Shown: in pieces, positions 1-64,000 of the stretch | Numbering within the stretch: the stretch's first letter is position 1 | How the letters are laid out: the number at the start of each line of letters is the position of its first letter | Source of the DNA: Octopus bimaculoides | Taxonomy: Eukaryota | DNA: 64,000 nt | Assembly (NCBI RefSeq): GCF_001194135.2 | Contig: NC_068986.1 | Location: 20,553,349 to 20,617,348 of the forward strand | Direction of reading: 5' to 3' | The notes under the pieces: generated by a model | What the model was told of the DNA's origin: nothing | What the model saw: only the letters and a program-made list of their open reading frames with translations | Database searches by the model: none | Made by a program: the position numbers and the translations under genes

Positions 1-1084
1 GCTTCTAAACTTTCTGAAGATTTTTGGCTATTTAGGATCAATAAAATCGTTCGTCAGCAGGCTACACATTTGAAGGGGCACAGTCGGTTGAATCAATCTC
101 AGTACATGAGTGGTACTTATCGACCCCAGGGATAAGATCATAGTACCGGTAAATGAAACTGCTTCTAGCATTCTTTGCCTTCATAAATAATAGACCAGAA
201 GCAAACAAGATTTACTGGTGTAAATAATTCCATGAAGCTGGAATTTAAGAAAAATGGAGAGGAAGAGACATTGAATACTCAGTGTTCATCCTAATATGAA
301 TAAAAAACCTTTAAGATTATGTAAAATATATATGCCAGAATCTATCTTATTTGATTTAATATACTTAAATGTTGTCAGCAATTGAATATTTAGTAGTATA
401 TCAATCAAATCTGAAGTCAGTGAGAAATCTTTGAACTGAAGGGGTTCAATATCTGATAAAATTGGTTATTGTTGTGAACAAATAGCTAAGCTGGAACTAG
501 TTTAGATTCCTTGTTGAAGCTAATAGAATTACCATTGAAAAAGCATGAACCTCACACATTCCTTTTCATTCCATTGTTTAGTTGTAAATCAATGATTATT
601 ATTGGCTGTATTTTATCTACATAATTTTTTAAATGACGTAGACTTGTAGTTTGTGAAATCTAAGAATAAATACATCATCAATATGTGTGGTATATTTATT
701 TCTCATCTCTGGATGTTTGAAGTAATGATTATGAAAAACGGCATCAAAATTGAAATACTTCTAATTGTTAGTAGATTGTCAACCAAAATCTCCATCAACT
801 TCTAGTCTTCAAAATAAGTATTTTAACATATACGTTAGAGGTTAGACAAAAGAAAAAAAAATACCATTTGAGTTTTTTATCTATGATTTGTTGTTTCATT
901 TGAAAAGTGAACTGGAATAAAAACATTTCAAAACTAATTATTTTGTTGTGTTAGTTATGAGCTGTTTTCATTCTATTCATGTGTATATGTGTTCATGTAT
1001 TATTGGTTGAAAAAATGGAAAAAAATAAGAATAAAATCATTTTAGTAAAAGTTAAATAATGCAAAAAAATTTGAGACACATTAA

Positions 1085-1485
1085 TATGGTATGGCTATGT
1101 GATTGAAAAACTTGCTTCCCAACTGTGTGGTTTTGAGTTCAGTTCCGCTGTACAGCACCTAGGGCAATTGTCTTCTACTTAGGCTCCAGGCCATCCAAAG
1201 CCTTGTAAGTGGATTTGGTAGATTGAAACTGAAAGAAGCTTGTATGTATGTGTGCGTGCGTTTGTGTTTACCTATGCCTTGACAGGAGATAGTTGTAAAT
1301 GAGCATCACTGTCGTACAATGTTTAACATCTGTGAAGAACATGGCTGGTAACGAGGAAATGTTACCTTGCTTGGAAACAGAAAAGGTTAATGAAAGCAAG
1401 GGTATCTGGCTGTAGGAGAATTTGCCTCAAAGAATATTCTGCCTGACCCATGCAAGCACAGGAACTTAGATGTTGAAATGTCGAT
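1085..1485 (+). mobile_element. tRNA-derived SINE, abundant family (…cttcccaac…gttcagt…gggcaa…gccttg…gtggatttggtag…aaactgaaagaagc)
   Basis: The same diagnostic words recur near 4190, 5226, 11620, 12392, 17930(-), 19930, 44800, 51620, 57560, 58495, 60280(-) and 61310(-). Boundaries are approximate. Confidence 0.75.
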
Positions 1486-1709
1486 CACTTTTTAATATGA
1501 AATAACAACATATCATTTAGGAGTTTTTTTTTGTTTCCACTGAATCAACTTCAACTATGTTGCTCTTTATGAGAATTAGCTTATTCTTTGCCAACAAAGA
1601 TTGATGGAAACTATTCCACTTCAAGTTGCCACATTCCAATCCCACCTCAGTGTTGTGTATGTGCAATTTAATTCATAGATAACTCTGCCCAGAATCACTT
1701 GCCTGTCTT

Positions 1710-1741
<32 letters not shown>

Positions 1742-1749
1742 TATACACG

Positions 1750-1827
<78 letters not shown>

Positions 1828-1828
1828 A
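1710..1828. repeat. Compound (GT)n/(AT)n/(CA)n microsatellite
   Basis: Read directly from the sequence. Confidence 0.95.
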
Positions 1829-2856
1829 TCTCATCATTGTTTAATGTATACCTTCCATGCTGGTATGGGTTGAATGGTTTGACAAGAGCCGGTCAGGTAC
1901 AAGACTACACCAAGTTACTGTCTGTTTTGGCATGGATTTTACAGTTGGATGCCCTTCATAACATCAACCACTCCATAGAGTGGACTGATTGCTTTCTTTG
2001 TGGCACCAGTACAGGCGAGGTCAGTTTTGGCATGGCTTTCACTGCTGGATGCCCTCCTAAATGCCAACCACTTCACAGTTTGGACAGAATGCTTTTTACA
2101 TGGCACCAGTGGAGGGTCTTAAGTTCTTTGTCTCAAATTGGTTGCAGTAAGTAGCTTCCACTATATATAAAATAGATGATGTGGTCCTTGATCAGATATT
2201 TAGAGATCTCCAACACACTTATGTGCGGAGAAAAAGATTCACCCTCTTAGGTACAGTGTTTGACTAATGTAAACACTTGTAGTTGCATGGATTTGTCGTC
2301 AGTTTTGTACGTCTTTTTTTCCCCCCAGTTTTAGAGTCTTTGCGTTTGGATGAAATGCCCTGAAGTATCACTCTATTAAATACTAATCCATTTCTCTCCA
2401 TGTTCTTATTTTGTGTACATTGACATACTAACTAGCATTACCCTTTCTCCTACACAGGTAATGTTCCTCATCCATGCACAACCTCACACAAGACTTGGCA
2501 CTGCTTTCACAAAACAGTAATTTCAAATCCTTCAATGAGAACTTACCTTTTTGGGCACACTCACTTATTACACATGTCAAGGAAATAGTTTTACATCACA
2601 GCCTTCTTATTTATAAAAACAAATTCCTCTTCTAGACCTTACGCACTTTGACTTTCCCTTTTAATATCACTTACACCATTTGGAAGACTGGGTTTTATTT
2701 TCAGGACTATGAGATATTTTTGTTCTGATCAGTTACCATTTTATAAAGCGCAAGTGTGTATAGATATTTGGGAAAGTGCTGTTGTTGTACACATATAAAC
2801 ATCTGCTTTAACAGTCACTCAACTGATTACGTTCACCAATCCCATATATATAAGAA

Positions 2857-3478
2857 CCATCTCTTCTCCCACCATTATGACTTCTCTGAACTCGTAAACT
2901 CCATTCTGCTCCCACTCAGAGCTTAAAGTTTTATCCTTTCATCATCTCTTTGTAATTCTAACTCCTTTCCCCACTCCTCTGCTCAATATTTTTTAGTGTC
3001 TAATCATCCCTTTAGAATTTGTTCTTCTTTGACCGGCAGAAGTTGAAACTAAGCACAGAAATTATGTAAGAGGATAGCTTAAATGGTAGAACATGAGAAA
3101 ATGCTTTACAGAATTTTGTTAAAATCTGGCAGCTTTCCTTTTTGTCTCTCTTGGGTAGTTGTGAACTGAGGTCCTTTAAATTGATTTGACCTCTATCTAA
3201 AAATGTTGCCTTTTGCCAATGTCTGCAGTCTCCCTCCCTCTTTCTCTCTCTCTCCCTTCTCTCAGCATTTACAGCATCCAGCTGTAAAAGCCTTGCCAAA
3301 ACTAACCTTGCCTGTGCTTGTGCCATGTAAAAAGTTCACTCTGCTGAGTGGTTGGTGTTAGGAAGGGTATCCAGCTGTAAAGATCCTGCCAAAACAGTCA
3401 CAGAAGTCTGGTGCAGGCTTCTGCCTGGTCGGTTCCTGTCAAACTGTCCCAGCATGGAAGGCAGATGTTAAACGATAG
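2857..3478 (+). mobile_element. Retroelement 3' fragment with RTE-type tail; inverted homolog of 18025-18782
   Basis: High identity by eye (~85-90%) to the reverse complement of 18025-18782 once the nested SINE is removed. Confidence 0.75.
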
Positions 3479-4315
3479 CCTCTACAGCTGGATATCCTTT
3501 GTAATGCCAACATTACAATGAACTGTAATTTTTTTCATGGCACCAATACTATGGAGGTTGCTAAGAAACTTGCTTAAATAAAGAGGACTCTTGTCTGATT
3601 GGGTGTTTGGTAAGGAGGAGAGCAACTTTACACGAGGTGTTTAGTGGTTAAAGTATGCTACAAGGGATGGGGACAATTTTCTTGCTGTAGAGGAGATATA
3701 TAGATACCTCGCATTATGTGTGTGTGTGGGTGAGTAATTAGGTTGGAGTGGATTAGAGAACTAGAAATAATTGCAATGATGTCTGTGGTCTCAAGTACAA
3801 GGCGGAATAAAAGTGTGGGTGCAAGTCAGATAGATTGCAGGAGTGTATGGGCTGAGTGAGAGATGGCTTGAGATGTGAGAAGTGAACAAGAGTGGAATGG
3901 GAGTTAGTGGAAACTGTGTTGGAAGGGAGTTGGGCGAGGGGAAGGAGTGACTGACAGTTCAGAAAGGGTGAAAAGTAACAAAATAGTAATAGAGTGGATG
4001 GGGGAAAGATGATGGAAAGGAAGGTGATGGGTGGGTGGTGAATGTGAGACATGTAGTGATAAGATGCAGTCAGAGGTACACAGGGTTAAAGTGAAATGGC
4101 TCAGATGAAATCAAACTTGTGATGACAGTACTGAAGTTGACAGTCTAGCTCTACAAAAATCTACAAAAGGCTGTATATATATGTATATAGGTGCAGTTGT
4201 GTGGTAAGAAGCTTACTTCCTAACCACATGGCTCAAGGTTCAGTCCCACTGTGTGGCACCTTGGGCAAGTGTTTTCTACTAAAGCTTTGGGCTGTCCAAA
4301 GCCTGAAAGAAGCGC

Positions 4316-4354
<39 letters not shown>

Positions 4355-4678
4355 TCATCGTCGTTTAACGTCCGCTTTCCATGCTAGCATGGGTTGGACG
4401 ATTTGACTGAGGACTGGTGAAACCAGATGGCTACACCAGGCTCCAATCTGATTTGGCAGAGTTTCTACAGCTGAATGCCCTTCCTAACGCCAACCATGTA
4501 TATATGTCTATGTGTCTTTGGTATGTTTTTGTCCCTGTAACTTAGCTGTTTGGCAAAAGAGACCAATAGAATAAGTACTAGGCTTAAAAAACACAAGTCC
4601 TGGAGTTGATTGTTCGACTAAAACTCTCCAAAGTAGTGCTTCAACATGGCTGCAGTTAATAGATGAACAACTAAAAGA

Positions 4679-4709
<31 letters not shown>

Positions 4710-4725
4710 NNNNNNNNNNAAAGAG

Positions 4726-4757
<32 letters not shown>

Positions 4758-5080
4758 TAAAAGTTTTAAGAGTTGAAGTACTTTGTTAATGAAGTCATTT
4801 GACAGTTCAGATAAAAAGTTATGTCTAGTATGTACATAATAAATACTAGACATCTATATTTTGTAAAAATCTACATGGTTCCAAGGCTAGTTTAAAATAG
4901 TTTTTGCTATTTATGTACAATATGTCTAAGTAGTGATGTTGCTTTGGTGTAGTGGTTATCACAGCTTAGAAGTGTTAATCATTGTCAAGTGTTCAAATTT
5001 GTCCTGGCAGTGTCACAGCTTTTCTTCATTGTCTGCTGTATTCTCTCTCTCACACATATACATCTGAGTGGTTGTGTGTA

Positions 5081-5116
<36 letters not shown>

Positions 5117-6589
5117 CATACACATACATACACACACCCACCCACTTATGCGCTTAAAACTAGAAGTGATTATCTCCCCTTGAATAGCAGCAGTCAGCCA
5201 TTTGTACACACACCCACACCCACAGACATGGAGGTGTGGTTCAGAAGCTTGCTTCCCAGCTCTGTGGTTCTAGGTTCTAATCTGCTGCATGCTACTTTGG
5301 TTAAGTGTCTTTGACCATAGCCCCTTTTCAACTAAACCCTTGTGAATGGATTTTGTTAACAGAAACTGAAAGAATCCCATTTAATGTTTTCCTACCATGC
5401 TGGCTTAAGTTGGATGGTTATACAGCAGCTAGCAAACCAGAAGACTGCCGAGCTCTACAGTTTGCTTTGGATATAGCTTCTATGGCTAGATGCCCTTCCT
5501 AATGCCAACTACTTTACAGATTGTACTGGGTGCTTTTTATGTAGCATCAACAAGGTCACCAAGTAACTTGCAAGAAAAGATCCCCCAACTGAGGGGGAAG
5601 TAGTGTAGAGGAAGATGACCTTGTTCCAGGTGATGAAAGGTTAGATTATAATAGAGGGATAGAAACTGGTATTTTGCATAGAGGAGATACATGGCTACCT
5701 CAGTTGGAAGAAAAGAGAGAAGAGTGTGCACTTGTGTATACAAGCATTACTGTCATCCAAGCAGTTTTCCATAAAAATGTCTGGCCATGAGGAAATGTGA
5801 AGTTGTAAACAAGAAGGGCATATGGCTGTAGAAAATCTACTGCAATGAATTTTGTGTGATGATATGGACTTTTTGGGAGTTAATCTTGGATGGTGGGGAG
5901 CAATGTGTAATATGTTTGTGTGGTAGATGAAAAAATATCTTTATGGATAATGCAATCTGGTGGGTAGCAAAAAGTTTGTTAGGAGAAAGTAGTACTAGAA
6001 TAAAGAGTTAGGAAAGGAAACAAGCACATGTTTTGTAGGCAGTGGGTGGTAATAACAATTTTATTCTGGGTTGACTGGTAACAAAAAAAAAAATATATGA
6101 AATTCCTGTTGAATTGCATTGCTTTTATTTCAATTGAGTTTGAATATAATGAATTTAGTAAAATAACTGTCATTGTTAAGCTAGTATTTGGAACATGAAT
6201 TAACATGAAAATTTGATGGAAAATTTTCATTTAAATCACTTTGAATAGGATGTTTGTTACACAGAACCAAGGGTGGTCTTGGGTGGGTAGGTATCAAAAG
6301 GGTTAAAGCTCTGTTGAACCTGTTTGGGTGGCTTCTGCTAAATTGTTTGGATTATTGATAGTTATTTGTGAGGACTCATCCAAGCATGTATACAAATACA
6401 GGTACTGGAAGTTTGATTTGTGCAGGTCACTTTCATTAGTGTTGAAAGCTTGTTGAATTCAGTTAGATGGGTAGACGGTTATAGTGTTGGAAATTAATGG
6501 TTGATTTTTAAGCCATTGTTAGGGTTCATTCAAGCGTGTGTGTATATATGTGTATATATATAACAATGAAGAAATAAGTGATATAGATA

Positions 6590-7750
6590 TCCACTTTATA
6601 CAGCTCAACCAATTAGCACTCTGATAAAGCTTAACAAAATTCTCCATGGTATACAATATACCATGCACTCATCTATATGATATATAAAAAATTTATAAGA
6701 ATTTATAAATACATACATATGTACGAAAATTTATAAATATATAAGAATTCATAGACATATAAAAATTTATAAACACATAAAAATTCATAAATATAAATAT
6801 ATAAAAATATAAGCCCATAAATGTACTTGCAAAGTCCGAATGTTCGAATTTGAATCAATGAAGAGAAAGATAATAAGCGAATGTAAAATGATTCATAAGG
6901 AATCTAAAACATGTATAAAATCTTATGGCCGTTTCGAAAAAATATAGGTTGCTATGGGTGGGCTAACTCCAACCATAGTAATTTTCTATATTTCTCTCAT
7001 CAGAGTTAATAGATTCACAAGGTTAAAACTTTGATAGAAATGGTAGGTTAGATGATTTTTAAAAACCGAATGTTTAATCGGACCGTTCTCTTCAAGCAGA
7101 TGTTAAAAGGCTAAAGTGCATTATGATGCTATATATACTATAAAGTTTTTGAAGAGTCCATAATATGAAGTAAGGCTAGATTAGGATCCTATAGTTTAAT
7201 TAATTTTGGTGAAAAATTCAAAAGTTGGAAGATATTTGTGTCTACAGGTAATTATAACGTCATATATCTTAAGTAAACTATTTTTGTTGGCTTGGATTAT
7301 GTGGATTGCCTCCTTCGTGCATAAATCACAATTCTTCGTGTGTGTATTATATGTGTGGCTTCCCTTATAGACTAATTCAGACTGAATTCTTTATTGTTTG
7401 TTTTTAATTTATTGATTTAGGTTGCTAGTGTGGTTGCTTTGTTTCCTGGTTAGTGAAAGAGTTTATATGCGCCCTGTATCTACTTTTAAAGTCAGTTGTA
7501 CTACCTATGAAAATCTTTTTAGGTTCATTTAGGACTGATTTCAACTTTATATATGGTATTTCTCATTAAACAGAGCCTTTAAGGGGACAAAATTCACTAT
7601 TACAACAATTACATTTTTATTTTGTTTCCTGGTTTTGTCTTACTATTTTTAATATCCATGTTCTTATTATTGTTCTTTGTGTTAGGAGGGTCAGCTTAGT
7701 TAACTCTATTGGTTTCATTATTTCTAAGTTTGTCTATTATTGGCTGCAAT
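6590..7750 (-). mobile_element. Penelope-like retroelement remnant (GIY-YIG endonuclease and 3' region)
   Basis: Minus strand 7560-7290 reads NTIYKVEIS / KKIFIGSTTDFKSRYRAHINSF … NCDLCTKEAIHII, frameshifted; typical Penelope GIY-YIG signature. Confidence 0.7.
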
Positions 7751-8120
7751 GATAGATCCAAGATTGGGTGTGGTAGAATAGGATAATTTAAGATGTATGT
7801 ATGTATATATATGTAGGTATATATGTGTGTGTGTGCGCGCAACAGGTTAGATTTGTATAGGAGCACAGGTCAGTGATAGGTCAGATTCAGTGATTTATGT
7901 TTAAATGTTACATTTGAATATTTTCAATTATGAATTTCTACTGGCTTTGTAGAAATTTAGGTATTATTATTTGATGTCAATATAGATTTTTTCCTCTTTA
8001 GCAGTTGGATGCATGTACACACGTTTGCAACTATAGCTTTATTGTGCATCTTCATTGGTTAGTATACATATATCTCTTTATACACACAAAATGTACGTTT
8101 GTGTGTATATAGATATTATC

Positions 8121-9290
8121 ACATCATCATTGTTTAATGTCCGTTTTCCATGCTGGCATGAGTTGGATGGTTTCACAAGAGTTGTCCTGACTCCAATTGT
8201 CTCTTGTGGCATGGTTTCTATGGCTGGATGCCCTTCCTAATGCTAACCACTTTACTGAGTGTGCTGAGTGCGTTTACACAGCACCGATGTGTGTGCATTT
8301 TGTGTGGCACCAGCACCTGTAAAGGACAAGCCTGTATGTGTGGATGACAGTACAATGAATTGCCATAACTCTTGTGTCCTTGTCAATTCCTCAGTGTCTG
8401 AAGATTCTTTAACACTTTGTCCCATGTCTTCCTGGGCCTACCCCTCCCCCAGGTTCCTTCCACAGTGGCTGTCCCTCATCCATACACATCATGTGACCAA
8501 ACCAGTGCAGTCTTCTCTCTTTCACACAACATCTGCTTCATATATGTAGTTTTCCTCTTAAATCATTTACACTCTATCGTGTATACACACTGATATTACC
8601 CCTCCAGTGGAGTATGTTAGCTTCCTTTTTTTCAAGCCTTCACAAGTCCCCACTAGTCATAACCCATGTCTCACTGCCATGTAACATAACAGTATGTGTA
8701 GAGGCATCATGCAATCTGCCTCTCTCTCTGAGAGAGGGGCCTTTAGTTACCAACAAAGGTGGAAGCTTTCTGAACTTTGCCCATTCTGTTCTTATTCTAG
8801 CAACTACACTTTCAGAACTTCCTCCTCCACTGCTAACTTGATCACCCCGAGCATTTGTGGGAGTCGATTGTCTGCACGTTTTTAGTGCTTATTGTACCTG
8901 CACATTTGTCACACACAGACTATTTTCTCTGTTAACCTTCCTGTGATTCTGCTACACCTCGTATGTGTCGACAAGTGGCGGCTGAGAACTGATCCTTGGT
9001 GATCTACCTGTATACTGAATTCATTGCTATACTCGCTGCCAACCATCACCTTACTGGCAGCATCCCTGTACATGGTTTGTACAGCTCTCACTAACCACTC
9101 CTCTGTCTCTAGCTTCCACATTGACCACCAAGTAAGGGAGTGGAAATCCCTGTCAAAGGTTTTCTCAGTTTCAACAGCTAAATACTTCTGCAGTTGCTTT
9201 ATTGGGTATATAACATCAGTCATGCTTCAGACACAAAACCAAACTGCATCTCATTTAGGCTAACTCTTCCTAATTAGTTGAGTTGTAACC
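8121..9290 (-). mobile_element. RTE-clade LINE 3' fragment (decayed reverse transcriptase plus tail)
   Basis: ORF 8909..9223(-) EKTFDRDFHSLTWWSMWKL…EEWLVRAVQTMYRDAASKV…HQGSVLS is RT-like; (GAT)n-type tail at ~8121. Confidence 0.8.
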
Positions 9291-9449
9291 CTCTCTGTAG
9301 CTTTCATTACCTGGTGCAGCAATTTCATACCTATGTAACTATTTCTGTCTTTGTAGCAGTTGACTTTGGTACTGCTGTACCAGTCGTTGCGTATGACTTC
9401 TTTGTGGACAACATTGTTAGTTCAAATCCCATTCCGCCAGGTGTTTTAA

Positions 9450-9482
<33 letters not shown>

Positions 9483-9989
9483 TATAAAATACAAAACCTG
9501 ATTTTACACACACACATAGTGGTATATATTCATAGACCTATCCACATGTAAATGTGTACACTTACAAATACATGTACTTGTGATGGGTGTTAATAAATAT
9601 GCAAAAATAAACAGATGTCTTCAAAGACATTGCTGCATGATCATACATACACGTGTAAGCATAAATATAAACATGTAGACACACACACACACACACACAT
9701 CATTATCGTCGTCATCGTTTAATATCTATATTCCATGTTAACATGGGATAAATGGTTTGACATGATCCAATGAACCAGAGTGCTACTTTGTGCTCCATTG
9801 TCACCTTTTGTAAGATTTCTATGGCTAGATACCCTTCATAATGACAACCCTCACACATCTATACACACATACATAAATTGTATATATAAAGATATATATT
9901 CACATGTATACAAACAAATATGTATACATGTATGTACATATAGTTATACATGTATATATACTTACACCTGTATTCAAAATGTTTACTTA

Positions 9990-11228
9990 AGGGTGTTCAG
10001 GCCAAGTTTGACAGTTCGCATAAAAGAAAAAAAGCATTAATATCCAGTCCAAAAATAAAAAGTATTTTAAAATTTCAAAATATCTCAACTAGATTATGGC
10101 TAGGAGATAGCAGTTTACTCAAGGTAACCACCCTCATTTTCCACCTTGGTCTTCTTTATGGTGTCCCTTGGAAGATCTTTGAACACCTTGATTTTGGCCA
10201 TGAGCTCGACGTTGATGTTGTAGGTTGAGTGATTGTTGTCATTTGCAACTGTACCCAACACAAAGTAATCTATAGGATTATAATTGGGGGAATTAAGTGG
10301 CCAGAAATTGGGGCTGCCTAAATTGTAGAAATTCTCTAATAACTACTTTTAGCTCTGTTTTTGGAGGTATGGTTAGGAGCTGAATCCTACTACCACACAT
10401 ATGGCCTTTCAGCAGCTTTATGTCGACATCTGAATTGAGCCTAAGTGCCTGTTCAAAGAAGTGGGGCAGCATGACATCTCCCCTACTTAACACCTAAGAC
10501 CATCAGAGTTTGAGGGAACTTCCCCCAAGACAATCAGTTTGAGGGAACTTGGTTTTTATGATATGTGGGATAGCACTTGGTTTGTAGGCAAGCCACCTGT
10601 TCTGGGTGTTATGCAACTGGTCCTGGCAGAAGTTCTTTTCATCTGAAAAATCAGATCATCTCCAATTTCAACAGGATCCCTCAGCTTGTTCAGGAGCTTC
10701 TTTGCCTTCATTAAGTGGTTCTCCTTGGCCTTGTGCCTCTTGTATATGTGGTAGTGAAGATCCTCATTTAGGGCGACTCCCAACAGTTTCCCTTTGCCAA
10801 AACCTGGATTCCTCTGCTTGGATTTTTCATCTTATCCTGCTGTTGTTGGATGAATTCTAACATGAATGCAGCCAGAACATCCGCTGTGTCCCTTCCTGCT
10901 AGCCATGGCTTTGTAGTCTCTATTGTAGATTTCCGTGTCTCACCTTACAGCCTTTACAGTATTCACAGAGCATTAAGCAGCAGTTATGATGTTAGCATTT
11001 TGCTACTTGGTACAGGTCATCATGATACTAATAACTTATTTTCAATATTCTGTTTGTCAACTTAAGTTGCTTCTCTTGTATTCAGTTTATGTTTCTTAAC
11101 ATACCTCCTTAAATTCAGGTTCAAGATATGAGATTTTATGGTTGTTAGATTACTGCTGATCTCATGGTCCAATACAAATCCTCAAAAACAAATTTATGGG
11201 ACATTTAAAATTTTCACTGAACACTTTT
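9990..11228 (-). mobile_element. Decayed Tc1/mariner-superfamily transposon, maT/DD37D-like
   Basis: Minus-strand fragments NEDLHYHIYKR…KAKKLLNKL, FSDEKNFCQDQLHN, GDVMLPHFFEQALRLNSD, PNYNPIDYFV and ELMAKIK. Possible degenerate TIRs: gggtgttcag at 9991 and ctgaacac at 11217. Confidence 0.7.
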
Positions 11229-11424
11229 CACAGTTGTTTTAGTGTGTTTTGCGTAAATCTGATGTGGATATGTGTTTGTAAACCTACACTCATGCTATAT
11301 TTAATTCTTTCTTGTCAAGAAATTTATTTGATCCATAACCATTCTGTTTCTATCGCACTACTTCTCTTACTTTTGTCTATTTGTCTCTTTTTTTCTGTCT
11401 TCCTTTTTGCTTTGCCTATCTGAT

Positions 11425-11426
<2 letters not shown>

Positions 11427-11469
<43 letters not shown>
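11427..11469. repeat. (TC)n microsatellite
   Basis: Read directly from the sequence. Confidence 0.95.
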
Positions 11470-11472
<3 letters not shown>

Positions 11473-12217
11473 CTTTTCTCTGCCAATCCTGTGTCATAAA
11501 CAAACAACACTCACTGACAATCACAAACATGACGGATTACCTCTATCTATATTATATAAATGTGATCTGTAAAATGTATATCAGATATAAAATCTCTGGT
11601 TTATATGTCAAGCATAGCTGTGTGATTAAGAAATTTACTTTGCAATCTCTTGGTTTTGGATTAAGCCTCATTGTACAGTAATTTGGGGCAAGTGTCGTCT
11701 ACCATTGCTCTAGGTTGATCAATACCTTGTGAGTGAATGTGGTTGACAGAAACTTGATTAAGCCTTCCATGTGTGTGAATCTTGATATTTTGTTTGTCTC
11801 TATGTAAACATAACTGCTAATTTTTACATTCCTTGTTGGCATAACTGGTCCTTCTGCACTTCTGAAAACCAGTGGTATATAAAAAGGGCTGGTGAGTGGA
11901 AGAGCATCTGGTTGCAGAATCCTGCCTCATGGGTTGAATGGGTCTGCTTGCTGAATTTATTTTCGTTTGGTTTGATTTCTATGACCAGTTGCCCTTCCTA
12001 ACATCAGCTGCTTTACAGAGTGCACTGGGTGTGTTTTTGTGACACCAGTTCTTGAGAGGTAACCATGATCTTATCATAACTAAAGTGTCTCTGCTTGCTT
12101 TGTCTGCCTCATTACAGAGAGTGAGAAGCAAAAGTAGTAAACATAAATGACAGTGATGAAAGGGATGTGTGATAGGATGAAAATGAAAACAGTAAATGCT
12201 CTGGGCTTAAAGCAATA

Positions 12218-12268
<51 letters not shown>

Positions 12269-12473
12269 NNNNNNNNNNNNNNNNNNNNNNNNNNNNNNNN
12301 NNNNNNNNNNNNNNNNNNNNNNNNNNNNNNNNNNNNNNNNNNNNNNNNNNNNNNNNNNNNNNNNNNNNNNNNNNNNNNNNNNNNNNNNNNNGCAAGTGTC
12401 TTCTACTATAGCCTCGGGCCGACTAAGGCCTTGTGAGTGGATTTGGTAGATGGAAACTGAAAGTAGCCCATCG

Positions 12474-12521
<48 letters not shown>

Positions 12522-13321
12522 TCCCCCCAACATCGCTTGAGTGATGCCCGATGCTGGTGTGTTTGCGTCCCCATAACTTAGCAGTTCAGCTGGAATTCTC
12601 AGTGTTTACATGTACCAACAAATGTTTGAGTATGTAGCATGGGTTGATCATTATAATTACGCAATCTAAATGACTATCGGCATTATAAATGTCTTGATGT
12701 GTGTAAACCAAATATGGCCACTTCAAGAGAATTTGATTCTGCTGCACAACATACCTGTGAGGACTCTCAATTTCTTGAATTTTAAATGTACATTTTTCCA
12801 CATGTACAAGCTGTGCTTCTACTAGCCAGCTATACTCCCCATTAGGTTTTGCATATATTGTCCATCAAATCAAGAATGGTGATATAAAAGCACAAGAAAT
12901 ATAACCAATGGAAGTGATTTACTTACAGCTTCATTTTAATTACATGTAAACAGCATGTCTCTTCAGTAGCTTTATAGATGATTATGTATACATTGTTACA
13001 GAATTCTAGCTAAATTCTTTAAGTTGTTTACTTGGTGTATATAACTTTACAGGATGAAATAAAATAATCATTCTCTTGTCCATCAAGCTACAGCCATTCA
13101 GCAAGCTCGGTTTTATTTCCTGTTTCAGAAGGAGACTTAGGTCTTTTCTGTGTTGTATCATTCACTTGCAATGTTGCTTCCTTCTTTAGGGGAAAGATAA
13201 TTGATGTAAAGTGTAGGTTGAAAATAGTGATAAACTATGATGTCAAAAACTTGTATGTAAATTAAGATTCTGCCTACTTTTGCAATATCTCAAATACTTT
13301 AGTAATATAAAAGAATGTTAA

Positions 13322-13499
13322 CCCCTTTTGTTACCAGCTCAGCTGAGACTACCCCTGGTTCTGTGATACAAACTTTTTGAAGTGATGTGATTTAAAACTT
13401 TTCAAACAGCAGCTTTATAATGACTGTTATTTTACTGAATTCATCAGTTTTGAAGTTATTTAAAACAGAATTTCAATAGAACTCTGGTAACAAAAAAGA
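13322..13499. mobile_element. piggyBac-type MITE (subfamily 2)
   Basis: TTAA|CCCCTTTTGTTACCAG…CTGGTAACAAAAAAGA|TTAA; related copies at ~6090-6302 and 22533-22747. Confidence 0.65.
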
Positions 13500-13834
13500 T
13501 TAAGTATACTGTCATATAAGGTAACTTCTCGTAAAGCTGCCAATTATTAGTTACGCATTAGAAGCATGTTTAAAAACAAATCTTCTCTTACCTGAGCCGG
13601 TGCAGCAAATGGAACAAGCATAAACATCTGGTTTAATATTTCCCTTTTAATAAAGTTTTAAAACCTAAAGGAAATTTCTTAATGCTAATTAAGAGTACTC
13701 CCTGACCAATCATAAGAACTGAAAATTATTGTTGAGGTCAGTGTACCGAATGGGAAAATATTGGGCACCATTTTCTATGAAAAACAAGGGAAGCAGTTTG
13801 TAGTAGCTGAGTGTCATTACGGGACTAAACAGAC

Positions 13835-14360
13835 CAGGGGTGGGGAAACTCCTGCCTGAGGGCGCAGTTGCACTTGTGAGCCCATTTTATTGTGCCTGCA
13901 GGCTGGTATACTCGTATGTACAAAATTTAGTAAATTTTTCAATTATAAAATTTATACAATATTCGTATTCCTATTTGTGACATAAGTCACGTTTCCACTG
14001 TGACTTAAAATGGTTAAACTCAAACAGAAAATCGTCTGGTAATTGCCATTTGAATGGAAATATTGTTTTTACTATAAAACACATATTGCTAGATTTTTAC
14101 CACCCCATTGAGACCCAACTACACTCTAGCTGAAAAATAAAGAATACCTCATAAGTAATATAAGCATTCTAAATTCAGTGGTTATGTTAATGATGTTATG
14201 CATTAATTTAATGTGTTAAACTTATCTTTATTAATTTATATCGAATTATACATATGTACAAGATTTACACAGATGTAAGAGTTAGAACTTATCATCCGCC
14301 TGCGGACCTTTTACTTTGGAAATTTTTTTCCTGCCGCATTAAAAAGTTTCCCCACCCCTG
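13835..14360. mobile_element. hAT-type non-autonomous element / MITE (526 bp)
   Basis: Perfect 16-bp TIRs CAGGGGTGGGGAAACT / AGTTTCCCCACCCCTG; 8-bp TSD AAACAGAC / AAATAGAT (6/8 identical). Confidence 0.85.
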
Positions 14361-15689
14361 AAATAGATCTATCCTCTTGATAGAAAATGTTTAATGAAAG
14401 CTGTTAACTAGAACCTAAAACTAAAATGCACATGGTTGCATTGGTATGTGTGAAGGCTATTTTTCCTGTCCATATTCAGGAATGGGGAAAAGAGGAATGC
14501 CACAAACTTATCTAGTTATGTTTGGCTATTGAAGCGAGTTATAATTTTGATGGCATTGAATCTAGCATACCATACAAAGTAATGCCAGCTATGTTTGGTT
14601 TAAAATGACAAATGACAAAACTAATAAATGCTTTGTGTAGAAAGTTTGAGATATTAAGATACTTGCATGAAAGCAATTTCTACAGAGCAATCTAGTAAAG
14701 AGCTACTTTAAGCTATTTAATGTAAATAAGACCTGCCTGAAGTTTATATGTTCTGTGTACCACTGTAAAAATATTAATACTGGAAATATTTCCTTTGTTG
14801 ATATACTATCAGGCATAAAGAAGCTGAAAGTTTACAATGTGTCTCTTGTGCTACTGACTATTGTTAATGTTGGAAATGCTTTGTTGACAACATGATCAGC
14901 CTGGCAAATTAAGTTGAAATAATGTAAAGGTTGTCAACTTCATTTAAGATAAAGTAATTGTATTTAGTCTACTTGACATTGAGTACTCTCTGTAACTTCA
15001 GTTTATTTGTGGCATTGCTGTCTTTGAGAAATTTGCTTCACAACCATATAGTTTTGGATCTGATTGATGACATGATACCTTGGTCAAGCGACTCCTTTAT
15101 AGCCTCAGGTCAACCAATATCACTTGGAACTATATGGAAGCTTGTGTGTGTTTTTATTTTTTTTTGTCTTTATGTATCTTTGTGCTGGCACTACTTGTGC
15201 AGCAGTGACGTTTATATCACCCCATCTACAAAACATTCTGCTTAACAGTTTGATATGCAAAGACTATTGGAATAAAGTATATTACTTGAAAACAAGTAAT
15301 AGTTAGAAGGGTATCTAACAACAGATGACTGCCTTGTGAACTCTCACCTAGCACAGGGCAGTATGGAGGAATCAGATGTAAAAATGCTCAGGAGTCATTT
15401 GCATCACCCCAGGCATGTCAGTGTGGTTAAGAAGTTTACTTCGCAACCTTGTACAGGTGTGTTCTAGTAGTACAACCACAGGTTGAACATTGATAGCTAT
15501 GTAATTAGAATTTGATCAATACAAACTGCATCTGGTGTTTGTTTTTGACCATAACAAATAGATTTATTGAAATGAGTACAAGATTGGTATAAGTACTGAG
15601 GTTTGTATGACCAAGCTGTTGAAGAAAATGTCCCTAACTTCAGTTATTTGACTGACACCAGTAAAAATATATTAAACAGATTATCTTAA

Positions 15690-15910
15690 CCTTTTAGCAT
15701 TTAATCTGGCCATATCCAACCCAGATATTCTACTTGTTTTATGTTCAAACTGGCCAGATCTGGCCTCTCACACCTACCCAATATTTGTCATTCTAAACAT
15801 AAACAATAACATCACTGAAATCTGAAAGCAGCGAAATAATGCATAATTTATTCAAAATAATGTGAATAAATAAGCATTACATTTGACAGAATAATCTGAA
15901 TGCTAAAGGG
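15690..15910. mobile_element. piggyBac-type MITE (subfamily 1)
   Basis: TTAA|CCTTTTAGCATT…AATGCTAAAGGG|TTAA. Confidence 0.8.
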
Positions 15911-16145
15911 TTAAAATATATTAATCTGTATTTTTCTGCATACAAAGAAGTCAATAAAAAAAATTGGCTCTTTTTATTCTAGTTTTAAGCAAGCTGGTTG
16001 AAACCATGTTAGGGCTTGCTTGTTTTTGTTTTATTGAGAAAAAAAAATGCACATGACCTTTTATTTTATCAAATTGTTGTCCCATCATAAATTTATTCAG
16101 CTTGCATTTTTAATATCCTGTCATTTTCAATTCTTTTCAATATAG

Positions 16146-16296
16146 GTTTAGCCGAATTAGCACATCGTGAATACCAAGCAGGAGATTATGATAGTGCTGA
16201 ACAACACTGTATGCAACTATGGAGGCAGGAGTCAGACAACACTGGTGTATTATTACTCTTGTCTTCTATACACTTCCAGTGTAGAAGATTAGAAAA
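16146..16296 (+). CDS. OGT: OGT exon 2-equivalent (151 nt): (G)[49 protein letters not shown](K)
   Basis: tatag|GT…GAAAA|gtaagt; matches the OGT N-terminal TPR. Confidence 0.97.
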
Positions 16297-16672
16297 GTAA
16301 GTATACTCCTAGAACTAGTTTAAACTTACACAAGGGTTTATGGGTACATACTGTATATAATCTGCAAGAGATTAGTTTTCATGGTTGTTGCTTCAAGGCT
16401 AATGCTATATATAGTTGAATTCATTATTGCTAAAATTCAAATATGAATGGGAAAGATACTTATTGAAAATGGTTGCTGCTGAAATGTCAATCTGCTCAGC
16501 AACTTGACATTTCTGTTTTAGAGTTGTTTCTAATTTTTGTTCTTTTCCTGGGGGGTGGCTAGCTAAAGTGCCACAAAATATTTTGTTGCCATTTCTATAA
16601 AATCATTTTAAATGAGTAATTGAAAACAATTATTTTGGCAGTTTGATTAATTTTCTTTGTGTATGTACACAC

Positions 16673-16703
<31 letters not shown>

Positions 16704-16710
<7 letters not shown>

Positions 16711-16960
16711 GTCCCTTGACTATCACAGGTGTTGTGTTCCACCCCACCCTCCGCGATTGGTGAAAATCCGCGAAGTAGAAACAGTTACTGTACTGTATTT
16801 TTGTTTATTATTTTTATAATTTGTATATGTTCATTTTATTATAATTGCAAAACAATACCACGGAGGAATCGATGTAAGCTTAAATAATAAACTGCGATAT
16901 GGCAAGAGATTACTGTATATAAAACTAGTAATAAAGCTAAGGTTTAATTTATAAGTTTAA
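16704..16960. mobile_element. Probable Tigger/pogo-like transposon end
   Basis: CAGAGTAGTCCCTTGACTATCACAGG…CCGCGATTGGTGAAAATCCGCGAAGTAG resembles Tigger termini; the partner end was not found. Confidence 0.4.
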
Positions 16961-18024
16961 TGATAGCATTATACAATGATAAATAGAAATTTGTTTCTTA
17001 ATTTGGCTTGGATATAATGGAAATAATTAATTCTCTATTATATTCACTTAATTGTATCTTTTCCTTCTCCTTATAAATATGGAAATAGAAGATGACATAG
17101 ACTAACAAGAATAGATGCAACATAATTTTTGTTTGCTTTTCCATGCTGTCATGGATTGGATAGGTTATCGTGGGCGGAGTCAGTTCTCATGGAGTTTATT
17201 GGGGCCTTATTTTGCTTTTATATTCCATTTTGGGGATGGTTTCTATAGTTAGGTGTTTTTCATGTACTGGGCGGATTTTATCATAGCACCAGAAAAGTGG
17301 TCTTTTTACCTCTATGAGTAAATAATATTCTCCTCTATACAATATCTCCATTCAAGGCAACATGGTTGTGTGGATGAAGAGTGATGGCAAAGAGAATCAG
17401 AGTGAGAGGGTATGATGTGGGGGGGGGGGAGTAGCGATGCAGGTGAGGTGACAGAAGGAGTAATGGAAGAGGCAATGATTGACAGCTATATGTTGTCGGT
17501 GAGGAGATTGAATAGAAAAAAGTACAAGTATGATTGATAGGAAGATAATATTGGAAGAGAGTAATGGAAATCAGAGAGGCTGAAGGTACAGTGATATATG
17601 TCTGCCATGAATAATGTATTAGGAAGTTAGTTTGAGAGAGATGGATAACAATAATGGGAGTGTGACGGATGTCAGTAATACGTGATTTTAGAGGAAGTAA
17701 TGCGAGTGTGATGGGTAGCTATGAAGAGAGTGTGAGTAATGGATGTCAGTGAAGGGAGGGCGAAAGTGATGGCTAGCGACAAAGAAGGGTGAATGATGGA
17801 AATGCATTTGAACACAGATTCAATGCCAGTTTGGCATAATACAATGGTAGAAAATAAATGAATGTTTTTTTTTTTTTAATTAATTTTAGAATTAATGAAG
17901 AATTTCGGTGCTTTGTAAAATAAGCATTTATATATGCACATACATGGCTGTATGATTAAGAAGATTACTTTCCAGCCATGTGGTTTTGGGTTCAGTTCCA
18001 CTGCATGGCATCTTGGATAAGTCA

Positions 18025-18782
18025 TCATGATTGTTTAAATGTCTGCCTTCCATGCTGGCATGGGTTGGACAGTTTGACAGGAGCTGGTCAGGCAGAAGCC
18101 TGCACCAGACTTCTGTGACTGTTTTGGCAGGATATTTACAGCTGGATGTTGTTAACATCAACCACTCAGCAAAGTGGACTTAGTGCTTTTTATGTGGCAC
18201 TTAGATAGAGGTCAAATCAATTTAAAGGACCTCAGTTCACAACTGCCCAAGAGAGACAAAACAAAGCTGCAGCATTTTAACAAAATTCTGGAAAGCATTT
18301 TCACATGTTCTGCCATTTAAGCTATCCTCTTACATAATTTCTTATTTTTTTGTTGTTGTCCACAAGGGGCTAAACACAGAGGGGACAAGCAAAGACAGAC
18401 AAAGGGATTAAGTCGATTATATCGACCCCAGGGCGCAACTGGTACTTAATTTATCGACCCCGAAAGGATGAAAGGCAAAGTCGACCTCGGCAGAATTTGA
18501 ACTCGAACGTAGTGGCAGACGAAATACTGCTAAGCATTTCGCCCGGTGTGCTAACGTTTCTGCCAGCTCGCTGCCTTCTCTTACACAATTTCTGTTAATC
18601 AACAGCATTTGCTTTCAACTTCTGCAGGTCAAAAAAGAGCAAATTCTAAAGGGATGATTAGACACTAAAATATATTAATCAGAGGAGTGGGAAGGAGTTA
18701 GTTACAGAAGAGATAATGAAAAGACAAAACTTTAAGCTCTGGTGGGAGTAGAATGGAGTTTACTAGTTGGGAGAAGAGATGG
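18025..18782 (-). mobile_element. Retroelement 3' fragment (same family as 2857-3478), interrupted by a SINE
   Basis: Reverse-complement match to 2857-3478 on both sides of the nested SINE. Confidence 0.75.
18343..18577 (-). mobile_element. Young tRNA-derived SINE with a Nin/MESC-like central domain
   Basis: Minus strand GAGTTCAAATTCTGCCGAGGTCGACTTTGCCTTTCATCCTTTCGGGGTCGATAAATTAAGTACC; 16-bp TSD CTCTTACATAATTTCT (18327-42) / CTCTTACACAATTTCT (18578-93); CpGs intact. Confidence 0.85.
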
Positions 18783-19552
18783 ATCATATGTATGTGGGAA
18801 TTGCTAAAGGCTTTTGAGTGGATTTGGTAAACGGAAACTGAAAGAAACCTGTTGAGTGTGTGGCTTGTGTGCAAGATTGTGTCTGTCTGTCTGTCTCTGT
18901 TGGAAGTTGTAAATGAGTGTCATTCATTTCCAGTGTTCTACAGAAACTTGTTTGCCAACAAGAAGGGCATCTGGCTGTAAAAAAACTCTGCCTCCATAAA
19001 CTCTCTCCAGCCCATGCGAACATGGAAAAGTAATGTTAAAACAATGATTATCTAAGCTGGTGTTTATAATACAATATAAAGTATTTTTACGAATATTTAT
19101 TATGGAGCTGTTCACTATTAATATATTATGCTAAAGAAATTTAATTTATATTAAACACTTCAATATAAGTGGTTTTAAGAGAGTTTGTATCAGAGAACTA
19201 GAGTAGATTGGTTGTGTGGTTTGTTGGTATTTGAAAGGGTAATCTTTTGAACAATTTCTTTTAGTTTTCATTCCATTGTGTGTGTGTGTGTGTGTTTATT
19301 TCCAACTTCTATTTGATAACTGATGTTGGTTTGTTTACATTCCTATAACTTAGTGATTCAGCGTATTGGAGTCAGTCTGTTTGACTAAACTCAAGGCAGT
19401 GCCACAATCTAATGACTGAAACAAGAAAAAAAACAAATAAAATAGGTACTATTGCAAAAGGAAAGGTATAATGTTATAAAATAGCTTTTGTGTTTTTGTC
19501 TTTGAGTAAAGTCCATCATCCGGCTAATTAAAGCTTTTGTTTTCCTTTTCAG

Positions 19553-19796
19553 ATCAGCTTATTTTAGTCAACTAGCTATAAAACAGAATCCAATGTTAGC
19601 TGAAGCATATTCAAATTTAGGCAATGTCTACAAAGAACGAGCTCAGTTGCAAGACGCTTTAGAAAATTACCGCCATGCTGTTCGGTTAAAACCTGATTTC
19701 ATTGATGGCTATATCAATCTAGCAGCTGCCTTGGTCGCCGCTGGAGACATGGAGCAAGCAGTGCAGGCGTACGTTACAGCATTACAGTATAATCCT
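19553..19796 (+). CDS. OGT: OGT exon 3-equivalent (244 nt): [23 protein letters not shown]…ALQYNP
   Basis: ttttcag|A…AATCCT|gtaagt; overlaps ORF 19593..19844. Confidence 0.98.
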
Positions 19797-20626
19797 GTAA
19801 GTATATGCATAGTTTTTTTTGTTTTTTTTTTCGTTTTTCATTAGCTTTCCTGCAACATCCATTTGTCTATTGTATATAAGGTGTTGTGACTAGATTATTT
19901 CCTGTTGCATAACAGCGTGGCTAAAAGAGGTGCAGGCACGACTGTGTGGTTAGGTTCACTAACCAAGCTTACCTTGAGCAAGGACCAAATCCTTGAGTGT
20001 AGTTTTGAAAAAAGCTTAGGTGTATGTGTGTATATAGGCACAGTAATGGCTGTGTGGTTTAAGATATTCCCAACCATATGCTTTCAGGTTCCATTTCACT
20101 GTGTAGTACCCTGGGCAAGTGTTTGATATTATAGCCCAGGTTGATCAGAACTTTAAGTGGGTTTGGCTGATGGAAACTGAATGGTGCATATACATATATA
20201 TCATCATCATCATTTAACATCTGCTTTCCATGCTGGCATGGGTTTGACTGGGGACTGGTGAGCCAGATGGCTGCACCAGGCTCTAAGTGCCAGTAAGGCG
20301 ACAGGTGGGGTTTAGTTCACAAGTGATCTAAATGGTTATGTACACTAGGTAAGTGCTGTAATGGATTACTGGGGCCCCAAAGTTATAGCTTAGATGGTAG
20401 TTATGGAGCCATTGCAGGTATTTTGTAAAAGCAACAATGACTCAAGGGCCTAGAGTTTAGTGTGCCGGCACTTATCAAACTGGTTACAAATTTGTGAATT
20501 TATATATATAAATAATCCACAGCCCTTAGTTCAGTAACTAGTTAGATAAGCACCAACACACTAAACTCTTGGCCCTTGAGCAGCTTCTGCTAAATATTAA
20601 AAATATACATATACTTATATTTTGAG

Positions 20627-20762
<136 letters not shown>

Positions 20763-21295
20763 GAGCAGTGTCAGTCATTTTCAGTCAGCATAGACACTTG
20801 CTAGGCTATGGGGACATAATTATCTTGCTTGGAAACAGGTAGCTTCTGCCTACTAGAACAGCACCTGACCATAGAAAATGTGCCTCAAAGAATTCCATCC
20901 TATGCTTGCAAGCATTAAAAAACCCCCAAAAAACCCTGATGGCATATTTTACAAATGCTTCTGTTTACAATTGCACTTGCTTGAATGGTAGTGTTGGGAC
21001 TTCTCAATAAATTGTCTGTTTTCTTTGTGTCTTGTATGCTGTGTGGATTGAGAAATCTCAAGAACAGGCAAAGGTTAGTATTAGGAAGGGCGTCTGTCTG
21101 TAAAATGATGCCCCAGTATCATGGTCATCTAATCCATGCCAACATGGAGGAATGGACAAAACAGTTAAGCTAATTTTGAATATCCAGTGTTACATAGTTA
21201 AATTTTTCATGTATCCATGCACGCAGAATTTTAATATCTTGCTGCTAATATTGTTTCTTGGATTTTAAAACCCTGTTTTGTTTTTATCATTACAG

Positions 21296-21364
21296 GATTT
21301 GTATTGTGTACGGAGTGACCTGGGTAACTTGCTCAAGGCATTGGGGCGATTGGATGAGGCAAAG
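21296..21364 (+). CDS. OGT: OGT exon 4-equivalent (69 nt): [23 protein letters not shown]
   Basis: tacag|GAT…AAG|gtaaaa (weak donor). Confidence 0.98.
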
Positions 21365-22532
21365 GTAAAATATGTACTTCCTGTGTCATGAAAATTTTAC
21401 TCCACACCTATATTTTGTGTAAATAAATCTATATATTACATATGTGTATATAGATATGTCTGAGTGCATATATATAAACATATATATATAAATATATCTA
21501 TGTATTTATATATATGTGTGTGTGTACATATATGTATGTATGTATGTCTGAGATTGACTGTCAATCTTTTCTTTTCCTTTGTAATATACAATATTGTAGA
21601 TATGGGATCAATTTATCCATTTAACTGTCTCAAAGATGTTAAACCATCCTTTGTCAAATCTATTTAATAAGTTTTTATCTTCTGTCAGAAGACTGCAGTG
21701 TGGTCATGTTGATTTTCCCGGGATTCCCTGTTTTTCTAGATGATGGAGCTGGGGCTTGAACATATCTGGACATTTTGTTTCTTTTTAAAAATTCAGACAA
21801 AAAAATGAACGCATTACTTAGTTTATTTATTTATTTTTTTGTTTGAATTTTTACCTGAAATTGCTTTCGATTTCCTTATCATCCTCATTTACTTTGATCA
21901 GTTAGACCCTCCAAATAAAAGCCAAATTTAAATTGTGTTTCATAATTGTATATTTCACACTTGAAAAATGGAAATTTCCTTTAGAATTAGTACTTATTTT
22001 GTATTGCTAAGCAGATATGAATCCAAGCTCGATAGATATTGATGGCAGATATTCCAATTTGATAAAAACTAGCTCAGCTTGTAGTTATGTTTCATAAATT
22101 GAAACCCAACAAAGCATTTTACCATGCAATATATAAAGCTGTTTTCTCAAACTAATTTTTTTCTAAAATACGAGACTCCACGATAGTATGAAAAACAGTT
22201 AATTGAAATTTCTGCTTGGTCTATTTATAACTGTTGCGGTTAAGCAGTTTAGTTATCGAATGTATTTTATTAGAGAAGGCTTTTAGATTTAAAGCAAAAT
22301 ATTTCTTGATAATTTGCTTGTCACCTATTGTATAGCTAATGAATTTAGAGGGAGAGTTAAATCTAGAATGACTTGTAGAATAAAGGTTTCAAACCACTGC
22401 GTTCTTTACAAATGGGGGAGGCATCCTTATCGCTACATTTGAACAGGTCTTCTTTGAACCAGCACTAGACCTAATAGATGTATTATCTTTTGATTAATCA
22501 TTCTTGTTAGAGAAAAAGTAAATCATTTTTAA

Positions 22533-22747
22533 CCCCTTTGTTACCCTGTTTTTGTTGAAACACCCGTGCTTTGTTTCAATTAATTTTGGAAATAGTGAAT
22601 AAGTTATTAAAATAACCTGGTCGTTATTAAAGCTGTTGTTTGGAACATAAATTAACATGAAATTCTGAGGGAAGGTTTTAAGATTATTTTAAAACAGTTT
22701 GTTTTATGAAGGCAAGGGTGGGTTCTGGCAGGTTGGTATCTAAAGGG
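22533..22747. mobile_element. piggyBac-type MITE (subfamily 2)
   Basis: TTAA|CCCCTTTGTTACC…GGTATCTAAAGGG|TTAA. Confidence 0.75.
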
Positions 22748-25700
22748 TTAAGTTTGTATGTGTATAGTGGGGAAAGTGGAAAACTGCATGTAACTATGTT
22801 ATGTAAGTGTATGATGTGTGTGTCTATATATATGCTCACATGCATTATTGAACTAAGTTGATAGGTTTACATTAGAGTTTTATTTGAAATTTAATGATGA
22901 TGATAAATCATCTAAAAGTGATCTGGCTAACTGACAGTTGGTTTTTCAATAATTAATCAGCAGGTTAATCTGTTGATTCAGTAAGGGGTTTTTTTTTTTC
23001 ATTTGCATGTTGAAATTTATACCTTGCATATTAATTAGATTTAATCTCTTATTTAAATGGGGGAATGAACCTGCTCTCTCTAATCCATATTTAGCTTGAT
23101 CTAGCATTCTGTTTATGCTGTCATGTAGGGATACATATTTTATATACTCATGTTTGAGAAATTTTGATCTTAGCCATGTAGAGAAGTAAATAAGATACTA
23201 ACTTTGTTAGTTTAGGATTGAACAGCCAATTTGTACTTTTGCTCTGTTACCTTCTACCTCTGTTGACAAGTAAGAGAAACAGAAGTTCTTGTTCAGTGGT
23301 GCATTACCACTTGCATGAAATGAACTTGTAACTGCAGCAAAAGTTTTATTACTTTTATAATTGAAAACCCTTTATATTTTCCCCTTAAAGTGGAATTGTT
23401 AAAATGATCCAATGCATTGAAAAGTATTTTTTTTAAGGATTTTGTAAAACAGAATATTCTCTTATGAAATACACCTGAATTTTTTTTTCTTTGTCATTTT
23501 CTTCCTATATTTGATTTCCCCTTTTGAAAGATCCTTGCTTCTCCAAGAAATGTTCTGTTGATAATTTTTTTCCAAACTTTTCTTTGAGATACAGGCTAAC
23601 CTTTTCCCCTCCCCTTCTACCTAAATCTTCATACATTCTGTCCTGAGGGATAGGGGAAAAATACCACAAAACGATCTAGACTTTCCCAGGAGAATCAATG
23701 ACCACTCTGCAACCTTAAAATTTTGAGATTCACAGGAAGGAAGTTCAGGCTGGTCGTGGTTCCCTTACATACTGGTTCTAAACTTAAAATTCAAAATAAA
23801 ATCTTTTCCAAATTTCTGAATGTTTTAAAACTTCAGCTGCAATCATATTATGTATATATTTTTGCCTGAAGTTTTTCTGATTTAAGTGACCAACTTTTGT
23901 TTGATAAAGCCTTTTGACTTTAATTTAAAATCTTCTACCATAAAAATTGTTTTTGTATCATAATTGCTTTATCAAAATTAAAAAAACCCAACAACCCCCC
24001 CCCCCAAATTCCAATAGAATTTTCAAGCTTTTTAGTATCCAGTATGTATGTGCATTCTGAGCCAGCCTTAACTTCCAATCATTGCTATCATATGTTATGA
24101 AAGCTGGAACCCCTACCAGTTAACCCCAACACCATTTAAAAGATTATACTGCAGGATGCTGAATGAAGCCAACTACTACTACTATTACTCAATGGAGTGT
24201 GAACTGTTTGCATTGCAGCACTTGCTGTTTAATATTGAGGGAGAAAGCAAGGCTTGAACTAGTCTTGCTAATACTGCCACAATGTCAGTCAGGATCCAAT
24301 TGCTCCCACTGTTATTTATATTAGGACACATTTTATAAATTTAGTTGTCACATGTCTTTAATTTAATGTCAATGCTTTCTAAAGAAAAGAGAAAAGGACT
24401 TGGCAGCGCCTCTTAAAATTCATCTAAGAAACTGCATGGGAAAAAATATATATAAGAAAAAAAAAAAGACTTGGAAATAAATATTTTCCTTAGAATTTAA
24501 AGAAAAAATATTGCAATGTCTAGTCTTCTGTTGTCATTACAACACATTGCTTAGTTCCTGTGATTTATATTGTTCTTGTAGTATAATGACAATTATCTGT
24601 AGAGGCATATCTACTTCTCTTTTCTGTATATGGTTCCCATAGTGCATTTTTTTACACTCTTTGTACTCTTTGCCAATTTATCTATTTTACTGTTACTACT
24701 TATTACCACTACTACTACTACTATTGCTACTCTTTTTTAACTACAACTAGTAAATGTGCGCGCTTTTAAGTTCTTGTTATGTCGTCAATCTGTAAGCTAT
24801 TTTGTGTCTAAAACGAAAAACCAAAAGTACGAAAGTATATGGAACACATGTGCTAAACATTTTAAAACTTTTTTAAAGCTTAGAATTTTTAGAAATACAC
24901 ATTTTCCTTTTTTTTTTCCCTCCTTTTTTTCCGTCTGTCTCTTGAGTCGGTATATAATACAGCAATACCATCCTGGCTACATTGTGCAGTATATTTACAT
25001 TGACAAAGGATTGTTTAACTGCTTTAGGGATAGATAAGATACTTTATTGTTTTGTAAAAAATTAAGTTCAAATCACTACAGGACAATGTTTATTGAATGT
25101 GTAAGACTTCCAGTTACAAATGATGCAACATTTTGTTTTTTATCATTTTGAATAAATTTTTGATTTCATATTCTTTTCTTAAAAATTGGTCAGAACAGTG
25201 GAGATGGCTGAAGCAGCAGACTGCCAGGCTGATGCTTTGATGTAATTAGTTTGGTACCTCACTGTTCTAAGTTCAAATCCCAATTGGACTGACATTTTTT
25301 TTTTGCATACTTTGAGATGAAATTGGCCCTAGCAATTTATTGGTGTACTTAATTCAACAAATCTTTCCCAACCCCAAAAAATGTGCCTGATTCCTGATTA
25401 TGGCAACTGTAGGAGGTAACAATAATGATATTGTTAAATGTTTACTTCATTATTATTAGCTTGCTATTTTGAAAGGTAACCATAATGAAAATTTAAATCT
25501 TAAAGAACTTGAATGAATTCTTATTAATTTATAAAAGCAAATTAGTTTGAGTGGGATACAAATTTCAGTATATATGTATATATATATAGAGCAATCATGC
25601 AGACAAATGTCAAATTTATATAAGAATATTCCACATTCTACAAACATCTCTTTGTGGAGAAACTGTTTTGATTTTAGCTGTAAAGCAGTTTAGTTTGATT

Positions 25701-26609
25701 TGAGTTACAAGATGGACTTGCATATTTAGAGCTCTACTAAAGTAAACTTAGTGGGTAAAATCATAGGACAAATGCCACTCTTAAGTTTTGATGATTCTTT
25801 TGGTTAATTTGTTGTTTAATGGTCTTTTAAGAATTGTTCCAATTGTCTTCATATATGAAGGATTTATATTGCACCAATGTGTGTCTGTTAAAGGTCATCA
25901 TTTAATGCTTGTCATGTTAGATTTCCATTTGCAACCTTATTACATAAGATGTGAATCAGCTGCTTACTTGGTGTCCGAAGCAGATGTTTTAATGCAGTTG
26001 TAGATTAGTGATAATTTTATGTCAACTTTTCATTCTGGGATGGGTTCCATGTCTCATGTCCAAGTCAGTGATTACTTGGAGATACTTCCCCCTCAAAGAC
26101 AAGTTGAAAGACCATTTCATTTTTGGTTGCAGCTGGATGCCCTTCATTCATTGACCACTTTACCATGTCTACCAGATGCATTGTATTGTGGGACTCACAC
26201 TAGTCTTCATTACTCTGTAATGTGTTTGTTCACTCAAGATAACAGGTCTTGTGAAGGTGATTACAAGAGTGATGGCAAACAGTGAACCAGGCTGGGTCAG
26301 TGAAAGTTGAGGGAGTGTAATGTTAGGAGAGAAGGTGAGGGTAGTAGAAGAGAAAAGTATGATGGATAGAGGTGGGCAATGATGAGTGATAGGTATCAAT
26401 AGCAAATGGCTTCTGGCGGGAGAGAGAGTGATGATTGGTAGTGCAGAAAGGGTGTTCTGGGGTTGTATCTGGTACTGCCTGAAAAAAGAGAGTGAATAGT
26501 CGAGTAATTTAGATGGAGCTGATGTAAACTTGGGAGCGACCTGTGTATGTGTAACTAACGCACACACACAAGAAATTTAAATATATATATGTATGCGTAC
26601 AGGTAGCTT

Positions 26610-27180
26610 ATATCTTTTAACCACCATCGTTTTTGACATTTCACCTTGCTTGCACAAGTGGACAGACCTTCTCCAGCACTGCAGGTTGCCAAGCATGTTA
26701 GTCCTTTGTCATCTCCTACATGGATCTAACCACCAGTCTTCATATTATCCCATATTGTGTTTTTCTATAGGTTCCATCCACTTTGAGTGCCCTGCATTTC
26801 TTCGTACAACTTTTGTCTTATACATTGTATATCCACACCAGCACAGTTGTATCTGTCATACTCTACATCTGATATTTTTAATATCTAGTTTGCCACACAA
26901 CTCATTTGCATTCTGTTATTGTTCATGCATAACACATCTGTCAGAGCATGTTCGCTTCAATTCTTTTTAGTCTTCCCTTTAAGTCTTCTGCTTTAAGAGC
27001 TTGCATCAGAGTGAGTACACAGGCATCATAAAAAATTTCCATTGACTCTGAAAAAGAAACCCTTTGTAACTTCCTCCAGGCAATAGCTCCTTGAACTTTC
27101 TCCAACTTGTTTTGCCCTGGCTACTATACTTTTGCACTTACCTTCATTGTTAATTTGGTCACCAAAATTACAGACTACTT
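26610..27180 (-). mobile_element. Decayed RTE LINE 3' fragment
   Basis: Similar to the 8300-8900 RTE segment; minus-strand wording resembles the RT C-terminal region. Confidence 0.55.
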
Positions 27181-27835
27181 CTAGGGAGCCTTCTGGGCCT
27201 TTCAGAGAATCTGTTTCCTGTGTGCGCTATTCCTGAAAATCTACTGGATAATATTTTATACAATTTGAGCATTTTGAGCAAACCTATATGAAAACTAATA
27301 GCAAAGCTGCTTTTCATATCAAAAATACTGTTTTGGATAAAGTTAAAAGCTTAAAACTGTCTTTGAAATTGATGTTGAGTTGCATCTATCACTTTCCAAA
27401 AAGCATAAAACTACATACCAGAAGTTAATAATAATTAAAAAAAAAATATTTTTCAACTGGTCAGTACAAGATTCCATAGTAACTAAATGTACAAGCCAAT
27501 AAAATACATTTTATAAGTATAATCACCAAGTATTTTGTGGTAGCTGGTAATAGACATTTCTTTTGTGTAATCCTTTTCCAAGGAAGGGTGCGTCACCATT
27601 TGGTCATGAGGTATAGCTTGTGATTTAGCCCAAATTTAACATTTTAGTGCTGAATAATATTCAAAGGGCAAAGGCTAGGATATAGTAGCCTCTACCTATT
27701 TTGAAATGGATTTGAACACAATCCAAGAACTAATTCATTAAATTTCACTTGTCTGTATTAATACTGACAACATATTTGATTTCCATATGTTGTTATAAAT
27801 TATACATAATAAATTTTCCTTAATGGCTCGTGTGC

Positions 27836-27874
27836 ATCTCTTCAGGTGTGTATCTCTTCAGGTGTGTATCTCTT
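27836..27874 (+). repeat. 16-nt tandem repeat ATCTCTTCAGGTGTGT x2.4
   Basis: Units at 27836-51 and 27852-67, partial unit at 27868-74. Confidence 0.9.
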
Positions 27875-28343
27875 GACCATGGTCCTGCCCCCCACCCCCG
27901 TGCTTAACAGCTATTTTGTAAACCTCAAAAATTGAATATTTTATTTTGTTCATGTAATATATAAATCCATTGACCTGTTAATCTGCAGTTGATGTAATGG
28001 TTGTTTGCTCAATGCTCTAATCTGCCAATATTTCACACACACACACACACTAGTAGGATCAATTTAGTTCATAATTGAATCACTTCTGTGGAGTAATGCT
28101 TTACTAACAAAGGATTCATAAAAGGCACTATTTTATATTTTTCCCTCAAAAAACAAAAAAACGGTTGACAAATTTTATTGTCCTTAATAATTTTAAACTG
28201 GGAGTTACCCATTCAATAAAATTCCTGTGGATTGATTTTAATCATTTTTCATATTTTTAAAAACTTGACTGCTGATTATTCACTGTTGTCAACATTCTGT
28301 ACCACTGAACACTAATGATCGTCTTTTTTGATTTCTACACAAG

Positions 28344-28616
28344 CAATGCAGGTGTGCTCACTGCTATCAAATAGTGTGCCCGCCTGGTCAGTCAGTCACT
28401 CGTGTCTCCTGGGTCAGTCACTAGCTGTGGGTCGGTCAGCGGTTGGTCATCTTCTACCTACTCCCGGCCCAGCCTGGCCAGGGCAGGCTGCTGCAGCAGC
28501 ACCAGGACCAAAGGACAGACTCCTCCTAGTTGACTACTACTACAGAGCTATGAATGAATACATTGGTATTAGTAGACATCTCTGAGGTGTGAGCTGAAGG
28601 TATTGTATACTTAAAT
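28344..28616 (+). other. Candidate decoy/poison cassette exon in OGT intron 4
   Basis: GC-rich island in an AT-rich intron. Acceptors AAG (28343) and CAG (28351) follow a T-tract. Candidate donors at 28587, 28589, 28600 and 28617. Stops TAG 28422-24 or TGA 28583-85, depending on the acceptor. Confidence 0.55.
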
Positions 28617-31476
28617 GTGAGTCAATTTCAGTTGTAGTCCCTGGCTATTTGTCTCCTATTTCTGCAGTGTAATGACATCTCTTTTACTGATTCATGATGG
28701 TCAAGTGTGATTTGGGGCAGTTTGGATTGCAAATTTCACCACCTAATGACATATATATATTTTCCTTTGGTTATAGTTTTTGCTGCTGGCTTTGAAACTG
28801 TTTTCCTCTTCATTGTTATAAAGGACACAGCTTAATTTGACTCCACCTTCAAAATTGTTGATGGAAGTAATATTTGTTTTAATTTCAGTTATCTTAGATG
28901 ATGAGAAAGCATTTAGTTCATATAACAGTTGAAATTTCTCTTGACTAATAATAGAATATTCTTATCACTGAATTAAAAAGAAATACTAATTTAAGAACCG
29001 ACAGGATTAACTAATTTTAGTTTACCCTCTCCTTTAAGTTTTACAAAATGCTGGTCTATAAAAATACACCCTTTAGATGTTGTAGTGTAATAAAAAAAAA
29101 TGTCTATATAATTTAGTAGATATATCTTTTTTATTGCATCTTAAAGTGTCTTTAGTCAAAACCATTCACTTGATTTAATTATGTGCAGTTCTCTTCTTGG
29201 AATTGATTTTGAATGCTGAAGGCGCACCCTTGGTATAAGAACTTCATTGGCAAAACATGCTGCAAGGGCAACAACCTGTTCACACCATGGTTGTTAAGTT
29301 TTTTTTTTTTTTCATTCACTGTTTTCTTTGGCACACTGCAGTTTATTTGTTGACTCTTAGTTCTCTTGTATTTAGCCCCTTTCTAGTAATAAATAGTCTT
29401 TTGTTGCTGTCATAAATGTTTTCCAAATTTTTTTTTTTTAAATAGATATTTTGTATTTGATTTTGATTTGTTTAAATTGTATAACTTATATGGAATTTGA
29501 AATTCTAATTGATATAGTTGTGAACTATTTGATTAAACATAGCTTTTTTGGTAAGTACAGCTAACTGAGAATATTCATTGAATCTAGTTAATTTAGCATT
29601 TTTTTGTTTTGTTTCGAAATCATTTTTGATTTCGCATCTGTTTTTGAAAGGAGACGACAAAAAACGTAATTCTGTGTTTTAACCTTTTAACACCTCAAGT
29701 GGTGTTAGTAGAATATATTGAAGTGTTTTTTGTTTTAATTTTTTTTTCTTGAAAGAATTATTACAATTTACAAATTTGCCCTGGTAAGAACCATTATGGC
29801 AAGACTTCATTTTTCAAAATCAGCTTAGTTAAGTGGATATTTTATTTTTGTTTCAACTTACTGTATGTTTAGTATACTTTTTCTTTATACAGTGTAATAG
29901 TTCTAGTTCTTCACGCAATCAATTTTCTGAATAATATGCTATATATATATGCTTTTCTAGTTTCTGAGGTAGGTGTAAGAAGTAACTATTGAAGGAGATG
30001 ACTGAAGAAAATCATTGTTCAAGAATACACGGTGTAGGATTAGGACTGAATCTTGCTCAGAAAATCTGCATCTTAAATGCCATCGGCACTCCTTTAGTTA
30101 TGGTAATCTTAGTAACAGCATATATTTGAAGTATTTGTATTTTATATCTACTTAATATGTATGCAAGAGAATGTAGGATGCTGCATGGTGAAATGGTTTT
30201 GGAGAAGTTACACATCGTCACACGACTCATCGAGTAACATTGAATGTTTTACACTTGGTCTTTCAATGAAGATTCCCTGCTGTTGTTTCCTATTGGATTC
30301 CTAGAAGCCTACAATTGCACAATGTTCTGCTTTCTCAGTGTGCAGTAAACCATGAAGAGTTACAGATCTTTACCAGTGACAGGATGTCAAACCAGATACA
30401 TTGAAATCAAAATGGAACAGTATAATTTATTTTACTCAATATAACTTTCCATGGAAGTTTAAAAAAAAAGCAAAATGCAGTTTCATATAAGATATATTTG
30501 GAATGCTGCTTAGTTTCAAATTATTTTAAATTACCTGAAATATAATTTTGATACAGTGTTTAATTGATGATGATGATGATGATGATGATCACTCATATAG
30601 TATGAAGATGCTTTCCCATTCTTTGCTTGATCTATTATTTGCTTGAGCTGTATTTTGCTCAAAAGTTATGGCAAGGAAATTAGTTAAAAGCTACTGCATG
30701 TATGAACCAGTATTTTTGCATTTTATGAAATGGAATTTCTTCAAAATGTAGTCAGTGTGTCACATAATTAAAATTTTCCATCAGAAATTGGTTGATAAGG
30801 GCTGACAGAAATAGCATATTTTCTTTTATGCATTATTTACAGTAGAGGATTCCTGTTTCATGTTTTTTTTTCATTATTATTGTATGAGGAATTTGTCCCA
30901 GAATATATATTAAAGTGTTGTTTTTTTTTCTATTTAAGTAAAAGGGTGAGAATTTATGTCCTTGCTTTCTGCTGAGATTATTAGTGATAGAATATTTCTT
31001 GTTTGGTTTCTTTGAATGGTGATTTTGTTTTCTTTTCCTCTCTCTCTTTCTTTCTATCCTACTGTCCCATGTAACAGCTTTACCTCTTTATGCCATTATA
31101 CTGCAGTTGAAAGGATATTGATATGCCCTAAAATACAAGAAAAATAGAAAACAAAAACACCAGCATCAAATAACTTAATTTGTATTATTAAAAGTGACTA
31201 CTATAATACTGATTTTTTAAGGTTCTTTTCATATTTTTTCATACAAGCTTTTTTTTATAAAGTCATTTTTCATAACATCACTAATTTCTCCAAAATTATT
31301 GCTAATTTTTCAGAATAATTGTTTTTCTATCTTTTTTCATTTTTCTTCTATTAGATTTTTTTTTACATTTTTATTTCGTTTCTTTACAATTTTTTTCTTT
31401 GTCTATTTCATTTATATATTTCTATATCAGTATTTTTGTGTGTATGTATTTTATGCAGTTACTTTTTTATTCCCTT

Positions 31477-31521
31477 AGCGCGCGAAGCATTGCGCGGACG
31501 CACTTGATCGCAGGCGAATAG
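31477..31521 (+). promoter_or_regulatory. GCGC-rich intronic island 1 (candidate splicing-regulatory element)
   Basis: AGCGCGCGAAGCATTGCGCGGACGCACTTGATCGCAGGCGAATAG, directly after a ~280-nt T-rich tract and a TAG; shares three motifs with island 2. Confidence 0.5.
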
Positions 31522-32400
31522 ATAATTTTTTTTTAGATGTCAGATTTCTTCTCTTGTATTTTAAAGTTTCTTCATCTTGCCATGGATGACTTGGATGTCT
31601 TCAATTTATCCAAAATTTTTTGACTGATAAATTCTAAAAGTACATTTTAATTCACTTTGGGCTATATAAATAACACCTTATTTAAGTGTTTTATTTTGCA
31701 AAATTTGTAATAATTAGTGAAGGGAGTGTCAGTTTTTCAATGTTAACAGCAATATCGTGTTTTAGTTAAGGAAAAATTAAAAAGAAAACGAGCAGAAGTT
31801 TTCATTGGAATAATAACTAGAGTTAGAGAAATACTTCAAAAAGTCATGTGTGTGTGGCTACCCATGAGATGAGGCAGCTTATTGGGAGAAGAGAAGTGAA
31901 ACCTAATTATTTTATTTCACCAAGCAGAACGGCTTTCTTCTCCTATTATTACAAGAGAAGAGAAATGACATCTTTATTTTTTTTTAAATTTTTTTATATA
32001 CATATATATTTAATTCCATATATGTATGTATATAAAATGCGTGAATGTGTGTATGCATATATATGTGTGTATATATGCATATATATATATATATATATAT
32101 ATAATTTTTGTTTTACTTTGGTGTTATCAGCACAAGTCATCACTAATGTATGGTTTATAGAACCAAAGTTTCTTTTAGCAGCTAACGTTTCAAATATATA
32201 ATTAACTTAAATTTTAGATTTATTAAAATGTATTTATCAATATTTAATTTTACTTTTTTTTTCCCCCCCTAAAATAATTTCAATTTTTTCTTTTGCTAAA
32301 TCTCTAGATGATGCATTTATACAGATGTTAATTTGTTAGGTTGCCTAAGAAAACATGGTTCTAAAATCCTATATGCATGGTTAGTGCTTAACACAGTATT

Positions 32401-32463
32401 ATTGCGCGCGTTTAGTTCATAGTGCAAAACTTCTACTGGAGCGCAGGCGACTTGAGCGCTTTG
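32401..32463 (+). promoter_or_regulatory. GCGC-rich intronic island 2 (candidate splicing-regulatory element)
   Basis: ATTGCGCGCG…GAGCGCAGGCGACTTGAGCGCT, ~95-155 nt upstream of the exon-5 acceptor. Confidence 0.5.
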
Positions 32464-32557
32464 CTTTTGGATGTTCTTTTTAACTTTCTTTGTCTTTTGC
32501 AAACCTGTACAAACATCATTTATTTTGTTTATAACTGTAAATTTGCCTACACTTTAG

Positions 32558-32734
<177 letters not shown>

Positions 32735-34303
32735 TGATCGCATTGATGACCCCACTACTTAATTTTGTTACTTAGCTATTTTATAAAATGTCACCTACCT
32801 TTATGATGCAAAAGATGCAATGCCAACGTGATCTACACAAATATCAACACACATCACAGGCTTCTGCATGGATGCTACATACCTAATCCTCAAAGTTTTG
32901 GTTGGCCCTATGCAGTGGGATTGAACTGGGAACCAATTTGTGACATGAACTTCTTAACCACATGGTTATTTCTGTTCCAGGTCTTAAAGGAAGTGCTTGA
33001 AATAATTAAGGTATGCAACTAAACAGTACTGGTACTATGTAAGAGAAACAATGCATTGTTTTCCTTTTCTCCAGTTAATTTCACAGTATGAGTTAGGTGG
33101 TCATATTTATAAGCCCTGAACTAGGACCATTTCTTCAGTCACTTGGTATTCAAAATGGTCAGATATAGCAATACTGGTTAAATTGACCTCATTGACCAGA
33201 TGTTTTTCACATTGGTATTTCATTATCGTCTGAAGCTGTATTGTTTGCACCATATTTAAATAAATGTGATCATGAGTATGAACACTAAAGTCTATCTGAC
33301 AATACATGCAATGACTGTTAATTTCAACAAAATTATGAACATCAAAAAAAGTTTCTTACAGGAAAGTATTGCTTCCTGAATGACAGTTACATAGGTTACG
33401 TGATTAATTGCTGTATAATGGTTGACAGTAATCACATGAACTACATTTGTGAGTTAGTTTGACTGTTTCCTAATATTTACTAATACAACTTGCTAGTAGC
33501 TTAACTAGTTTGAGAATTAGGTATAAATTTTTTTTATGAAAAGCCCCCAACATAGCAATGTGGAAAGTATCCTGTCTTGTAGGAGAGAAATATTGTTATG
33601 CATATTATTAGTAGTTTTAGAAATGTTCTAACTTGATACACTTGTATTTTTTCCCCTTTGTAACTCTCACAGTATTATGCAATTTATTTCACTGTATTTC
33701 TGATATGATGGCTTAATAACATTTTTATTCAACTTCAACTCTATCATCAAGATATTTCTTGTGCATTCTTATGCACAAAGCAGGAGTTTCTTTTGAGAAT
33801 TTAGTGTCCGCTTTTTCAGAATTCATTCTAACAATGTGAGTTGTCTGAACAGTATAAATTAGTTTAACATGAAATAAAAATTGAGTGAAGTGTTTTAGAT
33901 TTTTGTTTATGCAGATCGTGTATTTTCAACTGATCTGTTTAAACGATTCTTTTGGAGTAACGTGGAGGATAGCTTAATTATTCTTGGATCACTGATTGAG
34001 AGGTGGAGTTTGTTCTAGCTTCTCTTGTGTCCTGTGATCTGCTTAAGGGCATCCAGCCTTAGAAACCTTGTCAAATCAGATTGGAACCTGGTGCAGCTCC
34101 CTGGTTTACCAATTTTCAGTCAAACTGTCCAACATATGTCAGTAGGGAAAGCAGATGTTAAACTACAATGATGATGAACATTACTGAAAGTTTTGTTATT
34201 CAGTGTGAGGATGGCTGATTTCCATTGCTCAGTTGCTTATCTGGTCAGTGTACACACAATTGTGTATTGAATATCAAAAGTGATATTTGTTTAGGGTGAT
34301 TTT

Positions 34304-34349
<46 letters not shown>

Positions 34350-34584
34350 TGATGGTAGCAGGTGTAATTTGGAGGAAATTTGACTGGTTATTTCTTGCTT
34401 CAGCCAGACCTCAGGTGAAAGCATTCTGCCTGGTTCTGTGTACATCAAGGATTTTCTTTCGAAGATTGTATGATTTTAGTTTTCAGGAACTTTATTTTTA
34501 GCAAGTTGCTAGTGCATAGATTCATTTAGTTGCTGTTTAGCACAAGGTTCTGATTAAATCTGACTTGTAATAAAATGGGTTTAA

Positions 34585-34800
34585 CCCTTTAGCATTCAGA
34601 TTACTCTGTCAAATGTAATTCTTATTTATTCACATTATTTTGAATTAATCATGCCTCACTTTGTAGCTTCAAGATTTCAATGATGCAATTGTTTACTTTT
34701 ATGATATTGTAGGATAAGTGTGAGAGGCCAAATCCAGCCAGTTCGAATGTAAACAGGTAGATTATTTTGGCTGGATGTGGCCAGCTAAAATGCTAAAGGG
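34585..34800. mobile_element. piggyBac-type MITE (subfamily 1), opposite orientation to 15690-15910
   Basis: TTAA|CCCTTTAGCATT…AATGCTAAAGGG|TTAA with perfect 12-bp TIRs. Confidence 0.85.
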
Positions 34801-37173
34801 TTAAACTTGATAATTCTTTTGTTTGTTTGTTTTTTGTACATCAGGAACTTCTTTGTCTAGTATGTCCCTCCTTAAACCCTGTTGGGTGTTTTGAAGTAGA
34901 TGAAGCTGGTATTTCTAGTAATTTCACTGACTGCATTAGATGCTCTATCAAGTATTACATGGAAGAACCTTTAATAGTTGCTCTTTAACCTCATATTAGG
35001 ACTGATAAGGTGGACATGATAAAGTGTTCCAGTTGTGGCCGCTGCAACCTCCTGACATATTTAATGTCATTCCTTTAATATTGGTTGAGTTTCCTTTTGT
35101 ACATCTGAAACTGCATTGTCCAGTATGTCTTTCCTTTTCAAAGACTGTAATTTGAGAGAAATTTGGTTACTATTATCTAGTAGTCCAAACAGCAAACACA
35201 CAAACTCTGTCATTGATTGACTACGCAATTTCCTTTAAGTGATTTTGATAGAGAAACTGTGTTAAAATTGACTTTCAAAAGTAACATTTGATACAAGATG
35301 GACTAGAAAAACTGTAAATGTACTTATGTTTGCTATAGACTGAACAAATGATGTGCGTGTAGAATATTTTGATAAATGTGTCTAAGTATATATGTATGTA
35401 TGAGTATATATACATACAAATACGTGTGTGCACATTGATGTATGTGATTTGTATAAGCATATTTATGTGCAGATAATGATACATGCATATGTAAATAATT
35501 GCATTATAAATACGCAAGCATATATTGTTTTTGTGCTTATTTGTATCAAACTTGACTACTTGTGTGACTGCAATGTAATAAATTTGTGGTTTGTATTTAA
35601 CTCCTGTTACAAGATAGTGATATAATTGTTGCAGTTGTTCTGAAGTGTTGACTTTAGGACAGTCTTATCTCAGGTCATTTGCTGATAAAGTTATAACATG
35701 CAGGTAAGAAAATGCGAAGAAAATTGAGTACATTTTACATGTTTAAACCAGAAAAATTGCTTTGAACCCCCCCCCCCCAAAAAAAAACAAACAAAAAAGA
35801 AACAACCCTTGTCATTATGTAAATATTCTGGAGACTGAGATATGACCTTAAAAAAATCCTTTCAAATATTTATAAGTGCCTAAATACTTCATGTATTATC
35901 AACATCTTTATTCTTTTGTGTTGTTTGAAATTCTACATGGTATTTACTCTTACATTTTTTAATGGAAATCTTCAAATTTGTCAAATGTTGAAGTATGTTT
36001 TAGAGGAGCAATTTAGATTTGTGAAGGAAATGCTTTGGCAGAGTGTTGTTGCAAGCTAAGATTGTTTGAAAATGTAATTAAAAAATAATTCCCCAGGGTA
36101 CTATGAAGACACAGGTGTTGACATGTCATAGAATTAATTTGCCAGTGGAAATCTGTAGATATTGAAGCATGGTAAATTTTCTTTTGTCAGCTAAAAGTAG
36201 ACTTGCTGAATGTATTTTAAAGAAACAAAATTCCTGAGATTTTAGAAACTAAGTGGTCTCAGTTTGTTTGGTTGCAAGAAATTATTTATGCAAGCAATCT
36301 GAAGCAGTTGGCTTTAGAAAGGGCATCCAGTTAGTGGAAACCATGCCAAAGCAGACATTTGACCTCAGTCCATCCCTCTGGCTTGTCAGTTCATGTTGAA
36401 CTGTTGGAGCCCTGCCAGTATGGAAAAAGGGACACTAAATTGTTATGAAACAATGCTAACACAAGCTTTTCAAGTCTATCTTGCCTCTAATCGGTGTATC
36501 ATTATTAGAGATTGTCTCCATTAGGGAGAGTAAGCCTGTAATTCAGGTGCCTAAAAGATTGAACATGATAATGGAAACTGGAGAAGTGGTGGCCAGATTT
36601 TGTTTCCATTATTTGTAATATTTATGTTCCATCTGTTTTAGTTTGATGAAATGAGAATATAAGCATAGACATTGTTTCAACTGATTATAGTACTCTCTTA
36701 GAAAGGACCTAGGTTTTATTTCCTCTTAGGCATTTATCTCCAGTGTGAAAAGTTTTGTTTTATTCTTTTTTTTGTAATTTAAAAATAAATTTTGTAATCT
36801 TGTCTACCAGCTTAATATTTAAAGAATATTAATTTTCATTGCAAAAAAAAAAACAAAACAAATTCTAATTTCTTGTCTACAGAAGTTGAATCTTTGTAGA
36901 TATGTATTATTATGACAGTCTTGCTTTCAAAATATTCTCTTTTGAAGAATAGTACAGTGTGCTCAATAACTTGGGTAATGGAATCAGTCACACCTGAAAT
37001 TACTTTTTCCTTTACCAGCAAATGAATTAATTAGCAGAAATGTATAGGGTTTTGCTTTTTACCCCTTTCTTAAGGGGCAATCTTTCATGTACTGGCTGTT
37101 AACAATCGGGCATAATTTTATCATTTAACCTTGTGGTAGTATTGAGGAATTTTCCATTTCTACTGTTACTTAG

Positions 37174-37253
37174 GCTGTGGCTTTGGATCCTAATTTTCTG
37201 GATGCCTACATCAATTTAGGAAATGTCCTAAAGGAGGCCCGGATATTTGATAG
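37174..37253 (+). CDS. OGT: OGT exon 6-equivalent (80 nt): AVALDPNFLDAYINLGNVLKEARIFD(R)
   Basis: acttag|GCT…AG|gtaagt. Confidence 0.98.
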
Positions 37254-38625
37254 GTAAGTCATTAATTTTTAGTCATTTGATTTTTGCAAAATTATACATA
37301 TTGCTTTTTACTTACATTTTAATTAGGAACATGTTATGCCATAGTTTTTTTCTTTAGAATATTTGGAATTTGAGGTAAAATTTAGTTTAACTTTTAGTTA
37401 TTTATTGATTTTTATACCATCTTGCCTGGGACTACTTCTGGTTCTATGATAGAAGCTTTGTTTTAAAGTGATCTGAATGAAAACCAGCCTTCAATATTTT
37501 TTGCATATTTATGTTCTAAAAACCAGCTTAATAATGAGTTATTTTAATGAATTCTTCATTTTTAAAATTGAAACAAAAGCGATATATTTCAACAAATATG
37601 GTAATGAAAGGGTTAGGGTTATGTTAGGTAGGAAGACTAAGAAGTAATGAGGTAATTTAAAATTTTATCATTTGATACGAGGATTAGTCAGCATTTATAA
37701 AATTTTCTTAATCTAGTATTTAAGCCATACAAGAATTTGGAATTAGATTCATGCATAAATATTGTATAGACTAATAACTTTCTCTTTAGCACAATCTTAA
37801 AAAAAAAAAAAAAAAATGAAATGATTGGGCAAAAACTGTGATACTAGTTTTTTTTTATGATGTTCCCAATCATTATCAGCCATCATGTGCAGCACTGGAA
37901 TAATTTTTAGGGTTTTAGCACAAGTGCCATATATGGAAATCCTAGACTGCCCCTCTTGGGTGTTCTTCCTTCGAACTTATTAGTTTTAATCCAGTGGGGG
38001 TGTGTTGCACATAACAGTTGCCAGTAATTTGATGGCAAAAGCTACCAGACAGAAAGCAATTCATTGATCTATGAAAGTTTTAGAGCTCCTCTCTGGACAT
38101 TCTGTTGTTGCCTTTGTTTTTAACCAAGTCTACAGAAGGATTTGACATGAGCAGTGTAACAAAATAGTCATTTAATGAATAGTGATGTTCATAGTATTGG
38201 ACACTCACTTTATGGCACTTTGGTGGACTGGGTTATTTAGGTTAAGTGTCCAGGTTGTGGTTATTGCCCACCTTTAGTGATAGGACAGTCTATGGTTTCT
38301 TAGATGATTGATCAGTACTTTTAACTTGACTCGATACGATTCTCATACAAGCTTACAATGTGTTTGCTGCAGAAAATTTTAGCTTTTTGTGAAAATAGGG
38401 AAATGTGTTACATGAACTGAAAACTGGTTAATGCAATCAAGATAGAGGGAACTTGCGTAGAAAGTGAAGGCAAATAAGATTGCTGGAACAGTTACGTGCA
38501 GTTATCTAGACGATCTTTTAACAGGAAATCTTGTTGAAAATGGACACCAGTCTTTATCTTTTAAATGCAAAAGAGATGTGTGCCATTATAGATATGTAAA
38601 GATGCTTGGACTGATTTTACTATAG

Positions 38626-38775
<150 letters not shown>

Positions 38776-39034
38776 TAAGTTTTTCTCAATTTATTCACTT
38801 TTATTACTGGTTTTTAAATATTGATAAAGTATATACTTGCTAACTTGTATTTACTATTGGGCGATCGCTACCAAATGTGAGTGAAATAACTTCCAACATA
38901 GAATCTATTTAGAATTGGTTAAATTTCCATGTACAGTTAAATGCTGAACTAAATAAATGTTTTACAGTATTCATGTCTCTTTAAGTTCATAAATATTGAC
39001 TTTACCTTTCATTCCATGATTCGGAGTTCAGTAA

Positions 39035-39212
39035 CCCATCAGCATTCAGATTACATTGTTTTGAATTAATCAGGCATTATCTCGTAGTTCTGAGATATCA
39101 GTGATGTGATTATTTTTGGAATGGCATTGTAGGATAGGCATGAGAGACTGGATNNNNNNNNNNTGGATGTAAAGCAGGTAGAATATTTTGGTCCAGCTTA
39201 AATGCTAAGGGG
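39035..39212. mobile_element. piggyBac-type MITE (subfamily 1), contains an N gap
   Basis: CCCATCAGCATTCAGATTAC…AATGCTAAGGGG|TTAA. Confidence 0.7.
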
Positions 39213-39940
39213 TTAAAATTAAGTACCAATTATAGTGTCAATCCATTAAAGCATATTCTTCCAAATGTTAATTATTACAGTATATTTAAAATAACATTTA
39301 CAATATATTTAAAATGACATAAAATAATTTTTCTTTTGTCATTAATCCTTGGTGGTGCTCCAGCATGACCACAGCCACATGGCTGGAACAAGTAAAAGTA
39401 TAATTATAATGCAATCAGTTCAAGTAGAGTATATGAGGGATATCAAAATGGCTTTAATTTTTATGGTATTTAACTAACTGGCGGGAGTGAGGATGAGGGC
39501 TCTGATTCCAAACTGCTTTTTTTTTTTTTTTCTGTGGATTGTAGCTTGATCTGCACAAACCCACTGATATCAGAACATCCATGGAAATTTGTATTAAATT
39601 CTGTCACTGATTATCTAGATACTTCATAAATTGTTAGGAATATCAATGGTTGTTGGAATAAGAAAAATTGAGTTTCATCCTTCGATAATGGTTAAAAATC
39701 TTTGAAAAGGTGGGATATTTTAATGGTTAAAATAGACACAGAAGTGTCTCAGGAACAGGAAATAATCACATTAAATCTGGTAATGTGTAGCTTTAGTGGG
39801 GTGGGTGGGGAGACACTAGATTAAGTTGAATGGGGAGCTGCTGTATTGTAGGAATGATTGTCAGCCCCTAAGTAGAGATTATGAATTTATATGAGAGTAA
39901 ATTTTAAACCATTTTTTTTCTTTATTTTTGTGTATTTCAG

Positions 39941-40046
39941 TTTGATTGACCTAGCAATTGACACCTACAAACGAGCTATTGAACTACAGCCCAATTTTCC
40001 AGATGCTTATTGTAACCTAGCCAATGCACTGAAGGAGAAGGGTAAA
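39941..40046 (+). CDS. OGT: OGT exon 7b (106 nt): [35 protein letters not shown]
   Basis: tttcag|T…AAA|gtaagg. Confidence 0.97.
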
Positions 40047-42087
40047 GTAAGGAAGGTTAGAGTGTCTAAAATACATTTCTCTCCTTTTATTGTCCGTATT
40101 CTGTGTCTCAATAATACATTTTGCATTTTAATAAAAAAATACTTAATATACAGACAATAGTTACGGGCAATATTAGTAGGAATGTGAAATTGGTGGGTTG
40201 CACTTAAATTATTATAGGCAGGGGTAATAAAATTGAGTAATTTTTTTTCTATTATTTCTAATGATATTTGAAAATTATTTTAGCAGTTTTGATGGTAGAG
40301 ACAATAGAAAACATGCCTTGTTGCTTTTTCAGTGTCTAGTCTGGTACATCACTTGCTCTGAGCTAAAATCTTGCCAGAGTTGACTTTGCCTCTCTTTTGG
40401 GTAAGGCTAGTGAAATAAATACCAGTGACATACTGAGGTTTTGATTTGATCAACTCTTATTACTTTCCCTTTTAAATTTTTTTCTCCCTCAAATCAAAAA
40501 GAAATAATTATCAAAATCTTTGTCAAAATTTTAGCAAGTAAAACACTATCGTTCTGTGATGACATTTTGCATCATGTGCACCCATATAATTTCATATTGC
40601 TACTGAGGAGGGAGATGCTAAATGGCTATCTTGTAGAAAAAATGTCATACACTCATTGTTAATGTGAGCTTTGTATTAACAGTTAAGAGTTCCCTAAACC
40701 TTAGTCATTTTTTCCGTGAACATGAACTGAAGAAACTTTGTTCTGAATTAAACAAGATTTATTATTAATCATGTTCATTAGTCAGTAGCTTCTCAGATCT
40801 ATTTTTTAACATCTGAAAATAGGAATTTATATAGCTTTTCAAAAAATTTTTACAACTCTGCTGGGCTAAGGCATTCAGAGATTTGAGTTTCGTACTTTGC
40901 TCTTTGGGTATAATTCTTGGATTTTTTTGTAATCATAGGAACATTTGTAATCATTAAAATTGAAGGAATTTTTTTTTAAAATTACAAAGGCAAAACAAAC
41001 TACATTAAAGTTTATAAATAATAGTTAAAATGTATTTTTGATAAAACTGCTTTTTCTGATAAAATTTGTGTGTTTTATATGCTTGAAAGTGTGTGTGTGT
41101 GTGTGTGTAAATGAATGAATGAATGAAAATATATATAAATACACACAAATTTTAGATATTGATTTTGTTTATATCATTTTTCTTATATTTTTTTAGTAAT
41201 TTTATTTTACCTTTTTTTGAAAATAACTATATTACTTGCATTATTGGGGTTTGTTTAAAAATGTAAGTGCTTGTATAGAATTGGATCTAAGAAATCCTCA
41301 TTAATTAAGGTTCCAATTATTTAATATTCATAAAAATAAATCCGCTTCATTTGTACTTGACAGTCTTAAATTAATTAATATAGAAAGTATGAATTAGTGA
41401 ATATAAATTTATTTGGACGTAATTCACAAATAATTCTAAATACCTTCTAGGATAATTATTTCAAGATTTTTTTTTTTTTTACTAGGCCTCATGTTTTATA
41501 ACAGTCTATTTTATTCAACCAGTGCTTTTTATGGTAACTGCAAGCAATTTGATTAAAAACATACAAGTTCATTTAGTAGCTACTGATTTCCTTGAATTGT
41601 TGAATTGTAGCTTATGTGGTTTTTTAAAAGAAAATTAGTATAATTTAAACATAGACAGAGCATGTGTTCCCTCATTTGATTAAATTTGCATTTAAAAATA
41701 CTTTTACATATCTGAATATTTCTCTATTCATTTATGTTGGGTTCTCTAAATATTCATTTTGATATGAAGATAACTTTCTGTTAGATGGTAGCTGTTTTTG
41801 TAGTTAAAAAAATATGAAATGAAGACATGAGGCCTTTTAGCAAGTATGACTTATTATATCACTTGTCTTATCATCTCCCAGAGCTGTATGCTTTTTGTAA
41901 TGTTTCTTCTGGTTGAAAAATTACTAGGCTAAATCACTTTTGCTTCAAACTTGTTAATTTCTTTTTTGTGTCAGTTACGAAATATATTTAATCTATTGAT
42001 ATAACTACCAATTCACTATTTAACGAGATCAGAAAAATTAAGTTGTTTTGTCAATAAAATAAAGTTAGGTCTGACTCTTTGTATACA

Positions 42088-42112
42088 TTGGGTTATCTGG
42101 AAAGGTCATGGC

Positions 42113-42147
<35 letters not shown>

Positions 42148-43244
42148 GGAAAGTAAAAGACAAAACAAAATTATGCAGTTAAATATTTATTCAACTAAAT
42201 ACGAACCATTTTGTTGCACAACTTTTCTCCATCTTTCCTTCAACTTAAAGCTTCTGTCTTCCCAGAATTTTGGTGATTTCTTGTCAAAAACTCCATTTAG
42301 GTGGTTTTTTTATGTCCCCCAAAGAATTAAAATTTTTACTATTGAGATTTTTTTGCAAGGACCTGAATAAATGAAAATCTGAAGGAACAATATCTGGTGA
42401 ATATGGTGGGTGGGGTAACACATCCTAGCCAAACTGCATTTATTTGCCAAATAAATGTGAGGTCTGACATTATCCTGATGAAAAACAATACCTTTCCTGT
42501 TTGCCAATTCTGTGCGTTTTTCTGGAATTGCTACCTTTAAATTGTCCAGTTGCAAGCTATACTTCTCAGAATTAATTGACTGGTTACTTGGCAGAAGCTC
42601 ATAGTACAGGATTCCTTTCCAATCCCAATAGATGTAGAGCATTACTTTCTTAGGATGAAGACCTGTTTTTGGGGTAGCTAAAGGTCGCTCATGTCGCTTA
42701 TCCCAGAATCTTTTTCACTGAACATTGTTGTAAATGATCCATTTCTCATCACTCGTCACAATTTGCTTTAAAAAGGGTGCATTTTCATTGTTTATACAAT
42801 AAATCACAGATAGAAATGCAATTCAAAAGATTCTTTTCACTCAGATCATGTGGTATCCAAACATCATAGCGATTTGAGTACCCAAGCTTCACTAAGTGTT
42901 CATGGATGGTGGATTTTGATATAAGGCTACAGTCACCAACTCTAAACTTAGTGAACCACTTCTATACAGTTCTGTCAGCTAAAGCACCTTCACCATACTC
43001 AGCACATTTCGTTTTTGTTGCTTGTGGGACCTTTTTGCCTTTACAGTAATAAAAAGGCCTCAAGTGTCTAAAATGCACCTTATAATCTTCAATTTCCATA
43101 GGGATGCAAAATCGACATGAATTAAGTAATTTTGTGCGCTAACCAGAAATGTAAGCACATTATGTGTGTCGATAAATCTGATGTGTTCGAACATGTCAGA
43201 ACATGAACAACTAAAGATTGGCATGAACTTTCCGGATGACCCAA
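42088..43244 (-). mobile_element. Mariner transposon, inactivated, both TIRs present
   Basis: TIRs ATTGGGTTATCTGGAAAGGTCATG / CATGAACTTTCCGGATGACCCAAT (21/24), TA at 43245-46. Confidence 0.9.
42190..43099 (-). pseudogene. Mariner (DD34D) transposase pseudogene
   Basis: MEIEDYKVHFRH…KWFTKFRVGD / ISKSTIHEHLVKLG…WIPHDL / VTSDEKWI…YWDWKGILYYELL…HQDNVRPH…HPPYSPD; stops, frameshifts and an internal deletion. Confidence 0.9.
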
Positions 43245-43455
43245 TACAATTCCAAATATATTTCAAAAATGTATTTTTAGTCATGTCATTTATGCTTGTT
43301 GGTTGAAATTTTAATTTGGCTTTTCTTTTTAGTTTATTCATCTTTTGAATTTATTAAACTGATTTTTTTTTTTGTTTTTTTTTTGTTTTCTACTTTTGTG
43401 ATTTCTTTAACGATCACCTTTACTTTAGAAATGGTTTGCACTATTTCTCGTTTAG

Positions 43456-43656
<201 letters not shown>

Positions 43657-44559
43657 TGAGACTGCTTTCAGAATATTGTAGTTGAGTGTGTGTTTGCATT
43701 TTAGTCTGTAGAAGAGAGAATGTCTAGCTTCTGCAAACTCTCACAGATTAAAGAGGTTGGGTTGTTTAGAAGGTTGCAAGTGGTTATATTTGCAAGAAGA
43801 AAAGATTGGGTGAAATGTCGTGCGGAAGAGATGCAAGTGAATTAAATGGTACACTTCTTATGGGATCAGAGAAACAGGAACTATTAGAGAAGGGACTGGC
43901 TAATAGTTTGTCAGTGTGTTATTGGGTTGGGTGCACTTAGAAATTAATTGTGATTACATGAATACTTTATGTATAAAACTGAAATCAATCCCAGTGTATC
44001 AGGAAGATGAAAATTCAATGTGGTATTAATATATCTGATGTCTACACATCATTTGAGATCTAATACACATTTCTGGCGTTAGGTTTATTTCCAAGCCGAG
44101 TATTTCATTTCTTTATTTTCTGTTATAGCAGATGTTCAATGCATCTGGCACTGTTCTTTTCAGCTATTTATATATCATTTTAAATTAAATGTGAAGTTCT
44201 TGTCTCTTTGGACCTAGCATTAGTCTTGAAAACTTGAATGTTCACAGCATGTTATCTATAACATCAGAAAGTGTCTGTCTCTGTAAAATTCAGCATTCTA
44301 AAAAAAAGCCCTTCAGCATCCAAGTTGAAACTAGTTAACAAATTGAGTGCATCTAGGAAGAAAAAAAAATTGCAGAATATCTATTATATACCAAGAATGG
44401 TTTTTTGATTAATCAGATTAAAAAGCATTTCAGAAGTAGGCATTTTTCTCCTCTCATGTTACATTATCCAGCTGAATATCAAATGTCTAAACCAGCTCAG
44501 CTATCACATTTACATACAGCTGGTGATACCTTTATATATCTTTTGTTTTTGTTTTCAAG

Positions 44560-44660
44560 GTGTATCCTGAATTTGCAGTTGCACATTCAAATCTTGCAAG
44601 TGTTTTGCAACAGCAAGGTAAACTCCATGAAGCCCTCATGCATTATAAAGAAGCAATACG
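44560..44660 (+). CDS. OGT: OGT exon 9-equivalent (101 nt): [33 protein letters not shown](R)
   Basis: ttcaag|GTG…CG|gtaagt. Confidence 0.98.
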
Positions 44661-45515
44661 GTAAGTTCAGATTTTGATTGGGGACTTAATCTCTAATGAA
44701 AGTCTTTTGTGATAAGATGTAAGAATATTTTTGTTTAGATTTTTATATAGTGATTGGTTTTCAGAGCAATCATAGATAGAATAAATTTTGAAATATGCTT
44801 TTGGGCAAGTGTCCTCTGATTGGCCGAAACCTTGAGAGTGGAAGTGATAAATTGTATAAAAATTAATATGTAGCATCATTTTACAGCCACACACAGAAAA
44901 ATGCAATTCTTTGTGTGGTTTGTGTTTCCTTGTCTTTTACATCGTGCAATAGTTGTAAACAAGTAGTATCCTTTGTGTCCAAGTTTCTGTGGAAATAATG
45001 TCTGACCATGGGAGAAATATTACCTAACTTGGAAACAGGTTGGTGATAGGAAAAGCATCCAGGTGTAGAAAATCAATGAATTCTCCCTGTCCTTTGTAAG
45101 CATGGAGAAGTGGAAATTAGCCTGATGATGATGATGATTACATTATAACAACTGAAAATAAGATATTTATTTTACTCACTCTTCAAAGATCTCATCTTAG
45201 CTGAACTTTAAAAGTAGTTAAGCCATGTAGATCAGATTTACTTCCCTCTGTGAACATTGTTTTCTAAACAAATGTTGAATAAATTGCCTAATTTACTGTA
45301 CCTTCATCCTCCTGAAGATAGAATCATACATTACTCAATGTTAGAAATAATTTAGTATTTTTTAAAAGAAAAATTCTCAGTATTAACCATGGTGTGTAAT
45401 TAGTTTGAAGAACCACACCCTTGTTTTCCATAGATTTTCTTTCATCGGTTTACAATATAAAACCCTTCATTTCTACCTGTTGAATTGTGAAGTGCCTAAT
45501 GATATATTGTACTAA

Positions 45516-45791
<276 letters not shown>

Positions 45792-46418
45792 TAATTTTTT
45801 TTTCTGTGAACCAATAGTATTAATTTCAAATTACAGAAACAATTTAGACATTGAGTAATTGAATGAAGAGTTACTGAGAATTGAGTGTTGGTAATCTGAT
45901 TGCTTGTTAACATAAGAATTGGAGATTTTGAGTATTGGTTGATCCCAGCTGTCTAGATTCAACCAAAACTAATCAAACATTCTGGTTGTGACCATCCTGT
46001 CTTACTCTTAGGGAAAGTGTACCCAGGAATAAGTTATCCAATGTCTTGCATTTTCAAGGTTGTAAGATATCATTTGAGGCTGGTTGGGCTGCTTTTTCTA
46101 ACATATTAAAGTATCATGTAGAAGTTGTAAGCTGACTCGAGGATGGTGTCAGAACTAGAGTTCAAGGTTTTTTTAGATGATGTGAACTAAAAGTTAATGA
46201 ATTTTGTGTCACAACACTAACTATCTCTCATTTGGATTACAACACAAGTTATTCAAATGTTTCATAGCAGCAACTTAAGACTCAATTGTACTTGGTCTTA
46301 CGACAAATCTGATATACTCTTAGGGGCGTTTTTTTTGTGTGTATGTATGTGCCATAAACTCTTCCTTTAATGTATATAGAAGAATTAGGTTTGTTTAAAA
46401 CTATCTCACTTTTTGCAG

Positions 46419-46520
46419 GATTCTGGTAACATTCCTGAAGCTATTGCATCTTATAGGACAGCTTTGAAGTTGAAGCCGGATTTTCCTGATGCATACTGCA
46501 ATCTTGCTCACTGTTTACAG
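46419..46520 (+). CDS. OGT: OGT exon 11-equivalent (102 nt): [34 protein letters not shown]
   Basis: ttgcag|GAT…CAG|gtaacc. Confidence 0.98.
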
Positions 46521-47500
46521 GTAACCATTTTTTTTGTTCTGTACATCAACTGTTGCTACAAAATCTAAGCTGATAGAATCGGAGACTGCTTCAACACAAT
46601 GGAATGTAAAGAGAGAAAAAAAAAAGCTTTACAAATAAAAAAGAAAAAAAAAAACATTTGGAAAAATTTCCAAAAGGTTCTGAGATAAAATTAATGTAAC
46701 AATCTTAGGTGGTGTACAATGTTTCACGATATTTTTTTTATCTAAATATAGAACTCTGCAGGGTGATTGGTATTAGGAAGGGCATCCAAATGTAAAAACT
46801 ATGCCAAAACACACAGAAGTTTGGTACAATTTTCTGCTTGGCCAGCTCCTCTAAAACCGTCCACCCCATGCCTGCATGGAAAGCAGATGTTAAATGATGA
46901 GAATGGTGAATGCATAGTTGGTTGGTAACATGTGACCAAGGGTGGTCCCAGGTGGGTTGGTAATGTCAAAAGCTAATATAAATGGGAATTTTTTGTTGAA
47001 AGTTTAGATGTTTGTTTATTGTGATAACATTTGTTTTATGGCTCAGTGCTATTTGTATTGATTTGTAACACTGAAATTAGAGAAAGTAAGTCACAAACTA
47101 ACTGGTTCCACTCTTACTATGAAGCTACAATGATGATGGTAATAAAATGTTTGAAATTGTATCTGTATGATCAATCTTTTTAGCATGAATAGTGTTACTT
47201 CTATTCAGCCAGTAAACCCATCCACGACACACAAGTATAAATTTTATATAAAGAGGTGGTAATAATTTTAATAATAAGAGCATTACTGGTCAATGCAAGT
47301 TGGTGATTGATGGTTGTAAGACCAGCGGTGAGAAAGGAGTGTATTTAAAACCAACTGAATGTTGTATTATAAATCTATGCTATTGTAGTATGATAAAAGA
47401 AACCTAAGACTAGTGTTCTCCCTGTTTTTGTCCCCCTTCCCCACTTTTATTCTGTGTTTTGAAGCTGAAATTAAACAAATTTTTTTGCATTCTTATCCAG

Positions 47501-47680
47501 ATTGTTTGCGATTGGACTGATTACGACAACCGTATGAAACGCCTTGTTCAAATTGTTCAGGACCAATTAGAAAAGAATCGACTTCCTTCTGTCCATCCTC
47601 ATCATAGTATGCTTTATCCGCTCTCTCATTCTGTTAGGAAAGCTATTGCATCACGGCATGCTAACCTTTGTTTGGAAAAG
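47501..47680 (+). CDS. OGT: OGT exon 12-equivalent (180 nt): [40 protein letters not shown]…NLCLEK
   Basis: atccag|ATT…AAG|gtcagt. Confidence 0.98.
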
Positions 47681-47870
47681 GTCAGTTTGATGATTTCCAT
47701 ATATCTATTTCTCGACTTGTGGCTAATTGATTTGACATCATTGTACGAGTATTTTGTATAAATGCTAAACTAGTTTATTAAAATTAATAATTTTAATCAT
47801 TTGAAAATTTACTACAATGTTAATCTTTCACACTTTTCTAATATGTCTGGCTTCTCTTTTTTGTCAACAG

Positions 47871-48026
47871 ATTAATGTATTACATAAACCTCCCTACCAG
47901 CATTCCAAAGTTCTTTCTCCGGATGGCCGTCTACGTATTGGTTATGTCAGCTCTGATTTTGGCAATCATCCAACTTCTCATTTAATGCAAAGTGTTCCTG
48001 GTATGCACGAGCGTAGTAAAGTGGAA
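47871..48026 (+). CDS. OGT: OGT exon 13-equivalent (156 nt): [52 protein letters not shown]
   Basis: caacag|ATT…GAA|gtaagt. Confidence 0.98.
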
Positions 48027-49018
48027 GTAAGTAATTGTTTTTCTTTACATTTCCCCTTCTCATTCTTGGTTTTCATTTCACTTTTAACTTCATCACTTTA
48101 ACATGTTCTCTGTGTAGTGCTTTCTCATAGACAAGAGATCATCTTGTATAATGTCAGGTGAAAGATTATACATTAAGAAGACTTGTGCCTTCAAAAGTCC
48201 TATCCTACTTTAACTTTTCATCTTCTGATATAAATCCACCTCCTTCAGTACTACTCCCCACCCTCAGTTGAAGGCTCATGTCTGACAGGGTACTTGGAGA
48301 CCTCAATAATGCTGGTGCCACTTAAAAGGCACCCAGCAAACACTGCAAAGTGGTTGGCATTAGGAAGGTCTTCCTCTTATAGAGGCCATGTCAAAGCAGA
48401 CATTGGAGTTTGGTGCATTCCTCAGACTTTCCAGCTCCTGGTGAACTGTCCTGTCCTTGCCAGCATGGACAAGGATGTTAAACAATGATAATCTCGTAGG
48501 CAAATGTATTCAATTTGCCTTTGATAGCATTTAGTAATACAAAGATGATTTAACCACTATAAACTCTAAACTTAGCGTAAAATGTTTGTCCAGCCAATAC
48601 TGGCTGAGATAAATGATGCTTGGTTACTATATAGTCATTTTGTGGTCTAATTTATCATACTGCCATAATAGAGTTTGCTGCTTTGTTCTTTGTGCCCAGC
48701 TGTGGTTACACTTTACCTTTTTGTTAATTGTATTTCTGTTGAAATTCACTCTTTGAGTTAATGTAAAAAATAATGAAAAATTAAGTAACTGACTGTCGAT
48801 ATTTACATAATGTTTGGAACATAAATTAACAGGAAATTTTAACTTTAAAACCGGAAGCTTGTCTCATAAGTCATCAAACATTCAGTAATTGAAATTTGCC
48901 ATCCAGTATTTTGTCATTTGCTTTTTTAAGTAGTGAAACTAGTAATTTGAAATATGAACTTTTCGTATATAAATTATGTGAAAATTAAGTTTAATGTTTC
49001 TTTTTGTGATTTTTGCAG

Positions 49019-49108
49019 ATATTTTGTTATTCATTGAGTCCAGATGATGGAACTACGTTCCGAGCTAAAATAGGAAAAGAAGCTGAACATTTTGTAGATT
49101 TATCACAG
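49019..49108 (+). CDS. OGT: OGT exon 14-equivalent (90 nt): [30 protein letters not shown]
   Basis: ttgcag|ATA…CAG|gtgaga. Confidence 0.98.
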
Positions 49109-50054
49109 GTGAGAATTTGTTGGTTATTATCTGATATAGTGTGTACTATTGCATTGACTTCCAAGCGTAGTTATACTTACGAATATTTAGCATTTAAAAT
49201 GCTGGTGTTTTAGATCTGTTGAGGTCTTCATTGAAAAAGTTATGGAACTAAGGAATTTATCCTAGAGTTTGTATTGAAGAGGCTAGATGTGGCCAGTTTG
49301 TTTGAACAAGTAGCACCATTTTTAATGGTTGCATTTGATCGGAGTTGACATAGTTTCTTTTCATGTATTCAGTTATTTAAATTGGTTATTATTATACAAA
49401 TACATGTAGCATCATTTGTCACTGATTCATTGATCATTCATCTGGGGTAATGCTCAATAGTGAAGCATGACATATTTATCACAAATTGACCAACACAAGT
49501 TGGCGATACCATCAAAGATTCAGCTTTTATTGCCAAATTGCACTTCATTGATCATCCACAATCCTCAGCTCTACAGAATAAATTGACTATCACTTGTGTA
49601 TACATGACTGTGCTGGAAGTTTTTTTTTTTTACACAGGTTTACATACACCCATCAACATGGGATCAGTAAACAAAATTCCAAGGCACCTGATCTTAAATG
49701 ATGTAGAGGGGTGTATTCTCTACAAGAAAAAGTAGATGAAAATATGTGGTGGTGGAAGCTTCACTGTTGTGGATGTCACAAGTTTTCTGTCAATGAATCA
49801 ATCATTTTTTTTTTCTATTTACAAAGTGCACAAAAATTATTAATGAAACTCGTTAAATAAGGACATGTAAATAATTCACATTAAATATTTATTCAGTTAG
49901 ATCTTTTTAAGAAGCATATTGATCACCTATTTCATAGACTTAATGGCCTCATTGATTACTGAAATTTCTATGTAATTTATTTAGAAAGTAATAATTTTCA
50001 TATTTATCCAGTTGCTTTTTTGCTAACCAAGCTCTGTTTCTTTTTTAAACTAAG

Positions 50055-50180
50055 ATACCATGCAATGGGAAAGCTGCCGACAGAATATATGCAGATGGAA
50101 TCCACATTCTCATCAATATGAATGGTTATACAAAAGGAGCTCGCAATGAGCTGTTTGCCCTCCGCCCAGCTCCAATCCAG
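50055..50180 (+). CDS. OGT: OGT exon 15-equivalent (126 nt): [42 protein letters not shown]
   Basis: actaag|ATA…CAG|gtaaga. Confidence 0.97.
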
Positions 50181-50261
50181 GTAAGATTTGCCTTAACAAA
50201 AATATTGATTTTTATTCATAATGATGGAAAAAAAAACCCAGTTCTGCCATTGTTGAATTAT

Positions 50262-50650
50262 TATTAATGAGTTGGCATGTTGGGCAAAACCCTTGGCGTC
50301 ATTTCTTCCATCTTTATTCTCTGAGTTCAAATGTTGCTGAGGTCGACTTTGTCTTTCATCCCTTTGGGGTTGATAAAATAAGTACTGGCTGAGCACCAGA
50401 TTCAGTGTAAGCTGTTTGTCTCTACCTTCAAAATTTCATCCCCCATGCTTATCGTTGAAAGGATTATTAAAATGGTGAGCTGGCAGAATTATTAAGCAAG
50501 CTGGACGAAATGGTTAGCAGCGTTTTTTCCAGCTTTATGTTCTGATTTCAAATGCCACTGAAGTTCACTTTGCCTTCTCATCCTTTTTGGGTTGATGAAA
50601 TAAGCAGCAATGGAGTAATGAGGCTGATGTAATTGACTTACGCCTCCCCT
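50262..50650 (+). mobile_element. Two tandem older copies of the Nin/MESC-like SINE
   Basis: gagttcaaatgttgctgaggtcgactttgtctttcatcc… at ~50325 and a second degenerate copy from ~50476. Confidence 0.7.
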
Positions 50651-51214
50651 AAAATAACCAACCAAATGCCAAAATTTTAAACCACTATTATTATCTGCCT
50701 GCTTCAATCACTCAAAAATTCCATTGTTGTCAGCCACTTGAGTATATTCATCTTACTGACAGATTATAGGTATTTTAAACACTTAAATATTTTTCTGTAG
50801 AAATTCTCATCTCTTATAATTGATATTCACATGGAAGTTTTGTATTGGTATTATCCTAATATTACTTATTGAATCTCTTCACTTCAGGAATGTTTTCTAA
50901 AAATTGTTTTTCTTTGTCAATTGAAATATGGAAAAATGTTCTGTAGATATTGCCAGTTAATTAATCCTTATTTGTTGATAATGCAAATATCACATCATAG
51001 ACAACTTTCAAATTAGTTCAGAGTATAATATGATTGAAGCATTTTAGCAGTTGATGCACAGTGCTTCTTAGTTTTGGTCAAACAATTTTTCTATATTAGT
51101 CTCAACTGCTTTAAAGTGAAATGTGTTCAATGGTTGATAGATTTTGCTTAAGTATTTTTAGTGTAGTAACTTCTAATGAATTCAAGTTAACTTTTCTAAA
51201 AATTTGTTTTGTAG

Positions 51215-51502
51215 GTAATGTGGCTTGGTTATCCTGGAACAAGTGGAGCTCCTTTCATGGACTATATTATTACAGATGCAGTAACCTCTCCTCTCTACTT
51301 GGCTAATCAATATTCAGAAAAGTTGGCATATATGCCAAATACGTTTTTTATTGGTGACCACCGGCACATGTTTCAGCATTTAGTTGAGCGTGTTGTTATA
51401 GAAACAAAGGACGGTAAAGTAGCTGACAATATTCAAATTATCAATGGTACAAATTTGGAACCTTTAAAGTCTGCGGCTGAAATAAAAATGGGTGAAAACG
51501 AG
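51215..51502 (+). CDS. OGT: OGT exon 16+17-equivalent (288 nt): [21 protein letters not shown]…[10 protein letters not shown]
   Basis: ttgtag|GTA…GAG|gtatgc; overlaps ORF 51218..51553. Confidence 0.96.
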
Positions 51503-52473
51503 GTATGCATATTTTATTTTTGCTTATATTTGTTTAATATATTTGGCGTTTAGATATTTTACTTTTTGTGAGATAAAAAAGCATTGCTAATCACTGTATA
51601 TTATTGTTATAAGCAGATATTTTCTATAACCCTAGGCCAACTAAAACCTTGTTAGTGGATTTGGTAGTTGAGAACTGAAAGAAGCCCATTGCATATGCAA
51701 GTGTGTGTTTGTGAACTCTTGGCCACCATATTGTGAGATTGTTCATTTCCAAGTCTCTATGAAAAGCATGTCTGGACTTGGGGAAATATTACATTGCTTG
51801 GAAATAGAAGACTGGTGGCAAGAAGGGCATCCAGCTGTTGAAAATATGCCTCTGCAAATTCTCTCGGACCCATGCAAGCATGGAAGAGTGGAGATTAAAT
51901 GCTGATGAGCTAATCTTATGAGTGCTTAATATGCTAACCCCTTTTCTATTATTTGCGGTACCTACATTTATGTTAATTAGCGAAAGACAAGTTCTGAAAT
52001 TTTTTCACTTATTCTTCCCAGTTAAAAAAATTTTTTTTTATAATACTTAAGAAATATGTTAAAACAGTTTTGTGTGAAGTTGATTTATGATAGAATGCTC
52101 ACACTCTTAGTTGAAAGATTACTGGGTTTATAGCTAAGACATTAAAATAAGTTTAGGTGACTCTGCTAAGTAACGAGATCATTGCTGTAATCAACCTCTG
52201 GATAAATCTTGTTAATTAAGCTCCACCAAGCTTACTAGTTCCTGGCATATTGCATGAAGATTAAATCTGCAGAAGCATCCAGTGATTCTAATCTGTTATA
52301 GGCCAAATAATATAAACTTCTGGCAAAATATTGAGGTGGAGGAAGGGTTTTCGCAAATGAGAACTTTGAACNNNNNNNNNNTTTAATTTTAAAACTACAT
52401 CTGTTGTATTTTTCGTGTGTGGATGTGGGTGCTTGTTCATTTAATTTATCGTTTTCCTTATATCCACTCTCAG

Positions 52474-52650
52474 ATGAATAAGAAAATTATTCCAAATGAG
52501 ACCAATGATGTAAAATCTAATGGTACACAAATTGCTTCTGCTGTTTTGGAGAATCCAGTCACCACTGTGATGCAAAATCTAATTAAGACTGAAGTTGCTT
52601 CAACATGCATTAATGGAATTATTGTACAAAATGGATTAACCTCGAGCCAA
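52474..52650 (+). CDS. OGT: OGT intervening-domain exon (177 nt): MNKKIIPNETNDVKSNG…INGIIVQNGLTSSQ
   Basis: tctcag|ATG…CAA|gtaggt; ends in the OGT-typical INGxxxxNGL. Confidence 0.93.
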
Positions 52651-53611
52651 GTAGGTGTCACACACTTTCTCTCATCCAAATTGATTCTGTGTGGCAGTAA
52701 ACTTACAGTATAAAATGCAATCATGAGTCAGTTTCAGCTTTTTGTTTAAGCTAATGCTATAATACCTTTTGTGAAAGGTTTGAGCATCATTAATTTTCAA
52801 TGTTTTCCTCTAACTCCTGGATTTTTATCCAGCAGATTAGTCACTTAACTCTAAGATTTTATTCTTAATCATGCAGTGTGTTAATGTTTTTTTTTGAAGA
52901 CACTTTATGGAGGAATTACTCGTATAAGGACTTCTGATTGTTTGTGGTACTTAAATATTCTGACATAGTGACATGTGAAGTCAGTTCAGGGATTTGAATA
53001 GGTAATGTAGTACACGTATCCTCGTTTATCACTGATTCAGTCATCACTGATCCAGGATAAGATACGCTAATTGTGAACTGCATTACACTTTCTCAAATTG
53101 ATTGTGTGATAACGTAGATCAGTAATCAAAGTTTCAGCTTGGATTGCAGAAGCACACCTTGGTGACCATCTCACAATGCTCTGGTCAACTTAGGTCTTGG
53201 AAGTAAACTTACTTTTTCCCCCCCATATGTTCTGTTGTTCAATTATTACCAATTCATTCAGCATGGTGATTTTTGGCAACCAAACGCCCATGATAAATGA
53301 GGATAGGTGTACTTTGCTTGAAGGCTGCAAAGTACTTTAGCCAGATGCGACAATATGTTTGCCATGTTATCAACTTACAGATAATGTCTCTTTGTTATGT
53401 ATTAAGCTTTGGTATTACCATCTTCAATCAGTCTTGTCAAAGTAATTTTTCTCTCCAAATACAATAGTAACAAAATTTTGTTGTCATTGACAATAGCAAT
53501 TTTTGTAGATTGTATGTTGCTTCTTTGTTTCTTAAATATCAAATTCCCCTACCTATATTAAATAGAAATATTGTCTTTAAACAGCCTTAGATGAATGAAT
53601 TGTTATTTCAG

Positions 53612-53899
53612 ACTAACAACAAAGCTGCTACAGGTGAGGAAGTTCCTGAAAACATAATGTTAACTGCACGGTCACAGTATGGACTACCGGAAGATGCTGT
53701 CGTTTATTGCAATTTCAACCAACTGTACAAGATAGACCCATCAACATTAGACATGTGGGTAGATATCTTGAAAAGTGTGTCAAACAGTGTGTTGTGGTTA
53801 CTGCGTTTCCCTGCTGTTGGTGAGCCAAATATTATTCAGGCAGCCACCAGTCGAGGACTTTCTGCTGGACGAATTATATTTTCCCATGTTGCTCCGAAG
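53612..53899 (+). CDS. OGT: OGT Cat-II exon (288 nt): [12 protein letters not shown]…[11 protein letters not shown]…FSHVAPK
   Basis: tttcag|ACT…AAG|gtcagt; alternative in-frame AG at 53590. Confidence 0.96.
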
Positions 53900-54488
53900 G
53901 TCAGTCTCTGTGTTTTGTCATTTTAGCTTTCATTCTTTCTAATGTTTTAGATTCTCTTTTCCATGGTAGAGTAAGTAGGATGTTGTTTATATTTGGGTGT
54001 ACATGTGGGAGGCTGCTGTTATTCATAACAGATCTGAATACCTTTTCTACATTTAACCATAAAGAGGTGCATTGTCTAGTTTGTCAAAACAATCAGAATA
54101 AATAGGTATCACTTTTGACAGAAAAATCTGATTGGCTAAAGGGTTAAATGGCTAGTACAAGGAATCAAAATTGGTTTGTGGTGAGTCCTGTTACTTTTGA
54201 ATGTTAATCCAAATCACAAAAACCAAATTTGGTGAAGTTAGGGTTTCATGATTACAAGTTTAGATTCCATTGTTGTCCTTGTATTCCAAGGAATCCTATT
54301 CTTTCCTGAGCTACTAGCTAAATAAATAACTGCCACATTTTATAACTCTTGTCTTTAACTTTTTACAAAAGTATTTGGAAAAGTTTTGTGAGTTTTGTAG
54401 CCAACCAGGGTTGCACGTATACAAGGCAAATTTCTTTTCATATTTTGTTTCCAATTGTTCTGAAAGCGTTGTTTGTTGACTATTATAG

Positions 54489-54620
<132 letters not shown>

Positions 54621-55337
54621 TAAGAGGTTTCTGCTTACTTAACCCAGTTGATTTGTTGATTAAGAATCTCTGTTGGGGAGGAATTTAGCTTAGTATTATG
54701 TACTAGTTAATGGATAAGAAAATGTTTTCTTACCCTTGGTCACAAATCTGCTGATATTGTGATATAGTATTCATGACATAATATCCATTTGATGCATTCA
54801 GTGTGACTCTAGTTTGTCTTTTAGAATGTTTGGCTTTGGTAATCCTCTGCAGTTCATTTAGTAATAATATAACCATTGTGCAAAAATCTTGAGAACAAGC
54901 TTAGAATTTTGTTTCTGGGAAGTTTTTTTTAACTTTCTGACTAAGAGTCTACTGTGCAGTGTGGAATCTAAGAAAATATCTATCAGTTTGTGTACTGAAG
55001 GTCTCCTCCAACTTAAAGAATACTTCCACAATAACCCATTAGGGGTTGTTGTTCAGTACATCCTCTGGAAATGGTTAAACTCTGTCTAGCTGACTTGCTC
55101 AAATGACCTGGTATTTATATTGATAGTGCTACATTTCTTTGAAAATACGAATCCTGATCGTAATGACTGGGAATTGAAACCATGATGTTGCAATTGTGAG
55201 CGTAACACCCTAACCACTAAGCCACAGCTCCTCACCCCCATCAACTTTGAGATTACTGAATATACTAGATGAAATAATTATATTTCTGGTGAAATTCCAC
55301 TCTTGTATTTCTTACACAAAGAAAATTTAATTTTCAG

Positions 55338-55461
55338 GTGAGACACTAGCATCTCGTGTGGCTGCTTCTCAATTACACACTTTGGGTTGTCCTGAACTTG
55401 TTGCAAAATCTAAGGAAGATTATATACATATTGCTGTTCGCTTAGGAACTGATCGCGAATA
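55338..55461 (+). CDS. OGT: OGT penultimate exon (124 nt): [40 protein letters not shown](Y)
   Basis: tttcag|GT…TA|gtaagt. Confidence 0.98.
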
Positions 55462-56058
55462 GTAAGTATCCTGTTTTTCCCCTACTCTATTTATTTGAAA
55501 TATTGATATTAGAAAGTACAGAGTTAATATGATTAAAACAAATTATTCACTGTTCATATACGGTTAACTTTGATCAGCTCTACTCAGATATCTATAACAC
55601 AGAACTAGATGATTGCATATTTGGTGCAACTTAAGTTTTATCTAGGCCATCTTGGAGTTCAGTATGGAAACAAATGAAATTGGCTGCATTAGCAAAAATA
55701 TATAACAAAATAAATTTGGCTGTGTTTGTATGGACAAGTGTATTTTGAAAGAGGGGCCTTGCAAATCTACCAGATAAATGGTAGAAAATGGAGAGGAAAT
55801 TTTAGATTAAAAAATGACTTTGTTTATCTAAATTTTCAAAAAAAAAAAGTATTAAAAAAACCACATTATTTATGGGATGACTCAATATGATTGAGAATTT
55901 CATTTTTAATTTTATTTTATAGAATTTATTAATTAGATGCTCTGTGAACGTTTTGTGTTGATCTTTTGCTTTGCATTGCAATAGTGAGAAAGTTTTTCAA
56001 AAATAATTTTTGCATATTTAATTTTATTTATTCCATATTTTTTTTTTCTTTTTAAAAG

Positions 56059-56218
56059 CTTGAAATCTGTGCGAGCAACAGTGTGGAAAGCGAGGACAAG
56101 CAGCCCATTGTTTAACACAAAACTCTATGCCAGTCATCTTGAAAAGTTGTACACTCGTATGTGGGAGAAATATGAACGCAATCAGTCGCCTGCTCATTTA
56201 GTTGAGCCTTGGAGTTGA
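56059..56218 (+). CDS. OGT: OGT last coding exon: LKSVRATVWKARTSSPLFNTKLYASHLEKLYTRMWEKYERNQSPAHLVEPWS*
   Basis: taaaag|C…TGA at 56216-56218; matches the OGT C-terminus. Confidence 0.97.
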
Positions 56219-56732
56219 AGCTAGATTTGTTTTGTTTGAATTTTTGTTTTAACATTTTTTTCCTCTCATCAGCCACTGAAAGAGGTGGTGGCAAAAAAAA
56301 AAGAACAGATCAATAGACCTGGCTATATTTATACATATATATATATATGTATGTATGTATAAATATATATATGTATAAATATATATTATTACCATTCAAT
56401 CACTGTAAAATCATCCACAGGGAAGTTGTGGCTTCTCCACCAATCATTCACTTCATCACTATAAATTTCATTCATCTTTTAACTACAAATTGACTCTGAT
56501 TGCCAGATTATATATGGACATATACTTACAAACACCACATGCACATCATACACTACATGCACACACACACACCAGACATATACATAAGTGTGCTGTCACT
56601 CACATAGGTGCTTGATGCACATATGCCACATGCAGCACACGCATACCATACACAGGTGTACATATACAATTTAAAAAGCTTTCACATCTGACTGAAATGT
56701 TAAGATTTTGTTGGCTTGAAAAACCATTTAAA

Positions 56733-57001
56733 AATAAAATTTTAAAAAAACCCTTTAAAAAACACTTCCAATCAACCAGGATCTTTTAGTATGTATGTTA
56801 ATGTATGAGGATGTATGCAACATCTACATAAGCTGGTTTTTTTTCAGCATTTTGTTAGCACGGCTTAAGACAAAAATTCCGAAAACCAGCAGCTGCAAAA
56901 AACCTGTTGCCTTTTTTTAAACTTAAAAAAGAAACAACAAAAATCCAAAACTGGTTGCAAAGTAACGGGTCAGGTCGACAGTGACCAGTTATTAATTATT
57001 A

Positions 57002-57032
<31 letters not shown>

Positions 57033-57210
57033 CATATATATATATATATATGTATTTATTTTTCTTTTTTTTACTTGACCTTTCACAAAGTTTTGCCTTT
57101 TGACTTTTAGATCTGAAAAGTAAAATGAGGAAATCTAGTGTTAGAGACCAATCCAAACCATAGTGGATGAAATGCTTTCCCAATAAAGATAGCTATGGAA
57201 TTCAAATAAA
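56733..57210 (+). promoter_or_regulatory. Candidate polyadenylation signals of OGT (AATAAA at 56733, 57182, 57205)
   Basis: Hexamers downstream of the stop codon. The context is AT-rich, so chance occurrence is possible. Confidence 0.35.
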
Positions 57211-57500
57211 GAAGTTATTTATATATCTGTANNNNNNNNNNNNNNNNNNNNTTTTTTAAATTTAAATATTTATATTTGTGTGTGTGTATATAATAGTATA
57301 TTAAATTTGTATCTATATATATATACATATGTATATAATATATATAAATTTGTGTATGTATGTGTATATATATAGTATATATATATAAATTTTTTGCGTC
57401 TATATATATATATGTATATATATATATTAATTTGTATATATTATATAAATTTGTATATATTTAATTTGTGCGTGTATATAATAAAAATTTGTGTGTGAGC

Positions 57501-57547
<47 letters not shown>

Positions 57548-58020
57548 CATTGCTATGTAGATACTGGGTTTTATCTCGCTGTGCTGCACCTTGGGCAAGT
57601 ATCTTTTAATAGCCTCGGACTGGCTGATGACTTGTGATTGAAGTTTGGTAAGGGTGGGGGGAAAATTTTGCTGAGTCCTGTGCGTTTATATTTTGGCACC
57701 ACTCTGAAGACTGGTGTTGTTGCTTGTGCCCTTTTTTTAATGTCCCATAATGTTGCAGTTTGACAGTTAGAATTGATTAAAAAGCTGCTGGTGTTAATAC
57801 CATTACTTACAACCCCTTGGAGACGGTACCCCAGCAGGGCTGCAAGTTAAAAGACTGGAACCAGTACAAGAATGTCTCTGTGTGTATGTATGTATATACA
57901 TATATGTGCGTGTGTGTGTGATTCAATGTGGGTTAGGGACTCTGAATGGATTTTGTGAATAAGTTTTCCCTCCTTTTTATCCCTCTGTGTGTGTGTGTGT
58001 CTATATACACACACACACAT

Positions 58021-58057
<37 letters not shown>

Positions 58058-58535
58058 GGTTTTGTATGTTTGGCAAGTTGATGACTCATTACAAGAGATG
58101 AACAACAGGTTGACTGCTGTCAAGTGTCGTCTCGTTTTGTTTACATGGATAATTTTTACCTGCAGCACAGTAGTAGCAACAACAATGATGGGAAGCTAGC
58201 AATTGACCTTGTAGTTCGTAATACCTCCTTCCCCTCCAGCTACTGCTGCTTCTCTCAATTTCAGGGTAATTATGGTAAAAAAAAATAAATATTTTATATC
58301 TTCATTGAAATAACTTACAATGCAATCTCTTAGCTAAAAACATCATTGTATGCCTTCATTTTCCTGGTTTTTCATGTTATGTTTAAGAATTTGGCATGCA
58401 TTTTGAAGATCAGGGAATGGCTTTTCCCTCCCTTGGTTCTTTTTTTAATATTTAGGTTTAAAATTTCTCTTCTTACAAAGAATATTAGATAATAGGCGTA
58501 GGAGTGGCTGTGTGGTAAGTAGCTTGCTTACCAAC

Positions 58536-59519
58536 NNNNNNNNNNNNNNNNNNNNNNNNNNNNNNNNNNNNNNNNNNNNNNNNNNNNNNNNNNNNNNNNN
58601 NNNNNNNNNNNNNNNNNNNNNNNNNNNNNNNNNNNNNNNNNNNNNNNNNNNNNNNNNNNNNNNNNNNNNNNNNNNNNNNNNNNNNNNNNNNNNNNNNNNN
58701 NNNNNNNNNNNNNNNNNNNNNNNNNNNNNNNNNNNNNNNNNNNNNNNNNNNNNNNNNNNNNNNNNNNNNNNNNNNNNNNNNNNNNNNNNNNNNNNNNNNN
58801 NNNNNNNNNNNNNNNNNNNNNNNNNNNNNNNNNNNNNNNNNNNNNNNNNNNNNNNNNNNNNNNNNNNNNNNNNNNNNNNNNNNNNNNNNNNNNNNNNNNN
58901 NNNNNNNNNNNNNNNNNNNNNNNNNNNNNNNNNNNNNNNNNNNNNNNNNNNNNNNNNNNNNNNNNNNNNNNNNNNNNNNNNNNNNNNNNNNNNNNNNNNN
59001 NNNNNNNNNNNNNNNNNNNNNNNNNNNNNNNNNNNNNNNNNNNNNNNNNNNNNNNNNNNNNNNNNNNNNNNNNNNNNNNNNNNNNNNNNNNNNNNNNNNN
59101 NNNNNNNNNNNNNNNNNNNNNNNNNNNNNNNNNNNNNNNNNNNNNNNNNNNNNNNNNNNNNNNNNNNNNNNNNNNNNNNNNNNNNNNNNNNNNNNNNNNN
59201 NNNNNNNNNNNNNNNNNNNNNNNNNNNNNNNNNNNNNNNNNNNNNNNNNNNNNNNNNNNNNNNNNNNNNNNNNNNNNNNNNNNNNNNNNNNNNNNNNNNN
59301 NNNNNNNNNNNNNNNNNNNNNNNNNNNNNNNNNNNNNNNNNNNNNNNNNNNNNNNNNNNNNNNNNNNNNNNNNNNNNNNNNNNNNNNNNNNNNNNNNNNN
59401 NNNNNNNNNNNNNNNNNNNNNNNNNNNNNNNNNNNNNNNNNNNNNNNNNNNNNNNNNNNNNNNNNNNNNNNNNNNNNNNNNNNNNNNNNNNNNNNNNNNN
59501 NNNNNNNNNNNNNNNNNNN
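58536..59519. other. Assembly gap (984 N); smaller gaps at 4710-4719, 12269-12391, 39154-39163, 52372-52381 and 57232-57250
   Basis: Runs of N. Confidence 1.
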
Positions 59520-61109
59520 TTTTTAGATCTACCAAATTATTAATTTTATTAATAATGATGTAAAAAAAACAAAGCAAACATATACATATTTTTTTTTTTT
59601 TTGAAAAGATATGATGATGATGATGAATTCCTGGGACTTAGTAAGAAAAAAAAAAATAATCTACAGAATGACTCTAAAAGCATAAACTAAAACAACTCTT
59701 TAAAACACTTGGACACATAAAACAACAAAGAAAAAAAAACAATAGAATTCTGAGGAATTTCTGATTGTTGATATATAGATATATGTATATACATATATCT
59801 CAAGAGTATGTATATTTAATTTTATTATACTTTGTGCATACTTTGTATCTGCGTACATAGACTGCATATTGATTTGTTTGGTTCATTTTTGTTATTTCTT
59901 AATATTTTCAGTAACCTGCTTTAATGGTTAAGTTTTTTTCTTTTTTTTTTTTGTATATTACACCCTCCCTTCTTTCTTTCCTCCCATCTCTTTAATGATA
60001 AAGAAATAAATTAGGTATTTATTGCTCTTGATCTATTGTGTAAGTCTTTTTTTCTCTTTTATGTCTGTCACCACTATCACCACCGTCATCATCATCGATT
60101 TAACTGCCACTTTTTCATGCTTGAGTGACTTTGATGGAATTTGCTGAAGTACATTCTCTTCGATCAGATGACCTTCATGTTGCCAAATATCACTGGTTTC
60201 CCCCCAAAGGCCAGACATGTTTTTCATGAAAGATTGAAAATAAGGGACACCACTTGGTTGACAACTATGTTGCGATGTGAAGACAAGGGGAGACAAACAC
60301 CCACATACACTGCTGGGGTTTCGTTTAAGTTTCGTCTGCCAAATCTAGTCAAGGATTTGGTTGGCCTTTGGCTATAGTACAAGACACCCAATGTACTGTG
60401 CAATGAGACTGCCCTATACTGTTCGGTTAGGAAGCATCTTGTGAATCCCACAGCCGTCCTTGCACTTGAACATTTTCCTTCCCAGCGGGGGATCGAACTG
60501 TGGTCTCCTGCTCTACAAGCAGAAATATTTATCCTCTCTACATTACCTAGGAACATTATTCTATTCAAAGCCACGGTTTCAGCCTGACTACCTGCTGACG
60601 TTCTACACAGCTGAATTTCACGTTGTTAGTCTCGTGTCTCAAGGTGCTCGTTCAGTCAATATTGGTCAGCTTGAAGAATTAAAGATTCTACAACATTTCT
60701 TATTTGATGCAACACGAAATTTTGTCAGTGAACAGGTTGCAGTTTCAAAGCGAAAATATTTTGACAAATTAAATTTAAATGTTGAAGTGAATCAAACGGT
60801 TTTTGTGTGTTTTTTAAATGGCTAATAAACACTTTCCATGCTGCAATTGTTTTTGTTTCAGCACATGATCTCAGATCAGGTCACGTGCTATGCAAGTACA
60901 TCTCTGCAATTATTTGAATCTGTTACTGTGAAAAATGCAAACACGATGTCGTGAACACAGAACCTAAATGACTCGTTTTGTAAACGTAATCACCATCACC
61001 ATTATTTGAACATGCATTACAGGCTGCCAAACGTTACCTGTTTCCAAACCAGCTACCAATTCTCTGACCTTTTGGAAACGGATTCTGCTGGTTGCATATT
61101 GGTGACGTT

Positions 61110-61390
61110 TTTCTTTTATTCTTTTGTTCCAGTCATTTGACTGCAGTCATGCTGGAGCACCGCCTTTAGTCGAACAAATCGATCCCAGGACTTATTCTTT
61201 GTAAGCCTAGTACTTATTCTATCGGTCTCTTTTGCTGAACCGCTAAGCTACGAGGGACGTAAACACCAACATTAGTTGTCAAGTGATAGTGGGGGATAAG
61301 CACACACATGCACACACGACAGGCTTCTTTCACTTTCCATCTACCAAATCTACTCAAGTCTTTGGTCGGCCCGAGACTATAGTAGAAGAC
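61110..61390 (-). mobile_element. Composite SINE copy with CpGs retained
   Basis: ccagtcatttgactgcagtcatgctggagcaccgcc…ttccatctaccaaatctactcaagtctttggtcggcccgagactatagtagaagacac. Confidence 0.7.
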
Positions 61391-62237
61391 ACTAACCCAA
61401 GGTGTTTTAACGTCCACTTTTTCACACTTGCATGGATCAGACGAAGTTTCTATATCAACTTAACGAATCACTTATTGTCGCTGTTTACAACTGTGAACTT
61501 TCGATACTTTCAGCTGGAGAAATTATTGGAGGAATAAATGACTGAACCATCGCAAAATGCAGTAGAATCCCGGCTTAACAGATAAAGCGCTAAGATCACG
61601 TTAAGTCTGGAGTTGCTTCCCTTACATGCTAACATTTTTTTTAGTGCCAGTATTTGGCGGATATTTCATTATAAAGGTTTCGAAAGGGATAGATGCCAAT
61701 GTGATTTCCGAGGGATTTCAGATCAGCAGGATAGCTTAGTCCAGAGGCAGAATGAGACGTCACATGAAAGTTCACCAAAACAATGCTGTGACATGTATTG
61801 CAAGAAGCTGTCACATTTGTATGAAAGAATGTAAATGTTGAGCTGGACGGAAAATCCACATCCGCGCTGTTCAATGTTTCAGAAAACAATCAAGTGATGA
61901 CATTACAGGAAATCGAGTTGCTGCCAGTCTGTCTTTCCACGAATAGAGACTTATCGTCGTCATAAATGACTATCAAACATAACCATTTATATTCGGTATA
62001 AAGGATTCTCATATACAGCCTAATCTTGTATTTATGATTTAAAGCAGAACATTAATTTTATTTTTCATTTTTGCTCCACCTGTGGCCTTTCAGTGAACCA
62101 AAGCGAATCCAGTGGCTGGATTTAGTAAAATAATATCCCAAGTTCTCTTGAGATGGACGGACGTAAGACGGCCCTGATTAACTTCAGTATGGACCTCCTA
62201 CCCCTGCTGGGCAAATAAACACACTGGGCCCTATATT

Positions 62238-62533
62238 GTTTGTTCCTTCTCGCGCCATTCTTGGCTCATAAGGGCCGGTCTCCCGGTTTCATTAGCTTAT
62301 AGGTTTCCCACCTGGACGGGATGCTGGTCCGTTGCAGGTGAGCTGCTAGATGCAGGAGGAAAAAGTGAGAGAAAGTTGTGGCGAAAGAGTCAGTCGAAGT
62401 TCGTCATTACTTTCTGCGGCGTGGAGCTAAGGTGTTTCGCTCATAAACACACACATCACCCGGTCTGGGATTCGAACCCGCGACCCCCTCGACCGCGAGT
62501 CCGCTGCTCTAACTACTAGGCCATGTACCTCCA
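62238..62533 (-). mobile_element. tRNA-derived SINE with intact A and B boxes
   Basis: Minus-strand head GGAGGTACATGGCCTAGTAGTTAGAGCAGCGGACTCGCGG…GGTTCGAATCCCAGACCGGG; imperfect TSD cactgggccctatatt / ctctggcctctatatt. Confidence 0.75.
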
Positions 62534-64000
62534 CTCTGGCCTCTATATTATTCATTAATCGACAGCAAGCCGCGACATGCATTGATAGAAATTAGGCCTC
62601 CAGACCCGTGAGGTCCCCGGGCAACTCCCCCGTGTGCCCATACTTTAAGAAGGCACTGAGTATACGTTCACACACACACACTAATTTGAGACAAAACAAT
62701 TATTTTAAGATTAAGAATGATTTTATTGTTACAAAAAGGAAGAAAAATATAAAAAAGAAAAAAATGAATTAAATACCGGAAAAATATTACAGTATATACA
62801 AATCGGTTAAAATGTATAAAAATACGAAATTTATTTTCTGTGTGATTTCTGTGCATATATATATATATATGTATATATATAAATGTGTGTGTGTATGCGT
62901 GAAAATAAATATTTTTATTTAGGTATATGATCATAAATTTACAAAGTAGGAAAAATGAGATGATGTGGCTTTCATGCTTTTCTCAAGAGCATTAGTGATG
63001 TAAACGAAGAGATGATTGGTTTCAAATAACAATCGAAACCGGCTCTCAAAGATTTAAATTGACCGCGAGTTTTTACATCTCGTTCCGAGGCGCTTGCCAC
63101 ACTGCGAGAATAAATATTGCACTTGTTCCATGGACAAACAACGAACATGTCAACAACGGAGATAATAACAATATAGAAAGCTAACAGAAATAATTATTTA
63201 TGTTAATGTAGAAAATAGAGATAAGAACGTATGGATAACAAATTTAGTAGAACACGTGACTGATAGCGTCTTCTTGAGACCGCCATTAACTATATGATCT
63301 CCACTCTGTATTTACGTAGAATTTATAAGGTTAAGTCAATTTAGCGAAGTTCATATCTTTCAGAACTAGTTGATACTCTGTAAAGAGATTGAAATCGTCG
63401 CTACAAACCAACGGCACATTTAGCAGACGATGGATATGTTAGAAACAACAGCCAAATTCATGTAAATCACAGCGTATAGTCTTATAAATGAAGGCCAGAA
63501 AGGCGATGTTTCTAGATGGAACGTCTTTGATCATAGTTTTGGTGAATTTGGACAAAACCACAGGAAAAAAAAAGTTGAAAGATGTTCGACGATTTGTTTG
63601 GTGTTGCTACTTGTATCGGTTGTACAATTTCAATGGCTGTGTCAGGATATGAACTTCCTGACCGCTGAATACCCTTCCCTTAATAACGATATTACAACAG
63701 TACACACGCACACGCTCGCACATATGCATACACAGACAAATTCTCTTGCGAGTGTCGATCAGTATTTAGATTTTGTTTTTAATAGCTGTCATAGAGTAGT
63801 CTCCCCTTACAGTCACGTTGCTAAGTTTAATGCAGTTATCGTTCCTAGGAAAGATTGGTATCAAAATTGCTTTAATGAATTGAGGTGAAACAATGTAAAT
63901 TGAAGTGCTTACTGGAAACTGGTATACTCGCAACAGATTTGAACTCATGAGCTCGCACTTCAACAGTTTATCCGTTTAGCAACTTCGCTTCTTTAAAAAG

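Follow-up and report, generated by a model that had tools for sequence, protein, structure and literature searches.

A stop-containing cassette exon conserved in a long OGT intron of octopus and cuttlefish, at the position of vertebrate OGT intron 4

Vertebrate OGT intron 4 is a detained intron with an intronic splicing silencer and a decoy exon (Park et al. 2017, PMC5588854; Parra et al. 2018, PMC6097662; Tan et al. 2020, PMC7261177; PMC12017769), and in mammals this intron architecture responds to O-GlcNAc (PMC5588854, PMC7261177). A preliminary description of the OGT locus of Octopus bimaculoides proposed a counterpart of that intron, which raises the question of whether a mollusc has a comparable splicing module. 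We analyzed the locus in a window of 64 kb (the whole stretch of DNA under study), in which the gene lies on the plus strand. Human OGT and the O. bimaculoides protein guided the gene model (tblastn and a splice-junction search). The upstream exon, ...GGATGAGGCAAAG, stops at 21364, and GTAAAA opens the target intron at 21365. The intron ends with ...CACTTTAG at 32557, and the following exon begins GCATGTTACCTG (ACYLK). Boundary reading and gene model bear out the earlier placement of the intron in phase 0 between LDEAK and ACYLK. The basic features are as follows (slashes mark splice junctions).

21296–21364, plus strand: fourth coding exon of OGT, upstream of the target intron (tblastn with human OGT, splice-junction search)
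21365–32557, plus strand: target intron, 11,193 nt, phase 0, donor AAG/GTAAAA, acceptor TTTAG/GCA
21389–21391, plus strand: in-frame TGA reached if the target intron is retained (direct reading)
32558–32674, plus strand: coding exon downstream of the target intron (tblastn, splice-junction search)

Twenty OGT introns fall entirely within the window. The target intron, which is free of assembly gaps, is the longest of them, as first described, and is followed by one of 4,499 nt (32675–37173). The window begins downstream of coding exon 1. Intron 1 exceeds 11,193 nt, measuring ~21 kb in O. sinensis and ~12 kb in a third octopod, so that within the whole gene the target ranks second in length. 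Two further observations of the preliminary description also held. The donor is one of only two among the 20 that lack G at position +5 (the other, GTAACC, is at 46521), and retention gives the read-through V K Y V L P V S before the TGA. Scored with a small position-weight matrix made from the gene's own donors, the target donor was the lowest of 18 (5.9 bits; the others ranged from 6.5 to 13.2), and GTAAAA is kept in three octopods. Nevertheless, long introns, donors that lack +5G and stops soon reached on retention are all common, and their combination does not go beyond chance; as cues they are weak on their own. The case for an OGT module stands on features absent from that first list, and the main one overlooked is a 273-nt cassette exon inside the intron.

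By junction and phase, the octopus intron corresponds in position to vertebrate OGT intron 4. The snake (L009, 7117–9974) and shark (L012, 23671–27010) introns share both, and an intron at the ...L(E or D)EAK/ACYLK... junction is also found in Ptychodera (a hemichordate), Lingula (a brachiopod), a chiton and an oyster. The proposed correspondence stands for position; it does not extend to detectable sequence similarity with the vertebrate element. Searching the octopus intron against the vertebrate silencer and decoy exon with blastn gave no significant match, local alignments were no better than shuffles (38/500 and 90/500), and nhmmer profiles run in both directions found no match at the element. 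What is left is short motif resemblances. The vertebrate introns themselves contain a block conserved from shark to snake, with alternative 3' sites 3 nt apart and alternative 5' sites 7 nt apart, offsets that agree with the four published forms of the human decoy exon (PMC12017769).

Support for the cassette comes from cuttlefish transcripts. Compared with normal cuttlefish cDNAs (L002–L005), RNA-seq contigs L007 (SRR30931879) and L008 (ERR4009593) carry a 261-nt insert exactly between ...LDEAK and ACYLK.... This insert aligns over its full length to positions 28344–28616 of the window, flanked by AG and GT, and to no other site there. The orthologous cassette is included in cuttlefish OGT mRNA. 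Transcript support for cassette inclusion or intron retention comes from cuttlefish and oyster; the octopus cassette is placed by genomic sequence. The features associated with it are listed below.

28310–28343, plus strand: 3' splice site region of the cassette, with a branch-point-like CACTAAT, a T-rich tract and AG (cactaatgatcgtcttttttgatttctacacaag/CAATGC)
28344–28616, plus strand: cassette (poison or decoy) exon, 273 nt, full-length match to the cuttlefish RNA-seq insert, canonical AG and GT
28349–28440, plus strand: cluster of 5'-splice-site-like motifs inside the cassette (donor motifs, within-gene matrix scan)
28422–28424, plus strand: first in-frame stop of the cassette, TAG, with a predicted product ending ...LDEAKQCRCAHCYQIVCPPGQSVTRVSWVSH (direct reading)
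28617–28622, plus strand: cassette donor AAT/GTGAGT (direct reading)
21365–28343, plus strand: upstream half of the intron, set by the cassette acceptor at 28343/28344
28617–32557, plus strand: downstream half of the intron, running from the cassette donor to the acceptor of the intron
28183–29081, plus strand: conserved block that extends 160 nt 5' and 465 nt 3' of the cassette, 85.8% identical to the distant octopod L006

The 3' splice site region is identical in L006, where the cassette donor and the TAG are also conserved; cuttlefish has the same peptide and stop. In the gene model, 17 exon junctions lie 3' of the TAG at 28422. Because of its in-frame stops, the cassette cannot belong to a functional OGT mRNA. 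Its interior is rich in donor-like motifs: CAG/GTGTGC (28352), CTG/GTCAGT (28387), TCA/GTCAGT (28391), TGG/GTCAGT (28413) and TCG/GTCAGC (28435). In the within-gene matrix scan, five sites within 282 nt at the cassette reached 6 bits or more (the terminal donor at 28617 counted), a ~7-fold enrichment over the 2.4 per kb seen across the whole intron. A cuttlefish gene model (P0003) splices at the site homologous to the motif at 28387. The terminal GTGAGT looks strong by consensus, yet the within-gene matrix gave it only 6.9 bits. RNA of the cassette shows no unusual degree of structure (z = −0.36).

Cassette-bearing cuttlefish contigs number just 2–3, against more than 30 normal cDNAs, as would be expected if this were an ordinary long intron, its cassette splicing noise or an assembly artefact and its conservation the result of a low local mutation rate. 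We consider that reading very unlikely. The ends of the insert match the exon junctions and genomic AG and GT. Across 260 ungapped columns, octopus and cuttlefish agree at 96.9% in the cassette; no other exon has as high a value, and the cassette exceeds the coding exons (76–95%, most of them 76–88%) of a protein that is itself 97% identical. The flanking coding exons are also well conserved relative to cuttlefish cDNA: the upstream exon (92.8%) exceeds most coding exons and the downstream exon (94.9%) is the top among them. The other 19 introns have almost no alignable sequence. Two divergent octopods share 4,112 nt of deep-intronic alignable sequence in the target intron, compared with 423 nt in those 19 summed, and ordinary OGT intron sequence gave no alignment between the window and L006. 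Far from lacking conserved blocks, a possibility the preliminary description had allowed for, the target intron concentrates nearly all the intronic conservation of the gene. In its upstream half, blocks alignable with L006 lie at 21365–21949 (partly simple repeats) and 23567–25298 (~73%).

The orthologous intron is retained in oyster OGT mRNA. At least 24 assemblies contain full-length mRNAs in which this intron, 1,685 nt long, is the only one left in place; contigs L013–L018 are otherwise fully spliced. Other oyster contigs contain a 64-nt frameshifting poison exon drawn from the same intron. Poison-exon sequences at this junction vary between lineages. As a separate observation, a Drosophila isoform (P0230) terminates in an alternative exon at the same OGT junction.

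Further conserved sequence lies in the downstream half of the octopus intron.

31058–31570, plus strand: nearly invariant non-coding block of ~510 nt, 93.5% identical to L006
31476–31521, plus strand: CpG-rich element A (...GCGCGCGAAGCATTGCGCGGACGCACTTGATCGCAGGCGAA...), the largest CpG cluster of the target intron
32398–32460, plus strand: CpG-rich element B, 100–160 nt upstream of the 3' splice site of the intron

Long identical runs extend through the first of these across three octopods, and a search of it for an ORF, an Rfam family or a tRNA found none. Element A contains a bipartite motif, TTGCGCG (31490) followed by TCGCAGGCGA (31508), and has ATTGCGCGGA and TGCGCGCG in common with the oyster intron, a coincidence matched by 0/300 shuffles and by none in the reverse-complement control. 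Element B, where about 100 nt of sequence are identical in L006, has a second copy of the motif (TTGCGCG at 32402, GCGCAGGCGA at 32441). Oyster, snake, Lingula and shark carry motifs of the GCGCATGC type in this intron as well. These motifs may resemble NRF1 sites. The CpG-rich elements could work at the DNA rather than the RNA level.

The conserved blocks might be DNA-level regulatory elements that serve OGT or a gene nearby as enhancers or as an internal promoter. Inclusion of the cassette would then be tolerated as a by-product of sequence resembling splice sites within such an element. The blocks at 31058–31570 and 32398–32460 are known from genomic sequence and not from transcripts, conserved CpG clusters in a CpG-poor intron resemble protected protein-binding DNA, and the GCGCATGC-type motifs recur across the lineages just named. 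Against this, independent assemblies from cuttlefish show precise splicing of the cassette at canonical sites, conservation covers both the stop and the splice sites of the cassette, the sharing of CpG motifs among molluscs is strand-specific, and the whole intron is retained in mature-looking oyster mRNA. We judge a purely DNA-level role improbable.

Multiple competing splice sites have been proposed as a mark of decoy exons (PMC6097662). Like vertebrate OGT intron 4, the octopus intron lies at the same junction of the same gene in the same phase, stands far above its neighbours in conservation, has unusually conserved flanking exons, and is split in two by a premature-stop cassette that contains several donor-like sites, which may compete. 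Its halves, 21365–28343 and 28617–32557, are the counterparts of “detained intron 1” and “detained intron 2” in the human scheme. The differences are in scale and detail. The cassette measures 273 nt in octopus and 261 nt in cuttlefish, compared with 143–153 nt in vertebrates, and the intron measures 11.2 kb, compared with ~3 kb in snake and shark. Kilobases from its cassette, the octopus intron has in addition the invariant block of 510 nt and the two copies of the CpG-rich bipartite motif. In the human decoy all sites are weak and inclusion is rare, whereas the octopus cassette ends in a consensus-like GTGAGT and its cuttlefish ortholog is included in assembled mRNAs; since this terminal donor looks strong by consensus, the cephalopod exon may be a plain poison exon more than a decoy.

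The cassette could also be a true poison exon, kept by selection, that holds OGT in check in response to an input other than O-GlcNAc. Splicing factors specific to a tissue or stage might supply that input, as might temperature or some other signal, and the likeness to mammals would have arisen by convergent use of the same long intron. The greater length of the cassette, its consensus-like donor, the absence of detectable sequence similarity to the vertebrate element and the variation of poison exons among lineages all fit such a reading. On the other hand, vertebrates, cephalopods and oyster share the gene, the intron and the layout of two halves plus a poison exon, and the simplest purpose they could have in common would be to set the dosage of OGT, a dosage that O-GlcNAc is tied to in mammals (PMC5588854, PMC7261177). 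We regard a different input as unlikely, while giving it real weight.

Other systems offer partial parallels. Decoy-exon-mediated intron retention is known for SF3B1, ARGLU1 and DDX39B (PMC6097662), where an intron of more than 1 kb likewise encloses a non-coding cassette that is highly conserved and has several splice-site motifs. The oyster OGT ortholog, which retains the whole intron in otherwise spliced mRNA, fits this pattern, whereas the cuttlefish OGT cassette is actually included in assembled mRNAs. Drosophila OGT is without an ISS-like element (PMC5588854), and splicing of a long intron of sxc/Ogt depends on the exon junction complex, according to work cited in PMC5588854. There too an invertebrate OGT is under post-transcriptional control through a long intron, but the proposed mechanism is another one and a conserved poison exon is not part of that description.

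Ultraconserved poison exons reportedly occur in splicing-factor genes (SR proteins and others), as Lareau and colleagues and Ni and colleagues are said to have described in 2007. Such exons autoregulate their genes through alternative splicing coupled to nonsense-mediated decay. PMC7261177 also makes mention of them. The OGT cassette resembles them in containing a stop, in surpassing coding sequence in nucleotide conservation, in its conserved flanking intron and in its expected outcome, a non-productive mRNA. It differs in being defined in cephalopods rather than vertebrates. Because OGT is not an RNA-binding protein, any feedback must pass through intermediaries.

We favor the reading of the octopus intron as a vertebrate-like OGT module of two halves plus a cassette, acting through unproductive splicing with O-GlcNAc as its likely input, and give this whole a probability of roughly 0.65. 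Skipping of the cassette would join exons 21296–21364 and 32558–32674 into productive OGT mRNA. Recognition of the cassette, through its good acceptor, its GTGAGT donor and its internal donor-like motifs, would divert the transcript in one of two ways. If included, the cassette would end the message at the TAG at 28422, with nonsense-mediated decay expected; alternatively, splicing would stall before one or both of the flanking halves had been removed, the course described by the decoy-exon model of detention. Either diversion would lower the share of productive OGT mRNA. In octopus, the cassette is presumably used in this manner, its by-product being decayed or detained in the nucleus. The conserved cassette, the 510-nt block and the two CpG-rich motifs are putative binding sites for factors that set the choice. 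If mammals are a guide, the input in octopus would most likely be the cellular O-GlcNAc level or OGT activity, giving negative feedback. The module is most likely an unproductive-splicing throttle on OGT, and such throttling is probably found in molluscs too.

The OGT gene was placed on the + strand of the window, from 16146 to about 56215, by tblastn with a human OGT sequence that served as a probe only. Two junctions missed by the automatic search were read by eye (donor GAG/GTATGC at 51503; exon 52474-52650 with donor CAA/GTAGGT at 52651). The encoded protein matches the O. bimaculoides OGT entry P0125 at the residues that distinguish this entry from O. sinensis. The first coding exon (MAQISDTT) falls outside the window; the O. 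sinensis locus (L001) has it ~4.8 kb 5' of the window start. Direct reading confirmed what the preliminary description had reported of the intron at the LDEAK/ACYLK junction, namely its coordinates, phase, length, donor and retention stop. The exon ...GAT GAG GCA AAG runs to 21364, GTAAAA begins at 21365, the intron closes with ...CACTTTAG at 32557, and the following exon begins GCA TGT TAC CTG AAA. The intron is in phase 0 and spans 11,193 nt; if retained, it adds VKYVLPVS before a TGA at 21389-91. It is the longest of the 20 introns wholly in the window (the runner-up is 4,499 nt), and +5G is missing from only two donors, its own (21365, GTAAAA) and that at 46521 (GTAACC). Among the donors of the gene, scored with a small matrix derived from them, that of this intron is the weakest (5.9 bits vs 6.5–13.2), and its GTAAAA is conserved in three octopods. 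Length, donor and retention stop are each, by itself, not unusual. Intron 1, truncated by the window edge, exceeds the target intron in length (about 21 kb in O. sinensis); in a third octopod the two measure about 12 kb and 8.6 kb, respectively. The target intron of O. sinensis has 12,216 nt vs 11,193 nt, with ~1 kb extra at L001 35739-36748 (window about 27550). The target intron itself is free of assembly gaps, which lie as follows.

Assembly gaps (N runs) in the window, one of them inside intron 51503-52473
4710-4719
12269-12391
39154-39163
52372-52381
57232-57251
58536-59519

Conservation within the intron was assessed against a distant octopod (L006, GCA_054771915.1), because O. sinensis is ~90% identical everywhere and is uninformative for footprinting. 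The distant locus aligns to the window at exons and hardly elsewhere, except in the target intron, where five blocks were found.

Blocks of the target intron alignable to the distant octopod (window coordinates)
21365-21949: partly simple repeats
23567-25298: about 73% identity
28183-29081: 85.8%; the cassette exon described below and its flanks
31051-31569: 93.5%
31942-32557: reaches the 3' end of the intron

Counting only bases >60 nt from any splice site, 4,112 of the 11,193 nt of the target intron are alignable, vs 423 nt in the other 19 introns together (25.8 kb). Conserved blocks, whose absence the preliminary description had listed among the signs against its interpretation, are present, and the pattern among introns is the same as that of human OGT (Park et al.). 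The block at 31058-31570, nearly invariant across three octopods, terminates in a CpG-rich element (A, 31476-31521), and a second such element (B, 32398-32460) lies 100–160 nt 5' of the intron acceptor. Each carries the pair TTGCGCG ... (G/T)CGCAGGCGA, which on the + strand of the 64-kb window occurs at these two sites only. Nested genes in the intron were rejected: its seven ORFs of at least 70 aa are all non-coding in appearance. Known RNA families were rejected as well: Rfam gave only sub-threshold matches on TG/TA simple repeats in the intron and no match at gathering score in the whole window, and a tRNA search found none in the intron.

Several features elsewhere in the window were recorded. 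Alternative donors 9 nt apart (40038-40047) include or omit VRK (KGKVRKVAEAE/KGKVAEAE), and a 110-nt patch at 40555-40663, in the intron that follows them, is conserved in the distant octopod. At 53591-53608, alternative acceptors separated by 18 nt include or omit MNELLF before QTNNKAATG. The 190-nt intron at 47681-47870 keeps its length in the distant octopod and aligns from end to end, which no other short intron does. A dispersed repeat of ~170–200 nt, probably a SINE-like element, occurs in introns 1 and 2 (1819-2015, 4332-4496, 5378-5556, 8106-8275 and 18022-18200) and is absent from the target intron. Downstream of OGT, ARAGORN called a tRNA-Tyr(GTA) at 60478-60553 on the minus strand, where Rfam has no tRNA match that reaches the gathering score; the call may reflect a tRNA-derived repeat or a pseudogene.

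A stop-bearing cassette exon in the target intron was recognized through the cuttlefish Acanthosepion pharaonis, whose OGT database cluster includes 852-aa ORFs with the odd start MAWSNLG. The source contigs (L007, SRR30931879; L008, ERR4009593) are OGT mRNAs that, compared with four normal cDNAs (L002–L005), carry a 261-nt insert exactly between ...LDEAK and ACYLK..., so that the upstream ORF terminates ...LDEAKQCRCAHCYQIVCPPGQSVTRVSWVSH-stop. The insert aligns over its full length to a single site in the window, and to the equivalent site in two other octopod loci.

28344-28616, + strand: cassette exon, 273 nt, cactaatgatcgtcttttttgatttctacacaag/CAATGCAGG ... CTTAAAT/gtgagt (branch-point-like motif, pyrimidine tract, AG, exon, GTGAGT donor)

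The octopus cassette has the same in-frame TAG as cuttlefish (28422-24), with more stops after it. Octopod and decapod lineages split roughly 250–300 million years ago. Across this split the cassette retains 96.9% identity (260 ungapped columns, one indel of ~12 nt), vs 76 to 95% for the OGT coding exons, whose protein is 97% identical in amino acids. To remain so similar, a non-coding exon must be subject to selection on the RNA or the DNA. The best-conserved coding exons are the pair that flank the target intron (21296-21364, 92.8%; 32558-32674, 94.9%; the remainder 76–88%), which suggests, from the alignment, an extra constraint on their synonymous sites. RNA structure was rejected as the cause of conservation of the cassette, which folds no better than shuffled sequences (z = −0.36), and a duplex between elements A and B did not exceed shuffles either (40/300 in octopus, 207/300 in oyster). 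Because the cassette is not unusually structured and A/B pairing is at chance level, protein binding is the likelier cause; the CpG elements might act on DNA instead of RNA.

The cassette is also rich in donor-like sites, with five scoring 6 bits or more within 282 nt (the terminal donor at 28617 counted) vs 2.4 per kb over the whole intron. The cuttlefish gene model P0003 splices at the first GTCAGT among them and carries, at the junction, 20 in-frame residues (QCRCAHCYQIVCPPG IVYLN) encoded by 43 nt from the start of the cassette and 17 nt from its end. This insertion is probably a gene-prediction device to dodge the stops, although it may represent a genuine isoform spliced at the internal GTCAGT. 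As to octopus transcripts, database look-up of P0001 and P0003 found no record, the octopus OGT database cluster consists of genome-derived models only, and a search with the exon-plus-cassette peptide matched only genomic single-exon ORFs.

In the Pacific oyster the intron at this position is 1,685 nt long, and a 164-aa ORF ending ...LDEAK-V-stop is recorded in 38 blocks of the protein collection. The 24 contigs that were read (L013–L018 among them) are full-length OGT mRNAs that keep this intron whole and have lost all others.

L013 603-2287: retained oyster intron, 1,685 nt, in at least 24 independent assemblies

In other oyster contigs a frameshifting poison exon of 64 nt from within this intron is spliced in (TGTGATAG/TATACGAGG...CTTTATG/GTAATT), and its product ends ...MTLYDLLFKSN-stop; further donor-like sites lie downstream of it. 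The motif GGTATTGTATAC is common to the downstream end of the oyster exon and the 3' end of the cephalopod cassette, and a cephalopod-only profile has its best match at this spot in both oyster alleles, with a marginal E value (0.06–0.09). As an out-of-sample prediction of a mollusc-wide motif, GGTATTGTATAC failed: it is missing from the chiton intron, where the profile has no matches, and we therefore do not claim homology of the poison exons across molluscs. The oyster and octopus introns share the CpG-rich 8-mers ATTGCGCGGA and TGCGCGCG on the same strand, and the oyster and chiton introns share TGCGCGCG and GCGGTCGCT, likewise on the same strand; none of 300 shuffles equaled either result, and reverse-complement controls gave 0. 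We regard this as moderate evidence only, because the shuffles do not keep CpG clustering.

An unproductive-splicing switch at the target intron is the best-supported reading. Skipping of the cassette would yield OGT mRNA. Its recognition would yield either a stop-containing mRNA, for which NMD degradation is expected, or, following the decoy model, stalled transcripts with one intron half or both still in place (PMC6097662, PMC7261177). The cuttlefish contigs demonstrate the inclusion route and the oyster contigs the retention route; in octopus the switch is predicted. By analogy with mammals, it may sense O-GlcNAc.

In a wider survey of the protein collection, a query made of residues 1–163 and the cassette peptide retrieved 120 clusters of short ORFs from the OGT N terminus, drawn from many animals (P0169–P0288). 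Ninety-one end right after ...L(D/E)EAK, 62 with a Val-first tail and 29 with other tails. A Val tail represents intron read-through, because the GTN donor codon encodes Val; the other tails, which include those of mosquito, Drosophila, hymenopteran, snail and oyster, indicate alternative exons. The remaining clusters are ambiguous (10) or end at the preceding junction (QYNP/; 6), at later junctions (6) or elsewhere (7). These counts, biased by the query and the clustering and checked at the nucleotide level for the cuttlefish and oyster cases only, hint that the intron at this position is commonly retained or poison-exon-bearing across animals.

Junction-matched introns were located in a snake (L009 7117-9974, 2,858 nt), a shark (L012 23671-27010, 3,340 nt), the hemichordate Ptychodera (L019 2766-5419), the brachiopod Lingula (L020 2839-5339) and a chiton (L021 4773-6951). 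In the compact OGT genes of Ptychodera and Lingula it is apparently the longest intron, judged by the spacing of tblastn exon matches. The snake and shark introns have in common a block of ~560 nt (75–78% identity) with a cassette whose acceptors lie 3 nt apart (TTTAG/AAG/) and donors 7 nt apart (ATG/GTAACGG/GTTTGT), and whose frame reads KVSGG-stop.

Snake L009 intron 1516-1664 and shark L012 intron about 1693-1830: vertebrate decoy exon, splice-site spacing as in the human forms

The human OGT decoy exon has four forms of 143, 146, 150 and 153 nt (PMC12017769), which the 3-nt and 7-nt offsets fit exactly, and this identifies the snake and shark intron as vertebrate "intron 4." The preliminary description was right to place human OGT intron 4 at LDEAK/ACYLK. 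Conservation of the intron 4 silencer is reported down to jawless fish (PMC5588854).

The mollusc and vertebrate introns resemble each other in layout. Both have a mid-intron cassette with a stop; a donor-like hexamer, (C/G)AG/GTG, 6–8 nt into the poison exon; tandem donors that close the cassette; and, downstream of it, a pyrimidine tract, CAG and a CpG-rich stretch, with another such stretch near the 3' end of the intron.

Donor-like hexamer (C/G)AG/GTG in the three poison exons
window 28349-28354: octopus
oyster intron about 895-900: oyster
snake intron about 1523-1528: snake

The hexamer may have arisen by chance or may serve a shared function, and we treat these layout and short-motif resemblances as leads rather than tests. 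CpG motifs of the GCGCATGC type recur in the orthologous intron of oyster (L013, CTGCGCATGCTATTGCGCGG), snake (L009, GCGCGCATGCTATC) and Lingula (L020, CCGCGCATGCGTAC), and also of shark (L012); presumably they resemble NRF1-type sites, and their sharing across phyla is non-significant after allowing for palindromic motifs. No sequence similarity of the mollusc element to the vertebrate silencer or decoy was found by blastn, by Smith-Waterman comparison with shuffles or by nhmmer in both directions. A profile of mollusc element A gave nothing significant in the vertebrate, hemichordate and brachiopod loci, and the Lingula and Ptychodera introns, tried as a bridge, align with neither the mollusc nor the vertebrate side. 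The octopus feature is like the vertebrate module in layout and fails to join it by sequence homology. The preliminary description had proposed an octopus counterpart of the O-GlcNAc-sensing detained intron; the cassette, the conserved blocks and the oyster retention bear this out in part and are stronger evidence than the description itself had.

One explanation for these resemblances is that unproductive splicing at a single OGT intron is ancestral to bilaterians and holds OGT dosage, and hence O-GlcNAc, constant. A poison or decoy exon and short CpG-rich protein-binding motifs would have been there since before the protostome-deuterostome split, their sequence having turned over except within lineages (vertebrates, cephalopods and, in part, molluscs). 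We put the chance of this at roughly one in three. Hints of it are that seven animals spread across the phylogeny have an intron at this position, of unusual length in their compact genes, that 91 of the 120 short ORF clusters stop just past ...EAK, and that the (C/G)AG/GTG hexamer is present in vertebrate, cephalopod and oyster poison exons. Park et al. state that an ISS-like element is absent from Drosophila OGT (PMC5588854). In our literature search, of incomplete coverage, descriptions of the OGT silencer, decoy exon and poison exon were confined to vertebrates, and no paper dealt with a poison exon or retained intron in OGT of molluscs or other invertebrates.

What is concretely new here is an ultraconserved poison exon (28344-28616), accompanied by conserved blocks; it is an example from outside vertebrates and in a metabolic enzyme gene instead of a splicing factor. 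A cephalopod poison exon more conserved than the coding sequence, together with the retention of a single intron in oyster, alters the vertebrate-only picture of the OGT splicing switch. As an independent, sequence-unrelated version, the octopus module should help to distinguish essential properties (layout and competing splice sites) from those peculiar to a lineage (sequence). The implication is that OGT dosage control through unproductive splicing either is much older than had been assumed or was reinvented at the same intron, and both readings are directly testable because the exon, its splice sites and the candidate control motifs have coordinates.

What the first reader, a model, noticed from the sequence alone, without database searches (positions are those of the whole stretch)
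28344..28622. Candidate decoy/poison exon packed with 5' splice-site mimics
Seen: a ~270-nt GC-rich island in an AT-rich intron, with no repeat I recognise. It follows a T-tract and two acceptors (AAG 28343, CAG 28351). It holds 12 GTNNG words, 7 of them within 61 nt (GTCAGT 28387, 28391, 28413; GTGGGT 28427; GTCGGT 28431; GTCAGC 28435; GTTGGT 28442), and ends in a donor cluster (GTGTGA 28587, GTGAGC 28589, GTATTG 28600, GTGAGT 28617). GTCAGT is the real donor of two other introns in this gene (47681, 53900). Both acceptor frames hit a stop (TAG 28422 after 26 codons; TGA 28583 after 77). Known: vertebrate OGT intron 4 contains a decoy exon with multiple weak 5' splice sites that promotes retention. 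Inference: this is the functional equivalent in a mollusc, and I am not aware of it being described.
Basis: partly seen in the sequence, partly recalled or inferred. Interest (0 to 1): 0.92.

Follow-up and report, generated by a model that had tools for sequence, protein, structure and literature searches.

The report
Conserved poison exon in octopus OGT
A 273-base stretch deep in an intron of the octopus O-GlcNAc transferase gene is a stop-codon-carrying 'poison/decoy' exon that is almost unchanged between octopus and cuttlefish and lies in the same, selectively retained intron as the known vertebrate OGT decoy exon, so this way of throttling OGT output is either much older or more repeatable than was known.

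Summary
The gene is OGT. The island lies in its longest intron (21365-32557), at the same exon boundary (EEAK|ACYLK) as vertebrate intron 4.

- Conservation: window 28236-28758 shows no differences in RNA contigs from two other octopus labels, whose flanks differ by 3-9%. 28184-28729 aligns to the cuttlefish orthologous intron at 86% (E 1.7e-177), and the first 87 nt of the exon are 100% identical. Coding exons average 80%. No other intron of the gene aligns to cuttlefish at all.
- Splicing: three cuttlefish transcript assemblies splice the element between exons 4 and 5. They use the sites equivalent to acceptor 28344 and donors 28617 or 28600, giving a 189-aa truncated ORF (stop = TAG 28422).
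- Retention: in four octopus RNA runs the whole intron is covered at depth about 8-19, against 19-71 for the spliced junction. Neighbouring intron ends are at 0.

Not shown: cassette junctions in octopus itself (one two-read hint), NMD sensitivity, a causal role in retention, and O-GlcNAc responsiveness. No sequence similarity to the vertebrate decoy was detected. The '5' splice-site mimic' enrichment is modest. An oyster-group species has a different 67-nt stop-carrying cassette in the same intron and shares a 22-26-nt motif.

The parts
21296..21364 (+). OGT coding exon '[23 protein letters not shown]' (counterpart of vertebrate exon 4). Its donor AAG|GTAAAA at 21365 is the second-weakest of the gene's 20 donors.
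   Evidence: 92.8% nt identity to cuttlefish, against 79.7% for all coding exons
21365..32557 (+). Host intron, 11,193 nt, the longest in the gene. It is the positional orthologue of vertebrate OGT intron 4 and is selectively retained in octopus RNA.
   Evidence: The boundary is identical in vertebrate L012 and chiton L013. Contigs cover the interior at depth about 8-19 and cross both exon borders, while neighbouring intron ends are at 0. It is the only intron with any octopus-cuttlefish alignment.
28184..28729 (+). Block conserved across coleoid cephalopods. 28236-28758 is identical in two further octopus labels.
   Evidence: no differences; 85.8% over 556 nt to cuttlefish, E 1.7e-177
28310..28316 (+). 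Candidate branch point CACTAAT, invariant in all three aligned cephalopods, 27 nt upstream of the acceptor used in cuttlefish.
   Evidence: inferred from the consensus, not mapped
28320..28343 (+). Polypyrimidine tract and acceptor AAG (28341-28343). This is the acceptor used in cuttlefish transcripts. A second AG (CAG 28349-28351) was not observed in use.
   Evidence: L006, L008; acceptor scores 5.4 and 5.5, mid-range for the gene
28344..28616 (+). Cassette ('poison/decoy') exon, 273 nt. A shorter form, 28344-28599 (256 nt), uses the alternative donor. It is non-coding: indels break every frame between species.
   Evidence: Cuttlefish transcripts L006, L007 and L008. Lengths and translations. 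Indels. Octopus itself: only a two-read hint at the acceptor.
28422..28424 (+). In-frame TAG, 26 codons into the exon, giving a 189-aa truncated product. The same stop occurs in cuttlefish and in L005.
   Evidence: ORF1 of L006 and L008
28385..28449 (+). 28385-28430 is 100% identical in cuttlefish. The third and fourth units are partly removed by an 11-nt deletion in cuttlefish.
   Evidence: 28387 scores 7.8, the 99th percentile of intron GT sites. Never seen used as a donor.
28600..28605 (+). Alternative donor GAAG|GTATTG, used in cuttlefish L008. It is the core of the motif shared with the oyster-group species.
28617..28622 (+). Main donor AAAT|GTGAGT, used in cuttlefish L006 and L007.
   Evidence: score 6.2
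28617..28690 (+). Conserved downstream intronic flank (84% to cuttlefish, 97% to L005), including an acceptor-like TTTGTCTCCTATTTCTGCAG that ends at 28667.
32558..32674 (+). OGT coding exon '[13 protein letters not shown]...' (counterpart of vertebrate exon 5). Its acceptor has a poor polypyrimidine tract and is the third-weakest of 21.
   Evidence: 94.9% nt identity to cuttlefish, the highest of all exons

Best explanation
Window 28344-28616 (alternatively 28344-28599) is a non-coding cassette exon of OGT that carries a premature stop. It lies in the intron that corresponds to vertebrate OGT intron 4.

Shown:
- The gene and the intron orthology.
- Near-invariance of the exon, its branch point, polypyrimidine tract, acceptor and two donors across octopuses and a cuttlefish, stronger than the conservation of the coding exons.
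- Actual splicing of the orthologous exon between exons 4 and 5 in cuttlefish mRNA, through one acceptor and two donors 17 nt apart.
- A stop after 26 codons.
- Selective retention of the whole host intron in sense-strand octopus RNA. The evidence is assembled contigs from four runs whose library type is not on record, plus a few reads over the block in a poly(A) run.
- Weak terminal splice sites on the host intron.

Inferred:
- The spliceosome recognises this exon in octopus as it does in cuttlefish.
- Productive inclusion gives an NMD-targeted or untranslatable mRNA (a poison exon).
- Unproductive engagement of the exon's splice sites with the weak intron termini holds the intron in the transcript (a decoy exon).
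- Both outcomes lower the amount of translatable OGT mRNA.
- As in vertebrates, the balance is probably set by cellular O-GlcNAc or OGT activity, giving homeostatic feedback.
- The conserved GGTCAGT repeats are most simply read as exonic U1-type or regulator binding sites that tune recognition.
For: - Gene identity.
- Same exon 4 | exon 5 boundary in vertebrate and chiton. The published human decoy 5' splice-site sequence is present in the vertebrate intron.
- Conservation. No differences across 28236-28758 in two other octopus labels, while the rest of the same contig carries 37 substitutions and 15 gaps in about 605 nt. 85.8% over 556 nt to cuttlefish, E 1.7e-177. It is the only one of 20 introns with any alignment. 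Exon 90.5% (first 87 nt 100%) against 79.7% for coding exons. Indels break the frame.
- Splicing. L006, L007 and L008, from three separate runs, show exon 4 -> AAG|CAATGC ... TTAAAT|GTGAGT or CTGAAG|GTATTG -> exon 5 at canonical GT-AG sites, with a 189-aa ORF1.
- Retention. Intron->exon 5 contigs at depth 9-15, against 46-71 for exon 4->5 contigs. The interior is covered at about 8-19 in four runs, and an X13 contig runs from exon 4 into the intron at depth 18.9, against 18.8 for the spliced junction contig. Neighbouring intron ends are at 0. In a stranded poly(A) run, reads are sense and flat across the exon and its flanks.
- Weak host splice sites.
- Anatomy parallel to the vertebrate decoy (branch point, polypyrimidine tract, tandem AGs, GC-rich body, tandem donors, premature stop).
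- A stop-carrying cassette in the same intron in an oyster-group species.
Against: - No exon 4->cassette or cassette->exon 5 junction contig was found in eight octopus RNA assemblies.
- The predicted octopus truncated products are not in the protein collection.
- Read-level support in octopus is two reads.
- In cuttlefish the inclusion isoform is abundant enough to be assembled in three runs. A classical decoy is rarely spliced, so the element may act mainly as a poison exon.
- Enrichment of donor-like words is weak, and none of the internal ones is seen in use.
- No sequence similarity to the vertebrate decoy.
- No unusual RNA structure.
- Contig depths are rough, and the library type of the four octopus runs is only guessed ('RNA?').
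- Nothing here tests NMD, causality for retention, or O-GlcNAc dependence.
Confidence: 0.65

Rival explanations
1. It is a poison exon only. The cassette lowers OGT output purely through inclusion and NMD or translational truncation. Retention of the long intron would be an independent consequence of its length and weak terminal splice sites, not something the exon causes.
For: The inclusion isoform is abundant enough to be assembled in three cuttlefish runs. The host intron has weak termini and is the longest in the gene. An oyster-group species also includes a cassette and separately retains only the downstream part of the intron.
Against: The conserved region extends about 80 nt upstream and 75 nt downstream of the exon. 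Other conserved blocks fill 16% of the intron, which suggests more than a simple on/off cassette. The vertebrate precedent shows that such exons drive retention. Nothing here separates the two roles.
Confidence: 0.2
2. The exon makes an alternative protein output. Either the 189-aa N-terminal TPR fragment is itself functional, or translation restarts downstream to give an N-terminally shortened OGT, comparable with mammalian short or mitochondrial isoforms.
For: In oysters, mussels and scallops, annotated isoforms start exactly at the exon 5 boundary (MTCYLK/MACYLK), and the oyster cassette ends in an in-frame ATG. In scallop and other clusters, novel N-terminal peptides precede ACYLKAIE.
Against: In cephalopods neither observed junction creates an in-frame ATG (direct reading of the junction sequences). 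The 852-aa 'MAWSNLG' ORF starts at the position of a valine in the full-length protein, so it is probably a non-ATG start assigned by the ORF caller. The 26-codon tail is conserved as nucleotides together with non-coding flanks, and frames downstream are broken by indels. In cuttlefish contigs the cassette is internal, not a first exon.
Confidence: 0.08
3. It is a DNA-level regulatory element: a conserved non-coding enhancer, for instance built from the repeated (A/G/T)GGTCA half-site-like words. On this view its exon-like features are incidental.
For: GC-rich island; repeated GGTCA words; cephalopod genomes are known to hold conserved non-coding elements (general knowledge); several other conserved blocks lie in the same intron.
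Against: The invariant positions coincide with the branch point, polypyrimidine tract, AG and GT signals, and those exact sites are spliced in cuttlefish. The transcript signal is sense-strand. A dual role cannot be excluded.
Confidence: 0.05
4. It is an intron-hosted small or structured RNA (snoRNA, miRNA, other), or a piece of a mobile element.
For: It is a compact, GC-rich island in an AT-rich, repeat-rich intron.
Against: No Rfam match even at E<=1. Folding energy is no better than shuffles, z = +0.58. It is single-copy in the window and shows no depth spike. It sits at the orthologous position in four cephalopod genomes.
Confidence: 0.02

Closest known systems
Vertebrate OGT intron 4 intronic splicing silencer / decoy exon (Park et al. 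2017, PMC5588854; Parra et al. 2018 and 2020, PMC6097662 and PMC7373989; Govindan & Conrad 2025, PMC12017769)
   Same: Same gene and the same intron position and phase. The intron is selectively retained. The element is an internal cassette with a premature stop. It has a consensus branch point, a long polypyrimidine tract, tandem AGs, a GC-rich body in an AT-rich intron and closely spaced alternative donors. The conserved region is about 0.5 kb around the exon (the human ISS is 526 nt). The acceptor of the following exon is weak in both.
   Different: There is no detectable sequence similarity. The exon is 256-273 nt against 143-153 nt. The donors are 17 nt apart against 7 nt. The internal GGTCAGT repeats are not seen in the vertebrate element. 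The host intron is 11.2 kb against about 3.3 kb. Inclusion is readily assembled in cuttlefish, whereas the human decoy is rarely included. Causality and O-GlcNAc responsiveness are demonstrated only in vertebrates.
Ultraconserved poison exons of splicing-factor genes (SR and hnRNP genes; unproductive splicing coupled to NMD) - from general knowledge
   Same: A non-coding cassette with an in-frame stop whose nucleotide conservation exceeds that of the neighbouring coding sequence and extends into the flanking intron.
   Different: The host gene is a metabolic sensor enzyme, not a splicing factor. The conservation shown here spans coleoid cephalopods, not vertebrates. Autoregulation was not tested.
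Oyster-group 67-nt cassette in the same OGT intron
   Same: It is inserted between the same two exons and gives a truncated 192/195-aa ORF. The downstream intron part is retained in one contig. It shares CCGRAGGTATTGTATAC(T)TAMATGTG with the cephalopod alternative donor (score 32-35 against shuffles at 18 +/- 2.3, P<=0.001).
   Different: The exon body is unrelated and only 67 nt long. It ends in an ATG in frame with exon 5. The shared motif lies 45 nt downstream of the oyster donor, not at it. The further collinear matches are individually marginal.
Mammalian mOGT alternative exon inside intron 4 - from general knowledge (Hanover et al. 2003, cited in PMC5588854)
   Same: An alternative exon inside the same intron that joins exon 5.
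   Different: mOGT uses it as a coding first exon. The cephalopod exon is internal, non-coding and joined to exon 4.

Membership tests
Decoy exon in a retained intron (as defined by Parra et al. 2018/2020) | Lies inside a long (>1 kb) intron that is retained in processed RNA while neighbouring introns are removed | tested here: met
   The intron is 11.2 kb. Contig depth is about 8-19 over its whole interior and across both borders, against 0 at neighbouring intron ends. In a poly(A) stranded run, reads are sense and flat.
Decoy exon in a retained intron (as defined by Parra et al. 2018/2020) | Cassette not used in protein annotation, defined by splice junctions to both flanking exons | tested here: met
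   Met in the cuttlefish orthologue: L006, L007 and L008 show GT-AG junctions to exons 4 and 5. No listed Octopus protein isoform uses it. In octopus itself the test is inconclusive: no junction contigs and a two-read hint.
Decoy exon in a retained intron (as defined by Parra et al. 2018/2020) | Closely spaced alternative splice sites | tested here: met
   Two donors 17 nt apart are both used. Tandem AGs lie 8 nt apart, but only the upstream one was observed in use.
Decoy exon in a retained intron (as defined by Parra et al. 2018/2020) | Inclusion introduces a premature stop codon | tested here: met
   TAG after 26 codons in octopus, cuttlefish and L005. Every acceptor/donor combination has a stop.
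Decoy exon in a retained intron (as defined by Parra et al. 2018/2020) | The exon and its splice sites are required for retention (deletion, mutation or antisense block relieves retention) | not testable with these tools
   Needs a minigene, an antisense oligonucleotide or genome editing.
Decoy exon in a retained intron (as defined by Parra et al. 2018/2020) | Rarely spliced in; the included form is stabilised by NMD inhibition | not testable with these tools
   No NMD-inhibited data were available. Inclusion is frequent enough to be assembled in three cuttlefish runs, which argues for a substantial poison-exon component.
Homologue of the vertebrate OGT intron 4 ISS/decoy | Same intron (position and phase) of OGT | tested here: met
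   The EEAK|ACYLK boundary is the same in window, cuttlefish, L005, chiton and vertebrate. The vertebrate intron holds the published decoy 5' splice-site sequence.
Homologue of the vertebrate OGT intron 4 ISS/decoy | Recognisable sequence similarity to the vertebrate element | tested here: not met
   blastn found nothing beyond generic branch-point and polypyrimidine-tract similarity. Local alignment against shuffles gave P = 0.45-0.5, and P = 0.13 for the hand-picked 3' ends.
Homologue of the vertebrate OGT intron 4 ISS/decoy | Retention responds to cellular O-GlcNAc level | not testable with these tools
   Needs OGT or OGA inhibitor treatment of cephalopod cells or tissue.
Ultraconserved poison exon (unproductive splicing) | Non-coding cassette conserved at least as strongly as the neighbouring coding sequence, with conserved flanks | tested here: met
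   90.5% (first 87 nt 100%) against a 79.7% coding mean. Flanks are 91% and 84%. Indels break the frame.
Interspersed repeat / mobile element | Multiple copies in the genome or transcriptome | tested here: not met
   Only a self-hit in the 64-kb window. A single hit in each orthologous locus. No depth spike, unlike nearby repeats. A whole-genome copy count was not possible.
Known RNA family (Rfam) | Match to a curated covariance model | tested here: not met
   No hit in 28000-29000 at E<=1. Folding z = +0.58.

The most novel reading that the evidence does not exclude
The stop-carrying alternative exon in this OGT intron is ancestral, not convergent. On this reading, a poison/decoy-exon circuit controlling OGT output already existed in the common ancestor of molluscs (cephalopods plus bivalves), and possibly of molluscs and vertebrates, and the exon sequences have since diverged beyond recognition. 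That would make intron-detention control of O-GlcNAc homeostasis one of the oldest known unproductive-splicing circuits. Cephalopods would have frozen their version to near-invariance.
Probability: 0.3. Interest if true: 0.85.

Novelty: new member of a known kind. Interest (0 to 1): 0.72.

Why it matters
OGT is the single enzyme that writes O-GlcNAc, and cells must hold its activity within narrow limits. In vertebrates this is done partly by detaining intron 4 through a decoy exon. The published view is that the element is conserved from mammals back to jawless fish and that Drosophila has no such element (PMC5588854).

This finding adds an anatomically parallel element in the same intron of cephalopods. 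It is spliced, carries a stop, is more conserved than the coding sequence, and sits inside a selectively retained intron. A different stop-carrying cassette is present in an oyster-group species, and several other molluscan OGT annotations include short isoforms consistent with an alternative exon in this intron. Together these say that post-transcriptional throttling of OGT through this intron is either very ancient or has evolved repeatedly.

The question is directly testable, because the exon, two donors, an acceptor and a shared motif are now defined to the nucleotide. The finding also provides a clean example of an ultraconserved non-coding exon in an invertebrate lineage, and a target for antisense manipulation of OGT dosage in cephalopod models.

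Tried and rejected
1. Sequence homology to the vertebrate decoy. By eye the 3' ends look alike (GACTAC...ATGAGATGAAATAATG|GTAACGG against GACTAC...ATGAATGAATACATTG|GTATTAG), but this did not beat shuffle or positional controls. Not claimed.
2. Chiton intron: no similarity and no shared motif.
3. Protein search with exon 4 plus the 26-residue tail, to find inclusion transcripts in other species. Only OGT N-terminal fragments came back, none with the tail. Such ORFs are clustered under other representatives.
4. Exact look-up of the predicted octopus truncated products (189 and 240 aa) and downstream ORFs: not in the collection.
6. A short-stretch lay on 28290-28670 laid nothing for three runs that do hold the sequence. 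I treat this as a tool limitation, not as absence.
7. Using shared junction 31-mers to find octopus runs: the exon bases next to the junctions differ between species. Dropped.
8. Metagenome scans: the invariant 36-mer gave 0 hits. The degenerate motif gave one unrelated contig with no OGT exons.
9. Rfam hits in the intron (mir-297, mir-3149, mir-466-like) are TG/TA microsatellites far below the gathering score.
10. RNA structure as the reason for conservation: z = +0.58.
11. Collinear oyster-cephalopod matches in the second conserved block: individually P = 0.03-0.12. Reported as suggestive only.
Full report
**1. Context**

The window encodes O-GlcNAc transferase. Concatenated ORF pieces hit human OGT structures at E about 1e-129. 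A 21-exon model gives an uninterrupted 1019-aa protein, 99% identical to Octopus OGT. Its residues match the O. bimaculoides isoforms exactly at the positions where the Octopus species differ.

The finding lies in the intron 21365-32557. At 11,193 nt it is the longest in the gene. It separates '...GRLDEAK' from '[13 protein letters not shown]...'. The same boundary and phase are present in a cuttlefish (L004), a further cephalopod assembly (L005, GCA_054771915.1; species name not available to me), a chiton (L013) and a vertebrate (L012). The vertebrate intron is 3,230 nt and contains the published human decoy 5' splice-site sequence (25 of 25 bases plus a 2-nt insertion), recovered from the morpholino in PMC7373989. 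The octopus intron is therefore the positional orthologue of vertebrate OGT intron 4, and this rests on data, not on my recollection.

**2. The observation**

The density of splice-site-like words is only modestly above chance:
- P = 0.013 for GTNNG, and P = 0.2 for sites matching at least 4 of 7 consensus positions.
- With a matrix built from the gene's own donors, 5 of 25 GT sites are above the intron's 95th percentile, against about 1.25 expected.

The words come from a degenerate GGTCAGTCA repeat. The block is single-copy in the window.

**3. Conservation, the strongest signal**

RNA contigs from two other coded organism labels differ from the window by substitutions and indels on both flanks. 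The organism C contig has 37 substitutions and 15 gaps over 28050-29177. Neither label has a single difference across 28236-28758 (organism C) or 28203-28850 (organism B). With the flank rate of about 8.6%, the chance of that is about e^-47.

Against the cuttlefish Acanthosepion pharaonis, 28184-28729 aligns at 85.8% over 556 nt (E 1.7e-177). Of the gene's 20 introns this is the only one with any alignable sequence (16% of it).

Within the block, identity to cuttlefish is as follows:
- Upstream 78 nt: 91%.
- Exon overall: 90.5% counting gaps. Its first 87 nt are 100% and its last 71 nt are 95.8%.
- Downstream 74 nt: 84%.
- Coding exons of this very conserved protein: 79.7% on average.

Indels (-11, +2, -2 in cuttlefish; +1, +3 in L005) destroy any reading frame, so the constraint is not protein-coding. 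Octopus and cuttlefish belong to the two coleoid superorders, which by published estimates separated in the order of 250-300 Myr ago (general knowledge).

**4. It is a real exon**

Cuttlefish protein clusters contained 852-aa products beginning inside exon 5. Their transcript contigs (L006, L007, L008, from three different runs) map to the cuttlefish locus with canonical GT-AG junctions:
- Exon 4 (GCAAAG|gt) joins ctacacAAG|CAATGC...
- The insert ends at TTAAAT|GTGAGT (L006, L007) or CTGAAG|GTATTG (L008).
- The insert then joins exon 5.

These are the exact equivalents of window 28344, 28617 and 28600. The first ORF of L006 and L008 is 189 aa, which is 163 residues of exons 1-4 plus QCRCAHCYQIVCPPGQSVTRVSWVSH and a stop. 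The octopus exon would be 273 nt (or 256 nt), the cuttlefish exon is 262 nt (or 245 nt), and every combination carries a stop. Normal spliced mRNAs are also present (L001-L003).

**5. The host intron is selectively retained in octopus**

In four O. bimaculoides-label runs:
- Contigs crossing intron->exon 5 have depth 15.2, 13.5, 11.3 and 9.0. Exon 4->exon 5 contigs have 71.2, 65.6, 18.8 (a junction-only contig) and 46.2.
- The whole interior, 21560-32010, is tiled at about 8-19, with spikes only at repeats.
- In X13 a contig starts in exon 4 (about 21336) and runs on into the intron at depth 18.9.
- The last 96 nt of the upstream intron and the first 46 nt of the downstream intron have zero depth. 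This argues against genomic DNA or general pre-mRNA signal.

In a stranded poly(A) raw-read run of organism C, all pairs have the orientation expected for + strand RNA, and coverage is flat over the exon and its flanks.

The intron's own donor (AAG|GTAAAA) and acceptor (poor polypyrimidine tract) rank second-weakest of 20 and third-weakest of 21. Exons 4 and 5 are the two best-conserved coding exons at the nucleotide level (92.8% and 94.9%), which is typical of regulated splice junctions. Contig depths are assembler averages and are only rough. A retained fraction of roughly one sixth to one half is the most that can be said.

**6. What was not shown**

I found no cassette junction contig in eight octopus assemblies and no record of the predicted octopus truncated products. 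In one oligo-dT run the only two reads on the block both begin at the acceptor (about 28342) with nothing upstream, and one continues into unlike sequence. That fits exon 4->cassette splicing, but n = 2. NMD sensitivity, necessity of the exon for retention, and dependence on O-GlcNAc cannot be tested with these tools.

**7. Mechanism proposed**

The exon is recognised through an invariant CACTAAT branch point, a polypyrimidine tract, AAG, and two donors. Productive inclusion yields an mRNA with a stop more than 190 nt upstream of the next junction, so it is a presumptive NMD substrate or a dead-end message. Non-productive engagement with the weak intron termini would hold the intron in place, which is the decoy model of Parra et al. 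Both outcomes reduce translatable OGT mRNA. By analogy with vertebrates (PMC5588854, PMC7261177, PMC12017769) I infer feedback from O-GlcNAc status.

My confidence is about 0.9 that this is a genuine conserved stop-carrying cassette in a retained intron. It is about 0.5-0.6 that it works as a homeostatic decoy/poison switch.

The perfectly conserved GGTCAGT copies (28386, 28412) match 6 of 7 core positions of the U1-complementary consensus, and 28387 scores at the 99th percentile of intron GT sites. Their role as exonic U1 or regulator sites is inference. The third and fourth repeat units are dispensable in cuttlefish.

**8. Comparison with the known vertebrate element**

The anatomy is strikingly parallel. 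The vertebrate element in L012 shows TACTAAC, a long polypyrimidine tract, TAG|AAG| tandem acceptors, a GC-rich body of about 145 nt, and ATG|GTAACGG|GTTTGT tandem donors (features as described in PMC12017769 and PMC7373989). But no sequence similarity survives controls. I therefore file the octopus element as working like the vertebrate OGT decoy, in the orthologous intron. I do not file it as a demonstrated sequence homologue.

**9. Wider distribution**

- A cluster look-up turned up 192- and 195-aa truncated products, read.
- Their contigs belong to the oyster (Crassostrea/Magallana) OGT cluster.
- They show a 67-nt cassette between the same two exons. In L011 the 731-nt downstream intron part is retained.
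- The cassette body is unrelated, but 45 nt after its donor lies CCGGAGGTATTGTATAC-TACATGTG, matching the cephalopod alternative-donor region (score 32-35 against shuffles at 18 +/- 2.3; maximum of 25 other octopus intron pieces = 25).
- Further collinear matches (CTACACCTGGTATGA; ATTGCT...TTTTTCAGAA; GACGCTGCGGTCGC..GCGA) are individually marginal.
- Annotated short isoforms starting at the exon 5 boundary, or with novel peptides before ACYLKAIE, exist in the oyster and mussel clusters and in several further clusters whose species names were cut off in the output; I read two of these as scallop and gastropod groups.

This supports, but does not prove, an old molluscan origin.

**10. Novelty**

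Full-text searches found nothing on an OGT decoy or poison exon, or on OGT intron retention, outside vertebrates, and nothing for cephalopods. Park et al. state that the ISS is conserved to jawless fish and that Drosophila lacks an ISS-like element. Within the limits of that library, this is a new member of a known kind of regulatory element, in a new phylum and with independent sequence.

Noticed in passing
window 31074-31551: A second large block conserved with cuttlefish (70.8% over 521 nt) and with L005 (93.5%). It contains acceptor-like sites with CACTAAT/TGCTAAT branch-point motifs (...TTGCTAATTTTTCAG|AATAATTG), a long T-rich tract, and a CpG-rich partly palindromic piece, GCGCGAAGCATTGCGCGGACGCACTTGATCGCAGGCGA. 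The oyster-group retained intron has weakly similar motifs in the same order (P = 0.03-0.12 each). It could be a second regulatory or decoy-like element about 1 kb upstream of exon 5.
   Followed up: partly
window 21639-21728, 23684-23754, 24059-24304, 24961-25125, 31861-31985, 32122-32182: Further short blocks of the same intron that align to cuttlefish at 74-92%. All 19 other introns align nowhere. As in vertebrates, the retained intron as a whole is far more conserved than the rest of the gene's introns.
   Followed up: partly
window 21296-21364 and 32558-32674: The two coding exons that border the retained intron have the highest octopus-cuttlefish nucleotide identity of all exons (92.8% and 94.9%, against a mean of 79.7%). 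This implies constraint on synonymous sites next to the regulated junctions.
   Followed up: partly
L009, L010, L011 (Logan transcripts of an oyster-cluster species): A 67-nt stop-carrying cassette (TATACGAGG...CTTTATG|GTAATT) between the same two OGT exons. In L011 the 731-nt downstream intron part is retained. The cassette ends in an ATG in frame with exon 5, which matches the annotated 868-aa 'MTCYLKAIE' isoforms.
   Followed up: partly
window 40047-40208: Alternative donors 9 nt apart (AAA|GTAAGGAAG|GTTAGA) explain the annotated isoforms with and without 'VRK' (KGKVRKVAEAE against KGKVAEAE). The 162 nt after this exon are 87% identical in L005, the only conserved intron piece outside the retained intron.
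   Followed up: no
window 53591-53611 and about 38650-38684: An alternative acceptor adds 'MNELLFQ' before [10 protein letters not shown] in the longest annotated isoforms. An annotated 811-aa O. vulgaris isoform (P0124) starts with 'MFVFR', read from the intron just upstream of exon 7.
   Followed up: no
window 1100-20250 and 46750-51850 (for example 1920-2115, 4217-4496, 5253-5556, 8108-8294, 18035-18200, 20067-20248): Several families of short interspersed repeats (repeat finder families D8-D20) in both orientations, many TG/TA/CA microsatellites, and assembly gaps (runs of N at about 4710, 12270-12390, 39150, 57230 and 58540-59520). The Rfam 'mir-297/466/3149' hits are these microsatellites.
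   Followed up: no
runs X25-X34: Poly(A)/oligo-dT RNA runs labelled mollusc, invertebrate or seawater metagenome hold 26-93% of the exon's 31-mers. A share of 0.44 is what a cuttlefish-like version of the exon would give. The exon sequence is therefore present in RNA of further cephalopod samples, which I could not lay reads on.
   Followed up: no

What the first reader, a model, noticed from the sequence alone, without database searches (positions are those of the whole stretch)
31477..32463. Two CpG-rich GCGC islands 0.9 kb apart sharing three exact words
Both islands contain ATTGCGCG (31489, 32401), CGCAGGCGA (31509, 32442) and ACTTGA (31502, 32450), despite strong CpG depletion in this gene body. 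Island 1 folds CGCGCGA-AGCA-TTGCGCG (7 bp). Island 2 folds AGCGC-AG-[GCGA, a GNRA loop]-CT…GCGCT. The two GCGCGCG runs could alternatively pair with each other. From memory and unverified, the distal part of human OGT intron 4 also has GCGCA-rich blocks, including ATTGCGC and GCGCAGGCG, shortly upstream of exon 5. If true, this is a non-coding motif conserved between octopus and human.
Basis: partly seen in the sequence, partly recalled or inferred. Interest (0 to 1): 0.85.

Follow-up and report, generated by a model that had tools for sequence, protein, structure and literature searches.

The report
CpG blocks in OGT's regulated intron
Two short CpG-rich patches near the end of one long intron of the O-GlcNAc transferase gene are real, and similar patches recur at the same place in bivalves, mammals and many other animals, next to a conserved "poison" exon, so they are probably parts of an ancient splicing switch that controls how much of this enzyme is made.

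Summary
All the shared words sit at the stated coordinates. The two islands are the two CpG-densest non-coding 50-mers in the 40-kb OGT coding span.

The intron (21365-32557) is the positional orthologue of vertebrate OGT intron 4, the detained intron.

A distal and a proximal CpG block also occur in Mytilus, Tegillarca and oyster. In 22 animal introns CpG density is biased toward the 3' end.

Oyster transcripts include a 72-nt poison cassette exon in this intron that resembles the vertebrate decoy exon. An octopus counterpart lies at about 28352-28565.

Three results limit the claim. The blocks are not alignable across phyla (nhmmer not significant). They share only a vocabulary of short words. 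The proposed hairpins and island-island pairing are no more stable than shuffled sequence.

Strand-asymmetric enriched words (GCGAT, TGCGAT, GCAGCG, CAGGCG) and the position next to splice signals favour pre-mRNA splicing-regulatory elements. NRF1-like DNA sites remain a rival. Function is untested.

The parts
21296..21364 (+). OGT exon equivalent to human exon 4 ([23 protein letters not shown])
   Evidence: tblastn and translation
21365..32557 (+). Intron orthologous in position to vertebrate OGT intron 4, the detained intron. It is 11,193 nt, GC 0.32, CpG observed/expected 0.26, with a weak 5' splice site AAG|GTAAAATA.
   Evidence: same intron position in narwhal, sturgeon, bivalves, tick, L012 and the sponge Sycon
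28310..28351 (+). Branch-point-like CACTAAT, a polypyrimidine tract and CAG. This is the putative 3' splice site of the candidate decoy/poison exon.
   Evidence: sequence reading
28352..28565 (+). Candidate decoy/poison cassette exon (214 nt, GC 0.56 in a 0.32 intron). It reads open from exon 4 for 71 codons, and inclusion frameshifts exon 5 into a stop. Alternative 5' splice sites lie at 28599|28600 and about 28615. It contains AGTCAC three times and GCCTGG..AGGGCAG..CTCCTCCT words like the vertebrate decoy exon. There is no RNA evidence for octopus.
   Evidence: homologue demonstrated in oyster transcripts
28599..28607 (+). GGTATTGTA (within GAAG|GTATTGTATAC), a pseudo-5'-splice-site element. 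It is unique in the intron. It occurs once each in Mytilus, Tegillarca, oyster, L029 and L038, 13-45 nt downstream of the cassette 5' splice site. The vertebrate analogue is ACGG|GTTTGTAAC.
31457..31478 (+). Polypyrimidine tract (agttacttttttattccctt) plus AG directly abutting island 1, forming a pseudo-3' splice site
   Evidence: the same arrangement occurs before the distal block of oyster and Tegillarca and before narwhal/sturgeon block 1, where a conserved CTAAC branch point is also present
31477..31521 (+). Island 1, the distal CpG block: AGCGCGCGAAGCATTGCGCGGACGCACTTGATCGCAGGCGAATAG (8 CpG)
32020..32103 (.). (TG/TA)n microsatellite between the islands. It is not part of the element and accounts for the sub-threshold mir-297/466 hits.
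32400..32463 (+). Island 2, the proximal CpG block: TATTGCGCGCG...GGAGCGCAGGCGACTTGAGCGCTTTG (6 CpG)
32457..32557 (+). AG-exclusion zone, with the branch-point region and polypyrimidine tract of the authentic 3' splice site. The last upstream AG (32455-32456) is inside island 2, so island 2 abuts the zone in which the branch point must lie.
32558..32674 (+). OGT exon equivalent to human exon 5 ([39 protein letters not shown])

Best explanation
The two islands are the distal and proximal members of a set of short CpG/GCGC-rich blocks. Such blocks mark the 3' part of OGT 'intron 4' in molluscs, vertebrates and many other animals. They sit downstream of a conserved premature-stop cassette ('decoy' or 'poison') exon.

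I propose that they act in the pre-mRNA as intronic splicing-regulatory elements. They would be binding platforms for a still unknown factor or factors recognising words such as GCGCA/UGCGC, CGCAG(G/C), (C)AGGCG and GCGA(U/A). Island 1 follows a pseudo-3' splice site. Island 2 lies at the upstream edge of the branch-point/AG-exclusion zone of the true 3' splice site. Together with the decoy exon they would hold the intron unspliced or route it to the poison isoform, setting OGT output as in the vertebrate O-GlcNAc feedback loop.

Shown: gene and intron identity, the words, the CpG statistics, recurrence across taxa, the oyster poison exon, intron-4-only retention in environmental RNAs, and strand-asymmetric word enrichment.

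Inferred: that the octopus intron is detained, that the islands affect splicing, and that a protein reads them.
For: - Intron orthology is established.
- The islands are the top two CpG-dense non-coding windows of the gene. The same holds for the distal and proximal blocks of Mytilus (6 and 5 CpG against a next-best 2) and oyster (7 and 6 against 3). Five of the top 7 windows in narwhal and the top 3 in sturgeon lie in intron 4.
- Over 22 introns the CpG-densest window is biased toward the 3' end (KS p=0.005). It lies within 450 nt of exon 5 in 10 of 22 against 4.8 expected (p=0.008). CpG density in the last 450 nt exceeds the rest (p=0.001).
- Narwhal block 1 lies inside the window corresponding to the experimentally necessary 526-nt human intronic splicing silencer (ISS) and is nearly invariant in sturgeon (nhmmer E=8e-9).
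- Park et al. state that additional cis elements are needed for O-GlcNAc-responsive de-repression.
- The RNA-level machinery is old. Oyster RNA-seq contigs splice a 72-nt stop-creating cassette between exons 4 and 5. It ends ATG|GTAA like the vertebrate decoy and is 98.6% conserved against 90-92% for coding exons.
- Six environmental sequences are uninterrupted except at this one intron.
- Enriched 3'-proximal words are strand-asymmetric: GCGAT 18:4, TGCGAT 9:0, ATGCG 23:6, GCAGCG 18:4, AGGCG 10:2, CAGGCG 5:1.
- The blocks share more local similarity than dinucleotide shuffles predict (11 of 55 pairs p<0.05 against 2.75 expected).
- Island 1 abuts a polypyrimidine tract plus AG, and island 2 abuts the AG-exclusion zone.
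Against: - There are no RNA data for this organism, and no other cephalopod intron could be obtained.
- Cross-phylum and even cross-bivalve block alignments are not significant.
- Many of the words are palindromic (xTGCGCAx, GCGCGC), and CGCA and TGCG counts are about equal. That pattern also fits dimeric DNA-binding sites.
- The best NRF1-like matches of the whole window fall exactly in the islands.
- The 22-23 introns are not phylogenetically independent, and many are from unidentified organisms.
- Island 1 lies 2.9 kb from the decoy anchor, against 175-380 nt in bivalves.
- No known RNA-binding protein could be assigned.
- In humans the decoy exon alone explains most of the retention.
Confidence: 0.45

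Rival explanations
1. DNA-level element. The islands are clusters of CpG-containing transcription-factor sites, with the best match to the palindromic NRF1/Ewg site YGCGCAYGCGCR. Factor binding would keep them unmethylated in a methylated gene body. They would act as a small intragenic enhancer or internal promoter, or as a pause site for RNA polymerase.
For: - The only two matches with at most one mismatch to GCGCMYGCGC in the 64-kb window are in island 1 and island 2. The only such site in the Mytilus locus is its proximal block (GCGCATGCGT). The only perfect site in the 33.7-kb narwhal locus is block 3, 212 nt upstream of exon 5.
- Many words are palindromes (TTGCGCAA, ATTGCGCAAT, CTGCGCAG, CGCATGCG).
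- Survival of CpGs in a CpG-depleted gene body fits protection from methylation.
Against: - Several enriched words are strongly strand-asymmetric.
- The NRF1 consensus was recalled from memory and the matches carry mismatches. A CpG-rich GCGC vocabulary will produce such near-matches by itself.
- The putative internal-promoter product (mOGT) is not conserved, and its transcript is the intron-retaining RNA.
- The octopus has a stop codon directly before exon 5 and no ATG in exon 5.
- The blocks co-occur with a demonstrably RNA-level module.
Confidence: 0.2
2. RNA-structure element. The islands would form local hairpins, or the GCGCGCG runs would pair with each other across 0.9 kb. That would loop out the intervening RNA and present or hide the 3' splice site.
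For: - The 7-bp island-1 hairpin is the predicted minimum-free-energy fold.
- GCGCGC is self-complementary and present in both islands, and also in both oyster blocks.
- In an AT-rich intron the two GC-rich islands are each other's most stable partners.
- CAGCAG and CUGCUG are both enriched near exon 5.
Against: - Local folds and distal-proximal duplexes are no more stable than dinucleotide shuffles in all four molluscs (z from -1.2 to +0.6).
- GCGCGC is absent from the proximal blocks of Mytilus and Tegillarca and from narwhal.
- No covariation could be assessed because the blocks do not align.
- There is no Rfam match.
Confidence: 0.1
3. No specific function. The islands would be chance or neutral CpG-rich remnants, for example of an old insertion, a local duplication or a mutational cold spot. 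The cross-species resemblance would reflect composition only.
For: - Alignment-based homology is not significant.
- The single-word matches (a 9-mer, and 10-11-mers across species) are individually near chance expectation.
- Spacing and order of the words differ between islands and between species.
Against: - The top-two CpG windows fall in the same part of the same intron in octopus, Mytilus and oyster, and narwhal and sturgeon show concentration too.
- The 3'-end bias holds across 22 introns.
- Vertebrate block 1 is conserved over about 430 My.
- Block-block similarity exceeds shuffles.
- The islands are not a repeat in the window.
Confidence: 0.15

Closest known systems
Vertebrate OGT intron-4 detention module: the intronic splicing silencer (ISS) of Park et al. 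2017 (PMC5588854), the 143-153-nt decoy/poison exon of Parra et al. 2018/2020 (PMC6097662, PMC7373989), and the regulator SFSWAP (PMC12017769)
   Same: - The intron is in the same place in the same gene.
- It is long relative to its neighbours.
- It holds a stop-introducing cassette exon followed by a second pseudo-5' splice site (ACGG|GTTTGTAAC in vertebrates, GAAG|GTATTGTA in molluscs).
- CpG/GCGCA-rich blocks lie downstream toward exon 5. Narwhal block 1 lies within the ISS window.
   Different: - The published conservation limit is jawless fish, with no homology reported in fly, worm or zebrafish.
- The GCGC blocks themselves are not described as elements in those papers.
- The octopus and bivalve sequences are not alignable to vertebrates beyond short words.
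- The octopus intron is 3-6 times longer.
- O-GlcNAc responsiveness is untested in any invertebrate.
Decoy-exon-mediated intron retention in other genes (SF3B1, ARGLU1 ultraconserved element, SNRNP70, DDX39B)
   Same: - A cryptic cassette exon with weak or multiple splice sites sits inside a long retained intron.
- Extra pseudo-splice-site motifs lie in the flanks.
- The arrangement gives autoregulatory or homeostatic control.
   Different: - Those systems are defined by the exon's splice sites.
- No CpG-rich accessory blocks near the intron's 3' end have been described for them.
NRF1/Ewg palindromic promoter element (GCGCATGCGC; consensus from my own knowledge)
   Same: - A CpG-containing palindromic core.
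- The best matches in the loci coincide with the proximal blocks.
   Different: - The octopus sites carry one mismatch.
- They are intronic and not at a known transcription start site.
- Neighbouring enriched words are strand-specific.
Autoregulatory poison exons of splicing-factor genes (SR proteins, TRA2B)
   Same: - A stop-introducing cassette conserved more strongly than the neighbouring coding sequence. The oyster cassette is 98.6% identical against 90-92% for coding exons.
   Different: - OGT is not a splicing factor.
- The sensor is presumed to be O-GlcNAc status, not the protein's own RNA binding.

Membership tests
OGT intron-4 detention module (vertebrate type) | Lies in the intron that splits ...LEEAK | [11 protein letters not shown]... 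| tested here: met
   tblastn of the window and of narwhal, sturgeon, bivalves, tick, L012 and the sponge
OGT intron-4 detention module (vertebrate type) | Contains a stop-introducing decoy/poison cassette exon with weak or multiple splice sites | tested here: inconclusive
   Demonstrated in oyster transcripts. In the window only a sequence-based candidate exists (28352-28565, with pseudo-5' splice sites at 28566, 28600 and about 28616; inclusion gives premature stops). There is no RNA evidence.
OGT intron-4 detention module (vertebrate type) | Alignable sequence homology to the vertebrate ISS/decoy region | tested here: not met
   blastn and nhmmer give no significant mollusc-vertebrate alignment. 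Only short shared words are found (CG.AGGTGCC.CGC, ATG|GTAA, AGTCAC, TAGCGCAAAG, CGCAAGCGAT).
OGT intron-4 detention module (vertebrate type) | The intron is retained in nuclear poly(A)+ RNA and responds to O-GlcNAc level | not testable with these tools
   There is only indirect support. Environmental contigs that are otherwise uninterrupted carry this one intron or a short cassette.
NRF1/Ewg binding site | Match to GCGC[AC][CT]GCGC | tested here: inconclusive
   There is a one-mismatch site in each island, and these are the only such sites in 64 kb. Narwhal block 3 is a perfect match. The consensus was taken from memory, and no occupancy data are available.
Thermodynamically stable RNA hairpin or long-range helix | Folding or duplex energy below that of dinucleotide shuffles | tested here: not met
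   z from -1.2 to +0.6 for folds; duplex z from -0.1 to +0.6 in four molluscs
Thermodynamically stable RNA hairpin or long-range helix | Compensatory base changes across species | not testable with these tools
   The blocks do not align well enough, and no cephalopod sequences were obtainable.
Classical CpG island | At least 200 bp with GC above 0.5 and CpG observed/expected above 0.6 | tested here: not met
   The islands are 45 and 64 nt. The 878 nt between them have GC 0.26 and 5 CpG.
Dispersed repeat or transposon fragment | Further copies elsewhere | tested here: not met
   There are no significant self-hits in the 64-kb window. A genome-wide test was not possible.
Curated RNA families (Rfam 15) | Covariance-model match | tested here: not met
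   The only hits are sub-threshold matches to the microsatellite, and nothing falls on the islands or on narwhal intron 4.

The most novel reading that the evidence does not exclude
The whole OGT autoregulatory detention circuit predates the protostome-deuterostome split. That circuit comprises the poison/decoy exon, a pseudo-5' splice site and CpG/GCGC-word blocks next to the 3' splice site. On this reading the CpG blocks, including the two octopus islands, are the conserved 'additional cis-acting sequences' through which an O-GlcNAc-sensitive factor makes intron removal responsive to nutrient state.
Probability: 0.25. Interest if true: 0.85.

Novelty: new variant of a known kind. Interest (0 to 1): 0.62.

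Why it matters
OGT is the only enzyme that adds O-GlcNAc. In vertebrates its level is set by regulated detention of intron 4. The factor that senses O-GlcNAc, and the cis elements that confer responsiveness, are still unknown.

The literature places the origin of this mechanism in vertebrates. The data here show a homologous poison exon in oysters and recurrent CpG-word blocks from molluscs to mammals. If the blocks are functional, comparison across phyla narrows the search for the sensor to a small vocabulary of RNA words and a few tens of nucleotides. These can be tested directly in human cells by masking blocks 1-3 with antisense oligonucleotides.

It would also add one of the few non-coding regulatory architectures shared by protostomes and deuterostomes.

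Tried and rejected
- **Cephalopod orthologues.** Two protein-index searches, one with the TPR half and one with the C-terminal half, returned no cephalopod OGT (best C-terminal identity 68%). Three look-ups found nothing on record.
- **Alignment-level homology.** blastn with 7-nt words was swamped by AT-rich noise. nhmmer with each block found only vertebrate-vertebrate matches. MAFFT of the mollusc blocks anchors only on the CpG cores.
- **RNA structure.** Local hairpins and distal-proximal duplexes are no better than shuffles. There is no Rfam hit.
- **Other transcription-factor readings.** E2F (TTTSGCGC) is found only in narwhal block 3. C/EBP (TTGCGCAA) is perfect only in Tegillarca and narwhal and absent from the octopus islands. 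Both were dropped.
[quoted passage not shown] The octopus has a stop codon directly before exon 5.
- **Repeat or transposon origin, and repeat-driven expansion of the 2.9-kb gap.** There are no self-hits and only small tandem repeats.
- **Micro-evolution between two oyster genomes.** There are 20 differences, none in the blocks, but only about one was expected, so the test has no power.
- **First decoy-exon guesses.** The ATG|GT sites at 30100 and 31016 were replaced by 28352-28565 once the GGTATTGTA anchor was found.
- **snRNA mimicry.** I considered whether the blocks mimic U4/U6 snRNA segments (the UGCGCA palindrome). I did not pursue it, because it rests on snRNA sequences recalled from memory and 10-mer matches are expected by chance.

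Full report
**1. What is at the coordinates**

The window encodes O-GlcNAc transferase (OGT) on the + strand, with exons from about 16145 to 56209. The finding lies in the last 1.1 kb of an 11,193-nt intron (21365-32557). This intron separates the exon ending ...GRLDEAK from the exon [13 protein letters not shown]... (32558-32674). In narwhal the same junction flanks the intron that carries the published human decoy-exon morpholino target, that is, vertebrate intron 4.

ATTGCGCG, CGCAGGCGA and GCGCGCG each occur only at the two islands in 64 kb. ACTTGA occurs 20 times.

- CpG observed/expected is 0.26 in the intron.
- Island 1 (31477-31521) has 8 CpG in 45 nt.
- Island 2 (32400-32463) has 6 CpG in 64 nt.
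- The 878 nt between them have 5 CpG.
- The islands are the two CpG-densest non-coding 50-mers of the whole coding span.

Against dinucleotide shuffles, the shared 9-mer has p about 0.047 and six or more shared 7-mers has p about 0.004. That the organism is an octopus could not be checked.

**2.

No human DNA was available, so I fetched the narwhal OGT locus (L001). Its intron 4 (3,282 nt) contains ATTGCGC twice and GCGCAGGCG 212 nt upstream of exon 5.

It holds 17 of the locus's 31 GCGC tetramers. The densest clusters form three blocks of repeated (U)GCGCA(A/G), at positions -1151..-1108, -890..-831 and -212..-168 relative to exon 5. The decoy exon maps upstream of these blocks, at L001 about 13637-13779.

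Block 1 falls within the region corresponding to the 526-nt intronic splicing silencer (ISS) of Park et al.. It is almost invariant in sturgeon and is preceded by a conserved CTAAC branch point, a polypyrimidine tract and an AG. None of the papers I read describes these blocks.

**3. Other animals**

No cephalopod OGT could be reached. I obtained loci for the following:

- Mytilus, Tegillarca and sturgeon
- oyster and tick
- an unidentified invertebrate (L012) and the sponge Sycon

The intron position is conserved in all of them, including the sponge. It is the long intron of its neighbourhood.

The three bivalves each have a distal and a proximal CpG block:

| Species | Distal block | Proximal block |
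|---|---|---|
| Mytilus | about -720 | about -95 |
| Tegillarca | about -610 | about -110 |
| Oyster | about -525 | about -90 |
| Octopus | -1080 | -155 |

. In Mytilus and oyster, as in octopus, these are the top two CpG windows of the gene. In narwhal 5 of the top 7 windows lie in intron 4, and in sturgeon the top 3 do.

A metagenome scan with exons 4-6 returned 80 further loci. In many of their introns the CpG-densest window is 90-450 nt from exon 5. Over 22 introns the bias toward the 3' end is significant:

- KS test against uniform, p=0.005.
- Top window within 450 nt of exon 5 in 10 of 22 against 4.8 expected, p=0.008.
- CpG density in the last 450 nt above the rest, Wilcoxon p=0.001.

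**4. The context is an old RNA-level module**

Many database isoforms from oyster, fish and springtail begin 'M + exon 5'. Oyster RNA-seq contigs explain this. Exon 4 is spliced to a 72-nt cassette (L005 3249-3320...CTCTTTATG|gtaatt) and then to exon 5, which makes a TGA across the junction.

The cassette is 98.6% identical between oyster species, against 90-92% for the coding exons. It shares CG.AGGTGCC.CGC and the terminal ATG|GTAA with the vertebrate decoy exon.

Downstream of the cassette, GGTATTGTA (a pseudo-5' splice site) occurs once each in oyster, Mytilus, Tegillarca, L029 and L038. It also occurs once in the octopus intron, at 28599. Just upstream of that site in the octopus lies a GC-rich, exon-like stretch (28352-28565). 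It has a branch point, a polypyrimidine tract and an AG, and its inclusion would introduce premature stops.

Six environmental sequences are uninterrupted except at this one intron. Others carry 56-230-nt insertions at the junction.

The published view is conservation only to jawless fish, and none in fly, worm or zebrafish. I found no paper reporting an invertebrate counterpart.

**5. What the islands are not**

- **Not alignable orthologous motifs.** nhmmer finds no significant mollusc-vertebrate or mollusc-mollusc block match.
- **Not specially stable RNA structures.** Folds and distal-proximal duplexes equal shuffles.
- **Not an Rfam family**.
- **Not a classical CpG island**.
- **Not a repeat in the window**.

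What remains is a shared vocabulary. Eleven of 55 block pairs exceed shuffle expectation at p<0.05, against 2.75 expected. These include cross-phylum pairs and the octopus distal/proximal pair. However, the distal block of one species may best match the proximal block of another.

**6. RNA or DNA?**

Two observations favour DNA. Many words are palindromes. The best NRF1-like matches (consensus from memory) coincide with the blocks: the only sites with at most one mismatch in the 64-kb window are in the two islands, and the only perfect site in the narwhal locus is block 3.

Four observations favour RNA:

- An unbiased k-mer comparison (last 450 nt against the rest, 23 introns) shows strongly strand-asymmetric enrichment: GCGAT 18:4, TGCGAT 9:0, ATGCG 23:6, GCAGCG 18:4, AGGCG 10:2, CAGGCG 5:1.
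- Island 1 directly follows a polypyrimidine tract and AG, as do the distal blocks of oyster and Tegillarca and vertebrate block 1.
- Island 2 contains the last AG before a 100-nt AG-exclusion zone that ends at the true 3' splice site.
- The neighbouring poison exon is demonstrably an RNA-level device.

The supposed internal-promoter product, mOGT, is not conserved, and its transcript is the intron-retaining RNA.

**7. Verdict**

The most likely reading (about 0.45) is that the islands are intronic splicing-regulatory elements of an ancient OGT intron-detention and poison-exon module, read by an unknown factor. The rivals are:

- CpG-dependent DNA sites (about 0.2)
- RNA pairing or structure (about 0.1)
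- no function (about 0.15)

The motif words do occur in mammalian intron 4, and the feature recurs across phyla, but as positional and compositional conservation with shared short words. It is not an alignable conserved motif or a supported fold.

The main limits are these. There are no cephalopod comparisons and no RNA data for this organism. Many environmental sequences are from unidentified and non-independent organisms. Narwhal was used as a proxy for human.

Noticed in passing
L005 3249-3320 (oyster); transcripts L008-L010: A 72-nt poison cassette exon lies in oyster OGT intron 4. RNA-seq contigs include it, which creates a TGA across the junction with exon 5. It is 98.6% identical between oyster species while coding exons are about 90-92%. 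It shares CG.AGGTGCC.CGC and the terminal ATG|GTAA with the vertebrate decoy exon.
   Followed up: yes
window 28352-28565 and 28599-28607: A GC-rich (0.56) exon-like stretch with branch point, polypyrimidine tract and AG. It reads open from exon 4 for 71 codons and is followed by the mollusc-conserved pseudo-5' splice site GAAG|GTATTGTA. It is the probable octopus homologue of the decoy/poison exon. It contains repeated GGTCAGTCAC units that look like weak 5' splice sites.
   Followed up: partly
L029, L038, L039, L043, L055, L077 (metagenome/metatranscriptome contigs): OGT sequences whose N-terminal 132-155 aa and following 297 aa are each uninterrupted. The single interruption is 756-2,641 nt exactly at the exon 4/5 junction. 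They are either intron-4-retaining RNAs or genes that kept only this intron. L035, L042, L051, L066 and L083 carry 56-230-nt insertions there.
   Followed up: partly
protein hits P0009, P0018, P0048, P0062, P0170, P0183 and others: Many database OGT isoforms from oyster, fish, springtail and unidentified organisms start 'M' plus exon 5 (M[AT]CYLKAIET...). This is what an ORF caller produces from decoy-exon-included or intron-retaining transcripts.
   Followed up: partly
L013 (Sycon ciliatum) 2025-5054; L012 1912-4301: The intron position between ...EEAK and (A/T)CYLK is kept even in a sponge, and the intron is long there too (3.0 kb). L012 has an annotated alternative exon inside the intron (-497..-396) that ends in a CpG cluster, plus ...gccATG|gtaagatattgtatg further upstream.
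   Followed up: no
L001 12876-12910 (narwhal) / L004 about -2357: A further CpG block lies upstream of the decoy exon (GCGCATGCTAATACGTGGAGTGTATGCGCAGCG). It is conserved in sturgeon (E=0.015) and is the reciprocal best, though non-significant, match of the oyster proximal block.
   Followed up: partly
window 60478-60553 (-) and 60000-64000: A tRNA-Tyr(GTA) gene lies downstream of OGT. This region is much less CpG-depleted (23-40 CpG per kb against 1-15 in the gene). A tRNA-like GC-rich sequence near 62461 was not called by ARAGORN.
   Followed up: partly
window 58001-60000: An extremely AT-rich stretch (GC 0.18 and 0.12 per kb) lies just after the OGT 3' end.
   Followed up: no
window 18414-18560: Two adjacent CpG-rich 50-mers (5 CpG each) in an upstream OGT intron look like a tRNA/SINE-derived insert (…ATCGACCCCAGGGCGCAACTGG…).
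   Followed up: no
window 32020-32103: A (TG/TA)n microsatellite between the islands gives sub-threshold Rfam hits to mir-297/466/1277. These are composition artefacts.
   Followed up: yes
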